Virus record (IMG/VR): IMGVR_UViG_3300003690_000009
Span: 1 to 58,155 of that record
Reading direction: 5' to 3' (one strand)
Source: a virus
Taxonomy: Duplodnaviria > Caudoviricetes
DNA: 58,155 bases
Below, in pieces: positions 1-58,155 of the stretch (position 1 is its first letter; each line of letters starts with the position of its first letter). The translations under genes were made by a program, and so were the position numbers. The notes beneath the pieces are model-generated. The model searched no databases. It saw nothing but the letters and a program-made list of their open reading frames with translations, and was not told where the DNA came from.

Positions 1-211
1 TCGGCGTCGCCGCACCCACCCACGCGCCGATGCTATTGAACTCCAGATACTCCCGCGCGTCCTCCTCGCTCATCCCGTCACGGCGCACGAGCACCGCAAT
101 GGCTTTCGGGATGGAGTAGACCGCGACGTCCGGCTGACTACAGCGACGGCCGAGGCCGATCAACGCCCCCTCCAACCCGTCCGCCAGCAGAATCCCGTCA
201 GGTACGCGCAT
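1..211 (-). CDS. Conserved phage hypothetical protein, 5' part (continues across the circular junction to 58083)
   Basis: Manual translation from ATG at 211: MRVPDGILLADGLEGALIG...EDAREYLEFNSIGAWVGAATP. It joins in frame to IWVEAM...QEDV* at the window end through the 8-nt terminal overlap. Confidence 0.8.
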   Translation of the reverse strand, partial: MRVPDGILLADGLEGALIGLGRRCSQPDVAVYSIPKAIAVLVRRDGMSEEDAREYLEFNSIGAWVGAATP

Positions 212-800
212 GCTCGCCCACAGCTATATCACAAAACCCGACGATCACGATACGTCCATCTGCACGGTCGGTTCCCCAGCCCGCCGGAGGCCACCGCGCG
301 TGGAACACCGACGCCGGATACACGAGCGCGCGATTCGGCCGCATCGGACACACGTCGGTCCGCGTCCAGTGCGCCAGGTCCGCCGCGTCCTCCGCCAATA
401 ATCGGTCGTGCTCCTCCGTCGTCCCCGCGAACGAGGGGCCGTGACGGCGGTGCGAGAAAAACGCCGTCCCCACCTCGTCCCCGGCCAACGGGTCCGGTTC
501 CCCGCAATACAACACCCAGGCGTGCGTCGACCCCATCCCCGCATCCGTGTGAATCCGCAGCGTCGCGTCCCGGTCCGCCGTCGCCAGACGCGCAAACAGA
601 TACCGCACCCGCATCATCTGGCCGAAGACCCGGTACATCAGCGTTCCCACCCCATCCTCCACCCATCGACGCACATCCTCCGGCGGATGGGCGAGCACAA
701 ATCCCTCTCCCCCATACGTCTCCCGACGAAAGTGCGCACTGTCACGCGCCCAGCGCTCAATCCCCGCATACTCCTGACAGACCCCGTCCGCTATCCACAT
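198..800 (-). CDS. 2OG-Fe(II) oxygenase-like protein (DUF6445-like)
   Basis: HxD motif (IHTD), distal His in NRALVYPASVFHARWP and C-terminal GRIVIVGF, typical of double-stranded beta-helix oxygenases. Confidence 0.65.
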   Translation of the reverse strand: MWIADGVCQEYAGIERWARDSAHFRRETYGGEGFVLAHPPEDVRRWVEDGVGTLMYRVFGQMMRVRYLFARLATADRDATLRIHTDAGMGSTHAWVLYCGEPDPLAGDEVGTAFFSHRRHGPSFAGTTEEHDRLLAEDAADLAHWTRTDVCPMRPNRALVYPASVFHARWPPAGWGTDRADGRIVIVGFCDIAVGEHART

Positions 801-825
801 ACTATCCCCCAGCGAAGAAACAGCG

Positions 826-1208
826 AAAAAACCCCTATAAAGAAAAGTACTTCTATTCTCTTCTATTCTCTTCTCTTGGGCCGGTACTTTCTGGAACTTC
901 CGGGAACTTCCGGGAAATTCCGGGAAATTCCGGGGGATTCCGGGGGATTCCGGGAGATTCCCAACGGCAACATCAAAAAAGTAGCACTTTCATTGGGTGT
1001 GTGTGGTTTTGGTGACACCTGTTTGGGTTTTTTGGGTTTTTCTCCCGGTTTGAGAAAGGCGTTTTTTGGGTCAAATGAGGGAAAACTGGGCACTGTCATA
1101 GTGTGGTCTCCGGTAGAGAACAAAGGGCGAAGAAACTCTTCCGGGAAATTCCGGGAAATTCCGGGAAATTCCTGGACTTTCCGGGAAATTCCGGGGGATT
1201 CCGAAAAA
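826..1208. repeat. Candidate replication origin: two blocks of about 7 tandem 10-bp iteron-like repeats (TTCCGGGAAA variants) with AT-rich flanks
   Basis: Tandem 10-mers at 889-962 and 1139-1208; TTCTATTCTC repeats at 851-877; locally low GC; no convincing ORF. Confidence 0.6.
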
Positions 1209-1224
1209 TAGGTGAATCTTGGGT

Positions 1225-1380
1225 CGCGGACAGAGACTAGGAACCTATATAGGACTAGGGGGGGCCATCGCGCGTTCCGTGATCACCCCCCCCGCCTTCC
1301 TTCCCTTGGCTCACCCCTCCTCCCATCCCCCCCCACGGCCCGGCGCACACCCTACCCGGAGCGTATCCATCTGTAGTGCG
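1225..1380. other. G/C-run noncoding segment downstream of terS, possible packaging (pac) region
   Basis: Runs of G7 and C7-8 with a TATATA core immediately 3' of terS. Function inferred from position only. Confidence 0.25.
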
Positions 1381-1385
1381 CCCCA

Positions 1386-1985
1386 TCAGCCGCCCTGGTC
1401 GACGTCACCCTCGCCTGGGCCAACCTCGGTGGATACCTCGGCCAGGAGCATGTTGGCACGCTCGACCCGGTCAAGCTGATCGTTGGACATCCCGGCAAGC
1501 TGTGCCGGGCTGAAGGCGTGCAGGTGCAGGTGCTGCTCCGGCATCAGCCGCTTGAGCAGCAGGTCAAGTGCCCTCGTCTTGTCCCACGTCCGGATGCGGG
1601 ACACGGTGGCGGCCCCGTCGACCACGGCCACGTCCACGCTGGCGACACTGGCGGCCACGTCGTCCGGCAAGTCGACCAGGTCGACCAGGCGCTGTTGCCC
1701 CGAGGCACCCCTGGTGAAGAGGCGGCGGAGGTCCGAGAAGGCGATCACCTTCAGTTCGTTGAGCACATCCTCAACCCGGAGGTCGAGGTTGTCGAGGTGG
1801 CGGCGGTGGACCCGTTGGATCTCGACCTGGACCTTAGCATGTTGCAGGAGCCGAGATCCTGTGACGGCCGCGACGCCGTTGTCCTTCCCGGCCGTGTAGC
1901 CTGCCCTGATCGCCGCCTGGGTCGCGTTGAGGTCAAGCACGTACTCCGAACAGAACCGCCGCTGTTTTTCGTTGAGGTAGGCCAT
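1386..1985 (-). CDS. terS: Terminase small subunit
   Basis: N-terminus LNEKQRRFCSEYVLDLNATQAAIRAGY is the classic Terminase_2 HTH signature; later DKTRALDLL. Confidence 0.93.
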   Translation of the reverse strand: MAYLNEKQRRFCSEYVLDLNATQAAIRAGYTAGKDNGVAAVTGSRLLQHAKVQVEIQRVHRRHLDNLDLRVEDVLNELKVIAFSDLRRLFTRGASGQQRLVDLVDLPDDVAASVASVDVAVVDGAATVSRIRTWDKTRALDLLLKRLMPEQHLHLHAFSPAQLAGMSNDQLDRVERANMLLAEVSTEVGPGEGDVDQGG

Positions 1986-2052
1986 CCGAAGAGCCTAGCA
2001 CACCCCGCAAGTGACTGTCGAAACAGGGGTTATCATGACGTGACTTTAGGGC

Positions 2053-2082
2053 TTGACAACATGGCGTGACTTCCCCTAGAGT
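2053..2082 (+). promoter_or_regulatory. Sigma70-type early promoter
   Basis: TTGACA (2053-2058), 18 nt, TAGAGT (2077-2082); divergent from terS and upstream of the plus-strand gene cluster. Confidence 0.7.
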
Positions 2083-2089
2083 ATACACA

Positions 2090-2131
2090 GCCGTGAGGTC
2101 ACGTTGGCTCATGGCGTTGGTCTTTGACAAA
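2090..2131 (+). promoter_or_regulatory. Hairpin plus boxA-like antitermination site
   Basis: Stem GCCGTGAG/CTCATGGC followed by TGGTCTTTGACA, compared with the rrn boxA consensus TGCTCTTTAACA. Confidence 0.55.
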
Positions 2132-2600
2132 CGGCGGGCAGGAGTAGCACGGGGCAGTCCCTGGCAGCGACCACCGAGGAAGCGCGACGCGGGACGCGCA
2201 GAAGGTGCCACACGAACCCCAGCCCGACGATACGGAGCCGCAACCCGCGACGGGACCGCACGACCCGTCACGCGGACCGAAGGAGGTGTCCTCAGTCACC
2301 CCCTGGCAGTGACCGCCGAGACCGGCGGGTCTGGCCGGGAGATGACCAGGAGCCCAGCTGATCACTTCGGACCCCGCAGCGGAGAACCCTGCCGACCCCC
2401 TGGAGGTGCCAGTAATGGCCCTGACCGAGGGTGGCAGACAAGCGAGCGCAGGACTGCAGAGCAGACCTCGACCCAACCGGTGCCACCGTGGCAGCCGCTC
2501 GGTCGAGTGAGGCGGAGGGGCAGTCATCCGGGCAGCGACCCGGAGAGCCAAACCAGGGCCACCACGGCCAGGGGGGCGACGACGCGCATCGTGAGGCTAG
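2132..2600 (+). ncRNA. Large structured leader RNA of unknown class
   Basis: No credible ORF. Nested helices include GTCACCCCCTGGC (2295-2307) with GCCAGGGGGGCGAC (2567-2580), CTGCCGACCC/GGGTGGCAG, CTCGACC/GGTCGAG and CCGCGACGGG/CCCGTCACGCGG. Confidence 0.55.
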
Positions 2601-2602
2601 CA

Positions 2603-2660
2603 CTTGGTACTAGAAACACTGCTGTGTTGTGCGATTTAACGCACCTGACGAGGTACCGAG
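2603..2660 (+). ncRNA. Hammerhead ribozyme, type II
   Basis: GAAA (2613-2616), stem III CAC/GTG, GUU cleavage triplet, stem I GTGCG/CGCAC, CTGACGA (2645-2651), stem II GGTACCGAG pairing with CTTGGTACT. One extra A precedes GAAA. Confidence 0.8.
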
Positions 2661-2663
2661 ATC

Positions 2664-2996
2664 ATGACCATCACACCGCATGTCATTCTCTACAGCATAC
2701 TGATCAAGACCGCCGACCATCTGCCCGACGCGCGGCAGGCCGTCGCGGAGGCGATCAAGAGCCTGGACGTTGTCCAGGGCGACGGCTACCGGGACGACGG
2801 CGTCTCGACGGACGTCGAGATCGTGAGCGTGTCCTGCGTCATCGACACGCCAGCGCAGCGCGCCCAGGCGGCCGTGCGGGCCTCGCAACCCGGCAAGTCG
2901 ACCCGGCGTGTCCAGGACAGGCTAGTGGTGATCGGTGTGCCCAAAAAGCGCGCGGAGGCGATCAAGCGGCAGATCCTCTCTGCCGTCGAGCGGTGA
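2664..2996 (+). CDS. Early hypothetical protein
   Basis: 110-aa ORF; SD-like GAGGT lies inside the hammerhead. Confidence 0.7.
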   Translation: MTITPHVILYSILIKTADHLPDARQAVAEAIKSLDVVQGDGYRDDGVSTDVEIVSVSCVIDTPAQRAQAAVRASQPGKSTRRVQDRLVVIGVPKKRAEAIKRQILSAVER

Positions 2997-3110
2997 GGAG
3001 TACGGGAGGGGGCGCTGGCCCCTTCCCACCTCTACCGGAGCGCCTGACGGCGTTGCGGCAGGGGTTCAAGGATGGGGGCAGCGAACGCCCCAGAGACAGG
3101 AGATCAGACG

Positions 3111-3326
3111 ATGAAGTATCAGACACCAGCCACCCACGGCGACAAGTGGGACAGTCAGCCGCTGTTCGACACATCGGCACTCACCCCGGAGCAGGTGGCC
3201 GGGCTCAAGGCGGTACGAGCGGAAGCGGATCGCGTGTGGGAAGCAGCGTTTGGGAAGGACGAGTCCTACATTCCCCCGCCTGCGCCGTGGGACAACGACC
3301 AGGACGGTATCACCCGGGAAGTCTGA
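3111..3326 (+). CDS. Small acidic early protein
   Basis: ATG at 3111 after AGGAGA; its stop TGA overlaps twister 1. Confidence 0.7.
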   Translation: MKYQTPATHGDKWDSQPLFDTSALTPEQVAGLKAVRAEADRVWEAAFGKDESYIPPPAPWDNDQDGITREV

Positions 3327-3381
3327 GAGGCGCGGGCTCCGGCCCGCGTTAAAGGGTAGGACCGGTCTCAAGCCCCGGTCC
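3323..3381 (+). ncRNA. Twister-like ribozyme 1 (circularly permuted, type-P5-like)
   Basis: CU-GA-GAGG, P1 hairpin, U-UAA-AG, then P4 with loop UCUC-AA-GCC; T1 is UCUC/GAGG; predicted cut 3350/3351. Confidence 0.85.
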
Positions 3382-3409
3382 ACCGTCAACCATTCACCAG
3401 GAGGCACAG

Positions 3410-3631
3410 ATGAAGACGTCAGCGTATCAACTCGTGATGTTCGGGGTGTATGGGTGCTTGATGTTGGGCGGCGTGATCACGGCCAGCGTCGCCCTGGAGG
3501 CGGCAGCGGTCCAGACGGCGTCCGAAGGCGTGATCGTCGCCCTGGCGCTCGCGGGGTTCCTGGAGTTTTTCGTCGGCGTCGTCGGCGTGATCGTCTTCGT
3601 CGACCCCCGGCACGACCGGAGGGTTCAATGA
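3410..3631 (+). CDS. Small membrane protein (2 TM)
   Basis: AGGAGG RBS; two hydrophobic stretches. Confidence 0.75.
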   Translation: MKTSAYQLVMFGVYGCLMLGGVITASVALEAAAVQTASEGVIVALALAGFLEFFVGVVGVIVFVDPRHDRRVQ

Positions 3632-3915
3632 GGGCGTACCGACCGCTGCCGAAGGACGCAGTGCTGACCCTGGTCAGGCGCGCCGCCATCGCCGCCCTGG
3701 CCCCACCGCCACCTTCCATCGTGAAGGCGGCACGGGACGACGGCGTCTCGACGCAAGTGTACGAGGACGCCATCGACCAGCGGGTCCAGCGCATGGAGAG
3801 GGCACTGGAGCGAATCGCGGCACTGACCCATGCTCGCCTGTTCGACGGCGAGACACTGCTGCTGGTCCCGGAGTTCTGGCGGGAGTGGCGCGGAGGCTAC
3901 CACGAGGAAGTGTGA
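3628..3915 (+). CDS. Early hypothetical protein
   Basis: ATGA overlap with the upstream stop; MRAYRPLPKD...; its stop overlaps twister 2. Confidence 0.7.
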   Translation: MRAYRPLPKDAVLTLVRRAAIAALAPPPPSIVKAARDDGVSTQVYEDAIDQRVQRMERALERIAALTHARLFDGETLLLVPEFWREWRGGYHEEV

Positions 3916-3968
3916 GGGCACGGCCACCGGGCCGTGTAAACGGTGCGACCGGTCCCAAGCCCCGGTCG
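3912..3968 (+). ncRNA. Twister-like ribozyme 2
   Basis: GU-GA-GGG, P1 CACGGCC/GGCCGTG, UAA-AC, P4 loop UCCC-AA-GCC; predicted cut 3937/3938. Confidence 0.85.
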
Positions 3969-3998
3969 ACGTTCACCCATTCACCCAGGAGGCAAGAC

Positions 3999-4376
3999 AT
4001 GACAGACGTCAAGACGGCGATCGACTCTACCAGCCTGTGGGACTATGACGACCCCATCGCAGGTGCGGTCACCGACTCGCACCCGGAGGGCTACGACATC
4101 CCCAACTGGATCGACCAGGAGATCACCGGCACCACCGTTGCCGCCATCCGCCAGGGCGGCTGCGCCTCTGGCGCCTACATGGACGCCGTGACCTACTACG
4201 ACGCCCGCCGGACGATGGACGGACACGGGGACGCCGTATTGGAGTACATCGAGTGCGCCATGGGCGAGATTCCGCAGCCGAAAGACGGTGAAAGCTGGAG
4301 CGGGTTTGCGGTGTTTTATCTGTCCATGGCCGTTGAATTGTGGGCGGCAACAGAGTTTGACGACTGGGACCGGTGA
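3999..4376 (+). CDS. Acidic early protein (GGCASG..YY family; possible DNA mimic)
   Basis: AGGAGG RBS; D/E-rich 125 aa; motif IRQGGCASGAYMDAVTYY resembles conserved phage early proteins. Confidence 0.7.
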   Translation: MTDVKTAIDSTSLWDYDDPIAGAVTDSHPEGYDIPNWIDQEITGTTVAAIRQGGCASGAYMDAVTYYDARRTMDGHGDAVLEYIECAMGEIPQPKDGESWSGFAVFYLSMAVELWAATEFDDWDR

Positions 4377-4379
4377 CGT

Positions 4380-4439
4380 GTGATGGGACGGGGCCGCAGT
4401 GGCCCCGTTTAAGCGGTAAAGCCGGTCCAAAGCCCCGGC
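4380..4439 (+). ncRNA. Twister-like ribozyme 3
   Basis: GA-UGGG pairs with loop UCCA (compensatory change); predicted cut 4410/4411. Confidence 0.85.
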
Positions 4440-4466
4440 CGACGTTCCTCTCACCTGGAGGTAGAC

Positions 4467-5054
4467 ATGACGAAGAAAGATCCCACCCGCGATGACTGGC
4501 TCGCCCGCGCCGTGACGGCGCTGCGGCCACTGTTCGCGGCGGCCGGACACCCCATCGGCGCGCAGCTGATCCGTGTGTCGGTCGGGTTCCCATCGAAGCG
4601 CGCGATGGCGGGCAAGTGTCAGCGCATCGGTGAGTGCTGGGACCGCGCCGACGACGACGGGGTGCCGCAGTTGTATATCTCGCCTGTGCTCGATGAGCCC
4701 GTGCGCGTCCTGGACGTCCTGCTGCACGAACTCGTCCACGCGGCGGTGGGCAACAAAGCCGGGCACAAAGGCCCGTTTCGGAAGGCAGCGATCGCCCTGG
4801 GTCTCACCGGCAAAATGACTGCTACCGTGGCCGGGGACGCCCTCGCGCTCACGCTCACGGCGATGGCTAAGACGCTGGGGCCGTTTCCCCACGCGGCCCT
4901 GGACCCGTCGCAGGGACGGCCCAAGCAGTCGACGAGGATGCTCAAAGCGGAGTGCCTGACGGACGCCTACATCGTGAGGCTGTCCCGGAAGATGATTGAG
5001 GAACACGGGTGTCCCGTGTGCCCGACCTGCCAGGAGCAGATGACCGAGGCGTAG
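4467..5054 (+). CDS. SprT-like zinc metalloprotease-domain protein
   Basis: HELVH zincin motif followed by GHKGPF; C-terminal Cys cluster CPVCPTC. Confidence 0.8.
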   Translation: MTKKDPTRDDWLARAVTALRPLFAAAGHPIGAQLIRVSVGFPSKRAMAGKCQRIGECWDRADDDGVPQLYISPVLDEPVRVLDVLLHELVHAAVGNKAGHKGPFRKAAIALGLTGKMTATVAGDALALTLTAMAKTLGPFPHAALDPSQGRPKQSTRMLKAECLTDAYIVRLSRKMIEEHGCPVCPTCQEQMTEA

Positions 5055-5055
5055 G

Positions 5056-5114
5056 GTGAGGGCACGGGCTCCTGGCCCGTGTAAACGGTGCGGACCGGTC
5101 CCAAGCCCCGGTCC
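5056..5114 (+). ncRNA. Twister-like ribozyme 4
   Basis: GU-GA-GGG, P1, UAA-AC, P4 GGACCGG/CCGGTCC with loop UCCCAAGCC; predicted cut 5082/5083. Confidence 0.85.
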
Positions 5115-5128
5115 AGAAAGGGTAGAGA

Positions 5129-5350
5129 ATGAGTAGAGCTTTAGCGATTATGCAGCGGGGAGGTATCAACGCCGTGCAGAAACGCATCGAACTCCTGGAC
5201 TCCGAGCCGGGTGCGTGGGGCCATGAACCCCAAGACTGCGAATATGGGCACTTCGACTGTAGCTGTAGCCCCGGAGGGGCCTGCAACGACGAACTGATGG
5301 GCCTTGTGAACCGGTCCCAAGCCCCGGTCCAGAAAGGTAGGAGAGCATGA
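5129..5350 (+). CDS. Small Cys/His-rich protein
   Basis: DCEYGHFDCSCSPGGACND; bracketed by 28-bp direct repeats. Confidence 0.65.
   Translation: MSRALAIMQRGGINAVQKRIELLDSEPGAWGHEPQDCEYGHFDCSCSPGGACNDELMGLVNRSQAPVQKGRRA
5310..5337 (+). repeat. Partial twister copy (P4 hairpin only), exact 28-bp repeat of 5094-5121
   Basis: ACCGGTCCCAAGCCCCGGTCCAGAAAGG occurs at both sites. Confidence 0.9.
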
Positions 5351-5646
5351 TCTTTAGACTGAGCAGTGACACGGCGGTGGTGCCCGTCCGGGTGAACCTG
5401 AGCCTGGAGCAGCAGGTGCTATTGCTGCGGATCATCACACGCTATCACCGCCCCCCGCGCGGAGAACACTACCCGCTGGTCAACGACCCGCAACAACATC
5501 GGCGCGATGGAACGACGGCATCGGCCCTGGGCCGCAAGGGGCTGGTGGTCTGGAACCGCCCGGCCAAGACGGCGACCCCCACCATGGAGGGGTTCTGGTT
5601 GGGCGACGCACTCCGCATCGAGGCACGGCGGCGTGAGGCCGAGTAG
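5347..5646 (+). CDS. Early hypothetical protein (possible winged helix)
   Basis: AGGAGAG RBS; TTASALGRKGLV...PTMEG pattern. Confidence 0.65.
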   Translation: MIFRLSSDTAVVPVRVNLSLEQQVLLLRIITRYHRPPRGEHYPLVNDPQQHRRDGTTASALGRKGLVVWNRPAKTATPTMEGFWLGDALRIEARRREAE

Positions 5647-5648
5647 AT

Positions 5649-5710
5649 CCTGAGAGGCACGGGGGAATCGCCCCCGTGTGAAAGGGCCGTCCAGGTCTCA
5701 AGCCCTGGGC
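5649..5710 (+). ncRNA. Twister-like ribozyme 5
   Basis: CCU-GA-GAGG, P1, U-GAA-AGG-GC, loop UCUC-AA-GC; predicted cut 5680/5681. Confidence 0.85.
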
Positions 5711-5745
5711 ACCGTCAACCGTCCACCATCCTCCGAAGGAGAGAC

Positions 5746-6078
5746 ATGGCCGAATATCGAATCACCGGCACGTACATCGGCAGGGACGCACGACCACTCC
5801 GCAAGGCGCTAGGTAATCTCGGCGTCAACGCACGGGTCCAGAAGGTGGACCGCCACCCATCGCGGGCCAGCCGATTCTCGGAAGCGCTCGACCGCATCCG
5901 GCACGGCCAGGAAGACCTCGTGGAACTACGCGACGAGCTTCAAACATGGCGCGACAACCTCCCGGAGAACCTGGAGGACGGCCAGAAAGCCGAACAATTG
6001 GACACGGCGATTGACCAGCTGACCGAATTTGAGGAGATCGAGGTCGACGTCGACGTCGACTTTCCGACCATGTTCTAA
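5746..6078 (+). CDS. Conserved phage early protein with acidic helical C-terminus
   Basis: AAGGAGAG RBS; LRDELQTWRDNLPENLE motif. Confidence 0.75.
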   Translation: MAEYRITGTYIGRDARPLRKALGNLGVNARVQKVDRHPSRASRFSEALDRIRHGQEDLVELRDELQTWRDNLPENLEDGQKAEQLDTAIDQLTEFEEIEVDVDVDFPTMF

Positions 6079-6080
6079 GT

Positions 6081-6141
6081 GGCGATGGGCGCGGGCCTTC
6101 GGGCTCGCGTGAAGCCCCCAGCGCCGGTCCAAAGGCCGGGC
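6081..6141 (+). ncRNA. Twister-like ribozyme 6
   Basis: GGC-GA-UGGG, P1 with cUUCGg loop, GAA-GCC-CC, loop UCCA-AA-GG. T1, T2 and P2 all covary; predicted cut 6111/6112. Confidence 0.85.
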
Positions 6142-6168
6142 ACAGTGAGGCAGGGAGAGAGGACAACA

Positions 6169-6372
6169 ATGCTGCAAGTGACATTCCAGCAGGACGGCAA
6201 GGTGCAGGTTTTTGCGATGCAGGACGGGGACGTGGTCAGCGTGACGACAGACGCCAATCGCCTGCCGACTATGCTGCCAGCCGAGACAGCCGAGATATTG
6301 TGCGGTGCCGTGGCTGAACTACACGAGACGCTCTCGGCAGTGATGCCACGGACGCTCAAAATCGTGTCCTGA
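6169..6372 (+). CDS. Small early protein
   Basis: ATG at 6169 after GAGAGGA; 67 aa. Confidence 0.65.
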   Translation: MLQVTFQQDGKVQVFAMQDGDVVSVTTDANRLPTMLPAETAEILCGAVAELHETLSAVMPRTLKIVS

Positions 6373-6406
6373 GAGGTCCGGGGCGTTCACCTGGAGGGGG
6401 AGACAG

Positions 6407-6589
6407 ATGAAACAGAAAACGTGCGAGGTATGTGAGGTCGGGTATACGTCCGGGTGTACCAACTCCCGGTGCATGGAATGCCACGACAAATACTGTACGC
6501 CGGGCGGGGCCACGTCCCCCGGACACTACCCCGGACACCCACCGACATCTCGCTTGTGGCCGAGATCGGTGCAACCAGAGAAGGCATAG
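6407..6589 (+). CDS. Small zinc-finger-like protein
   Basis: GGAGG RBS; CEVC...CMECH. Confidence 0.65.
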   Translation: MKQKTCEVCEVGYTSGCTNSRCMECHDKYCTPGGATSPGHYPGHPPTSRLWPRSVQPEKA

Positions 6590-6593
6590 GGTG

Positions 6594-6830
6594 ATGGAGA
6601 TGCAAGACGATGAACGTGACTACGACGAGGATCGGCGGATGCCGGACGGCACCACCTTCGCCACTCCCGGCTCGGCGTTGCGCTCGGCCACGGCCCGCAA
6701 CCCACGCAACCTGCCATGCCCCACCTGCGGGCAGGCGAACCGGCTGACGCCAGCGGATCGCCGGGCGGGGTATCAGTGCGACACCTGCGCTGACCGCGCG
6801 GAAGGTGTCTACATGGGCGGCGACTACTGA
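6594..6830 (+). CDS. Zinc-ribbon protein
   Basis: SALRSATARNPRNLPCPTC...GYQCDTCAD, two CxxC pairs. Confidence 0.75.
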   Translation: MEMQDDERDYDEDRRMPDGTTFATPGSALRSATARNPRNLPCPTCGQANRLTPADRRAGYQCDTCADRAEGVYMGGDY

Positions 6831-6840
6831 CGGCAAGATA

Positions 6841-6900
6841 GGGCGATGGCACGGGCTCCGGCCCGTGTAAACCCGCTACGACCCGGTCCACAGTCCGGGC
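6841..6900 (+). ncRNA. Twister-like ribozyme 7
   Basis: GGGC-GA-UGG, P1, UAA-ACCC-GC, loop UCCA-CA-GU; predicted cut 6868/6869. Confidence 0.75.
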
Positions 6901-6941
6901 GATGTTCACAGACAGGCGGGACAACCACGAAAGGGGGCGCT

Positions 6942-8951
6942 ATGACGCTCAGGTTCGACCCAGCCGTCGCCCAGTATATCTGGGACGGAGGCTACACCAA
7001 CCGACACCTGCCGAAAGGGGCTGGGATGCGCTGGAACCCGGCGCTGCGGCACTGGTGGACGGATTCCGACGAGAGGGCCGCAAAGCTGATCGAGTTTGCG
7101 GACCCGGCCACGGCGGCTCGGCTCCGGCCTAACGCCACGGCACACGCGGACGCGCTCACGGCCTCGCGGGCCAGCAGCGCCGACGTCACGATCTCTGCCC
7201 CGGACGGCTACACCTACCGGGACTTCCAGCTAGCGGGGATCACGTTCGCCCTCAACCGCGATGCCACGCTGATCGCGGATGAGATGGGGCTTGGGAAAAC
7301 GATCCAGGCAATCGGCCTGATCAACGCGGACCCAACCATCACGCGGTGCCTGATCATCTGCCCGGCGAGCCTCCGGCTCAACTGGGAACGCGAACTGCAA
7401 CGGTGGCTGACCCGGAAGTTGTCGATCGGGATCGCCACCACCAAGGATTGGCCCGACACCGATATCGTGATCGTGAATTACGATATCGCCTGGCGCGCTG
7501 GCGTCGCCGGTCCGATCAACGCCGAGACGTGGGATCTGGTCTGCCTGGACGAGAGCCACTACGTCAAAAACCCCGACGCGAAGCGCACCCGCGCGATCGT
7601 CGGGCAGCCCCGGTCCAAGCGGGGCGGCGCAGCGCACCCCGGCATCCGGGCTCGGCGCAAGCTGGCCCTGACCGGTACGCCGATCACCAATCGCCCGAAG
7701 GAACTGTTCAGCACGTTGCACTGGCTCGCACCCACGGCGTGGCCGAATTTCTTCGGCTTCGCCAAGCGGTACTGCAACGCGCACAAAATTTCGATTGGGC
7801 GCGGTCGGACAGCCTGGGACGTCGGCGGGGCCAGCCACCTGGACGAACTCCAGGACCGGCTTCGCAGCACGATCATGGTGCGCCGACTGAAGGCCGACGT
7901 ACTGACGGAACTACCCGCCAAGGTGCGGCAGGTGATCGAAGTGCCCGCCAACGGGGCTTCGTCTGTCGTCAAAGCAGAGCGGGACGCCTGGGCGGTGCAG
8001 GAGCGGACACTGGGTCCACTCCGGGCGCAGGTGGAGCGGGCCAAGGGCGGGACAGAAGCGGAGTACCGGGACGCGGTGCAGCGGCTCACCGCAGCGGAGA
8101 ACATTGCGTTCTCCGAAATGTCAGCCGCACGGCACGATACGGCCGTCGCGAAAATCCCGGCCGTCCTGGCCCACATAGTCGACGCCCTGGAGGCGTCCGA
8201 CGACGCGAAGGTTGTGGTCATGGCGCACCATCACGATGTGGTGGACGCCTTGCTCGACGGCCTGACCGGACAACTCACGACCGAGGGGCCATACCACCCG
8301 GTCTCGCTGACCGGGCGCACCCCGCTGGCCGACCGGCAGGCAGCGGTCGACCGGTTCCAGGATGACCCGGAGTGTCGGGTATTTGTCGGGTCAATCACGG
8401 CAGCGGGCGTGGGAATCACACTGACGGCATCGTCCCATGTCGTTTTCGCGGAACTCGACTGGGTGCCCGGCAACGTCAGCCAAGCCGAGGATCGGTGCCA
8501 TCGCATCGGACAGCAGGATTCGGTCCTGGTGCAGCATCTCGTGATTGACGGGACGCTGGACGCGCGCATGGCGCACACGATCGTCAAGAAGCAGAAGGTC
8601 ATCGACGCGGCACTCGACACCAAGCCGACGCCCACCGTCCTGGTGGCAGAGTCGCCCAAAAAGCAGCAGGTCGCCCTCCAGGCGGACCGGCTACTCCCCG
8701 AGGACGTCGCGGCAATTCATGCCGCCTTGCAACGGCTCTCGGGGATGTGCGACGGCGCGCGCCACCTGGACAGCGCGGGCTTCAATAAGCACGACACCGA
8801 CATCGGCAAGTCGCTGGGGAACGTCCAGGCACTCACGGCCAAGCAGGCCGTGCTGGGGTTGCGAATCGTCCGGAAGTACCGCCGACAGCTGGACTCGGCC
8901 ATGGTGGACGCACTGACGGCGGCGGCGGATCGCATCAGGAAGGAGGGGTGA
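6942..8951 (+). CDS. SNF2-family (HARP/SMARCAL1-like) helicase/translocase
   Basis: ADEMGLGKT Walker A, DESH, LTGTP, GVGITLT and QAEDRCHRIGQ motifs; ATG 6942 follows GGGGG. Confidence 0.93.
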   Translation: MTLRFDPAVAQYIWDGGYTNRHLPKGAGMRWNPALRHWWTDSDERAAKLIEFADPATAARLRPNATAHADALTASRASSADVTISAPDGYTYRDFQLAGITFALNRDATLIADEMGLGKTIQAIGLINADPTITRCLIICPASLRLNWERELQRWLTRKLSIGIATTKDWPDTDIVIVNYDIAWRAGVAGPINAETWDLVCLDESHYVKNPDAKRTRAIVGQPRSKRGGAAHPGIRARRKLALTGTPITNRPKELFSTLHWLAPTAWPNFFGFAKRYCNAHKISIGRGRTAWDVGGASHLDELQDRLRSTIMVRRLKADVLTELPAKVRQVIEVPANGASSVVKAERDAWAVQERTLGPLRAQVERAKGGTEAEYRDAVQRLTAAENIAFSEMSAARHDTAVAKIPAVLAHIVDALEASDDAKVVVMAHHHDVVDALLDGLTGQLTTEGPYHPVSLTGRTPLADRQAAVDRFQDDPECRVFVGSITAAGVGITLTASSHVVFAELDWVPGNVSQAEDRCHRIGQQDSVLVQHLVIDGTLDARMAHTIVKKQKVIDAALDTKPTPTVLVAESPKKQQVALQADRLLPEDVAAIHAALQRLSGMCDGARHLDSAGFNKHDTDIGKSLGNVQALTAKQAVLGLRIVRKYRRQLDSAMVDALTAAADRIRKEG

Positions 8952-9004
8952 GGGACGGGGCCAGTGGCCCCGGTAAACCACAACGTCCGGTCCCAAGTCC
9001 GGAC
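8947..9004 (+). ncRNA. Twister-like ribozyme 8
   Basis: GGU-GA-GGGA, P1, UAA-ACC-AC, loop UCCC-AA-GU (T2 is AC/GU); overlaps the helicase stop; predicted cut 8974/8975. Confidence 0.88.
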
Positions 9005-9027
9005 ACAACCACAGAGAGGGGGCACAC

Positions 9028-9375
9028 ATGCCCAAGGTCGAATTGTTCAGGTTGTCGGTGCAGGGCCACATTGACTGGCAGAACCTGCTGGACGCCGTGT
9101 CCGAGACCATCGACTTCAGCCACCTGGAGCAGTTGAACCGGGCGGTGGTCACACGGATGCGCGCGCTACGAGGCGTCGAAGAGTCCACCGCTGCCCTGGG
9201 GTTCACGTTGGGACAGCAAGTGGAATTCACGGGCAAGCGGGGCATCCACCGAGGGACGGTCATCAAGGTGAACCGCAAGAGTATCAGTGTCAAGGAGACG
9301 TCCGGTCCACGGTGGAATGTCTCCCCGACGTTGTTGCGGCCGGTCCGCGCAGCGATCGATCATGTGAAGGCATGA
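9028..9375 (+). CDS. Early hypothetical protein with SH3-like C-terminus
   Basis: GAGGGGG RBS; GQQVEF...GTVIKVNRKSISV...WNVSPTLL. Confidence 0.7.
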   Translation: MPKVELFRLSVQGHIDWQNLLDAVSETIDFSHLEQLNRAVVTRMRALRGVEESTAALGFTLGQQVEFTGKRGIHRGTVIKVNRKSISVKETSGPRWNVSPTLLRPVRAAIDHVKA

Positions 9376-9435
9376 GGTGAGGGGTGCGGCCACTGTGGCC
9401 GCATTAAACCACAACGTCCGGTCCCAAGTCCGGAC
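9376..9435 (+). ncRNA. Twister-like ribozyme 9
   Basis: Same core as copy 8, with an identical 3' half; predicted cut 9405/9406. Confidence 0.88.
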
Positions 9436-9450
9436 AGAAAGGATGGCAGA

Positions 9451-9759
9451 ATGCCACCACATCCAGTCAGAAAGGACACGCTGGACAGGCAGATTGACTG
9501 GCTCAACAGCGCGTCCGGTGGAGACTACAGTCTCGACTGGGCCAACGGCGGAGTCCAGATCGCCTGCGCGGGCGGGTCGCACATCGTCTCCCCGCGACGG
9601 GGGACCAAGCGCGAGGTCGACGCTCAACTGCGGGTCATGGTCGAGGCGGTCAGACGCTACAAGGCCCGCATGGCGCATGTGGTGATGCGCTGCGACACCT
9701 ACGGGAAGGTCGGCCGCACGGTCGAACGGATCGTGGTACCCGAGGAGGACTGGCGATGA
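9451..9759 (+). CDS. Early hypothetical protein
   Basis: AAAGGA RBS; 102 aa. Confidence 0.7.
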   Translation: MPPHPVRKDTLDRQIDWLNSASGGDYSLDWANGGVQIACAGGSHIVSPRRGTKREVDAQLRVMVEAVRRYKARMAHVVMRCDTYGKVGRTVERIVVPEEDWR

Positions 9760-10031
9760 GTAATCACTGGGTCATCACGGCAGATCACGTCGCAGCACCG
9801 GGTGCGAAGCCGCGCACCAACAGCAACGCGGTCGGCGTCGCCTCGCGGGGCTACCTCGACGGCGAGACGCTGCCGGTGGAGTTCCGCGCATACGACGGGG
9901 ACGGGGAGTTGTACTACGAGGGGCGGATGCAGGAGGAAGACTTCCACCCCATGGACGACTTCTGCCGACCGAACGCCGGGTGTGTCGAACTCCGATATCG
10001 CCGGGGCACCGGCTCCTGGAAGATACTCTGA
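9756..10031 (+). CDS. Conserved phage hypothetical protein
   Basis: ATGA coupling; FRAYDGDGELYYEG motif. Confidence 0.75.
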   Translation: MSNHWVITADHVAAPGAKPRTNSNAVGVASRGYLDGETLPVEFRAYDGDGELYYEGRMQEEDFHPMDDFCRPNAGCVELRYRRGTGSWKIL

Positions 10032-10091
10032 GGTGAGGGGTGCGGCCCCCGTGGCCGCATTAACCCGCAACGCCTGGTCCCAAGTCCAGGC
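10032..10091 (+). ncRNA. Twister-like ribozyme 10
   Basis: GGU-GA-GGG, P1, UAA-CCC-GC, P4 GCCTGG/CCAGGC, loop UCCCAAGU; predicted cut 10061/10062. Confidence 0.8.
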
Positions 10092-10181
10092 AGGATCTTA
10101 TGCAGGGAGGTGCCATTTCTGGCCTTCCAGGTGCCATTTCGGGCCTTTCAGGAGGATCTTTCGTTTCTTTCGCAAGTTTGT

Positions 10182-10367
10182 GGGGGGGTAGCACAGACCG
10201 ATGTGCGCTTCAGCAGGCGACAACCGGACAGACGGGGGTTGATCACTTCCGCGCTGCCGGGCGTCGCCCCTGACACCAGCGAGCCTTACAGGGTGATCAC
10301 CTGGCCGGTTTCGTGGGGTGGAGGGCTGACGCCCTCAGAGACGCTGGATCAATCCCCAGCCCCCCTC
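10182..10367 (+). ncRNA. tRNA-shaped RNA with the anticodon loop replaced by two hairpins
   Basis: G7/CCCCCTC acceptor, TA, D arm GCAC/GTGC, stem CTTCA/TGGAG, variable arm, T-like arm GCTGG/CCAGC. A 106-nt insert holds two NUGAUCA loops. Confidence 0.55.
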
Positions 10368-10454
10368 TTCCCAAACCTACAGCCAGAGCGTTTACACGCG
10401 ACGCGAGGCGCTACACCTAATCCGCGCACAATTACCTACCGCGCCTGCCAGGGC

Positions 10455-10523
10455 ACTGAACCTACGGCCACCGGATCGACTGAACCTACGGCCACCGGAA
10501 TGCACAGACTGAACCTACGGCCA
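10455..10523 (+). repeat. Three direct repeats of ACTGAACCTACGGCCA
   Basis: Copies at 10455, 10479 and 10508, just upstream of a promoter. Confidence 0.9.
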
Positions 10524-10538
10524 GCAAACCAGACGTGA

Positions 10539-10567
10539 TTGCACGGTCTTGACACGTATGCTATACT
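10539..10567 (+). promoter_or_regulatory. Sigma70-type promoter with extended -10
   Basis: TTGCAC, 17 nt, TATACT preceded by TGn; an overlapping TTGACA lies at 10549. Confidence 0.65.
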
Positions 10568-10630
10568 GCTTAGTAGACGTGAAGTCCAGAATGGCACTCA
10601 CGATGAGACGAACGAGAACGAGGGGGAGCG

Positions 10631-10843
10631 ATGTTGCACTGGCTCAGATTTAGCGTCAGCGTGGGGGACCGTGGAAACATCCACACGGTGCCAGTGATGG
10701 CGCGCGCCTCCGAGAACGACTCCGACTACAGCGGCGCGCACCCGGCCGTCGTGCAGCGGGCCACCCAGCGACTCCTGGACCGCTACGCGGGGGAGTCCGA
10801 CGTGACGATCGAATTCACCAGGGAGGTCTACCCCTACAGATGA
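10631..10843 (+). CDS. Hypothetical protein
   Basis: GGGGGAG RBS; 70 aa. Confidence 0.6.
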   Translation: MLHWLRFSVSVGDRGNIHTVPVMARASENDSDYSGAHPAVVQRATQRLLDRYAGESDVTIEFTREVYPYR

Positions 10844-11130
10844 GTAAAGTGAAGCGGGCTTGCATGGTGTGTGGACGGATGATCTCCGTGAAGTATGCCA
10901 TCCAGAACAACGGTGGTGGCAAGCAACGTGTGCGACATCTGTGTCCACATGGGGTGGTGTGCATTACTGGAGTCGGTCCTACGTATGGCACAAGCTCGAC
11001 CGGTGCGCCACCAATCGCCGGACCAAATTCCTGCAAAGAATGTGGACGCAGGAAATTCCTGGAACTTCACGGAATGTCCGGGAACTTCCCGGAGATTCCC
11101 GCTGAAGAGAAGAGAAAAGAACTGAACTGA
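10840..11130 (+). CDS. Cys-rich hypothetical protein ending in iteron-like sequence
   Basis: ATGA coupling; CMVC, HLCPH and CKEC. Confidence 0.6.
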   Translation: MSKVKRACMVCGRMISVKYAIQNNGGGKQRVRHLCPHGVVCITGVGPTYGTSSTGAPPIAGPNSCKECGRRKFLELHGMSGNFPEIPAEEKRKELN

Positions 11131-11137
11131 AACTGAA
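11051..11137. repeat. Degenerate third block of the 10-bp iteron-like repeat plus purine tract
   Basis: TTCCTGGAAC TTCACGGAAT GTCCGGGAAC TTCCCGGAGA, then GAAGAGAAGAGAAAAGAACTGAACTGAAACTGAA. Confidence 0.6.
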
Positions 11138-11168
11138 GCGTCAGGTAGACTGGCGGCAGGAGAACGAC

Positions 11169-11510
11169 ATGGCGAAGAAAAAGAGATCCAAGAAGATAGT
11201 CCTGTTCAAGACGCCTGAAGAGGTGGCCGAGCACTTGGCCTCGTTGGACGGGGAGTCGGACTACGAGACCGAAGCACGGGTCGCGGGTCAGATTGCGCGT
11301 CTCGGGGCACGTCTGATCAAGAGCATCAAGGCGGAGGAACTGAAGAACCCGCGCATGTGCGCGCTATCCTGCGGGCTGGTCTCGATGTTTCTCTTACGAC
11401 TCGCAGATGTGCCGGAAGACGAGCACGAGGATTTCTTTGTGCTCTTGATGAAAGAATACAAGGAACTCGACAAGTGGATGTTCGACACCGAGAGCGGCAC
11501 CGTCCACTAG
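11169..11510 (+). CDS. Hypothetical protein
   Basis: AGGAGA RBS; its stop overlaps the convergent gene stop (CTAG). Confidence 0.7.
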   Translation: MAKKKRSKKIVLFKTPEEVAEHLASLDGESDYETEARVAGQIARLGARLIKSIKAEELKNPRMCALSCGLVSMFLLRLADVPEDEHEDFFVLLMKEYKELDKWMFDTESGTVH

Positions 11511-11710
11511 CCCGTCAAGCGGGCAATCTGGAGGGAAAGCACACGGTCGAGCACTGTCCGGACCTCGGCCAGCGCCATGCGGTACTCTTCCGCCTCCCGG
11601 CGCGAGGCCGTCAGGGCCGTCAGAATCCGATCCCGGTCCGCCTGGACGTCCTCCAGGGCACGTTCCACGCCACGTAGCTGGAGGGCCGTGTCCCGCGTGT
11701 CGATGTCCAT
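11507..11710 (-). CDS. Small coiled-coil protein
   Basis: Heptad pattern; abuts the upstream gene. Confidence 0.6.
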   Translation of the reverse strand: MDIDTRDTALQLRGVERALEDVQADRDRILTALTASRREAEEYRMALAEVRTVLDRVLSLQIARLTG

Positions 11711-12709
11711 CTAGCCCTGCCCTCCAGACGTATCCTCGTACGCGTTGTAGCGGTCCATCCGGACGTCCCAGGTGGATTGATGCCGCGCCACCTCGAAATA
11801 CCTGAACGCCCCATCCCCCATATAGTGCCTGACCCGCCCCGCGATGCCCGGCAGATCCACATCGCTCCACGGGTATTCAAACGCCCAGAAGGCCGCGCCG
11901 TCATTGGGGTCTGGATGGTCCGCTGTCACCTCATCGAGGCGTGGCTGGTAGAGCAGTCCAAAGGTGAGCCCCCGGTCTCGCCCTTCGCGCCACAATGTGT
12001 GGTCGTCAGTGTCATGTGGCCCGGCGCCTGCCCACCATCCGGGTCGAAAGTGGAGATCCAGCGGGGTCGTGGGAGCCAGGTCACGCAGCACCGAGAGAAA
12101 ATCCAGCAACTTCCAGCAGTCGCCCGACCACCCCCACTCGATGCCGTCTGCGCCCGCATAGCCCGCGCCCCGCGTGGGGTCCGGGAACTCCCACCCCGTA
12201 CAGATAAAATCCGCGTTCGTGCGCGGGATGATGTATTCCGCCCAGGCCACCGACTCGCCGTAGCTCATGGGACTGTCGCCCCGGTTGGTGATCAGCATGT
12301 GCAGCCAGCGCATCCCGTCCTGATGTAGCTCGTCCTCAAAGCGGAGTGCGAGGTCGAGGGCAGCTTCCTTCGTAGTCGGCAATCCATTCCCTCCCGGCAT
12401 CACACAAAACGGGAGGTCGGTATAGCCACCCGCGAGGTATGCCGCCCGGAACCGGGCACGCTTCTCGTCATCCCACCTGTAGTAAAACAACCCACAATCA
12501 GCGTCCCGATCGTCGGCCATTTCCCAGTCCGGACCGAAGGCCAGGAAGTTTGCGTTGAGCGTCCCGCGCCCGCGCACCACTTCCACGACGTTCGTCACGA
12601 CGTCAGCCATGACTTCCGGCGACGGCACGATATACACAGGGACTGGCCGCACCGGCTCAGTCTTCCCCCCAAACAGCGACACCAGCCAGCGAAAGAATCG
12701 TGTGATCAT
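11711..12709 (-). CDS. Hypothetical protein, possibly glycoside-hydrolase-like barrel
   Basis: 332 aa, rich in aromatic and acidic residues, GWE motif. The fold is a guess. Confidence 0.55.
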   Translation of the reverse strand: MITRFFRWLVSLFGGKTEPVRPVPVYIVPSPEVMADVVTNVVEVVRGRGTLNANFLAFGPDWEMADDRDADCGLFYYRWDDEKRARFRAAYLAGGYTDLPFCVMPGGNGLPTTKEAALDLALRFEDELHQDGMRWLHMLITNRGDSPMSYGESVAWAEYIIPRTNADFICTGWEFPDPTRGAGYAGADGIEWGWSGDCWKLLDFLSVLRDLAPTTPLDLHFRPGWWAGAGPHDTDDHTLWREGRDRGLTFGLLYQPRLDEVTADHPDPNDGAAFWAFEYPWSDVDLPGIAGRVRHYMGDGAFRYFEVARHQSTWDVRMDRYNAYEDTSGGQG

Positions 12710-12755
12710 AAAGGGAGTGATCCGTCTTGTTGACGTCGTTTACACGCGCTTGAAT

Positions 12756-12908
12756 TTAGCGCTTTTTTCCTTTGTGCTTGAAGTACTCGACCTGCGCCAG
12801 CCGCTTCTGGGCGGCCTTGCGCGTCGACCCGCCACCAAGGTTCTTGCCGCTCTCGGACCGGACCTGATAGTGGCGCTTGCCTTTCTTGGTCGTGCGTACG
12901 ATGGTCAT
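12756..12908 (-). CDS. Small basic phage protein (not in the ORF track)
   Basis: Manual translation MTIVRTTKKGKRHYQVRSESGKNLGGGSTRKAAQKRLAQVEYFKHKGKKR matches a common phage motif (GKNLG...A.KRL.QVEYFKH). Confidence 0.75.
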   Translation of the reverse strand: MTIVRTTKKGKRHYQVRSESGKNLGGGSTRKAAQKRLAQVEYFKHKGKKR

Positions 12909-12911
12909 GCG

Positions 12912-13121
12912 TTACCTGTTCACCGCCATCGTGCCGCCCACGAACGCGGCGACCACGGGGGCCAGCTGAAGTACCATTTCTCCGATGAATGCGGGGGTCA
13001 CCTCACCCCACGAGGTGAGTTCAGACATCTCGGCTCCGATGAGCCCGAGTGCGGCCATTACCGCGATGGCGCCAACCGAATGCCCGGCGTTGAGTCTTCC
13101 GTTTCGATATACGATGGACAT
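12912..13121 (-). CDS. Holin-like 2-TM protein
   Basis: GGAG RBS; two hydrophobic helices separated by SWGEVTP. Confidence 0.6.
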   Translation of the reverse strand: MSIVYRNGRLNAGHSVGAIAVMAALGLIGAEMSELTSWGEVTPAFIGEMVLQLAPVVAAFVGGTMAVNR

Positions 13122-13274
13122 GATCCTACTCTCCAAATGCAGTCCTGGACTTCGACGCCCACCGGGAAAGGTGGCCTCAGAGACCACCACGGGCTCCACA
13201 GGGGCCGCGACCGAGACGGGCAACGAAGACCCCGCCGGTCGCCCCAGACGTCACCAGGAGGCTGACAAGAATTC

Positions 13275-13493
13275 TCATGACTTCAGTTTAGCATTCCTCG
13301 ACAACCTGAACTTCCGCTTCTGTCCACTTTCAAGGACACCGAGCAGCTGACGGTAGGCTTCCCAGCGTTTCCACTGGCGATCATCCAGCTGCACAAATCG
13401 CTGCACCACGGCACGTTTTGGTGTGCGTTCCACATACATGCCAACGCAGACGCCGAGGAGGGCCACCGCCAGCATGACCACGCCTCCCATCAT
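13275..13493 (-). CDS. Small membrane-anchored protein
   Basis: N-terminal TM segment; ATGA overlap. Confidence 0.55.
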   Translation of the reverse strand: MMGGVVMLAVALLGVCVGMYVERTPKRAVVQRFVQLDDRQWKRWEAYRQLLGVLESGQKRKFRLSRNAKLKS

Positions 13494-13813
13494 GTGCTGT
13501 CTCCTGCCCGGATGCGCTTGACCCACATCACGGCGTGGTCGACGCTCATCAAGATGATCACAGGCGACCCCAGCCACCCGGTGATGAACCGCTCCTGGGC
13601 CGGGGTGAGGGCTTGCCGACTCACGGTCTTGGCCCCGTCCTTCACTTCCACGAGATGGGTCTCACCGCCAGCGGCGGTCGGGATGCCGACCAGCAGGTCC
13701 GGAACGCCCTTGCCGACGTCGGCCAGCGACGTACAGCTGGCCCCGGCCGCGCGCAGGGCGCGCATGATTTCCAGCTGGTTGCGGTCCGTCCGTCCATGGA
13801 AGAGCACGTTCAC
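13490..13813 (-). CDS. VRR-NUC-like PD-(D/E)XK endonuclease (putative resolvase)
   Basis: DRNQLEI...GVPDLLVG...LVEVKDG...LTPAQ; GTGA overlap with the dnaB stop. Confidence 0.85.
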   Translation of the reverse strand: MNVLFHGRTDRNQLEIMRALRAAGASCTSLADVGKGVPDLLVGIPTAAGGETHLVEVKDGAKTVSRQALTPAQERFITGWLGSPVIILMSVDHAVMWVKRIRAGDST

Positions 13814-15114
13814 CAGTCCTGTGCCGCTCGCTTCACCGGGTCCGTCTCGGGCGGTGCCTCGTCGCACTGCCGGAACCGCTGTTTCGACCCATCGAAGTCG
13901 AGCAGCACGCGCCCGGTCGGGCCATTGCGATTCTTCGCGATCTTCAGCACCGAGAGTTCACCCTTCGGGAAGATGATCATCACCACGTCTGCATCTTGTT
14001 CCAATTCACCCGAATCTCGCAAGTCGGCCAGGACGGGCTCCGCTTTCCGGCCGCGTCCCTCGACCGCGCGCGACAGTTGCGACAGCGCCAGGACCGAGAC
14101 CCCACAGTCATGCGCGATGGCCTTCAACCCGCGACTCAAAGCGCCCACCTCCTGGACCCGGTTCCCATAGGCACGGGTCTCGGCAGGCGGACGCAGCAGC
14201 TGAAGATAATCCACCACCAGGAGCCCATCTTTGCCGACGATCATCCGGCGCAGGTCGTTGAGCCCCATGCCTGGGCTGTCGTCGAGTTCGACGGGGAGCG
14301 CGGACAGGCGGTCGACCCCGTCCACGAGCCGAGCATACTCTGTCGAGGTCAGCTGCGCGCTGCTCCGCAGCTTCAGGAATTCCACGTTGCTCTCAGCCGC
14401 CAGCAGCCGCATCGACAGTGAGACGTGGCGCATCTCCAGCGACGCGAACCAGACCTTGGTGCCTGCCATCGCCACCGTGCGAGCCATCGCGAGGGCGAGA
14501 GCGGTCTTGCCCGCCGAGGGTCGACCACTCAGGAGGGTCAGTTCTCCAGGTCTGAACCCGGCCCCCAGCGCATCCAGCGACCGGAGCCCTGTGGGACAGA
14601 CGCGGGGCGGGTCATCGAGCGCGACCAGCAGTTCCTGAAGGCTCGCCGCCAGCGTGACGCTGCGCCCGCGATGCCCGCGCACGGCTTCGCTGAGTTGCTG
14701 GACGATCCCCGTCGCGAATTCGGAGGGACTCGCTTCCTCGATCGCGCCCTTCACGCCATCCCGGCAGATCGCCTGGAGACGGCGCCGGTCCGACATTTCC
14801 ATCACGATGCGGCTGTAGTGATCCGCGTCGGTGGAGCGCGGCACGCCATCGGTCAGCGCGGTGATGTAGCTGGCGCCACCGACACGGTCGAAGTCGTTGG
14901 ACCGGTCCAGTTCGGCACGGATGGAGACGAGATCGATTTGCCGACCGCCCGTGTGGAGCACCCGGAACACGTCCCACAACATGCGGTGCGCGTCCCGGTA
15001 GAAATCCTCCGGGGCCAGTGCCTCCAGGAGTGGCCCGACGACCGCCGGGGTAATCAGGACCGCCCCCAGCAGGGCTTTCTCGGCTTCCAGCGAGTGGGGA
15101 ATAGTGTCAGTCAT
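13810..15114 (-). CDS. dnaB: Replicative DNA helicase DnaB
   Basis: PHSLEAEKALLG, GRPSAGKT, SLEM, VDYLQL, SQLSR, DLRDSGELEQDAD and AKNRNGP motifs. Confidence 0.96.
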   Translation of the reverse strand: MTDTIPHSLEAEKALLGAVLITPAVVGPLLEALAPEDFYRDAHRMLWDVFRVLHTGGRQIDLVSIRAELDRSNDFDRVGGASYITALTDGVPRSTDADHYSRIVMEMSDRRRLQAICRDGVKGAIEEASPSEFATGIVQQLSEAVRGHRGRSVTLAASLQELLVALDDPPRVCPTGLRSLDALGAGFRPGELTLLSGRPSAGKTALALAMARTVAMAGTKVWFASLEMRHVSLSMRLLAAESNVEFLKLRSSAQLTSTEYARLVDGVDRLSALPVELDDSPGMGLNDLRRMIVGKDGLLVVDYLQLLRPPAETRAYGNRVQEVGALSRGLKAIAHDCGVSVLALSQLSRAVEGRGRKAEPVLADLRDSGELEQDADVVMIIFPKGELSVLKIAKNRNGPTGRVLLDFDGSKQRFRQCDEAPPETDPVKRAAQDW

Positions 15115-15117
15115 ACA

Positions 15118-15499
15118 CGCTCAAGGTTTTTGGTGCCCTCATGGTCTGTGGCTGGCGCTCCTATGACTTGGTGCTCTCATGACTCGTGGCTGGCGCTCCT
15201 ACTGCTTGGTGCTCTCATGACTCGTGGCTGGCGCTCATGGTCTTTGGTTCCTTCGGTTCCTTCGCGATAAGTTTGTGTTTCGCTACGTGGAAACACGCCT
15301 GGTTTGTACCCCAGGCCAGTCGGAACCTTGTACGTCCTCTTTCGGACTGGCTCGCTCGTGCAGCTTGGTACGCTCGGGAATTGTGGCTCGCTCACGTCAA
15401 GTGATGCTCTCACAGTGTGTGGCTGCCGCTCACGCCCCTTGGTGCTCTCCTGGCTGTCTGGCTCGCTCCATCCCATTGGTGCTCTCCCTCTGCGTGGCT
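15118..15499 (-). ncRNA. TIGR array 3 (7 intact units plus 1 interrupted unit)
   Basis: Units of AGCCA-N9-AGAGCACCA-N9-AGCG (36 nt) on the minus strand. Confidence 0.85.
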
Positions 15500-15787
15500 C
15501 GCGTTGCTTGGCACCCAGTGACCGCCGAACAGGTCTCGCTGGATGGCAGACAGTCTACTCCGGGGCAACCCCCGGCAGGTCCGGCACCAGGGGGCGCCGT
15601 TCGCATCGCGGTGCAAGATGGGGGTGAAGTGAGCGCTGCGTCCACAGCGCGAAATCCAGTAGCCCCCCACATGATACGGATTGCTGTAGGCCCGGAGAAT
15701 CGAGACGCCATCAATCCAGTGGACGGCCCCGCGTGGTCGTCCCGTCAACTGCACCGTGATAGACCTTGTCGTCAGGCGCTCGATCAC
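15410..15787 (-). CDS. Possible Cys/His-containing protein between TIGR arrays 2 and 3
   Basis: VHW...SRCG...WCRTC. The GTG start lies in a spacer and the 3' end runs into array 3. Confidence 0.45.
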   Translation of the reverse strand: MIERLTTRSITVQLTGRPRGAVHWIDGVSILRAYSNPYHVGGYWISRCGRSAHFTPILHRDANGAPWCRTCRGLPRSRLSAIQRDLFGGHWVPSNASHAEGEHQWDGASQTARRAPRGVSGSHTL

Positions 15788-16017
15788 AATGGCACTCTCA
15801 GCTTCTTTGGCTAAACGCTCCGCCTCTATGGTGCTCTCGGTAGATATGGCTGGCTAAACGCTCCATCTCATTGGTGCTCTCGCTTCACCTGGCTGTCTAA
15901 ACGCTCTGTTAGCATGGTGCTCTCTGTCGATATGGCTGGCGCTCATAGGGCATGGTACGCTCACATTGTGTGGCTCGCTCACGGATATTGGTACGCTCAC
16001 TACGTGTGGCTGCGCTC
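15777..16017 (-). ncRNA. TIGR array 2 (6 units)
   Basis: Same 36-nt dual-repeat unit, with 0-7 nt linkers between units. Confidence 0.88.
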
Positions 16018-16023
16018 ATCACC

Positions 16024-16497
16024 CTAGAACAACTTCCCCTCGATGACGGGTGCGACCGGGAGGACTTCTGTCGGCGCACTGAGCGCGATGACTTTCACGG
16101 CCCGCCACGCACGATACCGTGCCGACCGTGGTGAGATCGCCTTCACGGTGAGCGTCAACCGCTTCGCCTGAAATCCTGGCACGCGCAACTCGACCGGCAC
16201 CCGGTACGTCCGCAATTTTGGCACGGGCGACGCCAAGTGGTACCACGCCACGCCCGTCTCGCCGTTCTCGCGGCGTAGTTGGACATCGTACCCCGCAGAG
16301 CGCAAGGTCGATATCTTGGAGAAGTACTTGAGGCTGATCTGCGCGAGTTGCACATTGCTCACTTCATCGCAGGCCAGAAGCAGGTCAAGCACTTGCCGCT
16401 CCTGCCGACACAAGCGGACGTCCGTCTCGACCGGAACATCGGCCTTTGCCGAGGCGTCAATCGGGTATTCGTGCGGCCCTGATCCTGATGTCTGCAT
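16024..16497 (-). CDS. Winged-helix DNA-binding protein
   Basis: QVLDLL...VSNVQLAQISLKYFSKISTLRSAGYDV...GVAWYHL. Confidence 0.7.
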   Translation of the reverse strand: MQTSGSGPHEYPIDASAKADVPVETDVRLCRQERQVLDLLLACDEVSNVQLAQISLKYFSKISTLRSAGYDVQLRRENGETGVAWYHLASPVPKLRTYRVPVELRVPGFQAKRLTLTVKAISPRSARYRAWRAVKVIALSAPTEVLPVAPVIEGKLF

Positions 16498-16498
16498 C

Positions 16499-16657
16499 CT
16501 AGCTCCGCTCCACCCGGACATCGAATCGAGCGGCGAGCAACCCAGCTGCATAGCCGCACAAGACGGCGAGCGCGGTGGCAATCATCGAGGGCCACCAGAG
16601 GCCGACCATCAGCCCCACGAGCGCGACGACAGGCGCGGCAAGCGGACCCAGGCTCAT
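16499..16657 (-). CDS. Small membrane protein (not in the ORF track)
   Basis: GGGGGA RBS; MSLGPLAAPVVALVGLMVGLWWPSMIATALAVLCGYAAGLLAARFDVRVERS. Confidence 0.6.
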   Translation of the reverse strand: MSLGPLAAPVVALVGLMVGLWWPSMIATALAVLCGYAAGLLAARFDVRVERS

Positions 16658-16669
16658 ACGATCCCCCAG

Positions 16670-16856
16670 CGCTCGTGTCTCATGGTGCTCTCTCTCTGCT
16701 TGGCTCGCTTAACCAACTTGGTGCTCTCTTCCTGACTGGCTGGCGCTCAGTCGTGATGGTGCTCTCTCCTTGTTTGGCTTCCGCTCTGGTTGCATGGTGC
16801 TCTCTCCTGAGTTGGCTGCCGCTCGCCTTCTTTGGTGCGCTCAATCAAGAGTGGCT
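16670..16856 (-). ncRNA. TIGR array 1 (5 units), directly after the tas gene
   Basis: Starts 1 nt after the stop codon; 36-nt dual-spacer units. Confidence 0.9.
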
Positions 16857-16857
16857 G

Positions 16858-17706
16858 CTAGAACGGCCAATTCGGCACCTGGACGGCGTGCGTGTGTCCC
16901 AGGTGTTCCAGCACGTACGGCTTCGGTGCGTTCGTGCCGAACTCGTGGCGGTACGCGACCGCGTGCCAGTGCGCCAGGAACAGCTTGACGGCCCAGCGCT
17001 TCGCTCGCGCATGGATGTGGCCCTTCGGCAAAATCCCCGTGCTGTAGGCTTTGTAGGCGTCGGTGGTCTTGCCGATCTTGAACCGCTCCAGCTTGGCAGC
17101 GGCCTGATCCGCAAAGTCGCCGTTCTCGTTCTTCGCCTCTTCCTTGGCCTTCCGATCGGCATACAGGTGGCCGTAGACGTCGTGCTCGTTGTTATGCACC
17201 TTCACGAACGACTCGCCAATCTTCCAGCACAAGACCTTGAGTGCCGCATTCCAGGGACGCTTCTTGCCCTTCTTCCATTCGGTGGTGGGGTCGAGCCCCG
17301 CGAACCGCCAGATGTGGCCCACCGTGGGCGCCTTCTTGATGTCGATGTGCGCGCTCAACCCAGCGCTGATCACCGGCCCGATGCCCATGATGCTCCGGGA
17401 CCACCGTCCCATGAAGTCGCACGACGAGTAGGCGTCGAGCGCGTTCTTGATGTTGCGCTCCAGCAAATCCGTGTTCGCAAACAGCCACGCGATCACTTCG
17501 TGCGGCTCCCCGAACGCGGTCAGCGCCTTCACCTGGCTGTCCGTGCGCTTCCGGTTGTCCTGCTGCGTGTAGTAGGCGTCGACCAGGAAGCGTACCTCTC
17601 CCAGCGACATGGGCGTCGTACCCTCACCCCCAGCTGCTGCCTTTTTGAGATCCCGCGTCAATCGCTGGATCGGTTCCAGGGTTTCTGCGTCCGACATCCA
17701 TCCCAT
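16858..17706 (-). CDS. tasA: TasA-like Nop/IS110-related RNA-guided DNA-binding protein without a nuclease domain
   Basis: Coiled coil, then SIMGIGPVISAGL...HIWRFAGL...WNAALK...HIHARAKRWAVKLFL (IS110/Nop-type RNA-binding domain). No RuvC or HNH domain in 282 aa; adjacent to TIGR arrays. Confidence 0.85.
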   Translation of the reverse strand: MGWMSDAETLEPIQRLTRDLKKAAAGGEGTTPMSLGEVRFLVDAYYTQQDNRKRTDSQVKALTAFGEPHEVIAWLFANTDLLERNIKNALDAYSSCDFMGRWSRSIMGIGPVISAGLSAHIDIKKAPTVGHIWRFAGLDPTTEWKKGKKRPWNAALKVLCWKIGESFVKVHNNEHDVYGHLYADRKAKEEAKNENGDFADQAAAKLERFKIGKTTDAYKAYSTGILPKGHIHARAKRWAVKLFLAHWHAVAYRHEFGTNAPKPYVLEHLGHTHAVQVPNWPF

Positions 17707-17709
17707 TCC

Positions 17710-18402
17710 TCATTCCTCCGTGGTTGGGCGCCCAGTGACCTTGAGCGCGGTGGCGAAACTTCCGGCCATGGTGACGAGCTTTGGCAGCGTGCGCTGCCCG
17801 GCCGCGATCAGCTTGGCTTTCGGGTGGTCCGCATCGATCGCCAGATACATCTGCACAATCTGGCTGAGAGCAGCGCGATTGTAGGCCACGCACAACGCGC
17901 GTGCGGCCTCCAGGTCTTTGCCCCGCTGTCTGTTGCTCTGGACGTAGGGCTGCCCGAGTGTCTCCAGGTGCTGCGCCGGATAGGCTTCCACCAGCTGCGT
18001 GGCCCGGACATCCATCTCATCCGGCTCTGCCTCGGGCGGGAGCACCCCATTCGGGGCGTCCGGGAACTTGCTCTTCGTACGCTTGTGCAAGCCCTGCTGG
18101 TGCGTCGAGAACTGGACGATCTGAATCACCTGCTTGTCTTCAGACAGGTAGCGGTACATCAGCCCAGCTGACACCATCAGGTCGATCGCCATGTCGAACG
18201 CATCCTCACTGCGCTTCGACGTCGGCCAAACCCGGTGCTTGATGGTGAAGGCGTCTCCGCTAAATTTCCCGAAGTCGTCGCACCAACTGACGATCAGCGG
18301 GAACAGGCACTGCGCGAACTCGCCCAGCTGTTTGTGCTCGCCCAGCTTCGCGAATCGCTGGGAGGTACCGAGGGTAATGCTGATCATGCGTCCGCGCGCC
18401 AC
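17710..18402 (-). CDS. Phage replication initiator (replisome-organiser type)
   Basis: GTG after AGGAG: MARGRMIS...CDDFGKFSGD...IKHRVWP...F.THQQGLHKRTKSKFP; lies upstream of dnaB. Confidence 0.75.
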   Translation of the reverse strand: MARGRMISITLGTSQRFAKLGEHKQLGEFAQCLFPLIVSWCDDFGKFSGDAFTIKHRVWPTSKRSEDAFDMAIDLMVSAGLMYRYLSEDKQVIQIVQFSTHQQGLHKRTKSKFPDAPNGVLPPEAEPDEMDVRATQLVEAYPAQHLETLGQPYVQSNRQRGKDLEAARALCVAYNRAALSQIVQMYLAIDADHPKAKLIAAGQRTLPKLVTMAGSFATALKVTGRPTTEE

Positions 18403-18418
18403 GGCGATTCTCCTGATG

Positions 18419-18814
18419 TCATGCGGTAGGTTGCCACCGAGCACGCATGGACGTGAGGGTGCCATTCGGCACTTCGTGGCACGAGCCGTGGTCCCCATGA
18501 CACTCAATGATCGTCACGGTGTAACCATGTGTCTCGGCCAATTTGCGATACGGTGCGTACTCCCACTCCTGCGTGAAGGTGTTCGACACGGCGATGATGG
18601 GCAACTCGAAAGCCATCGCGTGCTCGGCCCGCTTCTGGCAGTAATAGTGGGCGTCCTTCAGGAGGTCCGCGTTGAACGTGTAGTCCCCATCGGCCGTGAT
18701 GAAGTAGTCGTCCGCCTCGCAGACCCGGCCATCGTAGGCCGTTTCAACGAGCGCGCGGGCCAGCGTGCTCTTGCCGCTCCCTGGCAGTCCCCGAATGAGA
18801 TACAGACGCTTCAT
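18419..18814 (-). CDS. P-loop kinase, AAA_33/polynucleotide-kinase-like
   Basis: RGLPGSGKST, EADDYF, VSNTFTQEWE and HEVP..T...MR; alternative start at 18841. Confidence 0.85.
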   Translation of the reverse strand: MKRLYLIRGLPGSGKSTLARALVETAYDGRVCEADDYFITADGDYTFNADLLKDAHYYCQKRAEHAMAFELPIIAVSNTFTQEWEYAPYRKLAETHGYTVTIIECHGDHGSCHEVPNGTLTSMRARWQPTA

Positions 18815-18824
18815 GGGCGGACGT

Positions 18825-19199
18825 TTAGAAGGGGATGTCATCTTCCAAAGGCGATGGAGGCGTATTCTTGGGGACGGGCTTGCCCAGCAGCACGATGCGG
18901 TAGACCCGAATCTCGGTCATGTAGCGCTTCTCGCCGTCCTTCTCGTAGGTGCGCGTGTGGATGGAGCCGATCACCGACAGCTGGGTGCCCTTCAGCAGGT
19001 ATTGGCCGATGGCATCGACGCCTTTCCCCCAGAAATTACAGCGGTGCCAGTCGGTCTTTTCCTCCTGCTCTCCGGCCCGATTCTTGAAGCGCTCCGTCGT
19101 CGCCAGCGAGAAGGTCGCCAGCGGGCTCCCCTTGATGTTCTTGATCTCGGCATCGGCACCGAGGTTGCCAATCAACGTGACCTGATTCAAACACCCCAT
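18825..19199 (-). CDS. ssb: Single-stranded DNA-binding protein
   Basis: NQVTLIGNLG, TDWHR and C-terminal DDIPF. Confidence 0.96.
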   Translation of the reverse strand: MGCLNQVTLIGNLGADAEIKNIKGSPLATFSLATTERFKNRAGEQEEKTDWHRCNFWGKGVDAIGQYLLKGTQLSVIGSIHTRTYEKDGEKRYMTEIRVYRIVLLGKPVPKNTPPSPLEDDIPF

Positions 19200-19948
19200 T
19201 CTTCGTTGTCCTTTCTCGTCGCGACGACCGCGACATCCTTTGTGGACTTAACCGTAACGCCCGCCAGATCCAGATTGTCCCGGAGCGCCGTGGCAAGCTT
19301 CTTCAGTTCAGCCTTGTTCACCGACAACACGCGCTGCCACTTCGGCTCCAGCGCGCATTGCTGAATCAACGCATTCATGTCCGTCACCGTCGCGACCCAC
19401 CGGGTCCGGTACTGGAGCCCGTCCACCTCCGGCACCGAGTCACGCAGCACGACCGGCGGCAGCGTCAACGGCTCGCGGGAGAGTGCATCCGCTTGCGCGC
19501 TTTCTCCGCTGGCCCGCAGCACCTCGACCTGTGACGCGCGCACCGCTTCAACAGTCTCGCGTGCCTGCCGTTCTCGGGTGACCTGCGCCGCCCGTTCCTC
19601 GGTCTCCTGCTTCTCCCGCCACGCGGCGATCTTGCCTTTCAGGAGGTGCTCCGATGTTACTAGCGGGTCATCCTGTCGTTTCCTGACGGCCACCGCTTCC
19701 TTGTGCGCGCGATGGGCCTGGGTGACCATGGGTCCGTAGGCGTCCTCCACCCGCTTGCGGATCGCCTTGATGGCCCGGAGAAACTCAATCGCCTGCCCGT
19801 AGTCCCGCTGCGACAAGATCGAAAGGGCGGTCACCTGCTCCACCACCGTCAATGTCTGAGCATGGATGTGCGTGTTCTCCGCGACCACCTCTCCCGTATC
19901 TAAGGCGATCAGGGCGGTCATGTCGGTCACGTCGGTCACGTCGGTCAT
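19187..19948 (-). CDS. Coiled-coil protein of the recombination module
   Basis: GGAAGGAG RBS; long helical region; located between exonuclease and ssb. Confidence 0.7.
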   Translation of the reverse strand: MTDVTDVTDMTALIALDTGEVVAENTHIHAQTLTVVEQVTALSILSQRDYGQAIEFLRAIKAIRKRVEDAYGPMVTQAHRAHKEAVAVRKRQDDPLVTSEHLLKGKIAAWREKQETEERAAQVTRERQARETVEAVRASQVEVLRASGESAQADALSREPLTLPPVVLRDSVPEVDGLQYRTRWVATVTDMNALIQQCALEPKWQRVLSVNKAELKKLATALRDNLDLAGVTVKSTKDVAVVATRKDNEEWGV

Positions 19949-19990
19949 GTGCTCCTTCCATTGAGAGCGTGTAAACGCTCCCAAATACCC

Positions 19991-20686
19991 CTATCGTTCC
20001 CTCCCGCCGCACTGCCTGATCCAGTGCGCGACGGTGAGTGCGGAGGTGAAAACGCCCGCATCCATGGGGTTTACGTAGGGGGTTAATGTGTAATTCCCGT
20101 TCTCACGCAGGTAAAGCCCGTAGCGCTTGATCTTCACGGCATCAGCGGCGGCATCACGCCGGGCGAGGTACTGGGTCAGTAGGTGGTGATACCCGGCCAG
20201 CTGGATTGCGTGCCAGGGAGCTTGGCCCCCGCGCCCGGTCTTCAGGTCGATGATCGCGTCCTGCGGGACGCCCTTGACCGTGATGGTCCCGACGCGGTCG
20301 ATGGTTCCGGCCACATCGCTGACGTCATCGGCAAAGATGGCTTCCACCCGCGTGTAAACGGGCGTGCAGTCATCCAGAAAGCGGCGGTAGGAGTCCAGGT
20401 AGGGCTTGATGGTTCCGTCGACCGTCTGCTCGTCCAGCTGGCCCAGGTCGTGCAGCGCTGCCGCGCGATGAAAATAGGTGCCGCGCACCCTCGCACGCTC
20501 GTTGAACCATTTCGTGTCCACGAGCCCGGCGAGGTGCAGCGTCTCGTTGACGCCCAGGGCTTGACGGCCGTCCTGTTTGAACCAGTAGGTGTGGTCTTGC
20601 GCGACGAAGTCGATCGCTGGATCGAGGGACGCACCCCACGCCGTACGAGGAGTCTGCTGATCACCCACCGAAGAGAGCCGACTCAT
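19991..20686 (-). CDS. PD-(D/E)XK (Cas4/RecB-like) exonuclease
   Basis: RGTYFH, AGTIDRVG, IIDLKTG and QLAGY motifs. Confidence 0.88.
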   Translation of the reverse strand: MSRLSSVGDQQTPRTAWGASLDPAIDFVAQDHTYWFKQDGRQALGVNETLHLAGLVDTKWFNERARVRGTYFHRAAALHDLGQLDEQTVDGTIKPYLDSYRRFLDDCTPVYTRVEAIFADDVSDVAGTIDRVGTITVKGVPQDAIIDLKTGRGGQAPWHAIQLAGYHHLLTQYLARRDAAADAVKIKRYGLYLRENGNYTLTPYVNPMDAGVFTSALTVAHWIRQCGGRER

Positions 20687-21404
20687 TATCTATCTTTACC
20701 TTTCGAGTGTTCCGCTTTGGCTGTGGCTCGGTCATTCCGTGCGTGGTCGCGGGCTTGATGGCAGCCGCCCGCTTCAGATTCTGTGTGAAGATGGCTTTCA
20801 GGGCATCGCGCTGGTCGCTTTCGGCCAGCTGGCCGTGTTCGTCAATGAAGTGTCTTTTCTCGTTGTCGGAGAAATGCATCTCACCGAAGGCGTATTCACG
20901 ATACGTCTCAAAGGAGTCGAAGTCCTTGCGGGTCTTCTTCCGGGCGCGCTTCGTGACGGGCACCGGCTTGGCGGGACCGTGGTCGGCCGCTTCCGCGTCA
21001 TCGTCAACATGATCACTAACGCCGCCATCGATCTCGTCACCCACAATGATCTGCACCATCGCTCGTAGCCCGAGGCGCTGGCCGTAGGTGGAGCAGGACG
21101 AGATCGCTTGGGAACCGGGCCGCTCTGGCTTCAGCGCAATCTCACTCGACAGAAACTCGCCCGACTCGTGGAGCAGCATCGTCTCCATCACAAGGTGTCC
21201 GTTCTCCGGGTCCGTCGACGGCGCCTGAATCACGGTCAGACCGTGCTTGGCGAGATGCGCGAGCGCGGAGCGCTGCAAGGACGACAGGCCAGCGAACTCA
21301 TTTCCGAAGTGATCGTTTTTCTGGTCGGCCTGGGCCAGGGGAAAGCCTTCCTGCGCCTTCACCCGCGCCGCCGCCAGCTTCGTGATGCTGTCGCTGTGCT
21401 TCAC
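20661..21404 (-). CDS. ERF-family single-strand annealing protein
   Basis: NDHF...HGLTVIQ...TMLLHESGEF...STYGQRLGL...DDDAE. Confidence 0.85.
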   Translation of the reverse strand: MKHSDSITKLAAARVKAQEGFPLAQADQKNDHFGNEFAGLSSLQRSALAHLAKHGLTVIQAPSTDPENGHLVMETMLLHESGEFLSSEIALKPERPGSQAISSCSTYGQRLGLRAMVQIIVGDEIDGGVSDHVDDDAEAADHGPAKPVPVTKRARKKTRKDFDSFETYREYAFGEMHFSDNEKRHFIDEHGQLAESDQRDALKAIFTQNLKRAAAIKPATTHGMTEPQPKRNTRKVKIDNESALFGG

Positions 21405-21700
21405 TATGCCACCTTCCTCTTTAGTCTCTTCTTCGGACTCAACTCGATGTCTGTCAACGGCGGAAACAAATCCGCAATCGCAACCTCAAAAAAAGCCGCG
21501 AACCGGTGCGCGTTCTCAACAGTGATGGTGCGGTAGCGATTGCCAGCCACATCGCTGATGTAGCTCCGCGCGATCCGCAATTCGTACGACAGTTCGTCTT
21601 GCGAGATCCCGACGAGCTTCAGGGCAAGCGCTAACCGGTTCCCCTTTTTTTGCCGTCGCAGGCTGGCGAGATGTATCTTCGTGAGTGGGCGATTCAACAT
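21404..21700 (-). CDS. XRE-family HTH regulator (Cro/cI-like)
   Basis: ISQDELSYELRIARSYISDV...A.FFEVAIADLF. Confidence 0.88.
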   Translation of the reverse strand: MLNRPLTKIHLASLRRQKKGNRLALALKLVGISQDELSYELRIARSYISDVAGNRYRTITVENAHRFAAFFEVAIADLFPPLTDIELSPKKRLKRKVA

Positions 21701-21710
21701 GACGGAGACC

Positions 21711-21740
21711 AGGGTACAGGAAACCCCCAGCCGTTGTCAA
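21711..21740 (-). promoter_or_regulatory. Promoter of the HTH/recombination/replication operon
   Basis: TTGACA, 18 nt, TACCCT ending 10 nt before the ATG (near-leaderless). Imperfect inverted repeat GTTTCACAC/GTGTGTAAAC upstream. Confidence 0.6.
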
Positions 21741-21780
21741 CGTGAAAAACGAACTGTTTCACACTGGGTGTGTAAACGTC

Positions 21781-22248
21781 CTACGACGGCCACTCTCCGG
21801 TGCGGAGGATCTCGGCCAGCTGGAGCGCACGGTCGCCCACCGTGGTGGCGTATTTTGAATCCAGCAGTTCGATGCTGGCCTCTTCAAAGTCACCGAGGCG
21901 GAGCGCCTCATGCGTACGCTTGAACGAACTCCAGCCCACCACCCCGCAGTTGAAAACCATCGAGATGCACACCGCTTGGCGCGGCTCATTCAGGTCGGCA
22001 AAGTACTGGTAGACTTTCGCGCCGGAGCGGGCGATGGTGATGTCGCGGTCGAACAAGATCATGATCTCGGTGCGCGACAATCCCCGGTCGGTCAGGTTCC
22101 GGCCGACGCCGATGGTGAGCTTGCCTCGCAGGCGAGTGCCACGCTTGAGCGCGCGGCCGGTCTGGTCGTCGTAGGGTTTTTTCCTGAGCCCTTCGTGCGC
22201 GATCAGGAGGTCTTGCAGTCTGGAGAGAGGAATCCGGGAGAGAGACAT
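21781..22248 (-). CDS. Endolysin, T4-lysozyme-like (GH24)
   Basis: HEGLR..PYDD...LTIGVGRNL, MVFNCG and LLDSKYA..VG.RA motifs. Confidence 0.9.
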   Translation of the reverse strand: MSLSRIPLSRLQDLLIAHEGLRKKPYDDQTGRALKRGTRLRGKLTIGVGRNLTDRGLSRTEIMILFDRDITIARSGAKVYQYFADLNEPRQAVCISMVFNCGVVGWSSFKRTHEALRLGDFEEASIELLDSKYATTVGDRALQLAEILRTGEWPS

Positions 22249-22250
22249 CT

Positions 22251-22517
22251 TTACCGCTTCGATCGCCACACGAACTTAATCCGAGAAAGGCGCCAGCCCG
22301 TCACCGCACCCAGCGCGCTGCCACTGGCGTAGGGCAACCAGCCCCACGGCACCTGCTCGACGGTCGCCAGGACGTTCCCATACCAGCAGCACGCGAGCAC
22401 AAAAGCACCCCAGCAGATACGCCACGCGCTCCCGTACTGAAGGTTTCGGGTCTGCCAGGAGACGAGGCCGACGAGGAGAAATCCACGAACGGCGAGATAC
22501 AAAAAGTCAGGGATCAC
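22251..22517 (-). CDS. Multi-TM protein, holin candidate
   Basis: Three hydrophobic segments; adjacent to the endolysin. Confidence 0.6.
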   Translation of the reverse strand: MIPDFLYLAVRGFLLVGLVSWQTRNLQYGSAWRICWGAFVLACCWYGNVLATVEQVPWGWLPYASGSALGAVTGWRLSRIKFVWRSKR

Positions 22518-22777
22518 GGCTCTGGGTCAACCGGCTCCTGGGCGTCCCCTACCACACTCTCGTTCAGCAAATTATCCAGCATCATCGCGCGGGTGAGGGC
22601 GTTGCCCTCCGGCGTCCGGATGTTGGTGCCCTGGAAAAGCCACTCCATCGCCGCTGTCACGGGTGGCTCCTGCGCCCCCTGGACTTGCCGGACGCGATAC
22701 TCCACCGACCCCAGCCAGAGAAGACCGAGAACCACCAGCAACACGTAGAAGGCGAGCTTGTATGTTACCGTCATCAT
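22514..22777 (-). CDS. Membrane-anchored protein
   Basis: Single N-terminal TM segment. Confidence 0.65.
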   Translation of the reverse strand: MMTVTYKLAFYVLLVVLGLLWLGSVEYRVRQVQGAQEPPVTAAMEWLFQGTNIRTPEGNALTRAMMLDNLLNESVVGDAQEPVDPEP

Positions 22778-22784
22778 CAGTGCC

Positions 22785-25700
22785 TTAGTTATAATACAGG
22801 GTCACCCAAACGGTGTCACCCGCAACAAAAGACAGCGTCGCGTCATCCATTTGGATCTGGTTGTCGGTAATCGTCGCGGCCCCACAGTATTCGGGACTGT
22901 GGTCTCGCCCACTACATGGATATGCTATAGACACACTGGTGTCATAGTATATAAACGAAGACCCTCTCACGTCAGACGAGTCAATCGTTGTAGTCATCCT
23001 GACGAAACCATTCGACACATCAGTTGCATCAATGACTCGACTAAAGATACCCACATTCCACGCAGCCCCGGCTCCTGCATCTATTCCACCCGTGGCCGTT
23101 AACGTAGAATCCAGCGTGACGGCTCCAGTGGCCCGAAACGTGCCATTCAGATCGAGCTTATAGGTCGGGGTGGTATCATTTATCCCGACGTTGCCTCCCG
23201 TTTCCCAGGTCATTACATCGGACTCGTTCGCCTGATCGTGGACATTGAGATAAGCATCCGCCCCCATCATCCCGATACGCCATTTGAGAGAGTCCGCTGT
23301 ACGCCAATGGACGTTTGCGTCATAGCTGGTACTCCCACGGTCGAGGGCAATGTTCGCGTGGTTGCTTCCGTCCACCCCGACATAGGCATTGGTGTCCGAA
23401 ACCGTCAGCGTATCTACTGGAGTCGCCGTACCGATGCCGACCCGATTCTCCCCCCCGTCCACGAAGAGCATTGCACCATTCGCATTGGACTCCACCCTAA
23501 AGTCTATATTCGCACTGGGATCATTGATAATGACTCCCGTGGAATCGATCCGTAGTCCCTCAACCATTGGCGGTGCGTAGCCCATAACTAGTGCCCCAGC
23601 AACCGTGCCCACCCCGTGGCTCGTCCATTGCGTGCCGATGAATGGGCCGCGATCAGTTATAAGCCCGTTTGTATCCTGCGTAATAAAGGAGAGGAAACTA
23701 TAATTATCGTTCGTTGTGTTGGTATTCAGGATCTGTACGGCTTGATTGTCGCCACCATTGATCGTTGTGTTGGCATTGAGATGTGCCACTCTTAAAACTG
23801 TTGGTCCGGGCATCGAAGCAGTGGAAGAAGTGTTGATTAAGACAGCATCCTCACCCGCGTCCACGATGAACATACCCGATTCAGTGTTTCCCTCAATGCG
23901 GAAGTTGTTATCATTGCCGTTCTCATTAAATACTGATGCCCCATTTAATACGGTGAAGGCAAGCTCTGCCGTTATAGCGCCCGTGGCCCGAAACGTGCCA
24001 TTCACATGGAGACGGTCCGTGGGTACGTTTTCATTGATGCCGACGTTGCCATCTGCGCCATGAACAAACACAGCAGCAGAGTTTGAATCCGACTCGATAC
24101 GGAAGTCCGCGTCTATGCCCCCCTCGTTGAACACGACATTGTTTGTAAGGCCATAGAACACAGCGGCCACGCCCATCCCCGAGCCAGCATTCCATATTTC
24201 CAAGTCCTCCGTTGCATTACCTATCTGCCCCTTCATGCCGACAGCCCACTTCGTCGATGTGTTTACATTAAAGAAAACACTAGTATCAGTATTGTTATTA
24301 TTTGACGATCCAGTATGCGATCCAATATAGAGATACCCACTTGTCCCCGTCGTCCCAGATGATCCACCCGTATTCCCATCTTTATCAATCAGGGTATCTC
24401 CTGCGATGGTGAGTAATCTGAGAGGTGCGGTTTCACCGATGCCGACCCGATCCGTGGACGCATCTACAAACAGAAGATTCTGGTCGGTGTCTCCCTCAAC
24501 CCGAAAATCAACACCGGCTCCAGCGTCGTTGAAGACCGCTGCACCGACGACAGCAAGCGTCCCATCCAGCGTGGTGGCTCCTGCGACAGCAAGCGTCCCA
24601 TCCAACGTGGTGGCTCCTGTCGCCCGGAAGGTACCATTCAGATCGAGCTTATAGGTCGGAGTGGTATCATTGATCCCGATATTACCGTCATTCTTCCAGG
24701 TAAATATATCGCTATCCAGAGAGTCCACGTAGACGTTGAGAATGTCGTCTGCTGCCATCTGGCCGAGGCGGAAGTTGGCCGTCGCTCCGTTCGTTGCCCA
24801 CTTGATCCCAGTGTCGTAACTGGTATTTGTCCGATCCAGGGTAACCGATGAGTGGTTGCCATCAATCCAGACATACGCATTATTGGTTACCGTATCGCCA
24901 ATCGTGACAGTTGCGTCTTGGAGAGTGTCTGTTCCAAGGCCGATTTTATCAGACGCTCCATTTATGAAGAACATCGTCGCGTTGTCATCAGACTCTATGC
25001 GGAAATCCAAGGCATTACTGCCATCATTGAAGACCCCGCCACCGTCCACCGTGAGAGAATCGGTCGAGGCGATGTAGGTCAGACCCGCATCCCCCTCAAA
25101 CGCTCCGCTGTCATTGTATTGCACCTGCGTATCGGAGCCACCAGGGCTGGAGCTAGAGCCTACCGGCACTCCCCAGGTATTGTCACCACGCAGAAAGGTG
25201 GTGGTGGAAGCGGTGCCCGAGCCGAGGTTGGCCGTCCCGATGACCGTGTCGAAGGTTGCGGCCCCGGTCACACGGAAGGTGCCGTTGACATCGAGGTTGT
25301 ATGAGGGACTAGAGTCCAGGATGCCGATGAAACCGCCATTCGCCACAGTGAAAACTTCTACAGTTGTATCGAATATATTGACTATATCCCCTGTTCCATC
25401 CTGCCTAACATACAGGGGTATTGCTGTTGTGCTGGCGTAGTCTTGAATGATTTCTACAATATTTCCTGTGTGAGTGGTTTCATTTGAAGTAAACCGAGCC
25501 ACTGTTCCACTAGTCATAGTATCTGATGTTGGACCCACCGTCAGGATCGTGCCGGTTGTTACATCGGTAGTGACGATCTGGAACCTTGAATTAGGTATCG
25601 ATGTCCCCACCCCGAAATCGCCTGCTGCCGTGACCCGCAGTCGTTCAGATCCGTTCGTAGCGAAGATCATGTAGTCGCTTAATTCATTGCCAGTGATATA

Positions 25701-25928
25701 GTTGTTGGTCCCTCCCCACTCGATAGGCTGATTATTCGACAAGCGAACGGTACCCTCCAGCGTGGAGTTTCCAGTCACCGTCAGCGTCGAGAACACCCCA
25801 GGCCCACCACTCGACGACCCAGTACCGCCAGACACCCAGACACCCCTCCTGCCTGGGTCAGGAAGCTGCGCGCTAAGTGATGTCACACACAACAACACAC
25901 CAATACATGCACAGAGAAACCGTTTCAT
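22785..25928 (-). CDS. Long tail-fibre-like beta-rich protein with signal-peptide-like N-terminus
   Basis: Repeats of GNVGINDTTPTYKLDLNGTFRATGA and DFRIES...FVD...RVGIG; begins MKRFLCACIGVLLCVTSLSAQ. Confidence 0.8.
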   Translation of the reverse strand: MKRFLCACIGVLLCVTSLSAQLPDPGRRGVWVSGGTGSSSGGPGVFSTLTVTGNSTLEGTVRLSNNQPIEWGGTNNYITGNELSDYMIFATNGSERLRVTAAGDFGVGTSIPNSRFQIVTTDVTTGTILTVGPTSDTMTSGTVARFTSNETTHTGNIVEIIQDYASTTAIPLYVRQDGTGDIVNIFDTTVEVFTVANGGFIGILDSSPSYNLDVNGTFRVTGAATFDTVIGTANLGSGTASTTTFLRGDNTWGVPVGSSSSPGGSDTQVQYNDSGAFEGDAGLTYIASTDSLTVDGGGVFNDGSNALDFRIESDDNATMFFINGASDKIGLGTDTLQDATVTIGDTVTNNAYVWIDGNHSSVTLDRTNTSYDTGIKWATNGATANFRLGQMAADDILNVYVDSLDSDIFTWKNDGNIGINDTTPTYKLDLNGTFRATGATTLDGTLAVAGATTLDGTLAVVGAAVFNDAGAGVDFRVEGDTDQNLLFVDASTDRVGIGETAPLRLLTIAGDTLIDKDGNTGGSSGTTGTSGYLYIGSHTGSSNNNNTDTSVFFNVNTSTKWAVGMKGQIGNATEDLEIWNAGSGMGVAAVFYGLTNNVVFNEGGIDADFRIESDSNSAAVFVHGADGNVGINENVPTDRLHVNGTFRATGAITAELAFTVLNGASVFNENGNDNNFRIEGNTESGMFIVDAGEDAVLINTSSTASMPGPTVLRVAHLNANTTINGGDNQAVQILNTNTTNDNYSFLSFITQDTNGLITDRGPFIGTQWTSHGVGTVAGALVMGYAPPMVEGLRIDSTGVIINDPSANIDFRVESNANGAMLFVDGGENRVGIGTATPVDTLTVSDTNAYVGVDGSNHANIALDRGSTSYDANVHWRTADSLKWRIGMMGADAYLNVHDQANESDVMTWETGGNVGINDTTPTYKLDLNGTFRATGAVTLDSTLTATGGIDAGAGAAWNVGIFSRVIDATDVSNGFVRMTTTIDSSDVRGSSFIYYDTSVSIAYPCSGRDHSPEYCGAATITDNQIQMDDATLSFVAGDTVWVTLYYN

Positions 25929-25933
25929 GATAA

Positions 25934-26299
25934 TCACCCAGTCACTGGCTGTCGCCAGCAATGAATTTGTAGTGAGACGTCAGTCGCGTCGTCCCGGATA
26001 AATCGAATCGCCACCGCTTGCTCCGTGTTATCTATGGAAATCGTCTCCCCACTGGACGCAACCACACCCACCGAGGTGGTCGGCGCCGTCCCGTCAAAAC
26101 GATACCGGAGGTTCGCGCCATCCACGTAAAGCGTACAGAAGTTGTTCTGCGAGCCCTGTCCGGAAGGCCGGATCGTGGTCGCGGTGATTCCCACGGAGGT
26201 TGTGGATACCGTGAGATCCTCAAAGGTCGCGGCCCGCTGCCCAGCCGCACTGGACGCCAGCGCCAGCAGCACTCCACACAATATGAGTATTCGTGTCAT
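25934..26299 (-). CDS. Small beta-rich virion-region protein with signal-peptide-like N-terminus
   Basis: MTRILILCGVLLALASSAAGQ, then LRYRFDGTAPTTSVG. Confidence 0.75.
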   Translation of the reverse strand: MTRILILCGVLLALASSAAGQRAATFEDLTVSTTSVGITATTIRPSGQGSQNNFCTLYVDGANLRYRFDGTAPTTSVGVVASSGETISIDNTEQAVAIRFIRDDATDVSLQIHCWRQPVTG

Positions 26300-26309
26300 C
26301 GATCGCTCC

Positions 26310-27197
26310 TTAAAACTTCACGCGCGTGATCACGCTCCCAGTGTAGGTGATACCACCAGCAGCTGCCGACGCATTTTCGCCCGTTATCTTCAACTCCAAA
26401 GCCGTGGTATCCAAGTTAGATACGGTGAACGCTGCCGCTGTGACATCTGCATCGAATTCCCCAGACCCGCCAGTGGTTCCCACCTGAATGAAGCCATTCA
26501 TATCCACAGTAGTGCTTGTCAGCCGTATGATTCTGCCGTGGGCAATAAATTGCTCAAGTTGAGCCGTGATATTCACACCATTATCCAGATACATATGGCC
26601 GCCAAAAGACAATCTCAATTCGCGAATCCCCCCAGTGGTGGCGTACTCTCCGAAGTACCAGACATCGAGATAATCCCCATTGGTGAACAGGGTGCCTGCT
26701 GGCACCGTAAAGGTACGCAAAAGCGTCTCAACGGTACTTGCTGGAGTCTCGGATTCTGTGCTGTCCTGGTCGATGCAGCGCGTCACCGTCTCGGTCGTGA
26801 CCGACCCCCCAACCACCAGCCAGTTCGTCCCATCCGACACGATCGTCAGGCTCGCATACTGCTGGGACAACGCCCAGGTCAGGCGCCCGTCAATGGTTTC
26901 CGCGCCATTCCCGTCCACGGTGACCGTGTTCGTGCTGCCATCCGTGCGCTTCACCGTCACCACGGCCCCGTCATTGCTCCCCGCCGTATAGAGGTCGATG
27001 GTGACGTTCCCGTCCCCAGCATTGACCAGCAGGAGCCCGTCATTGACCGTCACCTCATACGGGGTGTCGGCGTAGACGACCGAGGTGGCGTCGAGCCGCA
27101 TCCCGGTGCCCGACAACTCCAGATCCCACTGTACGTCACTGCCGCCGAGGGTGCCGTCGATCCGAAGATTCTGCTTCAGCGCGCTACGTCGTCCCAT
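26310..27197 (-). CDS. Tail-associated protein
   Basis: Thr/Gly-rich; NTVTVDGNGAETIDG...VSDGTNW fibre-domain motif. Confidence 0.7.
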   Translation of the reverse strand: MGRRSALKQNLRIDGTLGGSDVQWDLELSGTGMRLDATSVVYADTPYEVTVNDGLLLVNAGDGNVTIDLYTAGSNDGAVVTVKRTDGSTNTVTVDGNGAETIDGRLTWALSQQYASLTIVSDGTNWLVVGGSVTTETVTRCIDQDSTESETPASTVETLLRTFTVPAGTLFTNGDYLDVWYFGEYATTGGIRELRLSFGGHMYLDNGVNITAQLEQFIAHGRIIRLTSTTVDMNGFIQVGTTGGSGEFDADVTAAAFTVSNLDTTALELKITGENASAAAGGITYTGSVITRVKF

Positions 27198-27208
27198 TTA
27201 CCCATCTC

Positions 27209-27907
27209 CTACGCCACGCATTCCAGGGTCACTCCCCACGCGAACGCATAATTCAACGCATTATTGCTGGACATCTTGATCCCGTAATTCTGGACCCCCG
27301 AGCCGGTCCAGGTAATCGCCCCGGCGGTGACCTCCATGGCGCCCACCTGACTCGTGGACGTCAACGTCCCGTTGGTCAGGGGCGTCGTGTCGCCACTTGA
27401 TAAATTTACCACGCTGACGGTGACGGTGGGGGTGGACGTGGTCCCATCCACGCGCAGCATCCCCCGCAACCGCCAGGTTTGCCCTGAAAATTCAGCCGGA
27501 TCAACCGTCACGACGCCCGATCCGGGCAGCAGCTTGTCAGACGTGGTCCCGGCCGCAAACCCCGTCGCATTATCACCCACGGCGTTGGTCCCATACAGCG
27601 GGAGGCGCCGGGTCTTCACCACCGCCGCCAGTTCGGTGCTCTGCACGTTGTCCGCTGTATACACCTCCACATCCGCAGACGTGTGGAGCACGAACTTGTA
27701 GCTCAGTGCCTGCACGTACACCTTCGCCATCCCGGCCGCGTTGAGCACCACCGGATTCGCATTCGCGGTCACGCCCGGCGCATCCGCATACGTCGTCAGC
27801 GCCGAGGTCGTGCCCGCCGTGTAGGTGTAGAGCTTGCCACTCGGAACCGGGTCGCCGGAACTGTCGAGCCCGACGAACAGCGGTGAGGGCATTACCGTAT
27901 AAGCCAT
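27209..27907 (-). CDS. Tail protein with head-binding-type N-terminal domain
   Basis: DSSGDPVPSGKLYTYTAGTT...TY.D...ANPVVLNAAG...YKFVL. Confidence 0.75.
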   Translation of the reverse strand: MAYTVMPSPLFVGLDSSGDPVPSGKLYTYTAGTTSALTTYADAPGVTANANPVVLNAAGMAKVYVQALSYKFVLHTSADVEVYTADNVQSTELAAVVKTRRLPLYGTNAVGDNATGFAAGTTSDKLLPGSGVVTVDPAEFSGQTWRLRGMLRVDGTTSTPTVTVSVVNLSSGDTTPLTNGTLTSTSQVGAMEVTAGAITWTGSGVQNYGIKMSSNNALNYAFAWGVTLECVA

Positions 27908-27922
27908 GTTGTGCTCCCCGTG

Positions 27923-30900
27923 CTAGGGCTGCGGGTCTCCGGACCGTCGCCCAATACTCTCAAATGGTTCATTCCGGCGCCTGTTAAAACTCTCCATCAC
28001 GTCCTCTGAGAGCAGCGTGGTACCCTGCAACGCGCGATAGAAGACGTCGAATTCCTCTTCGGTGCCGCGCTTCCTCGCGGCATCCACCATGCGATGCAAA
28101 TACCCAACCTTGAGGCTATTTCTCGCCAAACTGTCAAAGGCTCTGAAAAAATGCTGATGCTCTCCCGTGTTGAGGGCTATCCTCTCCCGAAGGGCTCGTT
28201 CCATGGAATTCCGTTGTGCCGCTAGCATTCCATCGGAAAAGAGATCCGGTGCCTCCTCTTCCAGGCGGCTGATCGCCTCATCTAGCTGGTTGAAAATCGC
28301 ACCCTCACGTTGGTTGAGGGATGTCTCCAAGACGTTCTTCAGGGCAACCGTAATTTCATCGCGTATGCGGTTACGCCGTTCCACCACAGGCGCATTCGCT
28401 ATCTGCGCCTCACGATCCGTCGCCTCTTCCTCGCCGTACGACGAGAAGCGAACAAAGCGGCCAAGCACGTTATACGCGAGGGGCGCCTCAAAGATCCTCT
28501 GTAAAACTCCCGGCGCATCCGGTCCCTCACTGGGTTTACTAAACCACCGAGCTTTACTCATGATCTGCCCGAAACCCATTTGCCGGAATTCATACGAGAT
28601 CAATGTCTTGAGGCGTTTCCAGCGTCCGTAGCCCTCCTGCAACAACATCTCTTCACGGCTGAACACACCACGCTGACGGAACGGATCGTACGGATTCTCG
28701 CCCTTGAGCACAGCGGTCACATCCGCAAGAAACCCAAAAACAGGAATCGCTGTGGGAACCTGTCCGGACGTATAGGCCGCCACGGCCTGCACCGTCTTCC
28801 ACACCTCTATGTCCCCTGCCATGAGACCGCCCCTGAGCATGTTCCACGTAATCGCACCAATCACGCGACCCGTATCATCCTGTGGGAGACGCAGGTGCAT
28901 CACCTCTCCCGTATCCGTTCGCATCATCGGGATGATGAAAAAATTCGTTTTGGCGTATGCCGGAACCGAGCGCATGAAATCCGACAGCTGTTTCTTATAG
29001 CGATCCACCGGACGCATATCACCTGCCGCAACCCCAAATATGCCACCAGCAATCAGGCCCGGCACACCACCCACCGTCGCGCCGACCGTCCCCCAAAACC
29101 CAGCATCCTTGAGCTTGTCCCACATCTCTTCATCGTCGTCGTCAGCCTTGCCCCACCATCCCAGCGTCGCGGCCATCATCATGACCTTGGGCAATACCGT
29201 CATCCGCGCCGTCTTCCACAAATACCCAGACCGCGTCTCGGACTCCGTCATCGTTTTGATGTCACTGCGCCAGCCCTGGATAATGGCGTTGGAGAACAGG
29301 AACAGATTATTCGTCAGCGGCTTCCACGTTCCACCCGCCAGGAAGTCCGGACTCCCCACGCGCTCCCGAATGAACGCCCGCTCCTGTTCAGTCAGGTCCG
29401 CAATGCTACGGTCTACCGTAAAGTGATGTATCGCGGCGGCCTTGGGCAACGTCTCAACAAAGTCCCCAATGGACGAGACCCAGTTCGCATACCCAACAAT
29501 CGCGCGCGGGATAATCGACCGCTTTTCTGGCTCCGGACTCAGCATCCCTCCTTGCTTGAGCAACCGTTCCATCTCGGCATCTTGAATGTTTCCGGCGCCC
29601 GGCTCAAAGCCACGCCCGATGTTCGCCATGGTGGCGGACAGGATGCGTCCCTGATAGCTTCCCTGCAACTCCTCAAATGCTGCCAGCTGTCGTTCTGTGG
29701 GCGGTTTGCCCTTCTTGAGTAGCCCAAACGCGCGCCTCCGGCCCTCCGTGGGGAGCCCATAAGCGCGCACCCGTCCCACCGTGCGGGCGCCCCAGTACAG
29801 CCTCACCGCCTTAAAGACCGACACGCTGCGACGTTTGCCGCCGCGCAGTCCCCTGTGTGACATGGCCTTCCAGAATCGGAAGAAGTCACGAATGAGGTTG
29901 TATCCCTGGAATCCCAAATTGGCCGTCGTGAACATCGGACGGAACCAAGTATTGTTCATCTTTTCAAGGATCTTGATGGCCGCATTTTGATGGCCGATGG
30001 AATCATTGTTCAGGGATTGTGCAACATACAGATCCACCCAGACGCCCTTGACCTTGCCCTTCTCGTAATACTTCACCAGCCCCCACGTCACCTTGTCGAG
30101 TGGCGACGTCGGAGGTTGCGGCACGGGAACTCCATTCACCGTGCTGATCGGGGCCGCTTTCACCTCATCAGCGAAGAACTTATTCAGAAACCGCAGTCCG
30201 GCCGACTTGATCTTTTGGCGCTCTACCGCCTGCAAGACCAACAGCGTCTTCATCATGGTGGAATCCGCCGGATTGGCAACAGCCTGGATGGTGCCAACTT
30301 GATGATGGACCCGCGCATCCAGCGCCTTATCCATGTGCTCCACGACACGGAACGTGGCATACGCCGGGTTCGCCATCATTTGCTCATACATCTCATCGCT
30401 GTAGAGCCCTGCCTGATGCGCTTTTTCGGTGACGGTGTTCACTGCTGTGCGGAGCAACTGAATCTGCTCTCGCAGGAACACCTGTTCCTCCTTGGTCATC
30501 GGTATAAATTCACCGTCCGGCCCACGCCGAAACGTCTCGATCATGTGGTCGTACTGTTCCTGGGCACGCGCTCCACTCAATCCATGCGGGTTGGCAATGC
30601 CGCCCCGGTCACCTTCCGTCATACGCTCAAACTCCAGCGCCATTCCGAAAACCTCCCAGGCGTGGTGTCCGAACCTGTTGTCGTTCAACGTACTCTTGAC
30701 CAAGGCTGTGAGTATCGGCTGAAAGTATTCATCCGAGAACGCCTTGGTGATGCTCCCGATATAGCTCCTGGCTGACAGCAGGTGCCGAATATCAAAATCT
30801 TCAGAGACGGCATGGCGCCCCAGCCGCTTCATCGTCTTGACTATACGGTCAATCATTGCGGCATTATTATCGACAAACGCCACGCGCATCCATGTCCAGA

Positions 30901-33900
30901 CGTCCCATTGCATGGCCTTGACACGAGCCGCCATTGCCTCCGACGCCTCCATAATCACCTCAAACGAGCGCCGGTATCCCCTCACGATGTTAATGTTGAC
31001 CGCGTCAAGCATGTCCTCTCTGATGCCACCCAAGAGCGCTTGGATGTCAAAAAAGGCTCTCTCTATCTCGGGGGCGGCTTTCAACTCTTTGAAGAATTGC
31101 CTGTAGAACTTCGGTGCATAGGTGGAAAACACCCCCGGATTCACCAGAATGCCTGAAATTGCATCGGCGTACAACTCCACCGCGCTGTTCCGGTAGCGTT
31201 TATACGCGGGCGAAGGATTGTCAGGCCACGGGCGCCACTTCGCTGAAAACTCTATCAGTTCTTTACGCAATTCCGCGTTCGTGATGATCGTGCCCTCCTG
31301 CGAGACGAACGTCCCTTTCATGTGGTTCTTTAATTTCCTGAGACGGCCTATCAGATTCCCTCGACTCAACTGCCCCTCTTCAAGCCAGTCCACGACGTGC
31401 CCGATCTCATGCGCCAGCACCCGCGCCAGTTCAATAGCCTGTCCCGGCTCTTTTCCTGTCTCAAACAAGTCCGCGAGGAGCGTGATCCGTTGTCGTTTGG
31501 GACTAAACGTCCCGAGCGTCCCCGCCTTCCCCCTCAATCGCTTGACGATAGCAATGATCTCTTTGTCGGGCCTTCCCAGAAGCTCCCTGACGAGACTGAT
31601 CATTTCCGGCAACTCCAGCGGTTGAATCATCTCCCGACGCTGTTCCTCACCTGTCCGCTTGTCCTCACCTGTCCGCTGTGCCTCGGCCAGATCCAGCAGC
31701 GTCTGTGTTTCCGAGACGGCCGGTCCAGCACTCGGCCGATCCATCGTGGCCTTGCCCAGCGCATCCTTGTAGAGCGCCGCTATCTCATTCTCGTAATCAG
31801 ACAACTGCTCTAAGAGGTCTCCCCATTCTTCCCGGAGCACCTGCATGAATTCGGACTCGCTCAGATACTTCCCGGTCTCCTGGAACCTGGCCCCCAAGTA
31901 GCCGACAGACCACTGAGTCAGAGCCAACAGTATTTTCGCCGCCTCCGTTGGGTCCACCAACGCATGCAGGCGCGTGGGGTCACCCAGGCGCTTCATGGCC
32001 TCCGCCATGGTCTCCTCGGCATCCTCCTGCATCTGCTCAAACAGCCCAGGCTCCACGGGCGTCCGTGTCGCGGCTTCCCCGGTCAGCGCGAACGGCGCCT
32101 CCGCCACCTTGGTCTCTGCCGCCTCGGTCGGCATCTCGACGCCCGGCAGCAGCGGATCGTCCCGCACCACCTCAAAGCCCCCGTCCTCAAACGCCTTCAC
32201 CTGCTCCTCGACGGTGGTCTCGGCCAGGTCTGCGACCTGCGCGACGTCACTGTAGCTGACGCGCTTCCCCTCGACATCCAGGGTGGGGGTCGTTCTGATC
32301 GCGCGCAGCAGCGACAGGTTGAACAACTCCTTCAGATTGGCGGTGGCCTGAGACATGAACCCTGGCAAGTCCTTCGCCATGGCATCTCGCCAGCGAGAAT
32401 ACAACTCCGATGACTGATGCACGCCGGAGATCACGAGCTTGGCGATCTTGACAGCCCCGATGGTCACGATCGGACTCAGAATCGACAGGTCAACTCCCGC
32501 CGTGATCTGCGTCCCTCCCGTGAGTTGCTTTAGCTTCGCCTTGAGCTTTACTGTTTGCTCTTTCTCTATGGCTTCAAAAAAGCCCAGCAGCGTCTTGGCC
32601 CCCGTCCCTTCCTTCTCCGTCCCGAGAAAGGGCATCCCCAGAGCGATGATCGACTCTTGCATCTCGGGCGTGATCGGCATGGAATGAACGGTTTCCCACG
32701 TTGCAGGCTCCGGCTCTCCGCGTGTGGGATACTCTTCACTCCATGCTGAAGGTACGTCTTTGGTCATCACCTCGGCGTCGGAGACGGTCGAACGCCACGG
32801 CTTGCCGAACTTATTCATCAGCCGGACCAGCATCTTGTCGTAGAACTCTGCCATGCCCGTCTTGTCGATTCGGATACCCTTTCCCTCAAAAAAGCCTGTC
32901 TCCTCCTTCGACGTGAGCACATCATTCGCCATCGCCCGCCCGATGGCATCCGGAAGCATCTCTCTGGAAAACTTCTTGGTAGCAACTGTCTCCCATAATT
33001 GAGCAGCCGGTCCCTCTGCTAGAACCCTCTCGCCACCTACCCACACGCTGCCCCCAGTCACATCCGACACCGCCCCCGGATGTCGTTGCCCCTCCACGCG
33101 AATTTTGCCATCAGGGGTTTTCGTCCAGGTAATCCGGTCGAACTTTTCACGCAGTCGGCTCTCCCAGCGCTCCACCTGCTGGATGCCGGTCGTCCAGGCA
33201 ATCGCATCGACGCCCTCGGACGCGGCAAAGTGCAGCATCCGACGCATCCCCAGTTCCGCCCAGCTGGTCTTGAACGGCGCATCCGGCACCCGATCGGCCG
33301 CAAATTCACGCGGTGCATCAGCCAGTTCAACCCGATCGTCAGCTATCGCGCGAGACAACTCGCGCTGGACCCGACGACGCACGATGGCCTTCGCCGCAGC
33401 CTGCGCCCGGAACCCCCTGACCTCCGTGACGGTAGTTGCCAGTTGTTCCAGCGACGGTGACATCAACGCACGACGCGCGCCCCCCTGCACCTGTGCTTCA
33501 TCCTGGTAGGTGCGAAGGTCGTCAGCCAAAAGTATCGTTAATTGAGCAGCCGTTCTCTCTTCAATAGGCCCGGTCGGATGAATCCAATACTCTGCGTGCG
33601 GCGGGTGCGCGGGGTGGGGCGCTGGCGGAGGCACGGTCGGCACACCTGCGATCTCCTCAAATTCGGTCAGCTGGTCAATCGCCGTGTCCAATTCACTTGT
33701 CAGAGCCTCCGAGACCCACTGGGTGTAGGCACGTTCCTGGAGCGGGTGATCAAACTCCCATAGGATCTGTTTCCCCGTCTTGGTGACTGCTACCTTCAGT
33801 CCCGCTCCTGGAAGATCATAGATTTTTTGACGAAGCGACTCAACATTCGTGACTTCTTCCGATTCTGGAATTCGTACATACGAGGCATCGTCGGGAAGCC

Positions 33901-36900
33901 ACACCTTGTTCAGTTTCTCCCTGAAGTCTGCTGGCAGATCCTCTGGAGACTCCGCCATCATCCACAAGAGTTCCAGCCGATCGATCGCCCGACGCTGCTG
34001 TCCCTCAAGACTGATATTGCGCGCGGCGATCGTCATGTCTCTGACTTCACCCTCTGCAATTTCAAACTCCTCTTCAGCCGCGACCAATCTCGTGCGTGCC
34101 GCTGCGAAGCGCTGTCGAATGCGCGCTTTCTGTTCCGTGTTTAATTCCCCTCGCACCATCTCCGAAACAGGCTTGCCAGGGAGTGGGCGCCTTACCGTCT
34201 CCACGTCCCCGTCCGGAAGTTCAGTGAGACGACCGAACCAGTCTCCAGCTAATTCAAACGCGATGTCGCTCAACTCGTCTGAAGTCGGGTCGACGATCAG
34301 CGTGTCTTCTGGAACCGTCCAGGTCTCTTGAAACGGCACACCCCCACGAATACCGGGCTCCACCTCCGTGACAACGTAGCTCTGCTGGGCCGGGTCATAC
34401 GCAACTGTGTATTTTGCTGTCGCTGTCGTATCTCTCTGGTAACCAAAGTCGCCCGGCACGAGCGCGCTGCCCATTTCATCGGGGAAGGCCGCCTCTGCGG
34501 CTTCCTCGCCAAAAATGGGACCGGCTGCTAATACATCCAGGGCGGCTGCATGTTCCTCCACCAAGCGCTCCCTCTCCACCTTGAGTCTCCGCTTGATCTC
34601 CTTTGTGCGGACCTTGCGCGCGTCCTCATGCCAGTCCGATTGTATTTCCTCGACAAACAACACGGTGCGCCCGTCGCGGGTTTTGCGAATGTTGAAGCGT
34701 ATGAATGCGATGACGTTCTTGGTTCCGGGGTAATGAAAATCTTCCACGAAGTCTGTAGCCCCTGGTGCCTTCAGGCGGCTCGGCAACACCAGCAGCACGT
34801 TGCGATACTGCTCCCCACTCGCCGGAGTGTCTGTCTCAAGCCCTGACAGCGTATACTGGCGCCACTTCGCTGGCTTGCCGCGAGGCACCTTCCGTTGCAT
34901 CTCTTCTTGCACATACGTCGCAGCCTGTTCCTTGCTTTCAAAGGTCGTACCTCCTCTGCCGATGCCTGCGCTTGGAAATTCAGCGATCCAGTAATCATGC
35001 TTCGTCAAGCTCGCTATCTGGCGATCGGTGAGGTCCGTCACGTCTTGGTCGAGAAGACTGCGCTGGACTTTCGTGAACGGGACGTTCCCTCGCGTCAGCC
35101 TGACCTTTCCTGTGACCGTCTGCCGTCCCGGCCCTGCCGCCATGCGAGGATCGTCTCTTCGGTATACCCCTCCACCAGGTCTCGGGACCGGGGCATCTGC
35201 GGTGATGGTCACATCAGATTCGTCCGTCAGCGCGCGCCACGTATCATATTGACGTTGCGTGAGAGGGATTACTTGGTCCGGCTGGGCCAGATCCAACGCA
35301 CGCTGCCCAACGAGCTTGGTCTCCTTGAATTCCAGCGTCTCGGACGGTGCGCCATAGATGTCTTCCTCCACTTCCAGGGCGTGCGACCGGAGGTAATCCA
35401 GAACCTCGTTTTTCGTCACCGTTCCTTGGCGCTGTCCCCTCAACCACTGCACCACGCCGCTCCATTTCATATCCTCCTTGGAGAGAGCGCTTTTTTCAAA
35501 CGTCCTGATCAAGGACTCAATGTTAGGTATTGGAGCCATTCCGCTCCCACGCGCCACCTCAACCAGCTTCTTGTAGAACGGAGGCGACCCCGTCAAGGTC
35601 TTCTGCACGATCGTGGCAGCCCCGGCCTTGGCGGCCTTATACATCTCCACAAGGTAGTCCGACACCCGCTCGCCAAACTCCCCCTCCATCACCTTCGTGA
35701 ATCTCTTGAAGCCCATCTCCCTGCCCCTGAGCGCGGCGATGCGGATTTTCAGCGTCGCCAACTCCGTGACGGCAAGAATGTCTCTGGGGTCCAACCCCGT
35801 CCTGACGATATTGGGATCGAGAACACGGCCCGGCTGCCGCATTCTTTCCGTGACAGCTGATTCAAGACGAATCAGCATATCCAGAAGAATCTTGAATTGG
35901 GGCTCAGAAGGTGGGGGTCGTACGCTTACTCGTCGTCGTCCGCGAACACTTCTTCCATCGTCTGCGGCATCGGGCCTGGGAGGCCCATCGGTATCTGGTC
36001 GAGGTCGTCCCCGTTCGGGGGCACGCTGAACTCGTCCTCTGTCGCGAGCAGCCGCCGCACGTACTGCGCGTTGGTCACCACCTCTCCGGGCGCCTTGAGC
36101 CCAAATGGGAGTGGAAAATCCTTCTGAGGCTTCAAAGATGTCTTTGTAGAGGGCATTGCGACTGATCCTACCACGCGCATACCGCAGCCACAAGTGGCCT
36201 GTTTTCTTCACCAATCCGGCCTTCTTCTGGGGCGTCGTGAAGAGCGACCGTGCCGCCTCCCAAACCACCGACTGCACCTCACGAGGCAGCACCGGGTCCG
36301 CTGCCGTGCTGAGTGCTTCTGCCGCACGGAAGTACGCCTCGGCTACCACCGCATTCACACCCACCAATCCAGCCGAATCACTGCTTGGAGCCCCCTTCCC
36401 TTTCCCAAACGCCCACGTCACTTCCGGGTCGCTTATCCCAAAAGCTTGCATGAAGGCAGCGGCCACAGCGTGCGTATCAATCGTCACCGCGTTGGGATTG
36501 GAGGGATCGAAAATGTTATTCGCGAAGGACCGCACCTTCGGCGTCTCCCCTAGCTGTTCATTGATATTGGAGTCGCTACCGTCTTCAATGATAGAGAGCG
36601 CACGGGCCAGCGGTCCGTACGCAGCTGGCTTGAGACCCAATAGCTCCCCGGCCCCAAGGCCAGCCTTCGTATCAGCGTGAGCGAGTTCGTCACCATACAC
36701 ACCAGGAACCACGTTCCCGCTTGGACCGTACGAAGGGAAGTGAATCGGATACTTCGTGGGATTCAGTTCCATCACCGCACGGCCCATCTTCGCTCGTCCT
36801 AGTTGTGGAAGCTCACTCCACCGTTTCCCCTCCAGGGCTGCATCTTCATCGAATATTCCTTGGCGAATAGCACGATATTTCCGAAGTGTCGTCTCAGACA

Positions 36901-39900
36901 CACCTTTCGCCCTGTCGCTCTTCACCCGCTCTTTCGTCGCCTTAATAAATGTCTCCCTGTAATGAGCAAAAAGTTTCGGCGTGAACCGCTTCGATGGCGT
37001 TTTGTTCAGACTGAGCACGACATCAATCCAATACCGGGCCATCGCGAGATTTGAGTTCCATTCACCTTTCGGAGACGTCAGCGCAATGACGGCGGCGACC
37101 TGTTCCATCGCGAGACCGGTTTCCTTCGCCAGTTCCTTTGCGTGTGTATGCGCCGAGTCATACCACTGCCGTGCCTGCTTCCTCAATGTCGTATCAAATG
37201 ACTTCCACAAATGAATAATGTTCCGGGTCATCGACTCGACGTATGCGTTCAAGACCTCCTCGTCAGACTTGCCCTCCAAAGAAGCCCTTTTCTTGTCCGT
37301 CAGCAGAGACGTTGTCTTAAATAGCTTGGCTGCCCTCTCGGCAAAGCTCCCACCCACGTTCGGTTTGGGCGCGGCCAGGGCCGCTGCGAGGTTTGCCACC
37401 AACGGCTTCGGCTCCGGCGCGCGGCCCACCTTGATGTATGAGGGCATCCGCACCGACACATGCAAGAGCCCCTTCACACGCTCGTAGGGCGACAATTTAG
37501 CGAGTTCAATCTGCCCCAGGTCGACGACTTCTCGCAGGGTCTCTATTGACACACCAATCCGTGCCACCGCCTCACGACTAAACCCGAGTGCATCTTTGAG
37601 GAGGTCGCGAGACTTCAGCCAGATACGATTCCACTGCTTCGTGGTCAGGATATACTTCGTCTCCGCCGCCATCTCCTGAATCCACGTAGACTGCGTCACC
37701 CCCAGAGCAATCTTGTTCGCCCCCATTTCCACCATGATCGCCAGCTGCTCACCGCCTGGGAAGACCGACATAGACGGCCTCCCTGGTTTCACGCTGGCGG
37801 CGAGCCTCTGTCTTAGCTTGGCTTGGTATTTACGGAGCTTGGCCGTGGCCTTCTTAAAACTCTCACGTTCAGATTCCTTTCTAGCCTGGAGAGAGGGGAA
37901 GATCAGATCGCGCTCTTTGAAGTCGTCGTCGCGAACAATGGCGTCACCCTCTAGATCTGCCTTCTCTGCCGCCTCTCGCTTCTGCTCGCGCTGTTGCTCT
38001 GGGGTGAGAGGCCAGACGACCGCTTCAACGCCCTCCGTCCCCTCCCGCATACTGTCGATGAGCGCACGACCCGCATCCCGGCCATCATCAGCCAGCCACG
38101 CGCGCTCTTTATTCACTTGACGGGTAGGAAGGCCCGCCACCTCCTCTGATGCCACTTGAATGGCCGCTATCACAATCTTGCGCTGTACACTGTTCTGATT
38201 CGGCCCCAAATCACCAATGCGGAGATACCGGTCCACCGCTGATGCAAGGTCTCCGGCCGAGTATGGGGTTGTGTTGCCGGTCCGAGCTTGATGGGCATCG
38301 TTGATGTCCCAGTACACCGACGCTGCCGTCTGCGCCGGAATGATGATCGGCTGGCCGGTTTCGTCTAAAATAGGCTCCCCTCTTAAAGTTTCGCCCGTCG
38401 CGTCCCTGGCAATATTAAGGCTCTCGTGTTGGAACTGATCCAATTCACCCACCATGCGCGCCAGTTCAACCGCGACCGGCGTTGGTATTGGATCGAAAGC
38501 TGGCCCGACACCTTCTTTCCTCTCAGTCTGTGCAGTCTCCTCCTCACTCGCCAGACGCGCGGCCGTGTCCTCCCGTTCCGCTTCGGTCGCAGCAGCCTGG
38601 GTCGCCGCCTCCTCGTCAGTAACTTCAGGCGTGACAGGTTCGACAGGTGCTTTAGTCTCAGGAGTAGCAGGCTTGGCAGCAGGCTTGGCAGCAGGCTTGG
38701 CAGCAGGCTTGGCAACAGGCTTGGCAGCGGGCTTGGCAGCGGGCTTGGCAGGGTCAGCGAATAGTCCTGCCCACAAGCCGCCCTCGACTACCGGATACTG
38801 ACGCACGCCATCAACAGTCTCTCCCTGCTCAAAGATGCGGCCCTTGAGTTCCCCGGCCCGATCCCAAATCATATCGTCGGTCTCGCCTGGAAACTGCGTC
38901 CTCAAGAGGTTCATTCTGGGGCGGTACGTCGAGGTGGCAGGGGCGTCAGCGGCGCGGTCATAGCGAACGGAATAGAGAAGTCTATCTAAATCAGAAGCCC
39001 AGGCAATCTGGATGCCCCCTGAGAACTTGGGATCGGGACTCCCTAACTCTTGAGGTATTGTGAATGTAGTGGGGTCTGGTGGGACAGCGGGCTCAGGAGC
39101 AGCAGGCTCAGGAGCAGCAGGCTCAGGAGCAGCGGGCTCAGGGGTAGTGGGTTCAGGGGTGGCTCCAGGCTCAGACTGCCGCTCTATCACCTCAATGTCT
39201 CGGACCTCGACCTGTGTGGGATCGATAACAATCTCACCCTCTCCTGGATGCCCACGCATCACCACATACCCAGGTCGAACCCTGAATCGCACCACAACGC
39301 GCGGACCAGCATCGACGCCTTCGCGTTGTGTCATCGCTGCCAGGTTTGTCCAATTACGGGCCAGCGATTCTGAGGTGGTCACACCAATCGGATTTTGCTC
39401 ATCCACCCAGGTGTCAAATCGTTCCTGACTCATATTCCTGTAGGCCGTAAACTCATCCCCATGCTCACGACGCACTTCATCCTCAACCTCTTGCCGATAC
39501 TCCTCATAGCCAGGAACCTTCTGAACGGCAAGTGCGGCATTGGGATCTCCAAAATCTCCAACGCCCCCCACCCACGTCTCTTCAAGGGTCTCAAAATCCT
39601 CACGATGGATAGCTCTCTCAGGGGCAGCGGGCTCAGGGGTAGTGGGCTCAGGAGCAGCGGGTTCAGGAGCAGCCTCGGTAACGGGTGGTCTGGAGGGAGG
39701 ATACCCACCTTCCTTCAGGAGGTCGTCCAGAGAATCGACAAGGTCTCTGGTCTTATTGCGGTCATCCCAAACACCTTCCTCTTTGAAACGCTCGATCTGA
39801 TCTTCCAGTCGAACAATTTCAGGGGCTCGCTCTTCAGTCTCAGGGGCAGCGGGCTCAGGGGTAGTGGGCTCTTCATCCAGGGGACGCGCGCCTGCTTCTT

Positions 39901-41971
39901 CTTCAGCGGCGGCGGCGTCACGGAGCGCTTTACGCACCTCTCTGATGGCATCTACACGAATCTCACCCCTCCTCTGTGTCGCACGTTCCACCAGGGCCGC
40001 ATCAATACCAAGTTCTCGGGCCTGCTCAACCTCTTGCACTCTCAGGGCGCCGGAAGGCTCTGGTGGTCCCCCCCGCGTCAAGTCTTGCGCCTGGCGATTG
40101 AGCAGATCGAATTCAGAAAGAGGGGGATCTGGTGGCGCACCTGAGATCGCACGGGAAACAAGCTGTCCCCCGGCCCCCATGAAAAACCCAGCAAAGACGC
40201 CCATGACAATCGCCTCGTCAACGCCCTCCCACAACGGCTTGCCAGTCGCGTGGTTCGTGGCGACCTGCTCCTGAACGCTCTGGGGAAACTCCTCCATAAC
40301 GCCTTCCTGCCACCCGCCTGCGATAAGCGCGACGACAAGGTTGCGGCGGGCTCTCGGGTTCGCCACGGCACCAGCCATCATCGTTTCAACATCCGCAATC
40401 CCGAGTCTCCTGGCGAGTCTGGCACCAAGTACGCCAATGCCACCGGTCGCGATACCGGAGGCTCCGGCGATCGCGGCCTGGGCGGGGTCGAGCGTGCCGG
40501 ACTCCTGACGAATCGCCTCCGCCGTGGAGCCGCCCGACATAATCCCCTCCCCCGCCGCTCCGGCCCACGCCGGACGTAGCCATTTGGCCACAGCCAGGGC
40601 GCGTCCAATGACGCCACCGACAATCATGGGTGGCAGTGACTCCAAGACGGTGTGCCAGACGATGCTAGGATTGGTCAGCGCGACCGTGGCCTTCTCAACA
40701 ATGCCTTCCGCCTCCTCCAGTTTCTTGTTCTTATACTTGCGTTGATCCGAATAGAAGGTGTTGAGAGTCTCCTTCCAACCTCTGGGATCATACCCAACAC
40801 GCTCCAACTCCCCTCCGAGCGTCCGGCGGGGTTTGGGCGGCAACCCCTTCTCCTCACGCAAGCTCTCGTGAAGCTCCTGAACTTTACCGAGATCGGACAT
40901 AGCCAGGGACATACCAGCCCACCCTACTACGGACTCTGATATGCCGATCACACCCGTTAACGCCGACACGCCGTTATCTCTCACCCGCTCCAGGAACGTG
41001 GGCGCGACCACTGTCGCCTCTCCTATCTTCTCCTCCAGTTTTTCCAGGTCTCGTTCAATCGAGCGGACGAGGCGCCGCGCCGGTCCAGTTCTCTTCCCGG
41101 TCTGCTCCGCCTCCGCCGCCGCACGCCTTGCCTCTTCCAGATATTCGCGAGCCGATAACATGCGGTCACTCAACTCCGTTGCCCGACGAATCTGATCGTC
41201 CTCGACCTTGGAAGCCTCATCAGGGATGGGCTCTGGGGGAATAGGCTGATACCTCTCCTTGAATCGCAAACTCGACGCTCGCGCTTCCAAATCATCCAGA
41301 CGTTCACTGGGAGGCTGAATACGACCGGGCTCAACATAACCCGTGGGGAGCCCTCGACTCGGATCGAGATGTTCAGGAGGAGGCGCGAGAGAGTCGCTCC
41401 AGGTCGCCGCTTTCAGCAGCACGTCCCGGTCCATCGGAGCACCCAGCGGACCAATCACCTGATCGGAACCAGGCTCCAGCGGAGCGCCCAGCGGCCCAAT
41501 CACCTCGTCGGTGCCTCGCTCGCGATCCCGCGCAGCCTGACGCAGACGCTCCCTCGCAAACCCTGCATCCAACGTACGACGATCGAGGAGAGTGGTACCA
41601 CGGAACGGATTCAAATACCCCATACGTTCACGTTCTGGGGGAGGCTGTGGGGGAGGCCGTGGGGGAGGCCGTGGATCAAGCTGCCCCATGGTGGGGACTG
41701 GTTGGGCACTGACTGGCGCAGCTGGGGGTGAGACCAGAGGCTGAACAGGGGGCGTCGCGCGCGCGCGCTGTTCCTCTGCCTCAGTCGGAGCTTGCAGATT
41801 ACTCAGACGAGAGAGCCGGTTCCGCTCCTCCCGTTCGCGTTGACGCTCGCGCCAGAGGTCAGACGCCTCCCGCTCTCTGGATAGCTCGTAAAAACCCCTA
41901 CTGCTACGCAACCCACGAAGAATTCTGTCGCGGCTACTCTTCGGGATCTGGGGGAGGCGTCGTTGAGTCAT
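27923..41971 (-). CDS. Giant (4682 aa) polyvalent internal virion/ejection protein
   Basis: Last gene of the ejection cluster. Contains an LFVEEIQSDWH domain, a HEIGH zincin motif, an ARQWY..AAVIALTSP..KVRSFANNI..VTIDTHA domain, and PEPAA/KPAA linkers. Confidence 0.85.
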   Translation of the reverse strand: MTQRRLPQIPKSSRDRILRGLRSSRGFYELSREREASDLWRERQREREERNRLSRLSNLQAPTEAEEQRARATPPVQPLVSPPAAPVSAQPVPTMGQLDPRPPPRPPPQPPPERERMGYLNPFRGTTLLDRRTLDAGFARERLRQAARDRERGTDEVIGPLGAPLEPGSDQVIGPLGAPMDRDVLLKAATWSDSLAPPPEHLDPSRGLPTGYVEPGRIQPPSERLDDLEARASSLRFKERYQPIPPEPIPDEASKVEDDQIRRATELSDRMLSAREYLEEARRAAAEAEQTGKRTGPARRLVRSIERDLEKLEEKIGEATVVAPTFLERVRDNGVSALTGVIGISESVVGWAGMSLAMSDLGKVQELHESLREEKGLPPKPRRTLGGELERVGYDPRGWKETLNTFYSDQRKYKNKKLEEAEGIVEKATVALTNPSIVWHTVLESLPPMIVGGVIGRALAVAKWLRPAWAGAAGEGIMSGGSTAEAIRQESGTLDPAQAAIAGASGIATGGIGVLGARLARRLGIADVETMMAGAVANPRARRNLVVALIAGGWQEGVMEEFPQSVQEQVATNHATGKPLWEGVDEAIVMGVFAGFFMGAGGQLVSRAISGAPPDPPLSEFDLLNRQAQDLTRGGPPEPSGALRVQEVEQARELGIDAALVERATQRRGEIRVDAIREVRKALRDAAAAEEEAGARPLDEEPTTPEPAAPETEERAPEIVRLEDQIERFKEEGVWDDRNKTRDLVDSLDDLLKEGGYPPSRPPVTEAAPEPAAPEPTTPEPAAPERAIHREDFETLEETWVGGVGDFGDPNAALAVQKVPGYEEYRQEVEDEVRREHGDEFTAYRNMSQERFDTWVDEQNPIGVTTSESLARNWTNLAAMTQREGVDAGPRVVVRFRVRPGYVVMRGHPGEGEIVIDPTQVEVRDIEVIERQSEPGATPEPTTPEPAAPEPAAPEPAAPEPAVPPDPTTFTIPQELGSPDPKFSGGIQIAWASDLDRLLYSVRYDRAADAPATSTYRPRMNLLRTQFPGETDDMIWDRAGELKGRIFEQGETVDGVRQYPVVEGGLWAGLFADPAKPAAKPAAKPVAKPAAKPAAKPAAKPATPETKAPVEPVTPEVTDEEAATQAAATEAEREDTAARLASEEETAQTERKEGVGPAFDPIPTPVAVELARMVGELDQFQHESLNIARDATGETLRGEPILDETGQPIIIPAQTAASVYWDINDAHQARTGNTTPYSAGDLASAVDRYLRIGDLGPNQNSVQRKIVIAAIQVASEEVAGLPTRQVNKERAWLADDGRDAGRALIDSMREGTEGVEAVVWPLTPEQQREQKREAAEKADLEGDAIVRDDDFKERDLIFPSLQARKESERESFKKATAKLRKYQAKLRQRLAASVKPGRPSMSVFPGGEQLAIMVEMGANKIALGVTQSTWIQEMAAETKYILTTKQWNRIWLKSRDLLKDALGFSREAVARIGVSIETLREVVDLGQIELAKLSPYERVKGLLHVSVRMPSYIKVGRAPEPKPLVANLAAALAAPKPNVGGSFAERAAKLFKTTSLLTDKKRASLEGKSDEEVLNAYVESMTRNIIHLWKSFDTTLRKQARQWYDSAHTHAKELAKETGLAMEQVAAVIALTSPKGEWNSNLAMARYWIDVVLSLNKTPSKRFTPKLFAHYRETFIKATKERVKSDRAKGVSETTLRKYRAIRQGIFDEDAALEGKRWSELPQLGRAKMGRAVMELNPTKYPIHFPSYGPSGNVVPGVYGDELAHADTKAGLGAGELLGLKPAAYGPLARALSIIEDGSDSNINEQLGETPKVRSFANNIFDPSNPNAVTIDTHAVAAAFMQAFGISDPEVTWAFGKGKGAPSSDSAGLVGVNAVVAEAYFRAAEALSTAADPVLPREVQSVVWEAARSLFTTPQKKAGLVKKTGHLWLRYARGRISRNALYKDIFEASEGFSTPIWAQGARRGGDQRAVRAAAARDRGRVQRAPERGRPRPDTDGPPRPDAADDGRSVRGRRRVSVRPPPSEPQFKILLDMLIRLESAVTERMRQPGRVLDPNIVRTGLDPRDILAVTELATLKIRIAALRGREMGFKRFTKVMEGEFGERVSDYLVEMYKAAKAGAATIVQKTLTGSPPFYKKLVEVARGSGMAPIPNIESLIRTFEKSALSKEDMKWSGVVQWLRGQRQGTVTKNEVLDYLRSHALEVEEDIYGAPSETLEFKETKLVGQRALDLAQPDQVIPLTQRQYDTWRALTDESDVTITADAPVPRPGGGVYRRDDPRMAAGPGRQTVTGKVRLTRGNVPFTKVQRSLLDQDVTDLTDRQIASLTKHDYWIAEFPSAGIGRGGTTFESKEQAATYVQEEMQRKVPRGKPAKWRQYTLSGLETDTPASGEQYRNVLLVLPSRLKAPGATDFVEDFHYPGTKNVIAFIRFNIRKTRDGRTVLFVEEIQSDWHEDARKVRTKEIKRRLKVERERLVEEHAAALDVLAAGPIFGEEAAEAAFPDEMGSALVPGDFGYQRDTTATAKYTVAYDPAQQSYVVTEVEPGIRGGVPFQETWTVPEDTLIVDPTSDELSDIAFELAGDWFGRLTELPDGDVETVRRPLPGKPVSEMVRGELNTEQKARIRQRFAAARTRLVAAEEEFEIAEGEVRDMTIAARNISLEGQQRRAIDRLELLWMMAESPEDLPADFREKLNKVWLPDDASYVRIPESEEVTNVESLRQKIYDLPGAGLKVAVTKTGKQILWEFDHPLQERAYTQWVSEALTSELDTAIDQLTEFEEIAGVPTVPPPAPHPAHPPHAEYWIHPTGPIEERTAAQLTILLADDLRTYQDEAQVQGGARRALMSPSLEQLATTVTEVRGFRAQAAAKAIVRRRVQRELSRAIADDRVELADAPREFAADRVPDAPFKTSWAELGMRRMLHFAASEGVDAIAWTTGIQQVERWESRLREKFDRITWTKTPDGKIRVEGQRHPGAVSDVTGGSVWVGGERVLAEGPAAQLWETVATKKFSREMLPDAIGRAMANDVLTSKEETGFFEGKGIRIDKTGMAEFYDKMLVRLMNKFGKPWRSTVSDAEVMTKDVPSAWSEEYPTRGEPEPATWETVHSMPITPEMQESIIALGMPFLGTEKEGTGAKTLLGFFEAIEKEQTVKLKAKLKQLTGGTQITAGVDLSILSPIVTIGAVKIAKLVISGVHQSSELYSRWRDAMAKDLPGFMSQATANLKELFNLSLLRAIRTTPTLDVEGKRVSYSDVAQVADLAETTVEEQVKAFEDGGFEVVRDDPLLPGVEMPTEAAETKVAEAPFALTGEAATRTPVEPGLFEQMQEDAEETMAEAMKRLGDPTRLHALVDPTEAAKILLALTQWSVGYLGARFQETGKYLSESEFMQVLREEWGDLLEQLSDYENEIAALYKDALGKATMDRPSAGPAVSETQTLLDLAEAQRTGEDKRTGEEQRREMIQPLELPEMISLVRELLGRPDKEIIAIVKRLRGKAGTLGTFSPKRQRITLLADLFETGKEPGQAIELARVLAHEIGHVVDWLEEGQLSRGNLIGRLRKLKNHMKGTFVSQEGTIITNAELRKELIEFSAKWRPWPDNPSPAYKRYRNSAVELYADAISGILVNPGVFSTYAPKFYRQFFKELKAAPEIERAFFDIQALLGGIREDMLDAVNINIVRGYRRSFEVIMEASEAMAARVKAMQWDVWTWMRVAFVDNNAAMIDRIVKTMKRLGRHAVSEDFDIRHLLSARSYIGSITKAFSDEYFQPILTALVKSTLNDNRFGHHAWEVFGMALEFERMTEGDRGGIANPHGLSGARAQEQYDHMIETFRRGPDGEFIPMTKEEQVFLREQIQLLRTAVNTVTEKAHQAGLYSDEMYEQMMANPAYATFRVVEHMDKALDARVHHQVGTIQAVANPADSTMMKTLLVLQAVERQKIKSAGLRFLNKFFADEVKAAPISTVNGVPVPQPPTSPLDKVTWGLVKYYEKGKVKGVWVDLYVAQSLNNDSIGHQNAAIKILEKMNNTWFRPMFTTANLGFQGYNLIRDFFRFWKAMSHRGLRGGKRRSVSVFKAVRLYWGARTVGRVRAYGLPTEGRRRAFGLLKKGKPPTERQLAAFEELQGSYQGRILSATMANIGRGFEPGAGNIQDAEMERLLKQGGMLSPEPEKRSIIPRAIVGYANWVSSIGDFVETLPKAAAIHHFTVDRSIADLTEQERAFIRERVGSPDFLAGGTWKPLTNNLFLFSNAIIQGWRSDIKTMTESETRSGYLWKTARMTVLPKVMMMAATLGWWGKADDDDEEMWDKLKDAGFWGTVGATVGGVPGLIAGGIFGVAAGDMRPVDRYKKQLSDFMRSVPAYAKTNFFIIPMMRTDTGEVMHLRLPQDDTGRVIGAITWNMLRGGLMAGDIEVWKTVQAVAAYTSGQVPTAIPVFGFLADVTAVLKGENPYDPFRQRGVFSREEMLLQEGYGRWKRLKTLISYEFRQMGFGQIMSKARWFSKPSEGPDAPGVLQRIFEAPLAYNVLGRFVRFSSYGEEEATDREAQIANAPVVERRNRIRDEITVALKNVLETSLNQREGAIFNQLDEAISRLEEEAPDLFSDGMLAAQRNSMERALRERIALNTGEHQHFFRAFDSLARNSLKVGYLHRMVDAARKRGTEEEFDVFYRALQGTTLLSEDVMESFNRRRNEPFESIGRRSGDPQP

Positions 41972-43800
41972 TACGGTCTATTCCGATACGGCTCTTCAGA
42001 CTTCGCCACGCCTCGCTGGTGAAATCTCGCTCTGATGGCGGCTGCGTCAAACGGACTGAACAGATCCTCAAGATATTCATCTGTAAAACCCTCCATCACA
42101 ACCCAGATGTAGTCTTCAGGAATACGATAGAGATATCTATTCTTCAGGCTCCCCGAGCGCCCTTTGTTTTTAATGTCATCCTTCCAAGGAAAGTCTCCAA
42201 GCGAATCCAAAATCTCGTCGTCATCTATAGCGAGGTCAGAGATCACCCGCTTCATGTTATCCAACTCATCATTATTGGGCACTTGTGCCGCCCCAAAATG
42301 ATTTTCATCTATTACGTCCAGCAACTCCTGCGACTGATCCGCGTTATACCACCTGTCATCTTCCTCGACATCCGCACCCTCCAGATAGAACGCATCCAGC
42401 AACTCTGCTTCTGGGAGGTCGCTCATCTTAAGATCAGGAGTTTTCGTTTCCTTGTCGAGGTCATCTGCGCGCTGCTCCGCTTGTAATTCCTCAAGAATAG
42501 ACGCCCAGCGCGGGTTTACTGTGACCCATTTCTCCGTCGTGGGATTGTATCTATTGGGAGGAGGCATCGAATCATCAGACGCATATGTTCGATTGGTAAT
42601 AGCATTACGGCCCCGCCGCCATGCGAGCCTTGAACTGTACGACGATTGGTCACCGTCACCATCCCTACCATCCCCACCATCTCCATCGGTTGGCGCCCGA
42701 GCCGCTGCGGACCACTCCTCCCTGTGACGAATAATCGCGTTGTAACAATCCATGTCACCAGCCATCAAACAATTCAGCGCTCGCACCTCCGCCCCCGTCG
42801 TTTCTTCCTCTCCAAGCCGACGCTGCGCCATGCGCTCCAAGTCCTCCCACTTTTCTGGAGAGTACTCCAGGAACTCCGAATACTTATCTATTATTTGATC
42901 TGGAAACAGAGGCCGATTGTATGCACGCTTCTCATCCTCGTCCATCAGCCGATATTCTCGGCTTGTGACATCGCCAATGTCGCCTTTTGCTTTTATCCAA
43001 AAATCATCAAGTTGCTCCTGAGAATCAACGTCCCGCAACCCCAACAACATAGACTTTTCAGTGGCGTCGAGAAACTCAATCGCTAACTTAGGATCATCTG
43101 GTACCTTCGTTCCTCCGCCCCACGCCTTCATGGACTCGGCAAGCATATCTGCGCGAATCCCTTTCTCTATTTGTGTCCGTCCACGGTCCGCCGTCTCTGT
43201 CAGGACATCGGCATCATACATCTGCGGAAGCAACAAATTCACTGTCTCTGGAGGAATGCCCACTTCAATCAATGCATCTTTGAACCCTTGCACCTTCTTC
43301 TGATAGCTCTCCATCGGAGTGTTCGACCTCTCAATGGCGTCGAGGTCTCTCGTTATGCCCGCAAAAACACTGAGTTGGTTCGTTCTTTCCCTTGTATCAT
43401 TATCAAGTGCCTTCAGACGGTTCTCTTCTTTCCGTGCAGCCCACTCTTCGACAGCCCCTAACACATCAGCATCCGGCTGACCCATACCCCACTCTATGAC
43501 TGCTACAGGGTCATCGCCAAGCCTTCTCCGCTGCTCAAGCACGATATTGTTCACTTCGGTGGCGCGTTCACCGGCTTTAATCTCTTGTGCTACGCGCTGC
43601 CGCTGCGTTTCGTAATACTGATCCTGATTGGCTCGATACTGCTCCTCCAGCTGGCGAGTTTTTTCACGCTGGAAACCACCAATGGTCGCTTCCACCGCCT
43701 GCGGAGCCATCTGCCATTGGTCCGCGAGAGATTGCGCGCGCTGGGCACCGCCCTGAGCAATCAGGTTTGCCAGCTGTCCGACGTTCGATCGGTATGCCAT
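41971..43800 (-). CDS. DNA ejection/internal virion protein
   Basis: Helical and charged; sits in the P22 gp7-gp20-gp16-like position. Confidence 0.65.
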   Translation of the reverse strand: MAYRSNVGQLANLIAQGGAQRAQSLADQWQMAPQAVEATIGGFQREKTRQLEEQYRANQDQYYETQRQRVAQEIKAGERATEVNNIVLEQRRRLGDDPVAVIEWGMGQPDADVLGAVEEWAARKEENRLKALDNDTRERTNQLSVFAGITRDLDAIERSNTPMESYQKKVQGFKDALIEVGIPPETVNLLLPQMYDADVLTETADRGRTQIEKGIRADMLAESMKAWGGGTKVPDDPKLAIEFLDATEKSMLLGLRDVDSQEQLDDFWIKAKGDIGDVTSREYRLMDEDEKRAYNRPLFPDQIIDKYSEFLEYSPEKWEDLERMAQRRLGEEETTGAEVRALNCLMAGDMDCYNAIIRHREEWSAAARAPTDGDGGDGRDGDGDQSSYSSRLAWRRGRNAITNRTYASDDSMPPPNRYNPTTEKWVTVNPRWASILEELQAEQRADDLDKETKTPDLKMSDLPEAELLDAFYLEGADVEEDDRWYNADQSQELLDVIDENHFGAAQVPNNDELDNMKRVISDLAIDDDEILDSLGDFPWKDDIKNKGRSGSLKNRYLYRIPEDYIWVVMEGFTDEYLEDLFSPFDAAAIRARFHQRGVAKSEEPYRNRP

Positions 43801-43805
43801 GTCAG

Positions 43806-44753
43806 TTACCCGCGCAGAGCGTTCTCGGCCTGCCACCCCTGATCCGTAGGCCACTGCACTTTCCGCTGCCACTCACGCTCGTCCTGCCATCTCGACTCAC
43901 CGCGTCCCATGAGATACTCATTCATCTGACGCTGATACATATCGTTGTATTCCGACCGCCTGGCGTCGTATCCAAGCCGCTGGGCTGCGAGGTCACGTCC
44001 GGCGCCCGTTTCGGCCATAGTCGCTTCAGCCTGCGCGCGTGCCATCTCATCCCCGCGCACATCCTGGCGCTGGCCGTATCCCATCTGATACTCGCCCAGC
44101 GCACGCCCGTACCGGTCCCGATCTGTCTGCAACGCCTGCTGGTACGACATCTGATGCTCGCCCAGCGCTTTCCCGTATTCCTTGTCGTACTCCGACGTGG
44201 CGTATTCCTGACCGTACTTCATCAGGTCTTTCCAGGTATTGCCCGACCGCAACATGCCCCCCGCTGAAGCGGCGTTCTCCAAGGCCCGCTGTCCCTCCTG
44301 GAGACGGAACTGATACCCCGGCCGCTGCTGCGCCTGCTCCCAGGACGGCGCTTCAAAGTCGCGGAAGTCCACGGCTCCGCCAGGAGACTGAAATTGCGCG
44401 CCAGGATCGAATTGACCCAGCGCATTCATCATGCCCTTGCCGCCCTGGCCGCTCGTGAACGATCCAAACGTCCCCGGCGACGTGGCCCCCGTGAACCCCG
44501 TTCCCAGCGGCCTCGTCCAGTATCCGTACTGATCAGAGACGGCAGGGTCTCCATCCTTCTGCTGCTCTGGACTGAGAGGAGCGAAATCTTGCGGTGGTCC
44601 CCCAGGAGTGGGCGTGTACCCTGGGTTCCGTTCCTGCCCACCCCCATACGGACCGCCCCATCCACCGTCTGGGTATTGTGCGTTCGGGTCACCCCACCCA
44701 CTATAGTCGCCACCATACCCGTCCCCGCCAGGAAATCTCCAATTTTGGGCCAT
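43806..44753 (-). CDS. DNA transfer (ejection) protein
   Basis: PGYQFRLQEGQRALENAASAGGMLRSG...YGQ..A..EY signature. Confidence 0.8.
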   Translation of the reverse strand: MAQNWRFPGGDGYGGDYSGWGDPNAQYPDGGWGGPYGGGQERNPGYTPTPGGPPQDFAPLSPEQQKDGDPAVSDQYGYWTRPLGTGFTGATSPGTFGSFTSGQGGKGMMNALGQFDPGAQFQSPGGAVDFRDFEAPSWEQAQQRPGYQFRLQEGQRALENAASAGGMLRSGNTWKDLMKYGQEYATSEYDKEYGKALGEHQMSYQQALQTDRDRYGRALGEYQMGYGQRQDVRGDEMARAQAEATMAETGAGRDLAAQRLGYDARRSEYNDMYQRQMNEYLMGRGESRWQDEREWQRKVQWPTDQGWQAENALRG

Positions 44754-44762
44754 TATTCTCTC

Positions 44763-45434
44763 CTACGTGTACAGGTCACTCATGCGCCCACGCGGGGGAC
44801 GAGGTGGAGGAGGCTGTAAATCCTCGATGTAGCCGGTACTCGCGTTGATGCCAGGTCGCTGTTGTGCCGGACCACGCGCCTGGAGGTCTCTGGCGCTCGC
44901 GTACCCCCCGCCAGCCCCGGCATATTGCTCCGGGAAATACCCCGCCGGAGGTGGCGTAAAGGCAGACGGGTCCGTCTGGGGGATGTTGACATCCGGGAGC
45001 CCAGGAATCCCCAGCTGCGCCATCGTGTTCCGATACGTCTCGTCAGACCCCATGAGCCGACCGCGCTGACGCTGAAACGTCTGATGTTCTCGCTTCCGAT
45101 TGTAATCTTCCGCCTCCGCCATGGTCGCTTCGGCGCGGCGATTTGCGTCCTCTTGCACCTTGCTGGCACGGCGCTCACCGATCATTCTGCCGATGATCGA
45201 CCCTCCAGCCAGAATGGCAGATGTGACTGCGGCCATATCGAACTCCTCCATGGACTTCTTCAGCAAGCCAGGGCTTCCACCCGGAGCACCAACCTGCGTG
45301 GTCGGAACATACCCCTCAAATGACTGACTCTCGATCGGGGCGTCGATAATACCCTTATACATATCGCCAACGTCTCTCAAGAACTGGCTTGAGGGATGGC
45401 GCTGTGTGACGGGAGAATAACCATTTCCTGCCAT
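44763..45434 (-). CDS. DNA transfer protein (P22 gp7-like position)
   Basis: AILAGGSIIG hydrophobic patch followed by A/Q-rich helix. Confidence 0.6.
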   Translation of the reverse strand: MAGNGYSPVTQRHPSSQFLRDVGDMYKGIIDAPIESQSFEGYVPTTQVGAPGGSPGLLKKSMEEFDMAAVTSAILAGGSIIGRMIGERRASKVQEDANRRAEATMAEAEDYNRKREHQTFQRQRGRLMGSDETYRNTMAQLGIPGLPDVNIPQTDPSAFTPPPAGYFPEQYAGAGGGYASARDLQARGPAQQRPGINASTGYIEDLQPPPPRPPRGRMSDLYT

Positions 45435-45868
45435 CAGAATGCCTTTTGGAAATGCGTCTCCAATTCGGAGAACCCCAGACGCCTGTAAAACGACTTCACC
45501 CGATCGTTCGGCGCCACAACGTGCATCCACGGAATCCGGTTGTCCCGCACCCATTTCTCCGCGTGCTTGAGCAACCGCATCCCATCAAGACCGCCGCGCG
45601 CCTCCGGATTCATCCACCAAAACAACTCCGACGAGAGCGCCTGTCCCGTCATGGGATGGTCGTAGACCAGCACCCCAATCGTCCCCACCACATTCTCATC
45701 CTGCTCCGACACCAGCAAAAACCCGCTGGGATTGGAAATCAATTCCGCCAGGAGTTCCTGCATCTTCTCAGCATTGAAGATCAGCGTGTCCGCATAGTGG
45801 GTCTCCAGAAACGCTTTCGCCATGTCCAGCAGCACCGGCACGTCGTCGTCTGTCGCCCAGCGAATCAC
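45434..45868 (-). CDS. GNAT acetyltransferase
   Basis: ELFWWMNPEARG...LLKHAEKW...FYRRLGF. Confidence 0.88.
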   Translation of the reverse strand: MIRWATDDDVPVLLDMAKAFLETHYADTLIFNAEKMQELLAELISNPSGFLLVSEQDENVVGTIGVLVYDHPMTGQALSSELFWWMNPEARGGLDGMRLLKHAEKWVRDNRIPWMHVVAPNDRVKSFYRRLGFSELETHFQKAF

Positions 45869-45876
45869 AGCTACAC

Positions 45877-47523
45877 CTATGCAAATGTAACGGACTTCCA
45901 CGAACCATTGAAAATATACAGTTTGTTATTGGTGCGGTCATACACCAATGGAACCGATGTGCCAATCGTCGCCGGACCTTCAGCCAAAGATCCACCTAGA
46001 GTACCTGTCGGCGTTCCGCCCATGCTCGGGATGAAGAAAAACCCGCGTTCTGCACCAGTTGCCAGGCTCTCGCCCCCCACAGACACATTGCCACCCTCAC
46101 GATTGAGCATGAGATGCGCTGGAGTACCCTCATTATTATTCCCCCAATACGGCGCATCTGTACGGGGCTCTTTCTCCGACCACCGCGACTGCTGACCGAT
46201 AAAACCTCCCTGCGCCCCATATGTGGTGAGGTAGGCATTGCAGTTATCGGTCCCAGACGCCACCAATCGCTGAATCGCCACATTCGTCGTGTCCTGGGTG
46301 TTTTCCACAACCATCAGGGCTTTCGGTGTCACATATTCAGTCACATACTCGTTCTTGTCACTCTCCAATTCCGTGTTCGCACCACGCACATCCAGTGTTG
46401 CACGCACGGTCTGCTGATTATTAGCATCCACCGTGTCCGGACCCAGCAGGACGGGGTCTGGAGACGTCAGCAATGGAGATTGATCCACCAGATCGCCGCT
46501 CACCAGGGTCTGTGACATCGTCGTGCGAAGATTCGTGCCCACCGTCGTCGGCAGCGCAAAGGCGTTGTTCCCAGTCGCATCCCCCACCGCCAGCGCGCGC
46601 TGCTGTGTCGGCGTCCCCGTCACGCTATGCACCGTGGTGCAGTCGGCCGTCGAGGGATTCAGGAACACATTCCCCGTATTGCCTGCACCCGACGCCCACA
46701 GAATTCCGACCTCGCAGTCCGTCACGGAAAGATTGACCCAGGTGCCACTCCCGTTCAACGAGATCCCCGTCACGCACCCAGACACCTCACAGTCAACCCA
46801 CAGATTCTTGCTGCTGCCACCCTCACTCAAATCAAATCCAATGGATGGAACACCAAACGACGAATCCGACACCCCCACCGACACACGGACGCCTTCGTAG
46901 GTATTCAACGTGTTGCCAGTGCCCACGCTCAACCCGGTGCCCCCACCGGCCAGAAACACATTTGTGAACCGCGACCGTGTCACGTCATCGCCAATCGCCA
47001 GGGCCGAGCCACTCCTCGCGACACATCCCAGCGCGAGATGCTCAATCACGAGCCCGTCCACGCCACTACACGTCAACACATTCTCACCCACCGTGTCTTG
47101 CGTGAGCACCGACCCCTGCACACCGCTCTCGCCCACCTCGTACCCAGCACCGCAAAGACGAATCGCCCTGGTCACGGTAATAGCACTCGTCAGCCTGTAG
47201 AAAGCGTCCTCCGCGCAGGGGGGGAAGTACACCACTCCTCCAGCTGGACACGCCGCAATGGCAGCCTCGATCGCAGCCGTATCGTCGGTGACACCATCTC
47301 CCGTCGCCCCCCGAGAGACTACATTGATAAATCCGTTGAGCTTGACCTCATTCGCCGCAATCTGCACCGCATTCGCATCACTGACCGTTTTGTTGGTATT
47401 GATCTGGTCGGCCGTGGTCTGCAAATACTGCACATACTCCCGCGTCAGCAGCTTCTTGTCCCACTCACCACCGACCGGATCGATCAACACCCAGTTGCGA
47501 AGCGGAACGTCCGGAAGCGCCAT
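45877..47523 (-). CDS. Tail needle/tailspike with pectin-lyase-like beta-helix
   Basis: NVVSRGATGDGVTDDTAAIEAAI...VYFP motif after a short coiled coil. Confidence 0.8.
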   Translation of the reverse strand: MALPDVPLRNWVLIDPVGGEWDKKLLTREYVQYLQTTADQINTNKTVSDANAVQIAANEVKLNGFINVVSRGATGDGVTDDTAAIEAAIAACPAGGVVYFPPCAEDAFYRLTSAITVTRAIRLCGAGYEVGESGVQGSVLTQDTVGENVLTCSGVDGLVIEHLALGCVARSGSALAIGDDVTRSRFTNVFLAGGGTGLSVGTGNTLNTYEGVRVSVGVSDSSFGVPSIGFDLSEGGSSKNLWVDCEVSGCVTGISLNGSGTWVNLSVTDCEVGILWASGAGNTGNVFLNPSTADCTTVHSVTGTPTQQRALAVGDATGNNAFALPTTVGTNLRTTMSQTLVSGDLVDQSPLLTSPDPVLLGPDTVDANNQQTVRATLDVRGANTELESDKNEYVTEYVTPKALMVVENTQDTTNVAIQRLVASGTDNCNAYLTTYGAQGGFIGQQSRWSEKEPRTDAPYWGNNNEGTPAHLMLNREGGNVSVGGESLATGAERGFFFIPSMGGTPTGTLGGSLAEGPATIGTSVPLVYDRTNNKLYIFNGSWKSVTFA

Positions 47524-49014
47524 CTAGGAACTCCCCTGACTGACATCCACGTACGCGGCAATCAAACGCCATGGAATCGGATCACTGACTGCTACCTCAA
47601 ACACACGGTCGCGCCCACGCCCCAACCGTCGCCAGATGGCCCGCGCGTTGTATTCTCCCAATTTGCCGGCCGACACCCAGTGCTCGTTGCCCCAGTTATG
47701 GCCGCCATCATCACTCCAGCGCACCATGATCTGGGGATCACTTCCCTGTCCAGTAGACGCTCCCAATCCGGTCTCCAACAGAATCTGGAACCTGTGATAG
47801 AAGAGCGACAAATTTTCCATCGTCAGGTGCGGTGTCCGTCGCACACGACGAATGACCCCGCCTCCGGCGTCGAGAAAATTGTTGATCGACAGATCGTACA
47901 CTTCACCTGCTTCACGGTCCCCCACCAGATGCTTGCCGAACGCATACGCATGGTGCTGGGGTCTCCAGGCATCGTAGCGACGCTCCGGCGCATTCCAGGT
48001 ACCGCGCTCATGCCAGAGCCCCGTGATCGCATCAAACACCCAGGTCGCGTTCGCGGACGGAAAATTCAACACATAAAACTGATGTCCACCATCCTGGTAC
48101 GTAAACGCCACGGCGTCGTTCACATTCAATCCATCGCGCACATACCCTTGAATCGCAAACTCGACCGCGTGCGTGCTGATGCGCTGGGGGATATACCCTT
48201 TCGCCATCCACACCATGCACGCGCCTTCTTCGCTGCCACCCAACCACACGACCGTGTTCCCAACCCGCGCGGCCGAGAACGGCGCAATGATGCCCTCCTC
48301 AAGAAATGCACCGGGAATCGGCGCAAAGGGAAACGGTGACGTGCCCGCGTTGTACCAGACTTCAGAGGTGTTGCGCCCGAACAGCCAGATATCACGATGC
48401 GCCACCAGGATGGCATCCCACGGGTCGGACCCCGCCGTGCGCTGGGCCACCTGTGTCGCATCCCAGGTCTTGGTCCCATCATTCAATTCCGAAATTTGCA
48501 GGGTCGAAGTAGAGGTGTCAAGCGCCAGGAAGAACCCGTCCAGAAACGCGCCCTGCGTTGCCGCCAGGATGTTCTCACCCGACCCGTACTTCACCTCTGT
48601 CAGCGCATTCGTGCTCAACGTCAGGATGTACCCCCGACCGCCTGACGTCAGGAAAACCTGGTCGCCCGCATCGACATTCGCCGCGAATGTCACGGGTTGA
48701 CCGTCCCAGACCATGGCGCCCAGGAGCGTTGTCGCCCCATCCCCACCAATCTCGTACAGATTGTGTCCAACAGCCACAAAGCACCGGTCGCGATTGCCGG
48801 TATACACCGACGTCATCCCCAACACCGATTGATCGGAAGCATCTGTCACGGGGAAAGTCGCGATCGACGCGCACCCAGGCGTGGGATACAGCACGGCCCG
48901 AGCCGGTTCATCCTGCACCTCGACCTGCTCCACATACCAGTTCACGCACCGCTGGATGGAGGCCCGTGGACTCTGCGACACATACGACGGTCCCACGAAT
49001 CCAGGAAATCTCAT
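47524..49014 (-). CDS. Packaged DNA stabilisation/tail hub protein (P22 gp10-like)
   Basis: LYPTPG, ISTHAVE, YQDGGHQFYVL, WSDDGG and RVFEV motifs. Confidence 0.88.
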   Translation of the reverse strand: MRFPGFVGPSYVSQSPRASIQRCVNWYVEQVEVQDEPARAVLYPTPGCASIATFPVTDASDQSVLGMTSVYTGNRDRCFVAVGHNLYEIGGDGATTLLGAMVWDGQPVTFAANVDAGDQVFLTSGGRGYILTLSTNALTEVKYGSGENILAATQGAFLDGFFLALDTSTSTLQISELNDGTKTWDATQVAQRTAGSDPWDAILVAHRDIWLFGRNTSEVWYNAGTSPFPFAPIPGAFLEEGIIAPFSAARVGNTVVWLGGSEEGACMVWMAKGYIPQRISTHAVEFAIQGYVRDGLNVNDAVAFTYQDGGHQFYVLNFPSANATWVFDAITGLWHERGTWNAPERRYDAWRPQHHAYAFGKHLVGDREAGEVYDLSINNFLDAGGGVIRRVRRTPHLTMENLSLFYHRFQILLETGLGASTGQGSDPQIMVRWSDDGGHNWGNEHWVSAGKLGEYNARAIWRRLGRGRDRVFEVAVSDPIPWRLIAAYVDVSQGSS

Positions 49015-49745
49015 CGATAGCGATCCGTGCGCCAGTTATACCGCCCGCCATGCACGAGCAGCGCGGTGTCTATGGAGAGCGTTTCCTTGCTGCCGTTTAC
49101 ACGCTTGATGTTCCCGAAGGTATCCATCGCCAGGGCCAACAACTCGGGATTCAACGGACGCCCAAATTCCGGACCCAGCCGCAACGCCAGCTGATACCGC
49201 ATCGCCTCTTCGTACCCTGGTGGGAACGTGTAGTCCGTCGTACGATCCGCAAATTTCACCAGGGCCGTGGGTGTATAGAGCACCAACTGAGCATCACTGG
49301 TGCGCGGAATCGGCCAGACGCTGATCTGCGCCAGCCCAGCCGTCCAATTCTTGTCGTAATAAAACTCAGTCGGAAACGTGCTCGTCGTACCCTTGATGGC
49401 GACATTCTGCCATTGCGTCACAGTCATCGACGCCGTAATCGGTAGCTCGACTCTTTGTTCTGCCGTAGCATCTCTGTTGGGGATCACGCTCGCCGCAGTA
49501 ATCCACAGAGGACGCACAATATCAAACGTGCCTCCGGTGCCGATAGTGTAGTCCTGCGTGGACGACGTGAGATTAAACACCGTGCGCGCGGTGGTATACA
49601 CCGTCAGGCGCTGCGTCGCCCACGTATCAATCATCCCGTTCAAGATGGCAAAGGAGTCTGCGACATCATTGCCGTTTGCGGTTTCACCAGCCGCCAACAC
49701 GCCTATCGTCTTGAGCGTACGCTCAATCAAAGTGTTCGCCGTCAC
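49011..49745 (-). CDS. Head-tail adaptor (P22 gp4-like)
   Basis: LKTIGVLAAGE...LN.MID.W and PPGYEEAMRYQLALRL.PEFG. Confidence 0.8.
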   Translation of the reverse strand: MTANTLIERTLKTIGVLAAGETANGNDVADSFAILNGMIDTWATQRLTVYTTARTVFNLTSSTQDYTIGTGGTFDIVRPLWITAASVIPNRDATAEQRVELPITASMTVTQWQNVAIKGTTSTFPTEFYYDKNWTAGLAQISVWPIPRTSDAQLVLYTPTALVKFADRTTDYTFPPGYEEAMRYQLALRLGPEFGRPLNPELLALAMDTFGNIKRVNGSKETLSIDTALLVHGGRYNWRTDRYR

Positions 49746-49756
49746 AATGACCCCGC

Positions 49757-49942
49757 TTATGAAAAACGCTTCCGCGATTTCTCTTTTTTCGGAGCACCCC
49801 GAAAGGGACCAGCTGGTGAATCAGACCACCCGAACCCCAGCGCTTTGAGCGCGGCCGGGTCATTCACGATCTTCCCCACCACCTTGCCATCGAGCTTGGT
49901 GTACATCCATTTGGGATAGGTAGATTCGTAAGAATCAGGCAT
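49757..49942 (-). CDS. Small virion-module protein
   Basis: YPKWMY...GW.DSPA; follows the coat gene. Confidence 0.65.
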   Translation of the reverse strand: MPDSYESTYPKWMYTKLDGKVVGKIVNDPAALKALGFGWSDSPAGPFRGAPKKEKSRKRFS

Positions 49943-50017
49943 TCTCTCGTCCTTCCTCATGACGAAATGGAGCGGAGAGGACGCCAGGCGCCCCCTCCGA
50001 CCACCCACCACAATGCG

Positions 50018-51229
50018 CTAGCCCTGAATCCGACAGGCCAACTCTGGACGCAATGTCGCCCAGCCGTACAGCACATCCAAGCGGCACGGGAACTTATCAG
50101 TCGTGATGTCGTAATCGCGAATGAGGCGAATCGACATACCCAACTGATCGTCCGAAACGCGCGCAGCCATGTCGGTGCCCTTCGGCAGCGGCAAATCGGC
50201 CATCGCCAGCGTGAACGCATCCTTGTGATACGCGAGCGCTGTCGGTGACTGTGTAGACTCAGCCCCCAGGAACGTCAACGCCGCGCCATCCGCTGGCAAC
50301 GCATCAACAGTCTGGAACGCTGTGGTCGTCTTGATCGCCGGACTGATGGGGATCGTCATGGCCCCACCCGACGACGTGGTGTCAGCCGTCACGACAAACT
50401 GCTGCGACGTGCCGGTGGACTGACGGCTTTGCGGGTTGACATGGTTCACGCCAGCCAGCGTGAAGATGTCGCCCTCCTTGACCGTGGACGCACCAGAATT
50501 CCACCCATCGGTCACGACACTCGTCGCCCCGGTGGCCGTGGCCCCATTTGTCAGTGGCGTCGCACTGGTCGTGAAGACTCCACTGGTATGGGTGTTGACG
50601 TTCTGATCCATGTACCACTCAAAGCCAACCGCCGTGCCCATCTGTCCCCGCGCATACTGCGAGGCAATCGCCGTCGACTGCTGAAAGAGTCCCTTCAGCG
50701 CATCTACGATGGTGGCCTGCATCAGCGGGGTGATGCACAAAGTACGACCCCCATCCATCGGGGCCGCATTGTCGTCGAGTTTGACACCGGCCGTCAGATA
50801 CGTGAGGAGCGCAGCCGGGGTGGTCCCCGGTGTGCCCACCGCGCTGGAGATGCCGGTGTAGAGGCCCAACCCGTCGTTGTCGATCTTGTTCGCGATCGTC
50901 GCGACGGCCGGGGTGATGAACCGCTTGCTAAAGTCGGAAATCTTCAACGCCAGGTCTTCCGAGGTGAAGCTGATATCGACACCGAACTGCGTGTCGAGCG
51001 TCACCGCAACCTGCGTTTCGGTCGCGTCCTCAATGGCGAGGGTCGCGCCCGTCCGACCGATGTAGCGAGGCGGCTTTCTGACGTTCAGAACGGTACCGAT
51101 CTTCGCGCCTTCGATACCGAACTTGCTGTCGTACTGACGATTGACGCCCTTGGTGAACGTCAAGTTGTTCTCCAGCACCATCAGGGCTTCCCTGGTGATC
51201 ATGGAGATGGTGAGTAAAGTATTCGCCAT
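50018..51229 (-). CDS. Major capsid protein (P22 gp5 family)
   Basis: MANTLLT..MITREAL.VLENNL...RLDVLYGW..LRPE.ACR. Confidence 0.95.
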   Translation of the reverse strand: MANTLLTISMITREALMVLENNLTFTKGVNRQYDSKFGIEGAKIGTVLNVRKPPRYIGRTGATLAIEDATETQVAVTLDTQFGVDISFTSEDLALKISDFSKRFITPAVATIANKIDNDGLGLYTGISSAVGTPGTTPAALLTYLTAGVKLDDNAAPMDGGRTLCITPLMQATIVDALKGLFQQSTAIASQYARGQMGTAVGFEWYMDQNVNTHTSGVFTTSATPLTNGATATGATSVVTDGWNSGASTVKEGDIFTLAGVNHVNPQSRQSTGTSQQFVVTADTTSSGGAMTIPISPAIKTTTAFQTVDALPADGAALTFLGAESTQSPTALAYHKDAFTLAMADLPLPKGTDMAARVSDDQLGMSIRLIRDYDITTDKFPCRLDVLYGWATLRPELACRIQG

Positions 51230-51262
51230 CGCACTCTCATCTGCGACAACGATAACGCTATA

Positions 51263-52390
51263 TTATCGATCGCGCCCCTGCATCCGAGCCCGTCGATAGG
51301 ATTGGTAATCCATTTGGTCTAGCGGCACCGTTGACGCTGTAACTCCCCCACCGACCGGCTTGATAGGTCGAGGAGCTTGGGTTAATGATGCCGCAGGTGA
51401 GGCAGGGCCGGTCTGAGCAGCCTCGATCCGCGCTTCTAGTTTTCCCATTTCCCGAATTGCTGCCATCGGTGCCATCGCGGAGATGCGGTCACACTCTTCT
51501 GGGAAGCGACAGAGGTGATACATCACAGCTGGTCCCATGTCTGAGTTCAGCACCGAATCCTGCATCGGGCGTGTCATTGGCAAGTCACGTCCTTGCTCAA
51601 TCACTGCATCGAAATCATCATGCTCCGAACGGAAGGCGTCGATTCGCGACGTATGTGCAGCGACGATCGCTTCCTGGGCACGTTGTGCGGAGGCCCGCTC
51701 GATGCGTTCACGCGCCTCTACGTCATGTTCCGTCAGCCGTAAATTCACTTTCCAGTCTACCAGAGCTTCTTGAAATTGTTCGTAGGTCTCAAAATCATCC
51801 TGCGCGGGGCGCCCAGCTGCCGCCACGGGCGCAGCGTCCGTCTCCGGAACCGGTTGCCGGTACCGTGGTGCGACATCCACCACGTCCTCATCCGATCCGG
51901 TCTTGGCTGGAGCAGGCGGCGTCGGCGTGGGGGGCGGCGGCACGACACGCGCGGCGGCTGTCTTGATCGCCTGCAACTCCACCGCGAGCGCGTCGGCTCG
52001 ACTCTTCTCGACCGCTTTCTCACGCGCCAGCTGACTCGCCCGATCTTTGTAGGAGCGACCCCGACGACGACGACGTTTCGGCTTTTCTACGTCCGCGTCC
52101 TCCGTCTCGTCTTTCGTGTCTACCGTCTCGGGTTCCTCACCGTCGTCCGACTCCACGACCTCCGGTTCGCTCGCGATGACCTCCGGCGACGACTCTTCAC
52201 CGAGCCCAGCCGCATCCATGGTCTCCGCTGTCGGCGCTTCTTCGGAATGCACGTCCGGTTGCGAATAGCGCTGGGCGACGGCCACGACCTCTTCAGGCGC
52301 AGCCGGGATCTCCACCGGTTTGTTCGCTTGTTCCGCAACCTCTGTGACAACTGCTTCGCTGTCAGTCGTGCTCGAAATCGTGACGGTCAT
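51263..52390 (-). CDS. Scaffolding protein
   Basis: Acidic N-terminus, P..DDFETYE.F..AL..W, GPAVMYHL and APRPIKPV; lies between portal and coat. Confidence 0.85.
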   Translation of the reverse strand: MTVTISSTTDSEAVVTEVAEQANKPVEIPAAPEEVVAVAQRYSQPDVHSEEAPTAETMDAAGLGEESSPEVIASEPEVVESDDGEEPETVDTKDETEDADVEKPKRRRRRGRSYKDRASQLAREKAVEKSRADALAVELQAIKTAAARVVPPPPTPTPPAPAKTGSDEDVVDVAPRYRQPVPETDAAPVAAAGRPAQDDFETYEQFQEALVDWKVNLRLTEHDVEARERIERASAQRAQEAIVAAHTSRIDAFRSEHDDFDAVIEQGRDLPMTRPMQDSVLNSDMGPAVMYHLCRFPEECDRISAMAPMAAIREMGKLEARIEAAQTGPASPAASLTQAPRPIKPVGGGVTASTVPLDQMDYQSYRRARMQGRDR

Positions 52391-52400
52391 AGATCAACTC

Positions 52401-54800
52401 CTACACGGTGCCCGGAGGCGGTCCCGATGGAGGCACTCCCGGTCCAGCCGGACCAGGCCCAGGCCCAGTCGGACCAGGCGGTCGAGCCCCCGGTGATGGA
52501 GGCCGAGCACCCCCGGCTGATTGTCCCTGCCGTTCTCGCACGTCCTTGCGATCTTCCAGAATCATCCGTTCGTAGCGCTGTTCAGCGGCTTCGGATTCCG
52601 ACAAGGAGCGGCCAATCATCCCCTCCAGGCGACGCACTTCCGTCTGAAGCACTTCAGACGCACGAGTCTGTTCGATCTTCGCCAGGGCGCGCGCGTTCTC
52701 GCCCTCCTGCTTGATCGCCTCCAGCTGCATCTTCGACTGTAGCTCACGCTCCTGGCTCGCCGCGTCGGCCGCAATATCCTGCCGCTTGATTTCCAGCTGC
52801 GCCTGCTGCTTGGCCTGATCCGTCTGGAGCGCCTGTTGGGCTTCCTCGTACGCCTGTGTGACCTGCTTCAACTGCGTCTCCAGCCCCTGAATCTTCATCT
52901 GCGCGTCCGGCGGCAGCTGACTGGTGTTCACATCTTCCTGCAAGTTCGGCGGGAGCATCTTCCGCAACCGCGCGGCCACCTTCTTGCTCCCCGGCCAGTC
53001 CATGTTCTCCGCCAGTAAGTCGCCAATCTGCGGGAAGACGGCCGGATACGCCTGGATGAATTTCGTGAGCGCGTCCGTCGCATCCTGACGCCGGGTCTGG
53101 AAACTCGGTCCCACCGACACCGTGACATCGTAGCGCCCGACGCCCAGGTCGTAGATGCCCTCGACCCCCGTGGGCACTTGCTGCGCCTGATCCGGACTCG
53201 GCTGATTCTGCGCGCCCGCAAACACCATCACGTTTTTCACCTGATCATCGACGCCGAGGATACGCATCACGCGCGCCGTGTCGTAAATCTTCGGCATCAT
53301 GTCGACGATGATGCGACCAACCTGCCGGACCGACCGCGCCAGATTTTCCAGGTAGTGGCTGTTCGCCATCTCATCCTGCTGCTGCCGAGACCGGATGGCT
53401 TTGCCGGATTCCTGGGGGCCGCGCATTCCCAGCGACGCATCGTGAAACCCCCCGGTCGACTTCAAATCCTGGTCCGACTGCATGATCGCCGCCGTCATCG
53501 CTTGGATCGGCGGTTCCCACTGCTGGCGTTGCGGCGGAGGCGACAGTTGGCCGCTCACCGTCTTCGGCTTGTATTCCAGGTAGGGATAGTTGCGAATATT
53601 CGCCGTGTTCCACTTCTGCTCGTGCCCCTCCATCTGCCCTTCGGCCGCGATAAACGGCGCGCGCGGCGCGAGCGCAATCATCTCCGTTTGCGCGGAGACC
53701 CAGTAGTTGTACATGCGCTGCGGGTCTTTCGCGTCCCGCACAATCCCCCGATAATCCACCACCCCGTTGATGTTGATCTCGTCCCCGGTGACCGGCACGA
53801 GTGGAATATATTTCCCCGGCCACTCGGTCCCGGCCGTCAACTCCTCGTTGCCTTCCAGTACCTCGACGGCGTTGATGAGCGCCCACCGGACCGTCCGGGT
53901 CGTGATCTCTCGCTCCGTCACAATCGTGACGCCCTGCGGCAACTTCTCGGGGTCAGTGCTTGACAGCGACGACCGGCGCTCGCGCACGCGGCTGCCGTCC
54001 GGGAGCATCAACAAGACCATCGTCTCGCGGGTCTCTTCGATGTAAAAATACTCGGCAATGCGAATGTTGCCTTCCGGCATCCACTCCTGTTCCATGTTGC
54101 CAGAGCTTGTGAAATCCGAGAGCCCGGCCAGTTCGGAATCCGGGAAGCGCCAGCGGTATTCCGAGATCGGCAGATCCTCCACCACGAACGCATAGCGCGC
54201 ATCGGACCCGTCCGGCTTCTGGATGTTGGGGTCCATGTAGACCGCGAACGGATTCGGCACGCGCGCAATCCGAATCTCCTGATCCATCGCGAACTCATCG
54301 TCGTCAAGGTAGTCGGTGACCACCCGGATGTAGCCGCGCCCCATCGTGCATTGATGGTCTCCGGCTGTCGTGTAGGCGACGTCGGCATCGCTCTTCACTT
54401 CGATGTGCCGGACGACCCCCTGGATCACCTCGGCCACATCCTCGTTTGAGTTATCGCCGGTCGGACTGACCTCGATCGCGGGCCGCGAGATGCGCTGGTT
54501 GTTGGTGACCTGCCGGATAAAACTCGGCAGCCGATTCACCGTCAGGCACGGGCGGTTGTCCTGCTCCCGCATCGTCTTGACGTTGGCGGGCCACTGCTCC
54601 GACGCACGGAACTGCAAATCCTCCAGCATGTGCTGCCGCAACATGCTCTCCGCGTCGTTGATGGTGCGGAACCGGTCGTGCGCGAGCGTGAGAAAATCCT
54701 GAACCGCCTCGCGCTGCTCCGCTGCGGGATCGGTCGTCCCGGTCCCAGGCTCTTCCTGGACGACGACCTGATACCCGCCGCCGGTTAAATCGTGTGGCAT
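52401..54800 (-). CDS. Portal protein (P22-like)
   Basis: RPCLTVNRL, GIVRDAKDPQRMYNYW and G.YDVTV.VGPS..T.R motifs. Confidence 0.95.
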   Translation of the reverse strand: MPHDLTGGGYQVVVQEEPGTGTTDPAAEQREAVQDFLTLAHDRFRTINDAESMLRQHMLEDLQFRASEQWPANVKTMREQDNRPCLTVNRLPSFIRQVTNNQRISRPAIEVSPTGDNSNEDVAEVIQGVVRHIEVKSDADVAYTTAGDHQCTMGRGYIRVVTDYLDDDEFAMDQEIRIARVPNPFAVYMDPNIQKPDGSDARYAFVVEDLPISEYRWRFPDSELAGLSDFTSSGNMEQEWMPEGNIRIAEYFYIEETRETMVLLMLPDGSRVRERRSSLSSTDPEKLPQGVTIVTEREITTRTVRWALINAVEVLEGNEELTAGTEWPGKYIPLVPVTGDEININGVVDYRGIVRDAKDPQRMYNYWVSAQTEMIALAPRAPFIAAEGQMEGHEQKWNTANIRNYPYLEYKPKTVSGQLSPPPQRQQWEPPIQAMTAAIMQSDQDLKSTGGFHDASLGMRGPQESGKAIRSRQQQDEMANSHYLENLARSVRQVGRIIVDMMPKIYDTARVMRILGVDDQVKNVMVFAGAQNQPSPDQAQQVPTGVEGIYDLGVGRYDVTVSVGPSFQTRRQDATDALTKFIQAYPAVFPQIGDLLAENMDWPGSKKVAARLRKMLPPNLQEDVNTSQLPPDAQMKIQGLETQLKQVTQAYEEAQQALQTDQAKQQAQLEIKRQDIAADAASQERELQSKMQLEAIKQEGENARALAKIEQTRASEVLQTEVRRLEGMIGRSLSESEAAEQRYERMILEDRKDVRERQGQSAGGARPPSPGARPPGPTGPGPGPAGPGVPPSGPPPGTV

Positions 54801-54807
54801 CGTGAGC

Positions 54808-55086
54808 CTATCCGTTTACACGGTCTGCGCGGGGAAAGCGACCGTGCGCGCGCTCCCGCAACAACGCAAACGCGCGTTGATAATCCGGCTGCGTGAAGCC
54901 GTGTCCCGTCCACTTCTCCTGCGCCACGCGCATGAACTCGTCTTCGCCGCCCGCGATGATCGCCAGGAGCATCGGGTCGTCAAGCTGAATCATCAACGTC
55001 TCGACAGCGGCCGTGAGAAAATGATCCTTCTCGGTGATACCCGGCGGCAGATGAATGTCCTGCTCTGAGGCTTTGAACAGTGCCAT
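54808..55086 (-). CDS. Hypothetical protein
   Basis: ATG overlaps the stop of the terL C-terminal ORF; MALFKASEQD... Confidence 0.6.
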   Translation of the reverse strand: MALFKASEQDIHLPPGITEKDHFLTAAVETLMIQLDDPMLLAIIAGGEDEFMRVAQEKWTGHGFTQPDYQRAFALLRERAHGRFPRADRVNG

Positions 55087-55826
55087 CAGTGCATCCACCC
55101 CAGGTTCTCGGTCCCCATCTCGCGGAACCGGATCTCCTCGGGCCGTTCGGTCACCGGTTCCAGCGACAACCACTCCACGCCGGACACCACCGCGTAGCGC
55201 GTGGCATCCATCAGATGGTCGTTCTGTTTCACCACGCGCCCCTTCAGGTCACGGCGATACAGCCGGAACTCTTCCACCCACGCCTTGCAACTCGCAAACA
55301 CTTTCAGCTGGCCGGTACTCAACAGCCGCCACATCTCCAGCAACCCTGACTCGACCGCGTTCGGCGCCACGTCGAGCACGAGCCCCATGTCCACGTAATC
55401 CTGGATCAGCTGCGCGCCGTCTTTCTGGCTGCGCCCCCGCGACGCCGGGTCGATGCGGCCGGGAATCCAGTGCCCACGCGCGCGGATGGCGTCCGCGTGG
55501 ATCGAGGGTTCGGCCTCGCCGCGCTTGTGGACGTTGTAAATATAGCGCACGCCTGTTTCGCGATCGTGCGCCATCCAGACGACGGCCGTGCAGTTCCAGC
55601 CGACATCCATGCCGTAGCCGCGCGCGTAGTAGTCCGGGATCGTGAAGTCATCGATCACCACGTCGGTTTCCGGCACCGGAAAGATCGCACCAGACCCCAG
55701 CTGCGGTACCCCCTTCGTGCGGGCCTCGCGCTGGTGCGGCGGGATGGACGCAATTAACTCCGCCTTCTCCGTGGGGGAGAGGTGTGGGACGTCATCCCAA
55801 TCCGCCATCACGACGAACTTGCTCAC
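55086..55826 (-). CDS. terL: Terminase large subunit, C-terminal (nuclease) ORF
   Basis: WDDVPHL, GMDVGWNCTA, IDPASRGRSQKDG and DHLMDATRY motifs. Confidence 0.9.
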   Translation of the reverse strand: MSKFVVMADWDDVPHLSPTEKAELIASIPPHQREARTKGVPQLGSGAIFPVPETDVVIDDFTIPDYYARGYGMDVGWNCTAVVWMAHDRETGVRYIYNVHKRGEAEPSIHADAIRARGHWIPGRIDPASRGRSQKDGAQLIQDYVDMGLVLDVAPNAVESGLLEMWRLLSTGQLKVFASCKAWVEEFRLYRRDLKGRVVKQNDHLMDATRYAVVSGVEWLSLEPVTERPEEIRFREMGTENLGWMH

Positions 55827-56008
55827 GCCGTGTCGTCTCCCGTCCCATGTCCGGCGACGATGGGCTGATGCGTGAAGAACCGCAACACAATGTTCACGAC
55901 CGCCAGTCCCTGCGCGATCATCTCCGGGTTCGGCTGATCCATGGCACTCGCCACGATCAACGTCGCAATGTTCACCCAGAACGTCTTACTTTTCCACCAT
56001 GGCTTCAT
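55823..56008 (-). CDS. Small holin-like membrane peptide between the terL halves
   Basis: MKPWWKSKTFWVN...VVNIVLRFFT.QPI; GAAGGAGA RBS. Confidence 0.7.
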   Translation of the reverse strand: MKPWWKSKTFWVNIATLIVASAMDQPNPEMIAQGLAVVNIVLRFFTHQPIVAGHGTGDDTA

Positions 56009-56774
56009 ACGGGTCTTCTCCTTCAATGGGCATCCGACCGCCAGGGAGAAATTCTAGCACCAGCGGCGTCAATCCCTGGAGCGGCGTAAACGTGAGCATC
56101 AACATGCCGCCGCCGAAGTCGGAGGTCTGCGCCGTCCGCAGCAGACACTCGACGTAGATATCTTCCGGGGGCTCCTCGTCCAGCCAGATGCCGTGCTTGC
56201 GTGTGCCCTGGAATGCTTCGCGTCGTTGGTCGTAGCTCTTGAACCCCAATTCCGAGAGGACGGGGGCACCCCCCTCTCGCTCGATGTGCTTGACCCAGAC
56301 CGTCTCGATGGCATCGGTGACGCCCGGCTTGCGCGAGAAGTGCTCGATCAGATGGCGGGGAATAAACCCGCTGCCGATCTTGTTCATCGGTCCCATCAGT
56401 TCCAGTTGCCCGATGTCGCGCACCGTCTTGGAGGTGTCGCCCACCGTCCACCAGGAGACCGGCCCGTCAAACCGTCGCCCGGTCCACCAGTGCGGATACA
56501 ACCCGGTCAGATGCGCGGTGGTCTCAAACGCCCCCGCCTGCGTCTTCCCGATCCGGTTCGCCGCGATCATCAGCCGCTCCCGGTCAGGGGCGCCAAACCA
56601 CGCGATGTGTTTCGGGTAGAGCACCCGGCACATGCCAACGTGATCATCGCGCTTGCGCGATCGAGGACGACACTGGTCGGTGCAGTCGGGGAAATACGTG
56701 GAGAACTTCCCCCGCTCGCGCTCCAGCCGGAGGGTGCGAATCGCGTCGATCGTGGCGTGGGGGGTGATGGGCAT
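55986..56774 (-). CDS. terL: Terminase large subunit, N-terminal (ATPase) ORF
   Basis: AANRIGKT Walker A, WLDEE Walker B and LTFTP coupling motif. Confidence 0.92.
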   Translation of the reverse strand: MPITPHATIDAIRTLRLERERGKFSTYFPDCTDQCRPRSRKRDDHVGMCRVLYPKHIAWFGAPDRERLMIAANRIGKTQAGAFETTAHLTGLYPHWWTGRRFDGPVSWWTVGDTSKTVRDIGQLELMGPMNKIGSGFIPRHLIEHFSRKPGVTDAIETVWVKHIEREGGAPVLSELGFKSYDQRREAFQGTRKHGIWLDEEPPEDIYVECLLRTAQTSDFGGGMLMLTFTPLQGLTPLVLEFLPGGRMPIEGEDPYEAMVEK

Positions 56775-56825
56775 CTCGTTTCGCGCGCGTGCGCTTCGCG
56801 CGACGTCGTTTGTCGCGACGACGCA

Positions 56826-57167
56826 TTACCAGGGCACGCCCGTACTCTCGGTCGGGTGGAGCTTGTTCTGCAACTGGGTGTCCAGATTCGCTTCGATTTC
56901 CGCGACGCGATCCGCACCCAATCGGTCGTGCAACCAACCCATCGCCTGCTCTTCGGTGACCTCACCCCACGGGGTGAACGGGTCCAGATCGCCAAGGGGT
57001 TCCAAAGACTCCGAACTGTAAATGCGCGCGTTCACCGTTTTCTCATTCGGCGGCTCGCCCGAGGTCGCACTCCCGACGACCTCCCAGTGCAACGTAACAA
57101 TCACTCGGTCGTGTCCCGAGTACTCGGTTAAATCTTGCATCTGTAAAATATGCCATGCGGCTGCCAT
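56826..57167 (-). CDS. Conserved phage protein (tail-fibre-associated type)
   Basis: W.I...VTLHW...FTPWGEVTEEQAMGW...GVPW. Confidence 0.7.
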   Translation of the reverse strand: MAAAWHILQMQDLTEYSGHDRVIVTLHWEVVGSATSGEPPNEKTVNARIYSSESLEPLGDLDPFTPWGEVTEEQAMGWLHDRLGADRVAEIEANLDTQLQNKLHPTESTGVPW

Positions 57168-57179
57168 CTCTCGTCCCTC

Positions 57180-57365
57180 CTACGCTGTCCACCACACCAC
57201 GAACACCATCACCACCCAGATCGGCATCATGATGACACACAATTCGCGGCCTGACAGCGGACGTGCTTCGTCACGATACGGATCATACGTCTCCGGGACA
57301 TCTCGCTGAATCACCATCGCCAGATGCCGCCACCACCACACGAGCAGCGGCACACCCCGCGCCAT
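57180..57365 (-). CDS. Small membrane protein
   Basis: C-terminal TM segment; starts right after the upstream stop. Confidence 0.5.
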   Translation of the reverse strand: MARGVPLLVWWWRHLAMVIQRDVPETYDPYRDEARPLSGRELCVIMMPIWVVMVFVVWWTA

Positions 57366-57366
57366 C

Positions 57367-57822
57367 TCAATACCGGCTCCGACGTGTGGTCTTCGGTCGC
57401 GATCCCCGTCCCGTTCCGGCCGCAGGCGTACGTCGCGCGCGCGGGGTCTCCGTGATGGCGGTCTCGGAAATGTTGCCAATCTTTGCTCGGCCTGCTGCAC
57501 CAGCCAGCACCCCCACCGGTCCACCCGCCGCGCCAGCCACCGCGCCAGCCACAACGGCATCCCGTACCGACTTCATTTCGTCACGACTGAACACACCACG
57601 CTGACGCAGCTTCTCGTACGCTTCCCTTCGTGCTGCCGGAGCGCGCGTCCTCCCACGTTGGTCACGTTCAGTACGAGTCACCCCCCCGACCTTCGGACGC
57701 CGGGGGCTTTTCCGTGCCGTATCCAGGCGCACAGCGCGCGGATCGCGCGTCACCCCGCGTGCATCCCGCTCGGTACGAGTCACCGCCGCATTGGGGCGTG
57801 ACCGTGCTCTTTTCTGGGGCAT
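57367..57822 (-). CDS. Arg-rich basic protein
   Basis: VTRTERD twice; glycine-zipper-like GAVAGAAGGPVG. Confidence 0.6.
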   Translation of the reverse strand: MPQKRARSRPNAAVTRTERDARGVTRDPRAVRLDTARKSPRRPKVGGVTRTERDQRGRTRAPAARREAYEKLRQRGVFSRDEMKSVRDAVVAGAVAGAAGGPVGVLAGAAGRAKIGNISETAITETPRARRTPAAGTGRGSRPKTTRRSRY

Positions 57823-57824
57823 GA

Positions 57825-58082
57825 TTACTCCTCACTCTTGGCGGCAATCAGATTCTGCAAACTCACAATCGCGTCAATGCATTTCCGGGTCGCGGCTTCC
57901 ACCTCGTCATCGTTCAACAGGTCGCGCGCCAGCCCGGTTTCCGCCACCCCCAGGATGGATTTGACCATGTAGACCGCCGCATCCTGCTTGTATTTGCCCT
58001 TCCGCGAGATGAACCGCTCCACCCAGCTGATCGCTTCGGTGATCATCGGGAGCAGCCGTAAGCCGATCGCCAGAAATCCCAT
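57825..58082 (-). CDS. Hypothetical protein
   Basis: 85 aa amphipathic protein; GGAGG RBS. Confidence 0.7.
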   Translation of the reverse strand: MGFLAIGLRLLPMITEAISWVERFISRKGKYKQDAAVYMVKSILGVAETGLARDLLNDDEVEAATRKCIDAIVSLQNLIAAKSEE

Positions 58083-58155
58083 CTACACGTCCTCCTGCGC
58101 GTCGGCGTAGGCGTGTATCTCGTCCAGCGTCATCGCCTCCACCCAGATCGGCGTC
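58083..58155 (-). CDS. 3' part of the junction-spanning gene that starts at 211
   Basis: TPIWVEAMTLDEIHAYADAQEDV* is in frame with 1-211. Confidence 0.8.
   Translation of the reverse strand, partial: TPIWVEAMTLDEIHAYADAQEDV

What the first reader, a model, noticed from the sequence alone, without database searches (positions are those of the whole stretch)
3323..10091. Early operon punctuated by ten twister-like self-cleaving ribozymes
Seen: ten copies of [P2']-GA-[T1']-P1 hairpin-N/AA-[P2]-[T2]-P4(T1-AA-T2'), each overlapping or just after a stop codon; nine precede the next RBS and the tenth precedes the tRNA-shaped RNA. Compensatory changes across copies support the pseudoknots: T1 UCCC/GGG(R), UCUC/GAGG, UCCA/UGGG; T2 GGU/GCC, GC/GC, CC/GG, AC/GU; P2 CU/AG, GU/AC, GGC/GCC, GGU/ACC. 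Established: CCGG-UCCCAAGC-CCGG, GA and the N/AA site form the twister core, and this order is the P5-type permutation. In three copies the stop codon UGA supplies the GA containing the catalytic G. Inference: the polycistron cuts itself into one- to three-gene mRNAs with 5'-OH and hairpin-protected ends, a protein-free analogue of T7 early RNase III processing. Caveat: P2 is only 2-3 bp and no P5 stem is evident, so this is a minimal variant.
Basis: partly seen in the sequence, partly recalled or inferred. Interest (0 to 1): 0.95.

Follow-up and report, generated by a model that had tools for sequence, protein, structure and literature searches.

The report
Ten twister ribozymes punctuating a phage operon
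One operon of an uncultivated marine phage carries ten copies of a known self-cutting RNA (the twister ribozyme) between its genes, probably so that one long transcript chops itself into separate, hairpin-capped messages.

Summary
Rfam's Twister-P5 model (RF02684) finds exactly ten matches in the 58 kb window. All lie on the + strand between 3322 and 10089. Nine exceed the curated cut-off and the tenth scores 37.0 against 37.6 bits. Both pseudoknots, which the models do not score, are complementary. Over 39 copies from six viral records all 18 pairs covary, and 0 of 500 shuffles reach the observed values. Each copy sits at or just after a stop codon, and nine precede a Shine-Dalgarno and start codon.

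The likely function is self-cleavage of one polycistronic RNA into one- to three-gene mRNAs. Each upstream product would end in the P1 hairpin and each downstream product would begin near the P4 hairpin. This is inference: no RNA data exist.

The idea is not new. Clustered hammerheads flanking prophage genes were given the same reading in 2011. New here: such arrays recur in many uncultivated phages (up to 12 copies) but were absent from the cellular stretches tested, and they seem to bound variable gene cassettes. "Early" is unproven, and no tRNA follows the tenth copy.

The parts
3322..3378 (+). Twister-P5 copy 1. Cut predicted after 3350 (U/AA). T1 GAG/CUC. The stop UGA of ORF 3072-3326 supplies the U of P2' and the invariant GA.
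   Evidence: Rfam 45.6 bits; alignment read-out; stop overlap
3911..3965 (+). Twister-P5 copy 2. Cut after 3937. T1 GGG/CCC. The stop UGA of ORF 3628-3915 overlaps the GA.
   Evidence: Rfam 46.0 bits
4379..4438 (+). Twister-P5 copy 3. Cut after 4410. T1 UGG/CCA.
   Evidence: Rfam 41.3 bits
5055..5111 (+). Twister-P5 copy 4. Cut after 5082. Starts directly after the stop of the SprT-like gene 4467-5054.
   Evidence: Rfam 40.5 bits
5305..5344 (+). Half copy: P4 hairpin plus leader plus Shine-Dalgarno only, 88% identical to 5089-5128 of copy 4. It has no P1 and no cleavage site. It lies inside the 3' end of ORF 5129-5350 and in front of ORF 5347-5646.
   Evidence: the repeat finder families D4 and D8; no model hit with filters off
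5649..5707 (+). Twister-P5 copy 5. Cut after 5680 (G/AA). T1 GAG/CUC.
   Evidence: Rfam 42.9 bits
6081..6139 (+). Twister-P5 copy 6. Cut after 6111 (G/AA). T1 UGG/CCA, T2 CC/GG.
   Evidence: Rfam 40.4 bits
6842..6898 (+). Twister-P5 copy 7, the weakest. Cut after 6868. The P4 loop reads CA where the other nine read AA. It precedes the SNF2 helicase gene 6942-8951.
   Evidence: Rfam 37.0 bits against a cut-off of 37.6, E 4e-4; own model 39.7 bits
8947..9002 (+). Twister-P5 copy 8. Cut after 8974. The stop UGA of the helicase gene overlaps the GA.
   Evidence: Rfam 56.5 bits
9376..9433 (+). Twister-P5 copy 9. Cut after 9405.
   Evidence: Rfam 56.3 bits
10032..10089 (+). Twister-P5 copy 10. Cut after 10061. 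It follows the last ORF of the series (9756-10031) and precedes about 540 nt without a convincing gene.
   Evidence: Rfam 44.9 bits
2664..10031 (+). Run of 16 same-strand ORFs that the ribozymes punctuate. Most are small proteins of unknown function. They include a SprT-like protein (4467-5054) and an SNF2 helicase (6942-8951). The six junctions without a ribozyme comprise three ATGA overlaps, one 4-nt gap and two gaps of 75 and 34 nt.
   Evidence: Third-position GC gene calls; Pfam and PHROGs; blastn annotation
2053..2082 (+). The only sigma-70-like promoter match on the + strand in 1800-11800 (TTGACA, 18 nt, TAGAGT). It faces a divergent match on the - strand. A consensus match only.
   Evidence: 2 sites found against 1.7 expected by chance, so weak

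Best explanation
The ten elements are genuine type-P5 twister ribozymes built into the junctions of one + strand phage operon.

The proposed mechanism runs as follows.
1. As RNA polymerase passes a junction it transcribes, in order, P2', the catalytic G-A, T1', the P1 hairpin, the N/AA cleavage site, P2, T2 and finally the P4 hairpin. The P4 loop pairs back to T1' and T2.
2. Only then is the active site complete, and the RNA cuts itself between N and A.
3. Because of the P5 permutation the cut falls in the middle of the element. The upstream message keeps its stop codon and ends, 22-38 nt later, flush with the G+C-rich P1 hairpin and a 2',3'-cyclic phosphate. The downstream message starts with a 5'-OH and the P4 hairpin about 10 nt in, followed by a short leader, a Shine-Dalgarno and the start codon.
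4. After the cut only P2 and T1 (3 bp each) hold the halves together, so they should part.

The operon would thus resolve into about ten mono- to tricistronic mRNAs. Their stability and translation would no longer depend on their neighbours.

Shown: family membership, fold, conserved core, geometry, and recurrence in other phages. Inferred: cleavage in vivo, one long primary transcript, stabilisation by the end structures, and 'early' timing.
For: Family and fold:
- Ten Rfam RF02684 matches, nine over the curated cut-off. None occurs elsewhere in the 58 kb, on either strand, with filters off.
- Core residues: GA 10 of 10, A1-A2 10 of 10, loop U 10 of 10, loop AA 9 of 10.
- Covariation on 39 distinct copies from six viral records: 97.8% of cells paired against 66.7% in shuffles. 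All 18 pairs change on both sides, and 0 of 500 shuffles reach the observed values. Sliding the partner by 1-3 columns drops pairing to 25-48%. T1 is paired in 100% of cells and T2 in 98.7%, although neither was in the model that made the alignment.

Geometry:
- The stop codon ends between 12 nt before and 4 nt inside each ribozyme. The next start lies 17-43 nt after P4 in nine copies.
- The same stop, ribozyme, leader, Shine-Dalgarno, ATG layout appears in the 29 copies from five other viral records examined.
- The predicted 3' ends fold into hairpins of -14.8 to -18.7 kcal/mol, flush with or 1-2 nt from the cut.

Transcription unit: no terminator-like site and no promoter-like site on the + strand between the genes.

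Conservation:
- Arrays sit beside homologous genes in distant phages. These are the SprT-like gene (35% identity) in G001, ORF 5746-6078 (35%) in G003, and the helicase (49%) and ORF 9756-10031 (44%) in G005.
- Of 100 IMG/VR stretches that hold the P4 motif, 47 have at least one hit and 11 have three or more, up to 12. Hits within a stretch always lie on one strand.
- Of 100 stretches from cellular genomes with the same motif, only 2 gave weak partial hits.

Literature:
- Tandem hammerheads in prophages cleave as expected during in vitro transcription of about 2 kb native RNAs (PMC3088659, passages read).
- P1 and P2 imperfections barely affect twister cleavage in a test of 1,948 natural twisters (PMC11662667, passages read).
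Against: - No RNA evidence of any kind: no listed sequencing run that holds the stretch is RNA.
- Copy 7 is below Rfam's cut-off and has C for one of the two conserved loop adenines. Changes at one unpaired L4 adenine lowered the mean cleaved fraction from 0.76 to 0.42 in the high-throughput test. I could not map its numbering onto copy 7 with certainty.
- Eleven phage contigs whose helicase is 47-55% identical have no twister and no other Rfam family. The array is therefore dispensable for this gene set.
- The promoter scan covers sigma-70-type sites only and the host is unknown, so internal promoters cannot be excluded.
- Copies within one record are related: for 38 of 39 the nearest copy lies in the same record. 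The covariation counts therefore overstate the number of independent events.
- That 5'-OH, cyclic-phosphate and hairpin ends stabilise the products is recalled textbook reasoning, not tested here.
Confidence: 0.75

Rival explanations
1. The ribozymes cleave, but their purpose is to limit expression, not to stabilise it. Cutting would detach each cistron from the protective 5'-triphosphate end and from translational coupling. It would start decay and so time the shut-off of this gene set, as the glmS ribozyme triggers decay of its mRNA.
For: The only well-understood bacterial case, glmS, works by cleavage followed by RNase degradation (review PMC6765202, section 13 read). Reporter constructs with twisters in the 3' UTR change expression (same section). 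Nothing here measures stability.
Against: Both product ends carry hairpins placed exactly at the cut. A stereotyped leader and Shine-Dalgarno follow each copy, which looks built for use of the downstream product. No ligand-binding domain is present: the whole element is the 58-nt core.
Confidence: 0.12
2. The repeat unit (ribozyme plus leader plus Shine-Dalgarno) is mainly a recombination or mobility module. It spreads with promoter-less gene cassettes, or mediates their exchange by homologous recombination. The ribozyme activity would be incidental or merely tolerated.
For: - Contigs of related strains from other studies join across whole gene blocks with breakpoints at or beside ribozyme copies: 3383 to 3985, 3965 to 4466, 5087 to 5718 and 8946 to 9376.
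- A half copy sits at 5305-5344.
- For 38 of 39 copies the nearest copy lies in the same record, and mean identity within arrays is 0.65-0.94 against 0.60 between arrays.
- Helicase relatives lack the array altogether.
Against: - Pure recombination sites would not need intact pseudoknots or catalytic residues, yet all 18 pairs covary and the core is invariant.
- All copies face the direction of transcription.
- No integrase or transposase was found among the 16 operon ORFs scanned against Pfam or the 10 of them scanned against PHROGs.
- Each joint rests on one contig of depth 2.5-10, and some have short flanks of 28-30 nt.

This reading can be true alongside the main one.
Confidence: 0.1
3. 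The elements are structured RNA or DNA signals that do not cleave, such as terminators, attenuators, protein-binding sites or host RNase III sites, and only resemble twisters.
For: Activity is untested. Some natural twisters with no predicted imperfection cleaved poorly in the high-throughput assay (PMC11662667, passage read).
Against: - No T-run follows P1, and no + strand terminator-like site was found.
- The P1 stems are 7-10 bp, which is short for RNase III (recalled knowledge).
- Conservation falls exactly on the catalytic G, A1, A2 and the two pseudoknots. A hairpin signal would not need these.
Confidence: 0.03

Closest known systems
Type-P5 twister ribozyme (Rfam RF02684; class described by Roth et al. 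2014, a paper I could not read: not held)
   Same: Same order of elements: P2', GA, T1', P1 hairpin, N/AA, P2, T2, P4 loop. Same conserved core and same two pseudoknots. Nine of ten copies pass the curated score.
   Different: All ten lack the A-U pair at model positions 4 and 33, so P2 is 3 bp at most. The same holds for the 29 copies from other viral records. Two copies have G, not U, 5' of the cut. Copy 7 has CA for AA in the loop.
Clustered hammerhead ribozymes flanking genes in prophages (Perreault et al. 2011, PMC3088659; passages read)
   Same: Several self-cleaving ribozymes on one strand flank single genes or short gene blocks of a phage. [quoted passage not shown] They showed cleavage of three tandem arrangements in vitro and of one arrangement in E. 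coli.
   Different: A different ribozyme class. Here the array is much denser and longer: ten in 6.8 kb, against arrangements of about three in the cases described in the passages I read. Here there is also a stereotyped unit of stop codon, ribozyme, leader and Shine-Dalgarno, and the cut falls in the middle of the element so that each product gets a hairpin.
RNase III processing of phage T7 early mRNA (recalled textbook knowledge; no call)
   Same: One long early transcript is cut between cistrons, and the products end in stable hairpins. It works alike in outcome.
   Different: T7 relies on a host protein enzyme and long imperfect duplexes. Here the RNA would cut itself, leaving a 5'-OH and a 2',3'-cyclic phosphate, with 7-10 bp stems. 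Not a member.
Synthetic ribozyme insulators such as RiboJ placed before cistrons (recalled; no call)
   Same: A self-cleaving ribozyme plus hairpin upstream of a ribosome-binding site removes upstream RNA context, so that each gene's expression becomes independent of its neighbours.
   Different: Those parts are engineered from a hammerhead. This would be a natural, repeated twister counterpart.
Repeated regulatory cassettes that mediate modular gene shuffling in T4-type phages, and integron attC cassette arrays (both recalled; no call)
   Same: Arrays of small promoter-less genes are separated by one repeated structured element. There are hints that blocks between repeats are gained or lost.
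   Different: No integrase lies next to the array. The repeat is an RNA enzyme with RNA-level covariation, not a DNA recombination site or a promoter.

Membership tests
Twister-P5 ribozyme (Rfam RF02684) | Covariance-model score at or above the curated gathering score (37.6 bits) | tested here: met
   Nine of ten copies score 40.4-56.5 bits. Copy 7 scores 37.0 bits, E 4e-4, just below the cut-off.
Twister-P5 ribozyme (Rfam RF02684) | Helices P1, P2 and P4 supported by compensatory change | tested here: met
   P2 is paired in 96.6% of cells, P1 in 99.1% and P4 in 94.8%. Every pair changes on both sides. 39 distinct copies were counted. Most P4 misses are rows with one extra loop C that the model put out of register.
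Twister-P5 ribozyme (Rfam RF02684) | Double pseudoknot T1 and T2 between the P4 loop and the strands next to P1 and P2 | tested here: met
   T1 is complementary in 10 of 10 window copies, with three different triplet pairs. T2 is complementary in 10 of 10 in my model's alignment and 9 of 10 in Rfam's. Over 39 copies T1 is paired in 100% of cells and T2 in 98.7%. Neither pseudoknot was modelled.
Twister-P5 ribozyme (Rfam RF02684) | Conserved catalytic nucleotides: the G of the GA (general base), and A1 (general acid) and A2 after the scissile bond | tested here: met
   GA is present in 10 of 10 and AA after the cut in 10 of 10. The roles of these residues are taken from PMC11662667 (passages read).
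Twister-P5 ribozyme (Rfam RF02684) | Circular permutation with the ends at P5 (P1 closed by a loop) | tested here: met
   All ten align end to end (model positions 1-58) with the P5-type model and with no other twister type.
Twister-P5 ribozyme (Rfam RF02684) | A P5 stem closing the element (optional in the class) | tested here: not met
   The flanks of the same copy pair no better than the flanks of different copies: -9.8 against -9.1 +/- 3.3 kcal/mol. Rfam's 58-position model has no P5 either, and the review calls P5 optional (PMC5408937, passage read). This does not bar membership.
Twister-P5 ribozyme (Rfam RF02684) | Site-specific self-cleavage | not testable with these tools
   Needs in vitro transcription or RNA-end sequencing. 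No RNA run holds the stretch.
Ribozyme clusters that process phage polycistronic RNA (as proposed for hammerheads, PMC3088659) | Several ribozymes on the coding strand flanking single genes or short gene blocks of a phage | tested here: met
   Ten of ten lie on the + strand at cistron junctions. The fragments between cuts are 431-2106 nt. The phage nature of the record is shown.
Ribozyme clusters that process phage polycistronic RNA (as proposed for hammerheads, PMC3088659) | One primary transcript spanning the array | tested here: inconclusive
   No + strand promoter-like or terminator-like site lies between the genes. The scan covers only sigma-70 and intrinsic-terminator consensus, and the host is unknown.
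Integron-like cassette array | An integrase next to the array and attC-type recombination sites | tested here: not met
   No integrase or recombinase family was found among the 16 operon ORFs in Pfam or the 10 of them scanned in PHROGs. The repeat is a twister by RNA covariation. attC motifs were not searched for specifically.

The most novel reading that the evidence does not exclude
Twister-P5 arrays may be a general building principle of a set of uncultivated phages, so far undescribed. A portable unit would delimit promoter-less gene cassettes. The unit runs: stop codon, ribozyme, G-poor leader, Shine-Dalgarno. It would do two jobs. At the RNA level it would cut every cassette out as its own hairpin-capped mRNA, and only the P5 permutation gives a hairpin to both products. 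At the DNA level the repeated unit would be the crossover point for swapping cassettes between strains. This would be a ribozyme-based counterpart of integron cassette arrays, and a natural version of synthetic ribozyme insulators.
Probability: 0.3. Interest if true: 0.8.

Novelty: new variant of a known kind. Interest (0 to 1): 0.62.

Why it matters
What self-cleaving ribozymes do in bacteria and phages has been open since clustered hammerheads were reported in 2011. Reviews of 2019 and 2023 still call the reason for their clustering near phage genes unknown (PMC6765202, section 13 read; PMC10085705, passage read).

This operon is an unusually clean natural case. Nearly every non-overlapping gene junction carries one copy of the same ribozyme in the same register to the stop and start codons. 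The same design recurs in many phage contigs.

It turns a vague idea into a precise, cheap test: ten predicted cuts and defined product ends. It also gives a reason why this particular permutation of the twister is used. If confirmed, it shows that phages can organise expression of a multi-gene operon without a host RNase. It would also supply natural insulator parts for synthetic operons.

Tried and rejected
- **RNA evidence.** The look-up of sequencing runs listed 20 holders of window:3300-10100 and none is on record as RNA: 'no RNA holder listed'. The one read-laying run therefore went to DNA contigs of related strains. Its variant table shows only 40 of 327 differences, too few for a test of selection on the ribozymes, so I made none.
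- **P5 stem.** Searched for and not found.
- **tRNA or other known RNA after copy 10.** ARAGORN found 0 and Rfam found nothing at E<=1. The fold of 10062-10300 is no more stable than shuffles (z -1.0).
- **Close isolate relatives.**
  - blastn of 3100-10900 against 50,697 phage records hit only the SprT-like and helicase genes, at 65-70% identity.
  - blastn of copy 8 gave only chance-level hits at E>=1. blastn is a poor tool for a 56-nt structured RNA, so this does not show absence.
- **Named hosts.** The P4-motif scan of genome contigs gave 120 stretches. All 80 stretches listed in the output had a single match. Of the 100 stretches I scanned, only 2 gave weak partial model hits. No host clue came from this.
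- **Other ribozyme classes in helicase relatives.** None of 11 loci had any Rfam family.
- **Other twister types.** Of the viral stretches with the P4 motif and no P5 hit, I scanned 15. One had a single twister-P1, one had a hammerhead II, and 13 had no ribozyme family.
- **Papers.**
  - Roth 2014 (PMC3867598) and Weinberg 2015 (PMC4509812) are not held. Their statements on type P5 and gene context are known to me only through reviews, and their supplements may list such arrays.
  - Seven full-text searches found no paper describing arrays of twister ribozymes in phage operons. The library lacks most subscription journals, and supplements were not opened.

Full report
**What is there.** The window is a whole IMG/VR virus record of 58,155 bases, classed linear and about 87% complete. 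It is a tailed phage, with the following genes:
- a small terminase subunit, and a large terminase in two ORFs;
- portal, scaffold, major head and head-closure proteins;
- tail-spike-like proteins and a 4,682-aa virion-module ORF;
- DnaB, ERF and a PD-(D/E)XK nuclease.

All of these lie on the - strand. The only long + strand block runs from about 2660 to 11510, between two - strand blocks. From 2664 to 10031 it holds 16 ORFs with the high third-position G+C typical of coding sequence in this genome. Most are small and of unknown function. They include a SprT-like protein and an SNF2 helicase.

- Rfam's Twister-P5 model finds nine matches over its curated cut-off. A tenth scores 37.0 against 37.6 bits (E 4e-4).
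- All ten are on the + strand between 3322 and 10089. Nothing else in the window matches a ribozyme family at E<=1.
- A model of my own, run with filters off over both strands, again finds exactly ten.

**The fold is real.** Rfam's model scores only the nested helices, so the two pseudoknots are an independent check.
- In Rfam's own alignment the three T1 positions are complementary in 10 of 10 copies, through three different triplets: GGG/CCC, GAG/CUC and UGG/CCA. T2 is complementary in 9 of 10.
- I then collected 29 further copies from five other viral records. I built a model from P1, P2 and P4 only, realigned everything and counted pairs with T1 and T2 added.
- Result: 97.8% of 696 cells are paired, against 66.7% in shuffles. 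All 18 pairs show changes on both sides, and 0 of 500 shuffles reach any observed measure. Sliding the 3' partner by one to three columns drops pairing to 25-48%. T1 is paired in 100% of cells and T2 in 98.7%.
- In this alignment copy 7 also keeps T2 (GC/GU).
- Caveat: copies inside one record are kin. For 38 of 39 the nearest copy lies in the same record, so cells are not independent events. The six records do have different consensus sequences.
- The catalytic G-A and the A-A after the cut are invariant in the window. Their roles as general base and general acid are taken from passages of PMC11662667.
- No P5 stem exists. P5 is optional in the class (PMC5408937, passage read).
- P2 is 3 bp in all 39 copies. 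In a test of 1,948 natural twisters, P2 length and imperfections had little effect on cleavage (PMC11662667, passage read).

**Geometry.**
- Each copy begins within a few bases of a stop codon. In copies 1, 2 and 8 the UGA itself provides the last base of P2' and the G-A.
- Nine copies are followed, 17-43 nt after P4, by a start codon with a Shine-Dalgarno. The tenth is followed by about 540 nt without a convincing gene.
- The six junctions without a ribozyme are three ATGA overlaps, one 4-nt gap and two gaps of 75 and 34 nt. The predicted products therefore hold one to three genes, and the fragments between cuts are 431-2106 nt.
- The predicted 3' UTRs are 22-38 nt and end flush with the P1 hairpin (-14.8 to -18.7 kcal/mol). 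The 5' UTRs are 45-73 nt, with the P4 hairpin about 10 nt from the new 5' end.
- On the + strand there is one sigma-70-like promoter match, at 2053-2082. There are no terminator-like sites between 1800 and 11800. This is weak evidence for one transcription unit.

**How it most likely works.** The inference is co-transcriptional self-cleavage at each junction. The P5 permutation matters here. The active site is complete only once the P4 loop is made, and the cut falls in the middle of the element. So the upstream mRNA keeps its stop codon and gains a terminal hairpin with a cyclic phosphate. The downstream mRNA gains a 5'-OH, a hairpin and an intact leader. A P1- or P3-type twister would leave nearly the whole element on one side. 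That hairpins, 5'-OH and cyclic phosphate protect against exonucleases and 5'-end-dependent RNases is recalled knowledge, not tested here.

**Recurrence elsewhere.**
- In the first 100 of them my model found 105 matches in 47 stretches. Fourteen stretches had two or more matches and eleven had three or more: 12, 11, 7, 7, 6, 5, 4, 4, 4, 3 and 3. Two of these stretches look like the same phage. Matches always lay on one strand within a stretch.
- Whole-record Rfam scans gave 11 matches in a 100%-complete 38.8 kb record, and 7, 6, 3 and 2 in four others.
- In the 29 copies from those five records the stop, ribozyme, leader, Shine-Dalgarno, ATG layout recurs. The leaders are record-specific and mostly G-poor, with 3-8% G in three of the records.
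- Homologues of four window genes lie in three of those arrays, at 35-49% identity. A twister precedes the helicase and another follows the ORF 9756-10031 homologue, as in the window.
- As a control, 100 stretches of cellular genomes with the same motif gave only two weak partial hits.
- Of 15 viral stretches without a P5 hit, one had a single twister-P1 and one a hammerhead II. Every array seen was of the P5 type.

**Results against a universal need.** Eleven phage contigs with a helicase 47-55% identical to the window's have no twister and no Rfam family at all. One of them has instead a repeated promoter-like motif before its genes. This suggests that separate promoters are an alternative solution, but I did not test that.

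**Cassette hint.** Contigs of related strains from other studies skip whole blocks, with breakpoints at ribozyme units:
- after copy 1 to after copy 2;
- the end of copy 2 to the SprT start, with a different leader between;
- inside copy 4 to after copy 5, with a different P4 hairpin between;
- the start of copy 8 to the start of copy 9.

Each joint rests on one contig of depth 2.5-10, and some have short flanks. Together with the half copy at 5305-5344 and the within-record similarity, this suggests that the repeat unit also marks cassette boundaries. The evidence is thin.

**What is known.**
- Twister-P5 is a catalogued family.
- Perreault et al. 2011 reported multiple hammerheads flanking genes or short gene blocks in prophages. 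[quoted passage not shown]
- The 2019 review says processing of polycistronic transcripts by bacterial hammerheads and twisters 'has been suggested' and needs more work (PMC6765202, section 13 read).
- A 2023 paper states that the reason for ribozyme clustering near phage genes is still unknown (PMC10085705, passage read).
- Seven full-text searches found no description of twister arrays in phage operons. I could not read Roth 2014 or Weinberg 2015, or any supplements.

**Verdict.** The finding is real, and the ribozymes are ordinary members of a known family. The proposed function is an existing hypothesis, for which this operon is an exceptionally regular example. What goes beyond print, as far as I could search, is:
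- the scale and regularity of the array;
- its recurrence in many uncultivated phages and near-absence from the cellular stretches tested;
- the rationale for the P5 permutation;
- the hint that the units bound variable cassettes.

Confidence that these are true twister folds is about 0.97. Confidence that they cleave and serve mRNA processing is about 0.75. Interest: 0.62.

Noticed in passing
window 5305-5344: A half ribozyme: P4 hairpin, leader and Shine-Dalgarno, 88% identical to the 3' half of copy 4. It has no P1 and no cleavage site. It lies inside the end of ORF 5129-5350 and before ORF 5347-5646. It looks like a relic of recombination or duplication within a ribozyme unit.
   Followed up: partly
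window 6370-6406: The ribozyme-free junction after ORF 6169-6372 begins with UGA-GAGG, as copies 1 and 5 do. It ends with a leader resembling those after copies 2 and 3 (CGTTCACCTGGAGG). It may be the scar of a deleted ribozyme core. This was read by eye only, and no model hit was found there.
   Followed up: no
window 3383-9376 (joints seen in runs X3 and X5): DNA contigs of related strains skip 429-630 nt gene blocks with breakpoints at ribozyme units: 3383 to 3985, 3965 to 4466, 5087 to 5718 and 8946 to 9376. Further joints run 6373 to 6813 and 4474 to 4887. Each rests on one contig.
   Followed up: partly
window 2404-2424, 10108-10128, 10129-10149: A partly palindromic motif (AGGTGCCA, 4-5 nt, TGGCC) occurs once upstream of the first + strand ORF and twice in tandem just after the tenth ribozyme. 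It could be an operator-like protein-binding site bracketing the operon (family D9).
   Followed up: no
window 10455-10528: Three tandem copies of a 21-nt repeat, 24 and 29 nt apart, lie in the gene-poor stretch after the operon. They look like iterons or operators (family D6). ARAGORN and Rfam find no tRNA or known RNA in 10090-10630.
   Followed up: partly
window 27923-41971 (- strand): A single 4,682-aa ORF in the virion module. Residues 390-721 match the N-terminal parts of giant-protein PHROGs, one of them annotated virion RNA polymerase (E 2.5e-10). DUF7178 matches at about 1577-1709. No polymerase domain as such was detected.
   Followed up: partly
window 55086-55826 and 55986-56774 (- strand): The large terminase is split into two ORFs, with the N-terminal ATPase part and the C-terminal nuclease part about 160 nt apart. 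The cause was not examined. It could be a frameshift, an intervening element or an assembly error.
   Followed up: no
L253 4668-4800, 6133-6162, 13782-13811: A phage contig with a helicase 47% identical to the window's, and no ribozyme, carries a repeated promoter-like 30-mer (TGCTTGAC ... CGCTACA). One copy sits about 100 nt upstream of the helicase gene. This may be an alternative, multi-promoter solution.
   Followed up: no
L125 4018-4080 (G001:25017-25079): A twelfth, degenerate copy in the 11-copy array of another phage. P1 and the cleavage site are intact but the P4 loop is lost (33.8 bits). Arrays therefore also contain decaying members.
   Followed up: no
window 16858-17706 (- strand): An ORF matching a PHROG annotated transposase (E 1.4e-53) lies among the replication genes, far from the ribozyme array.
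   Followed up: no
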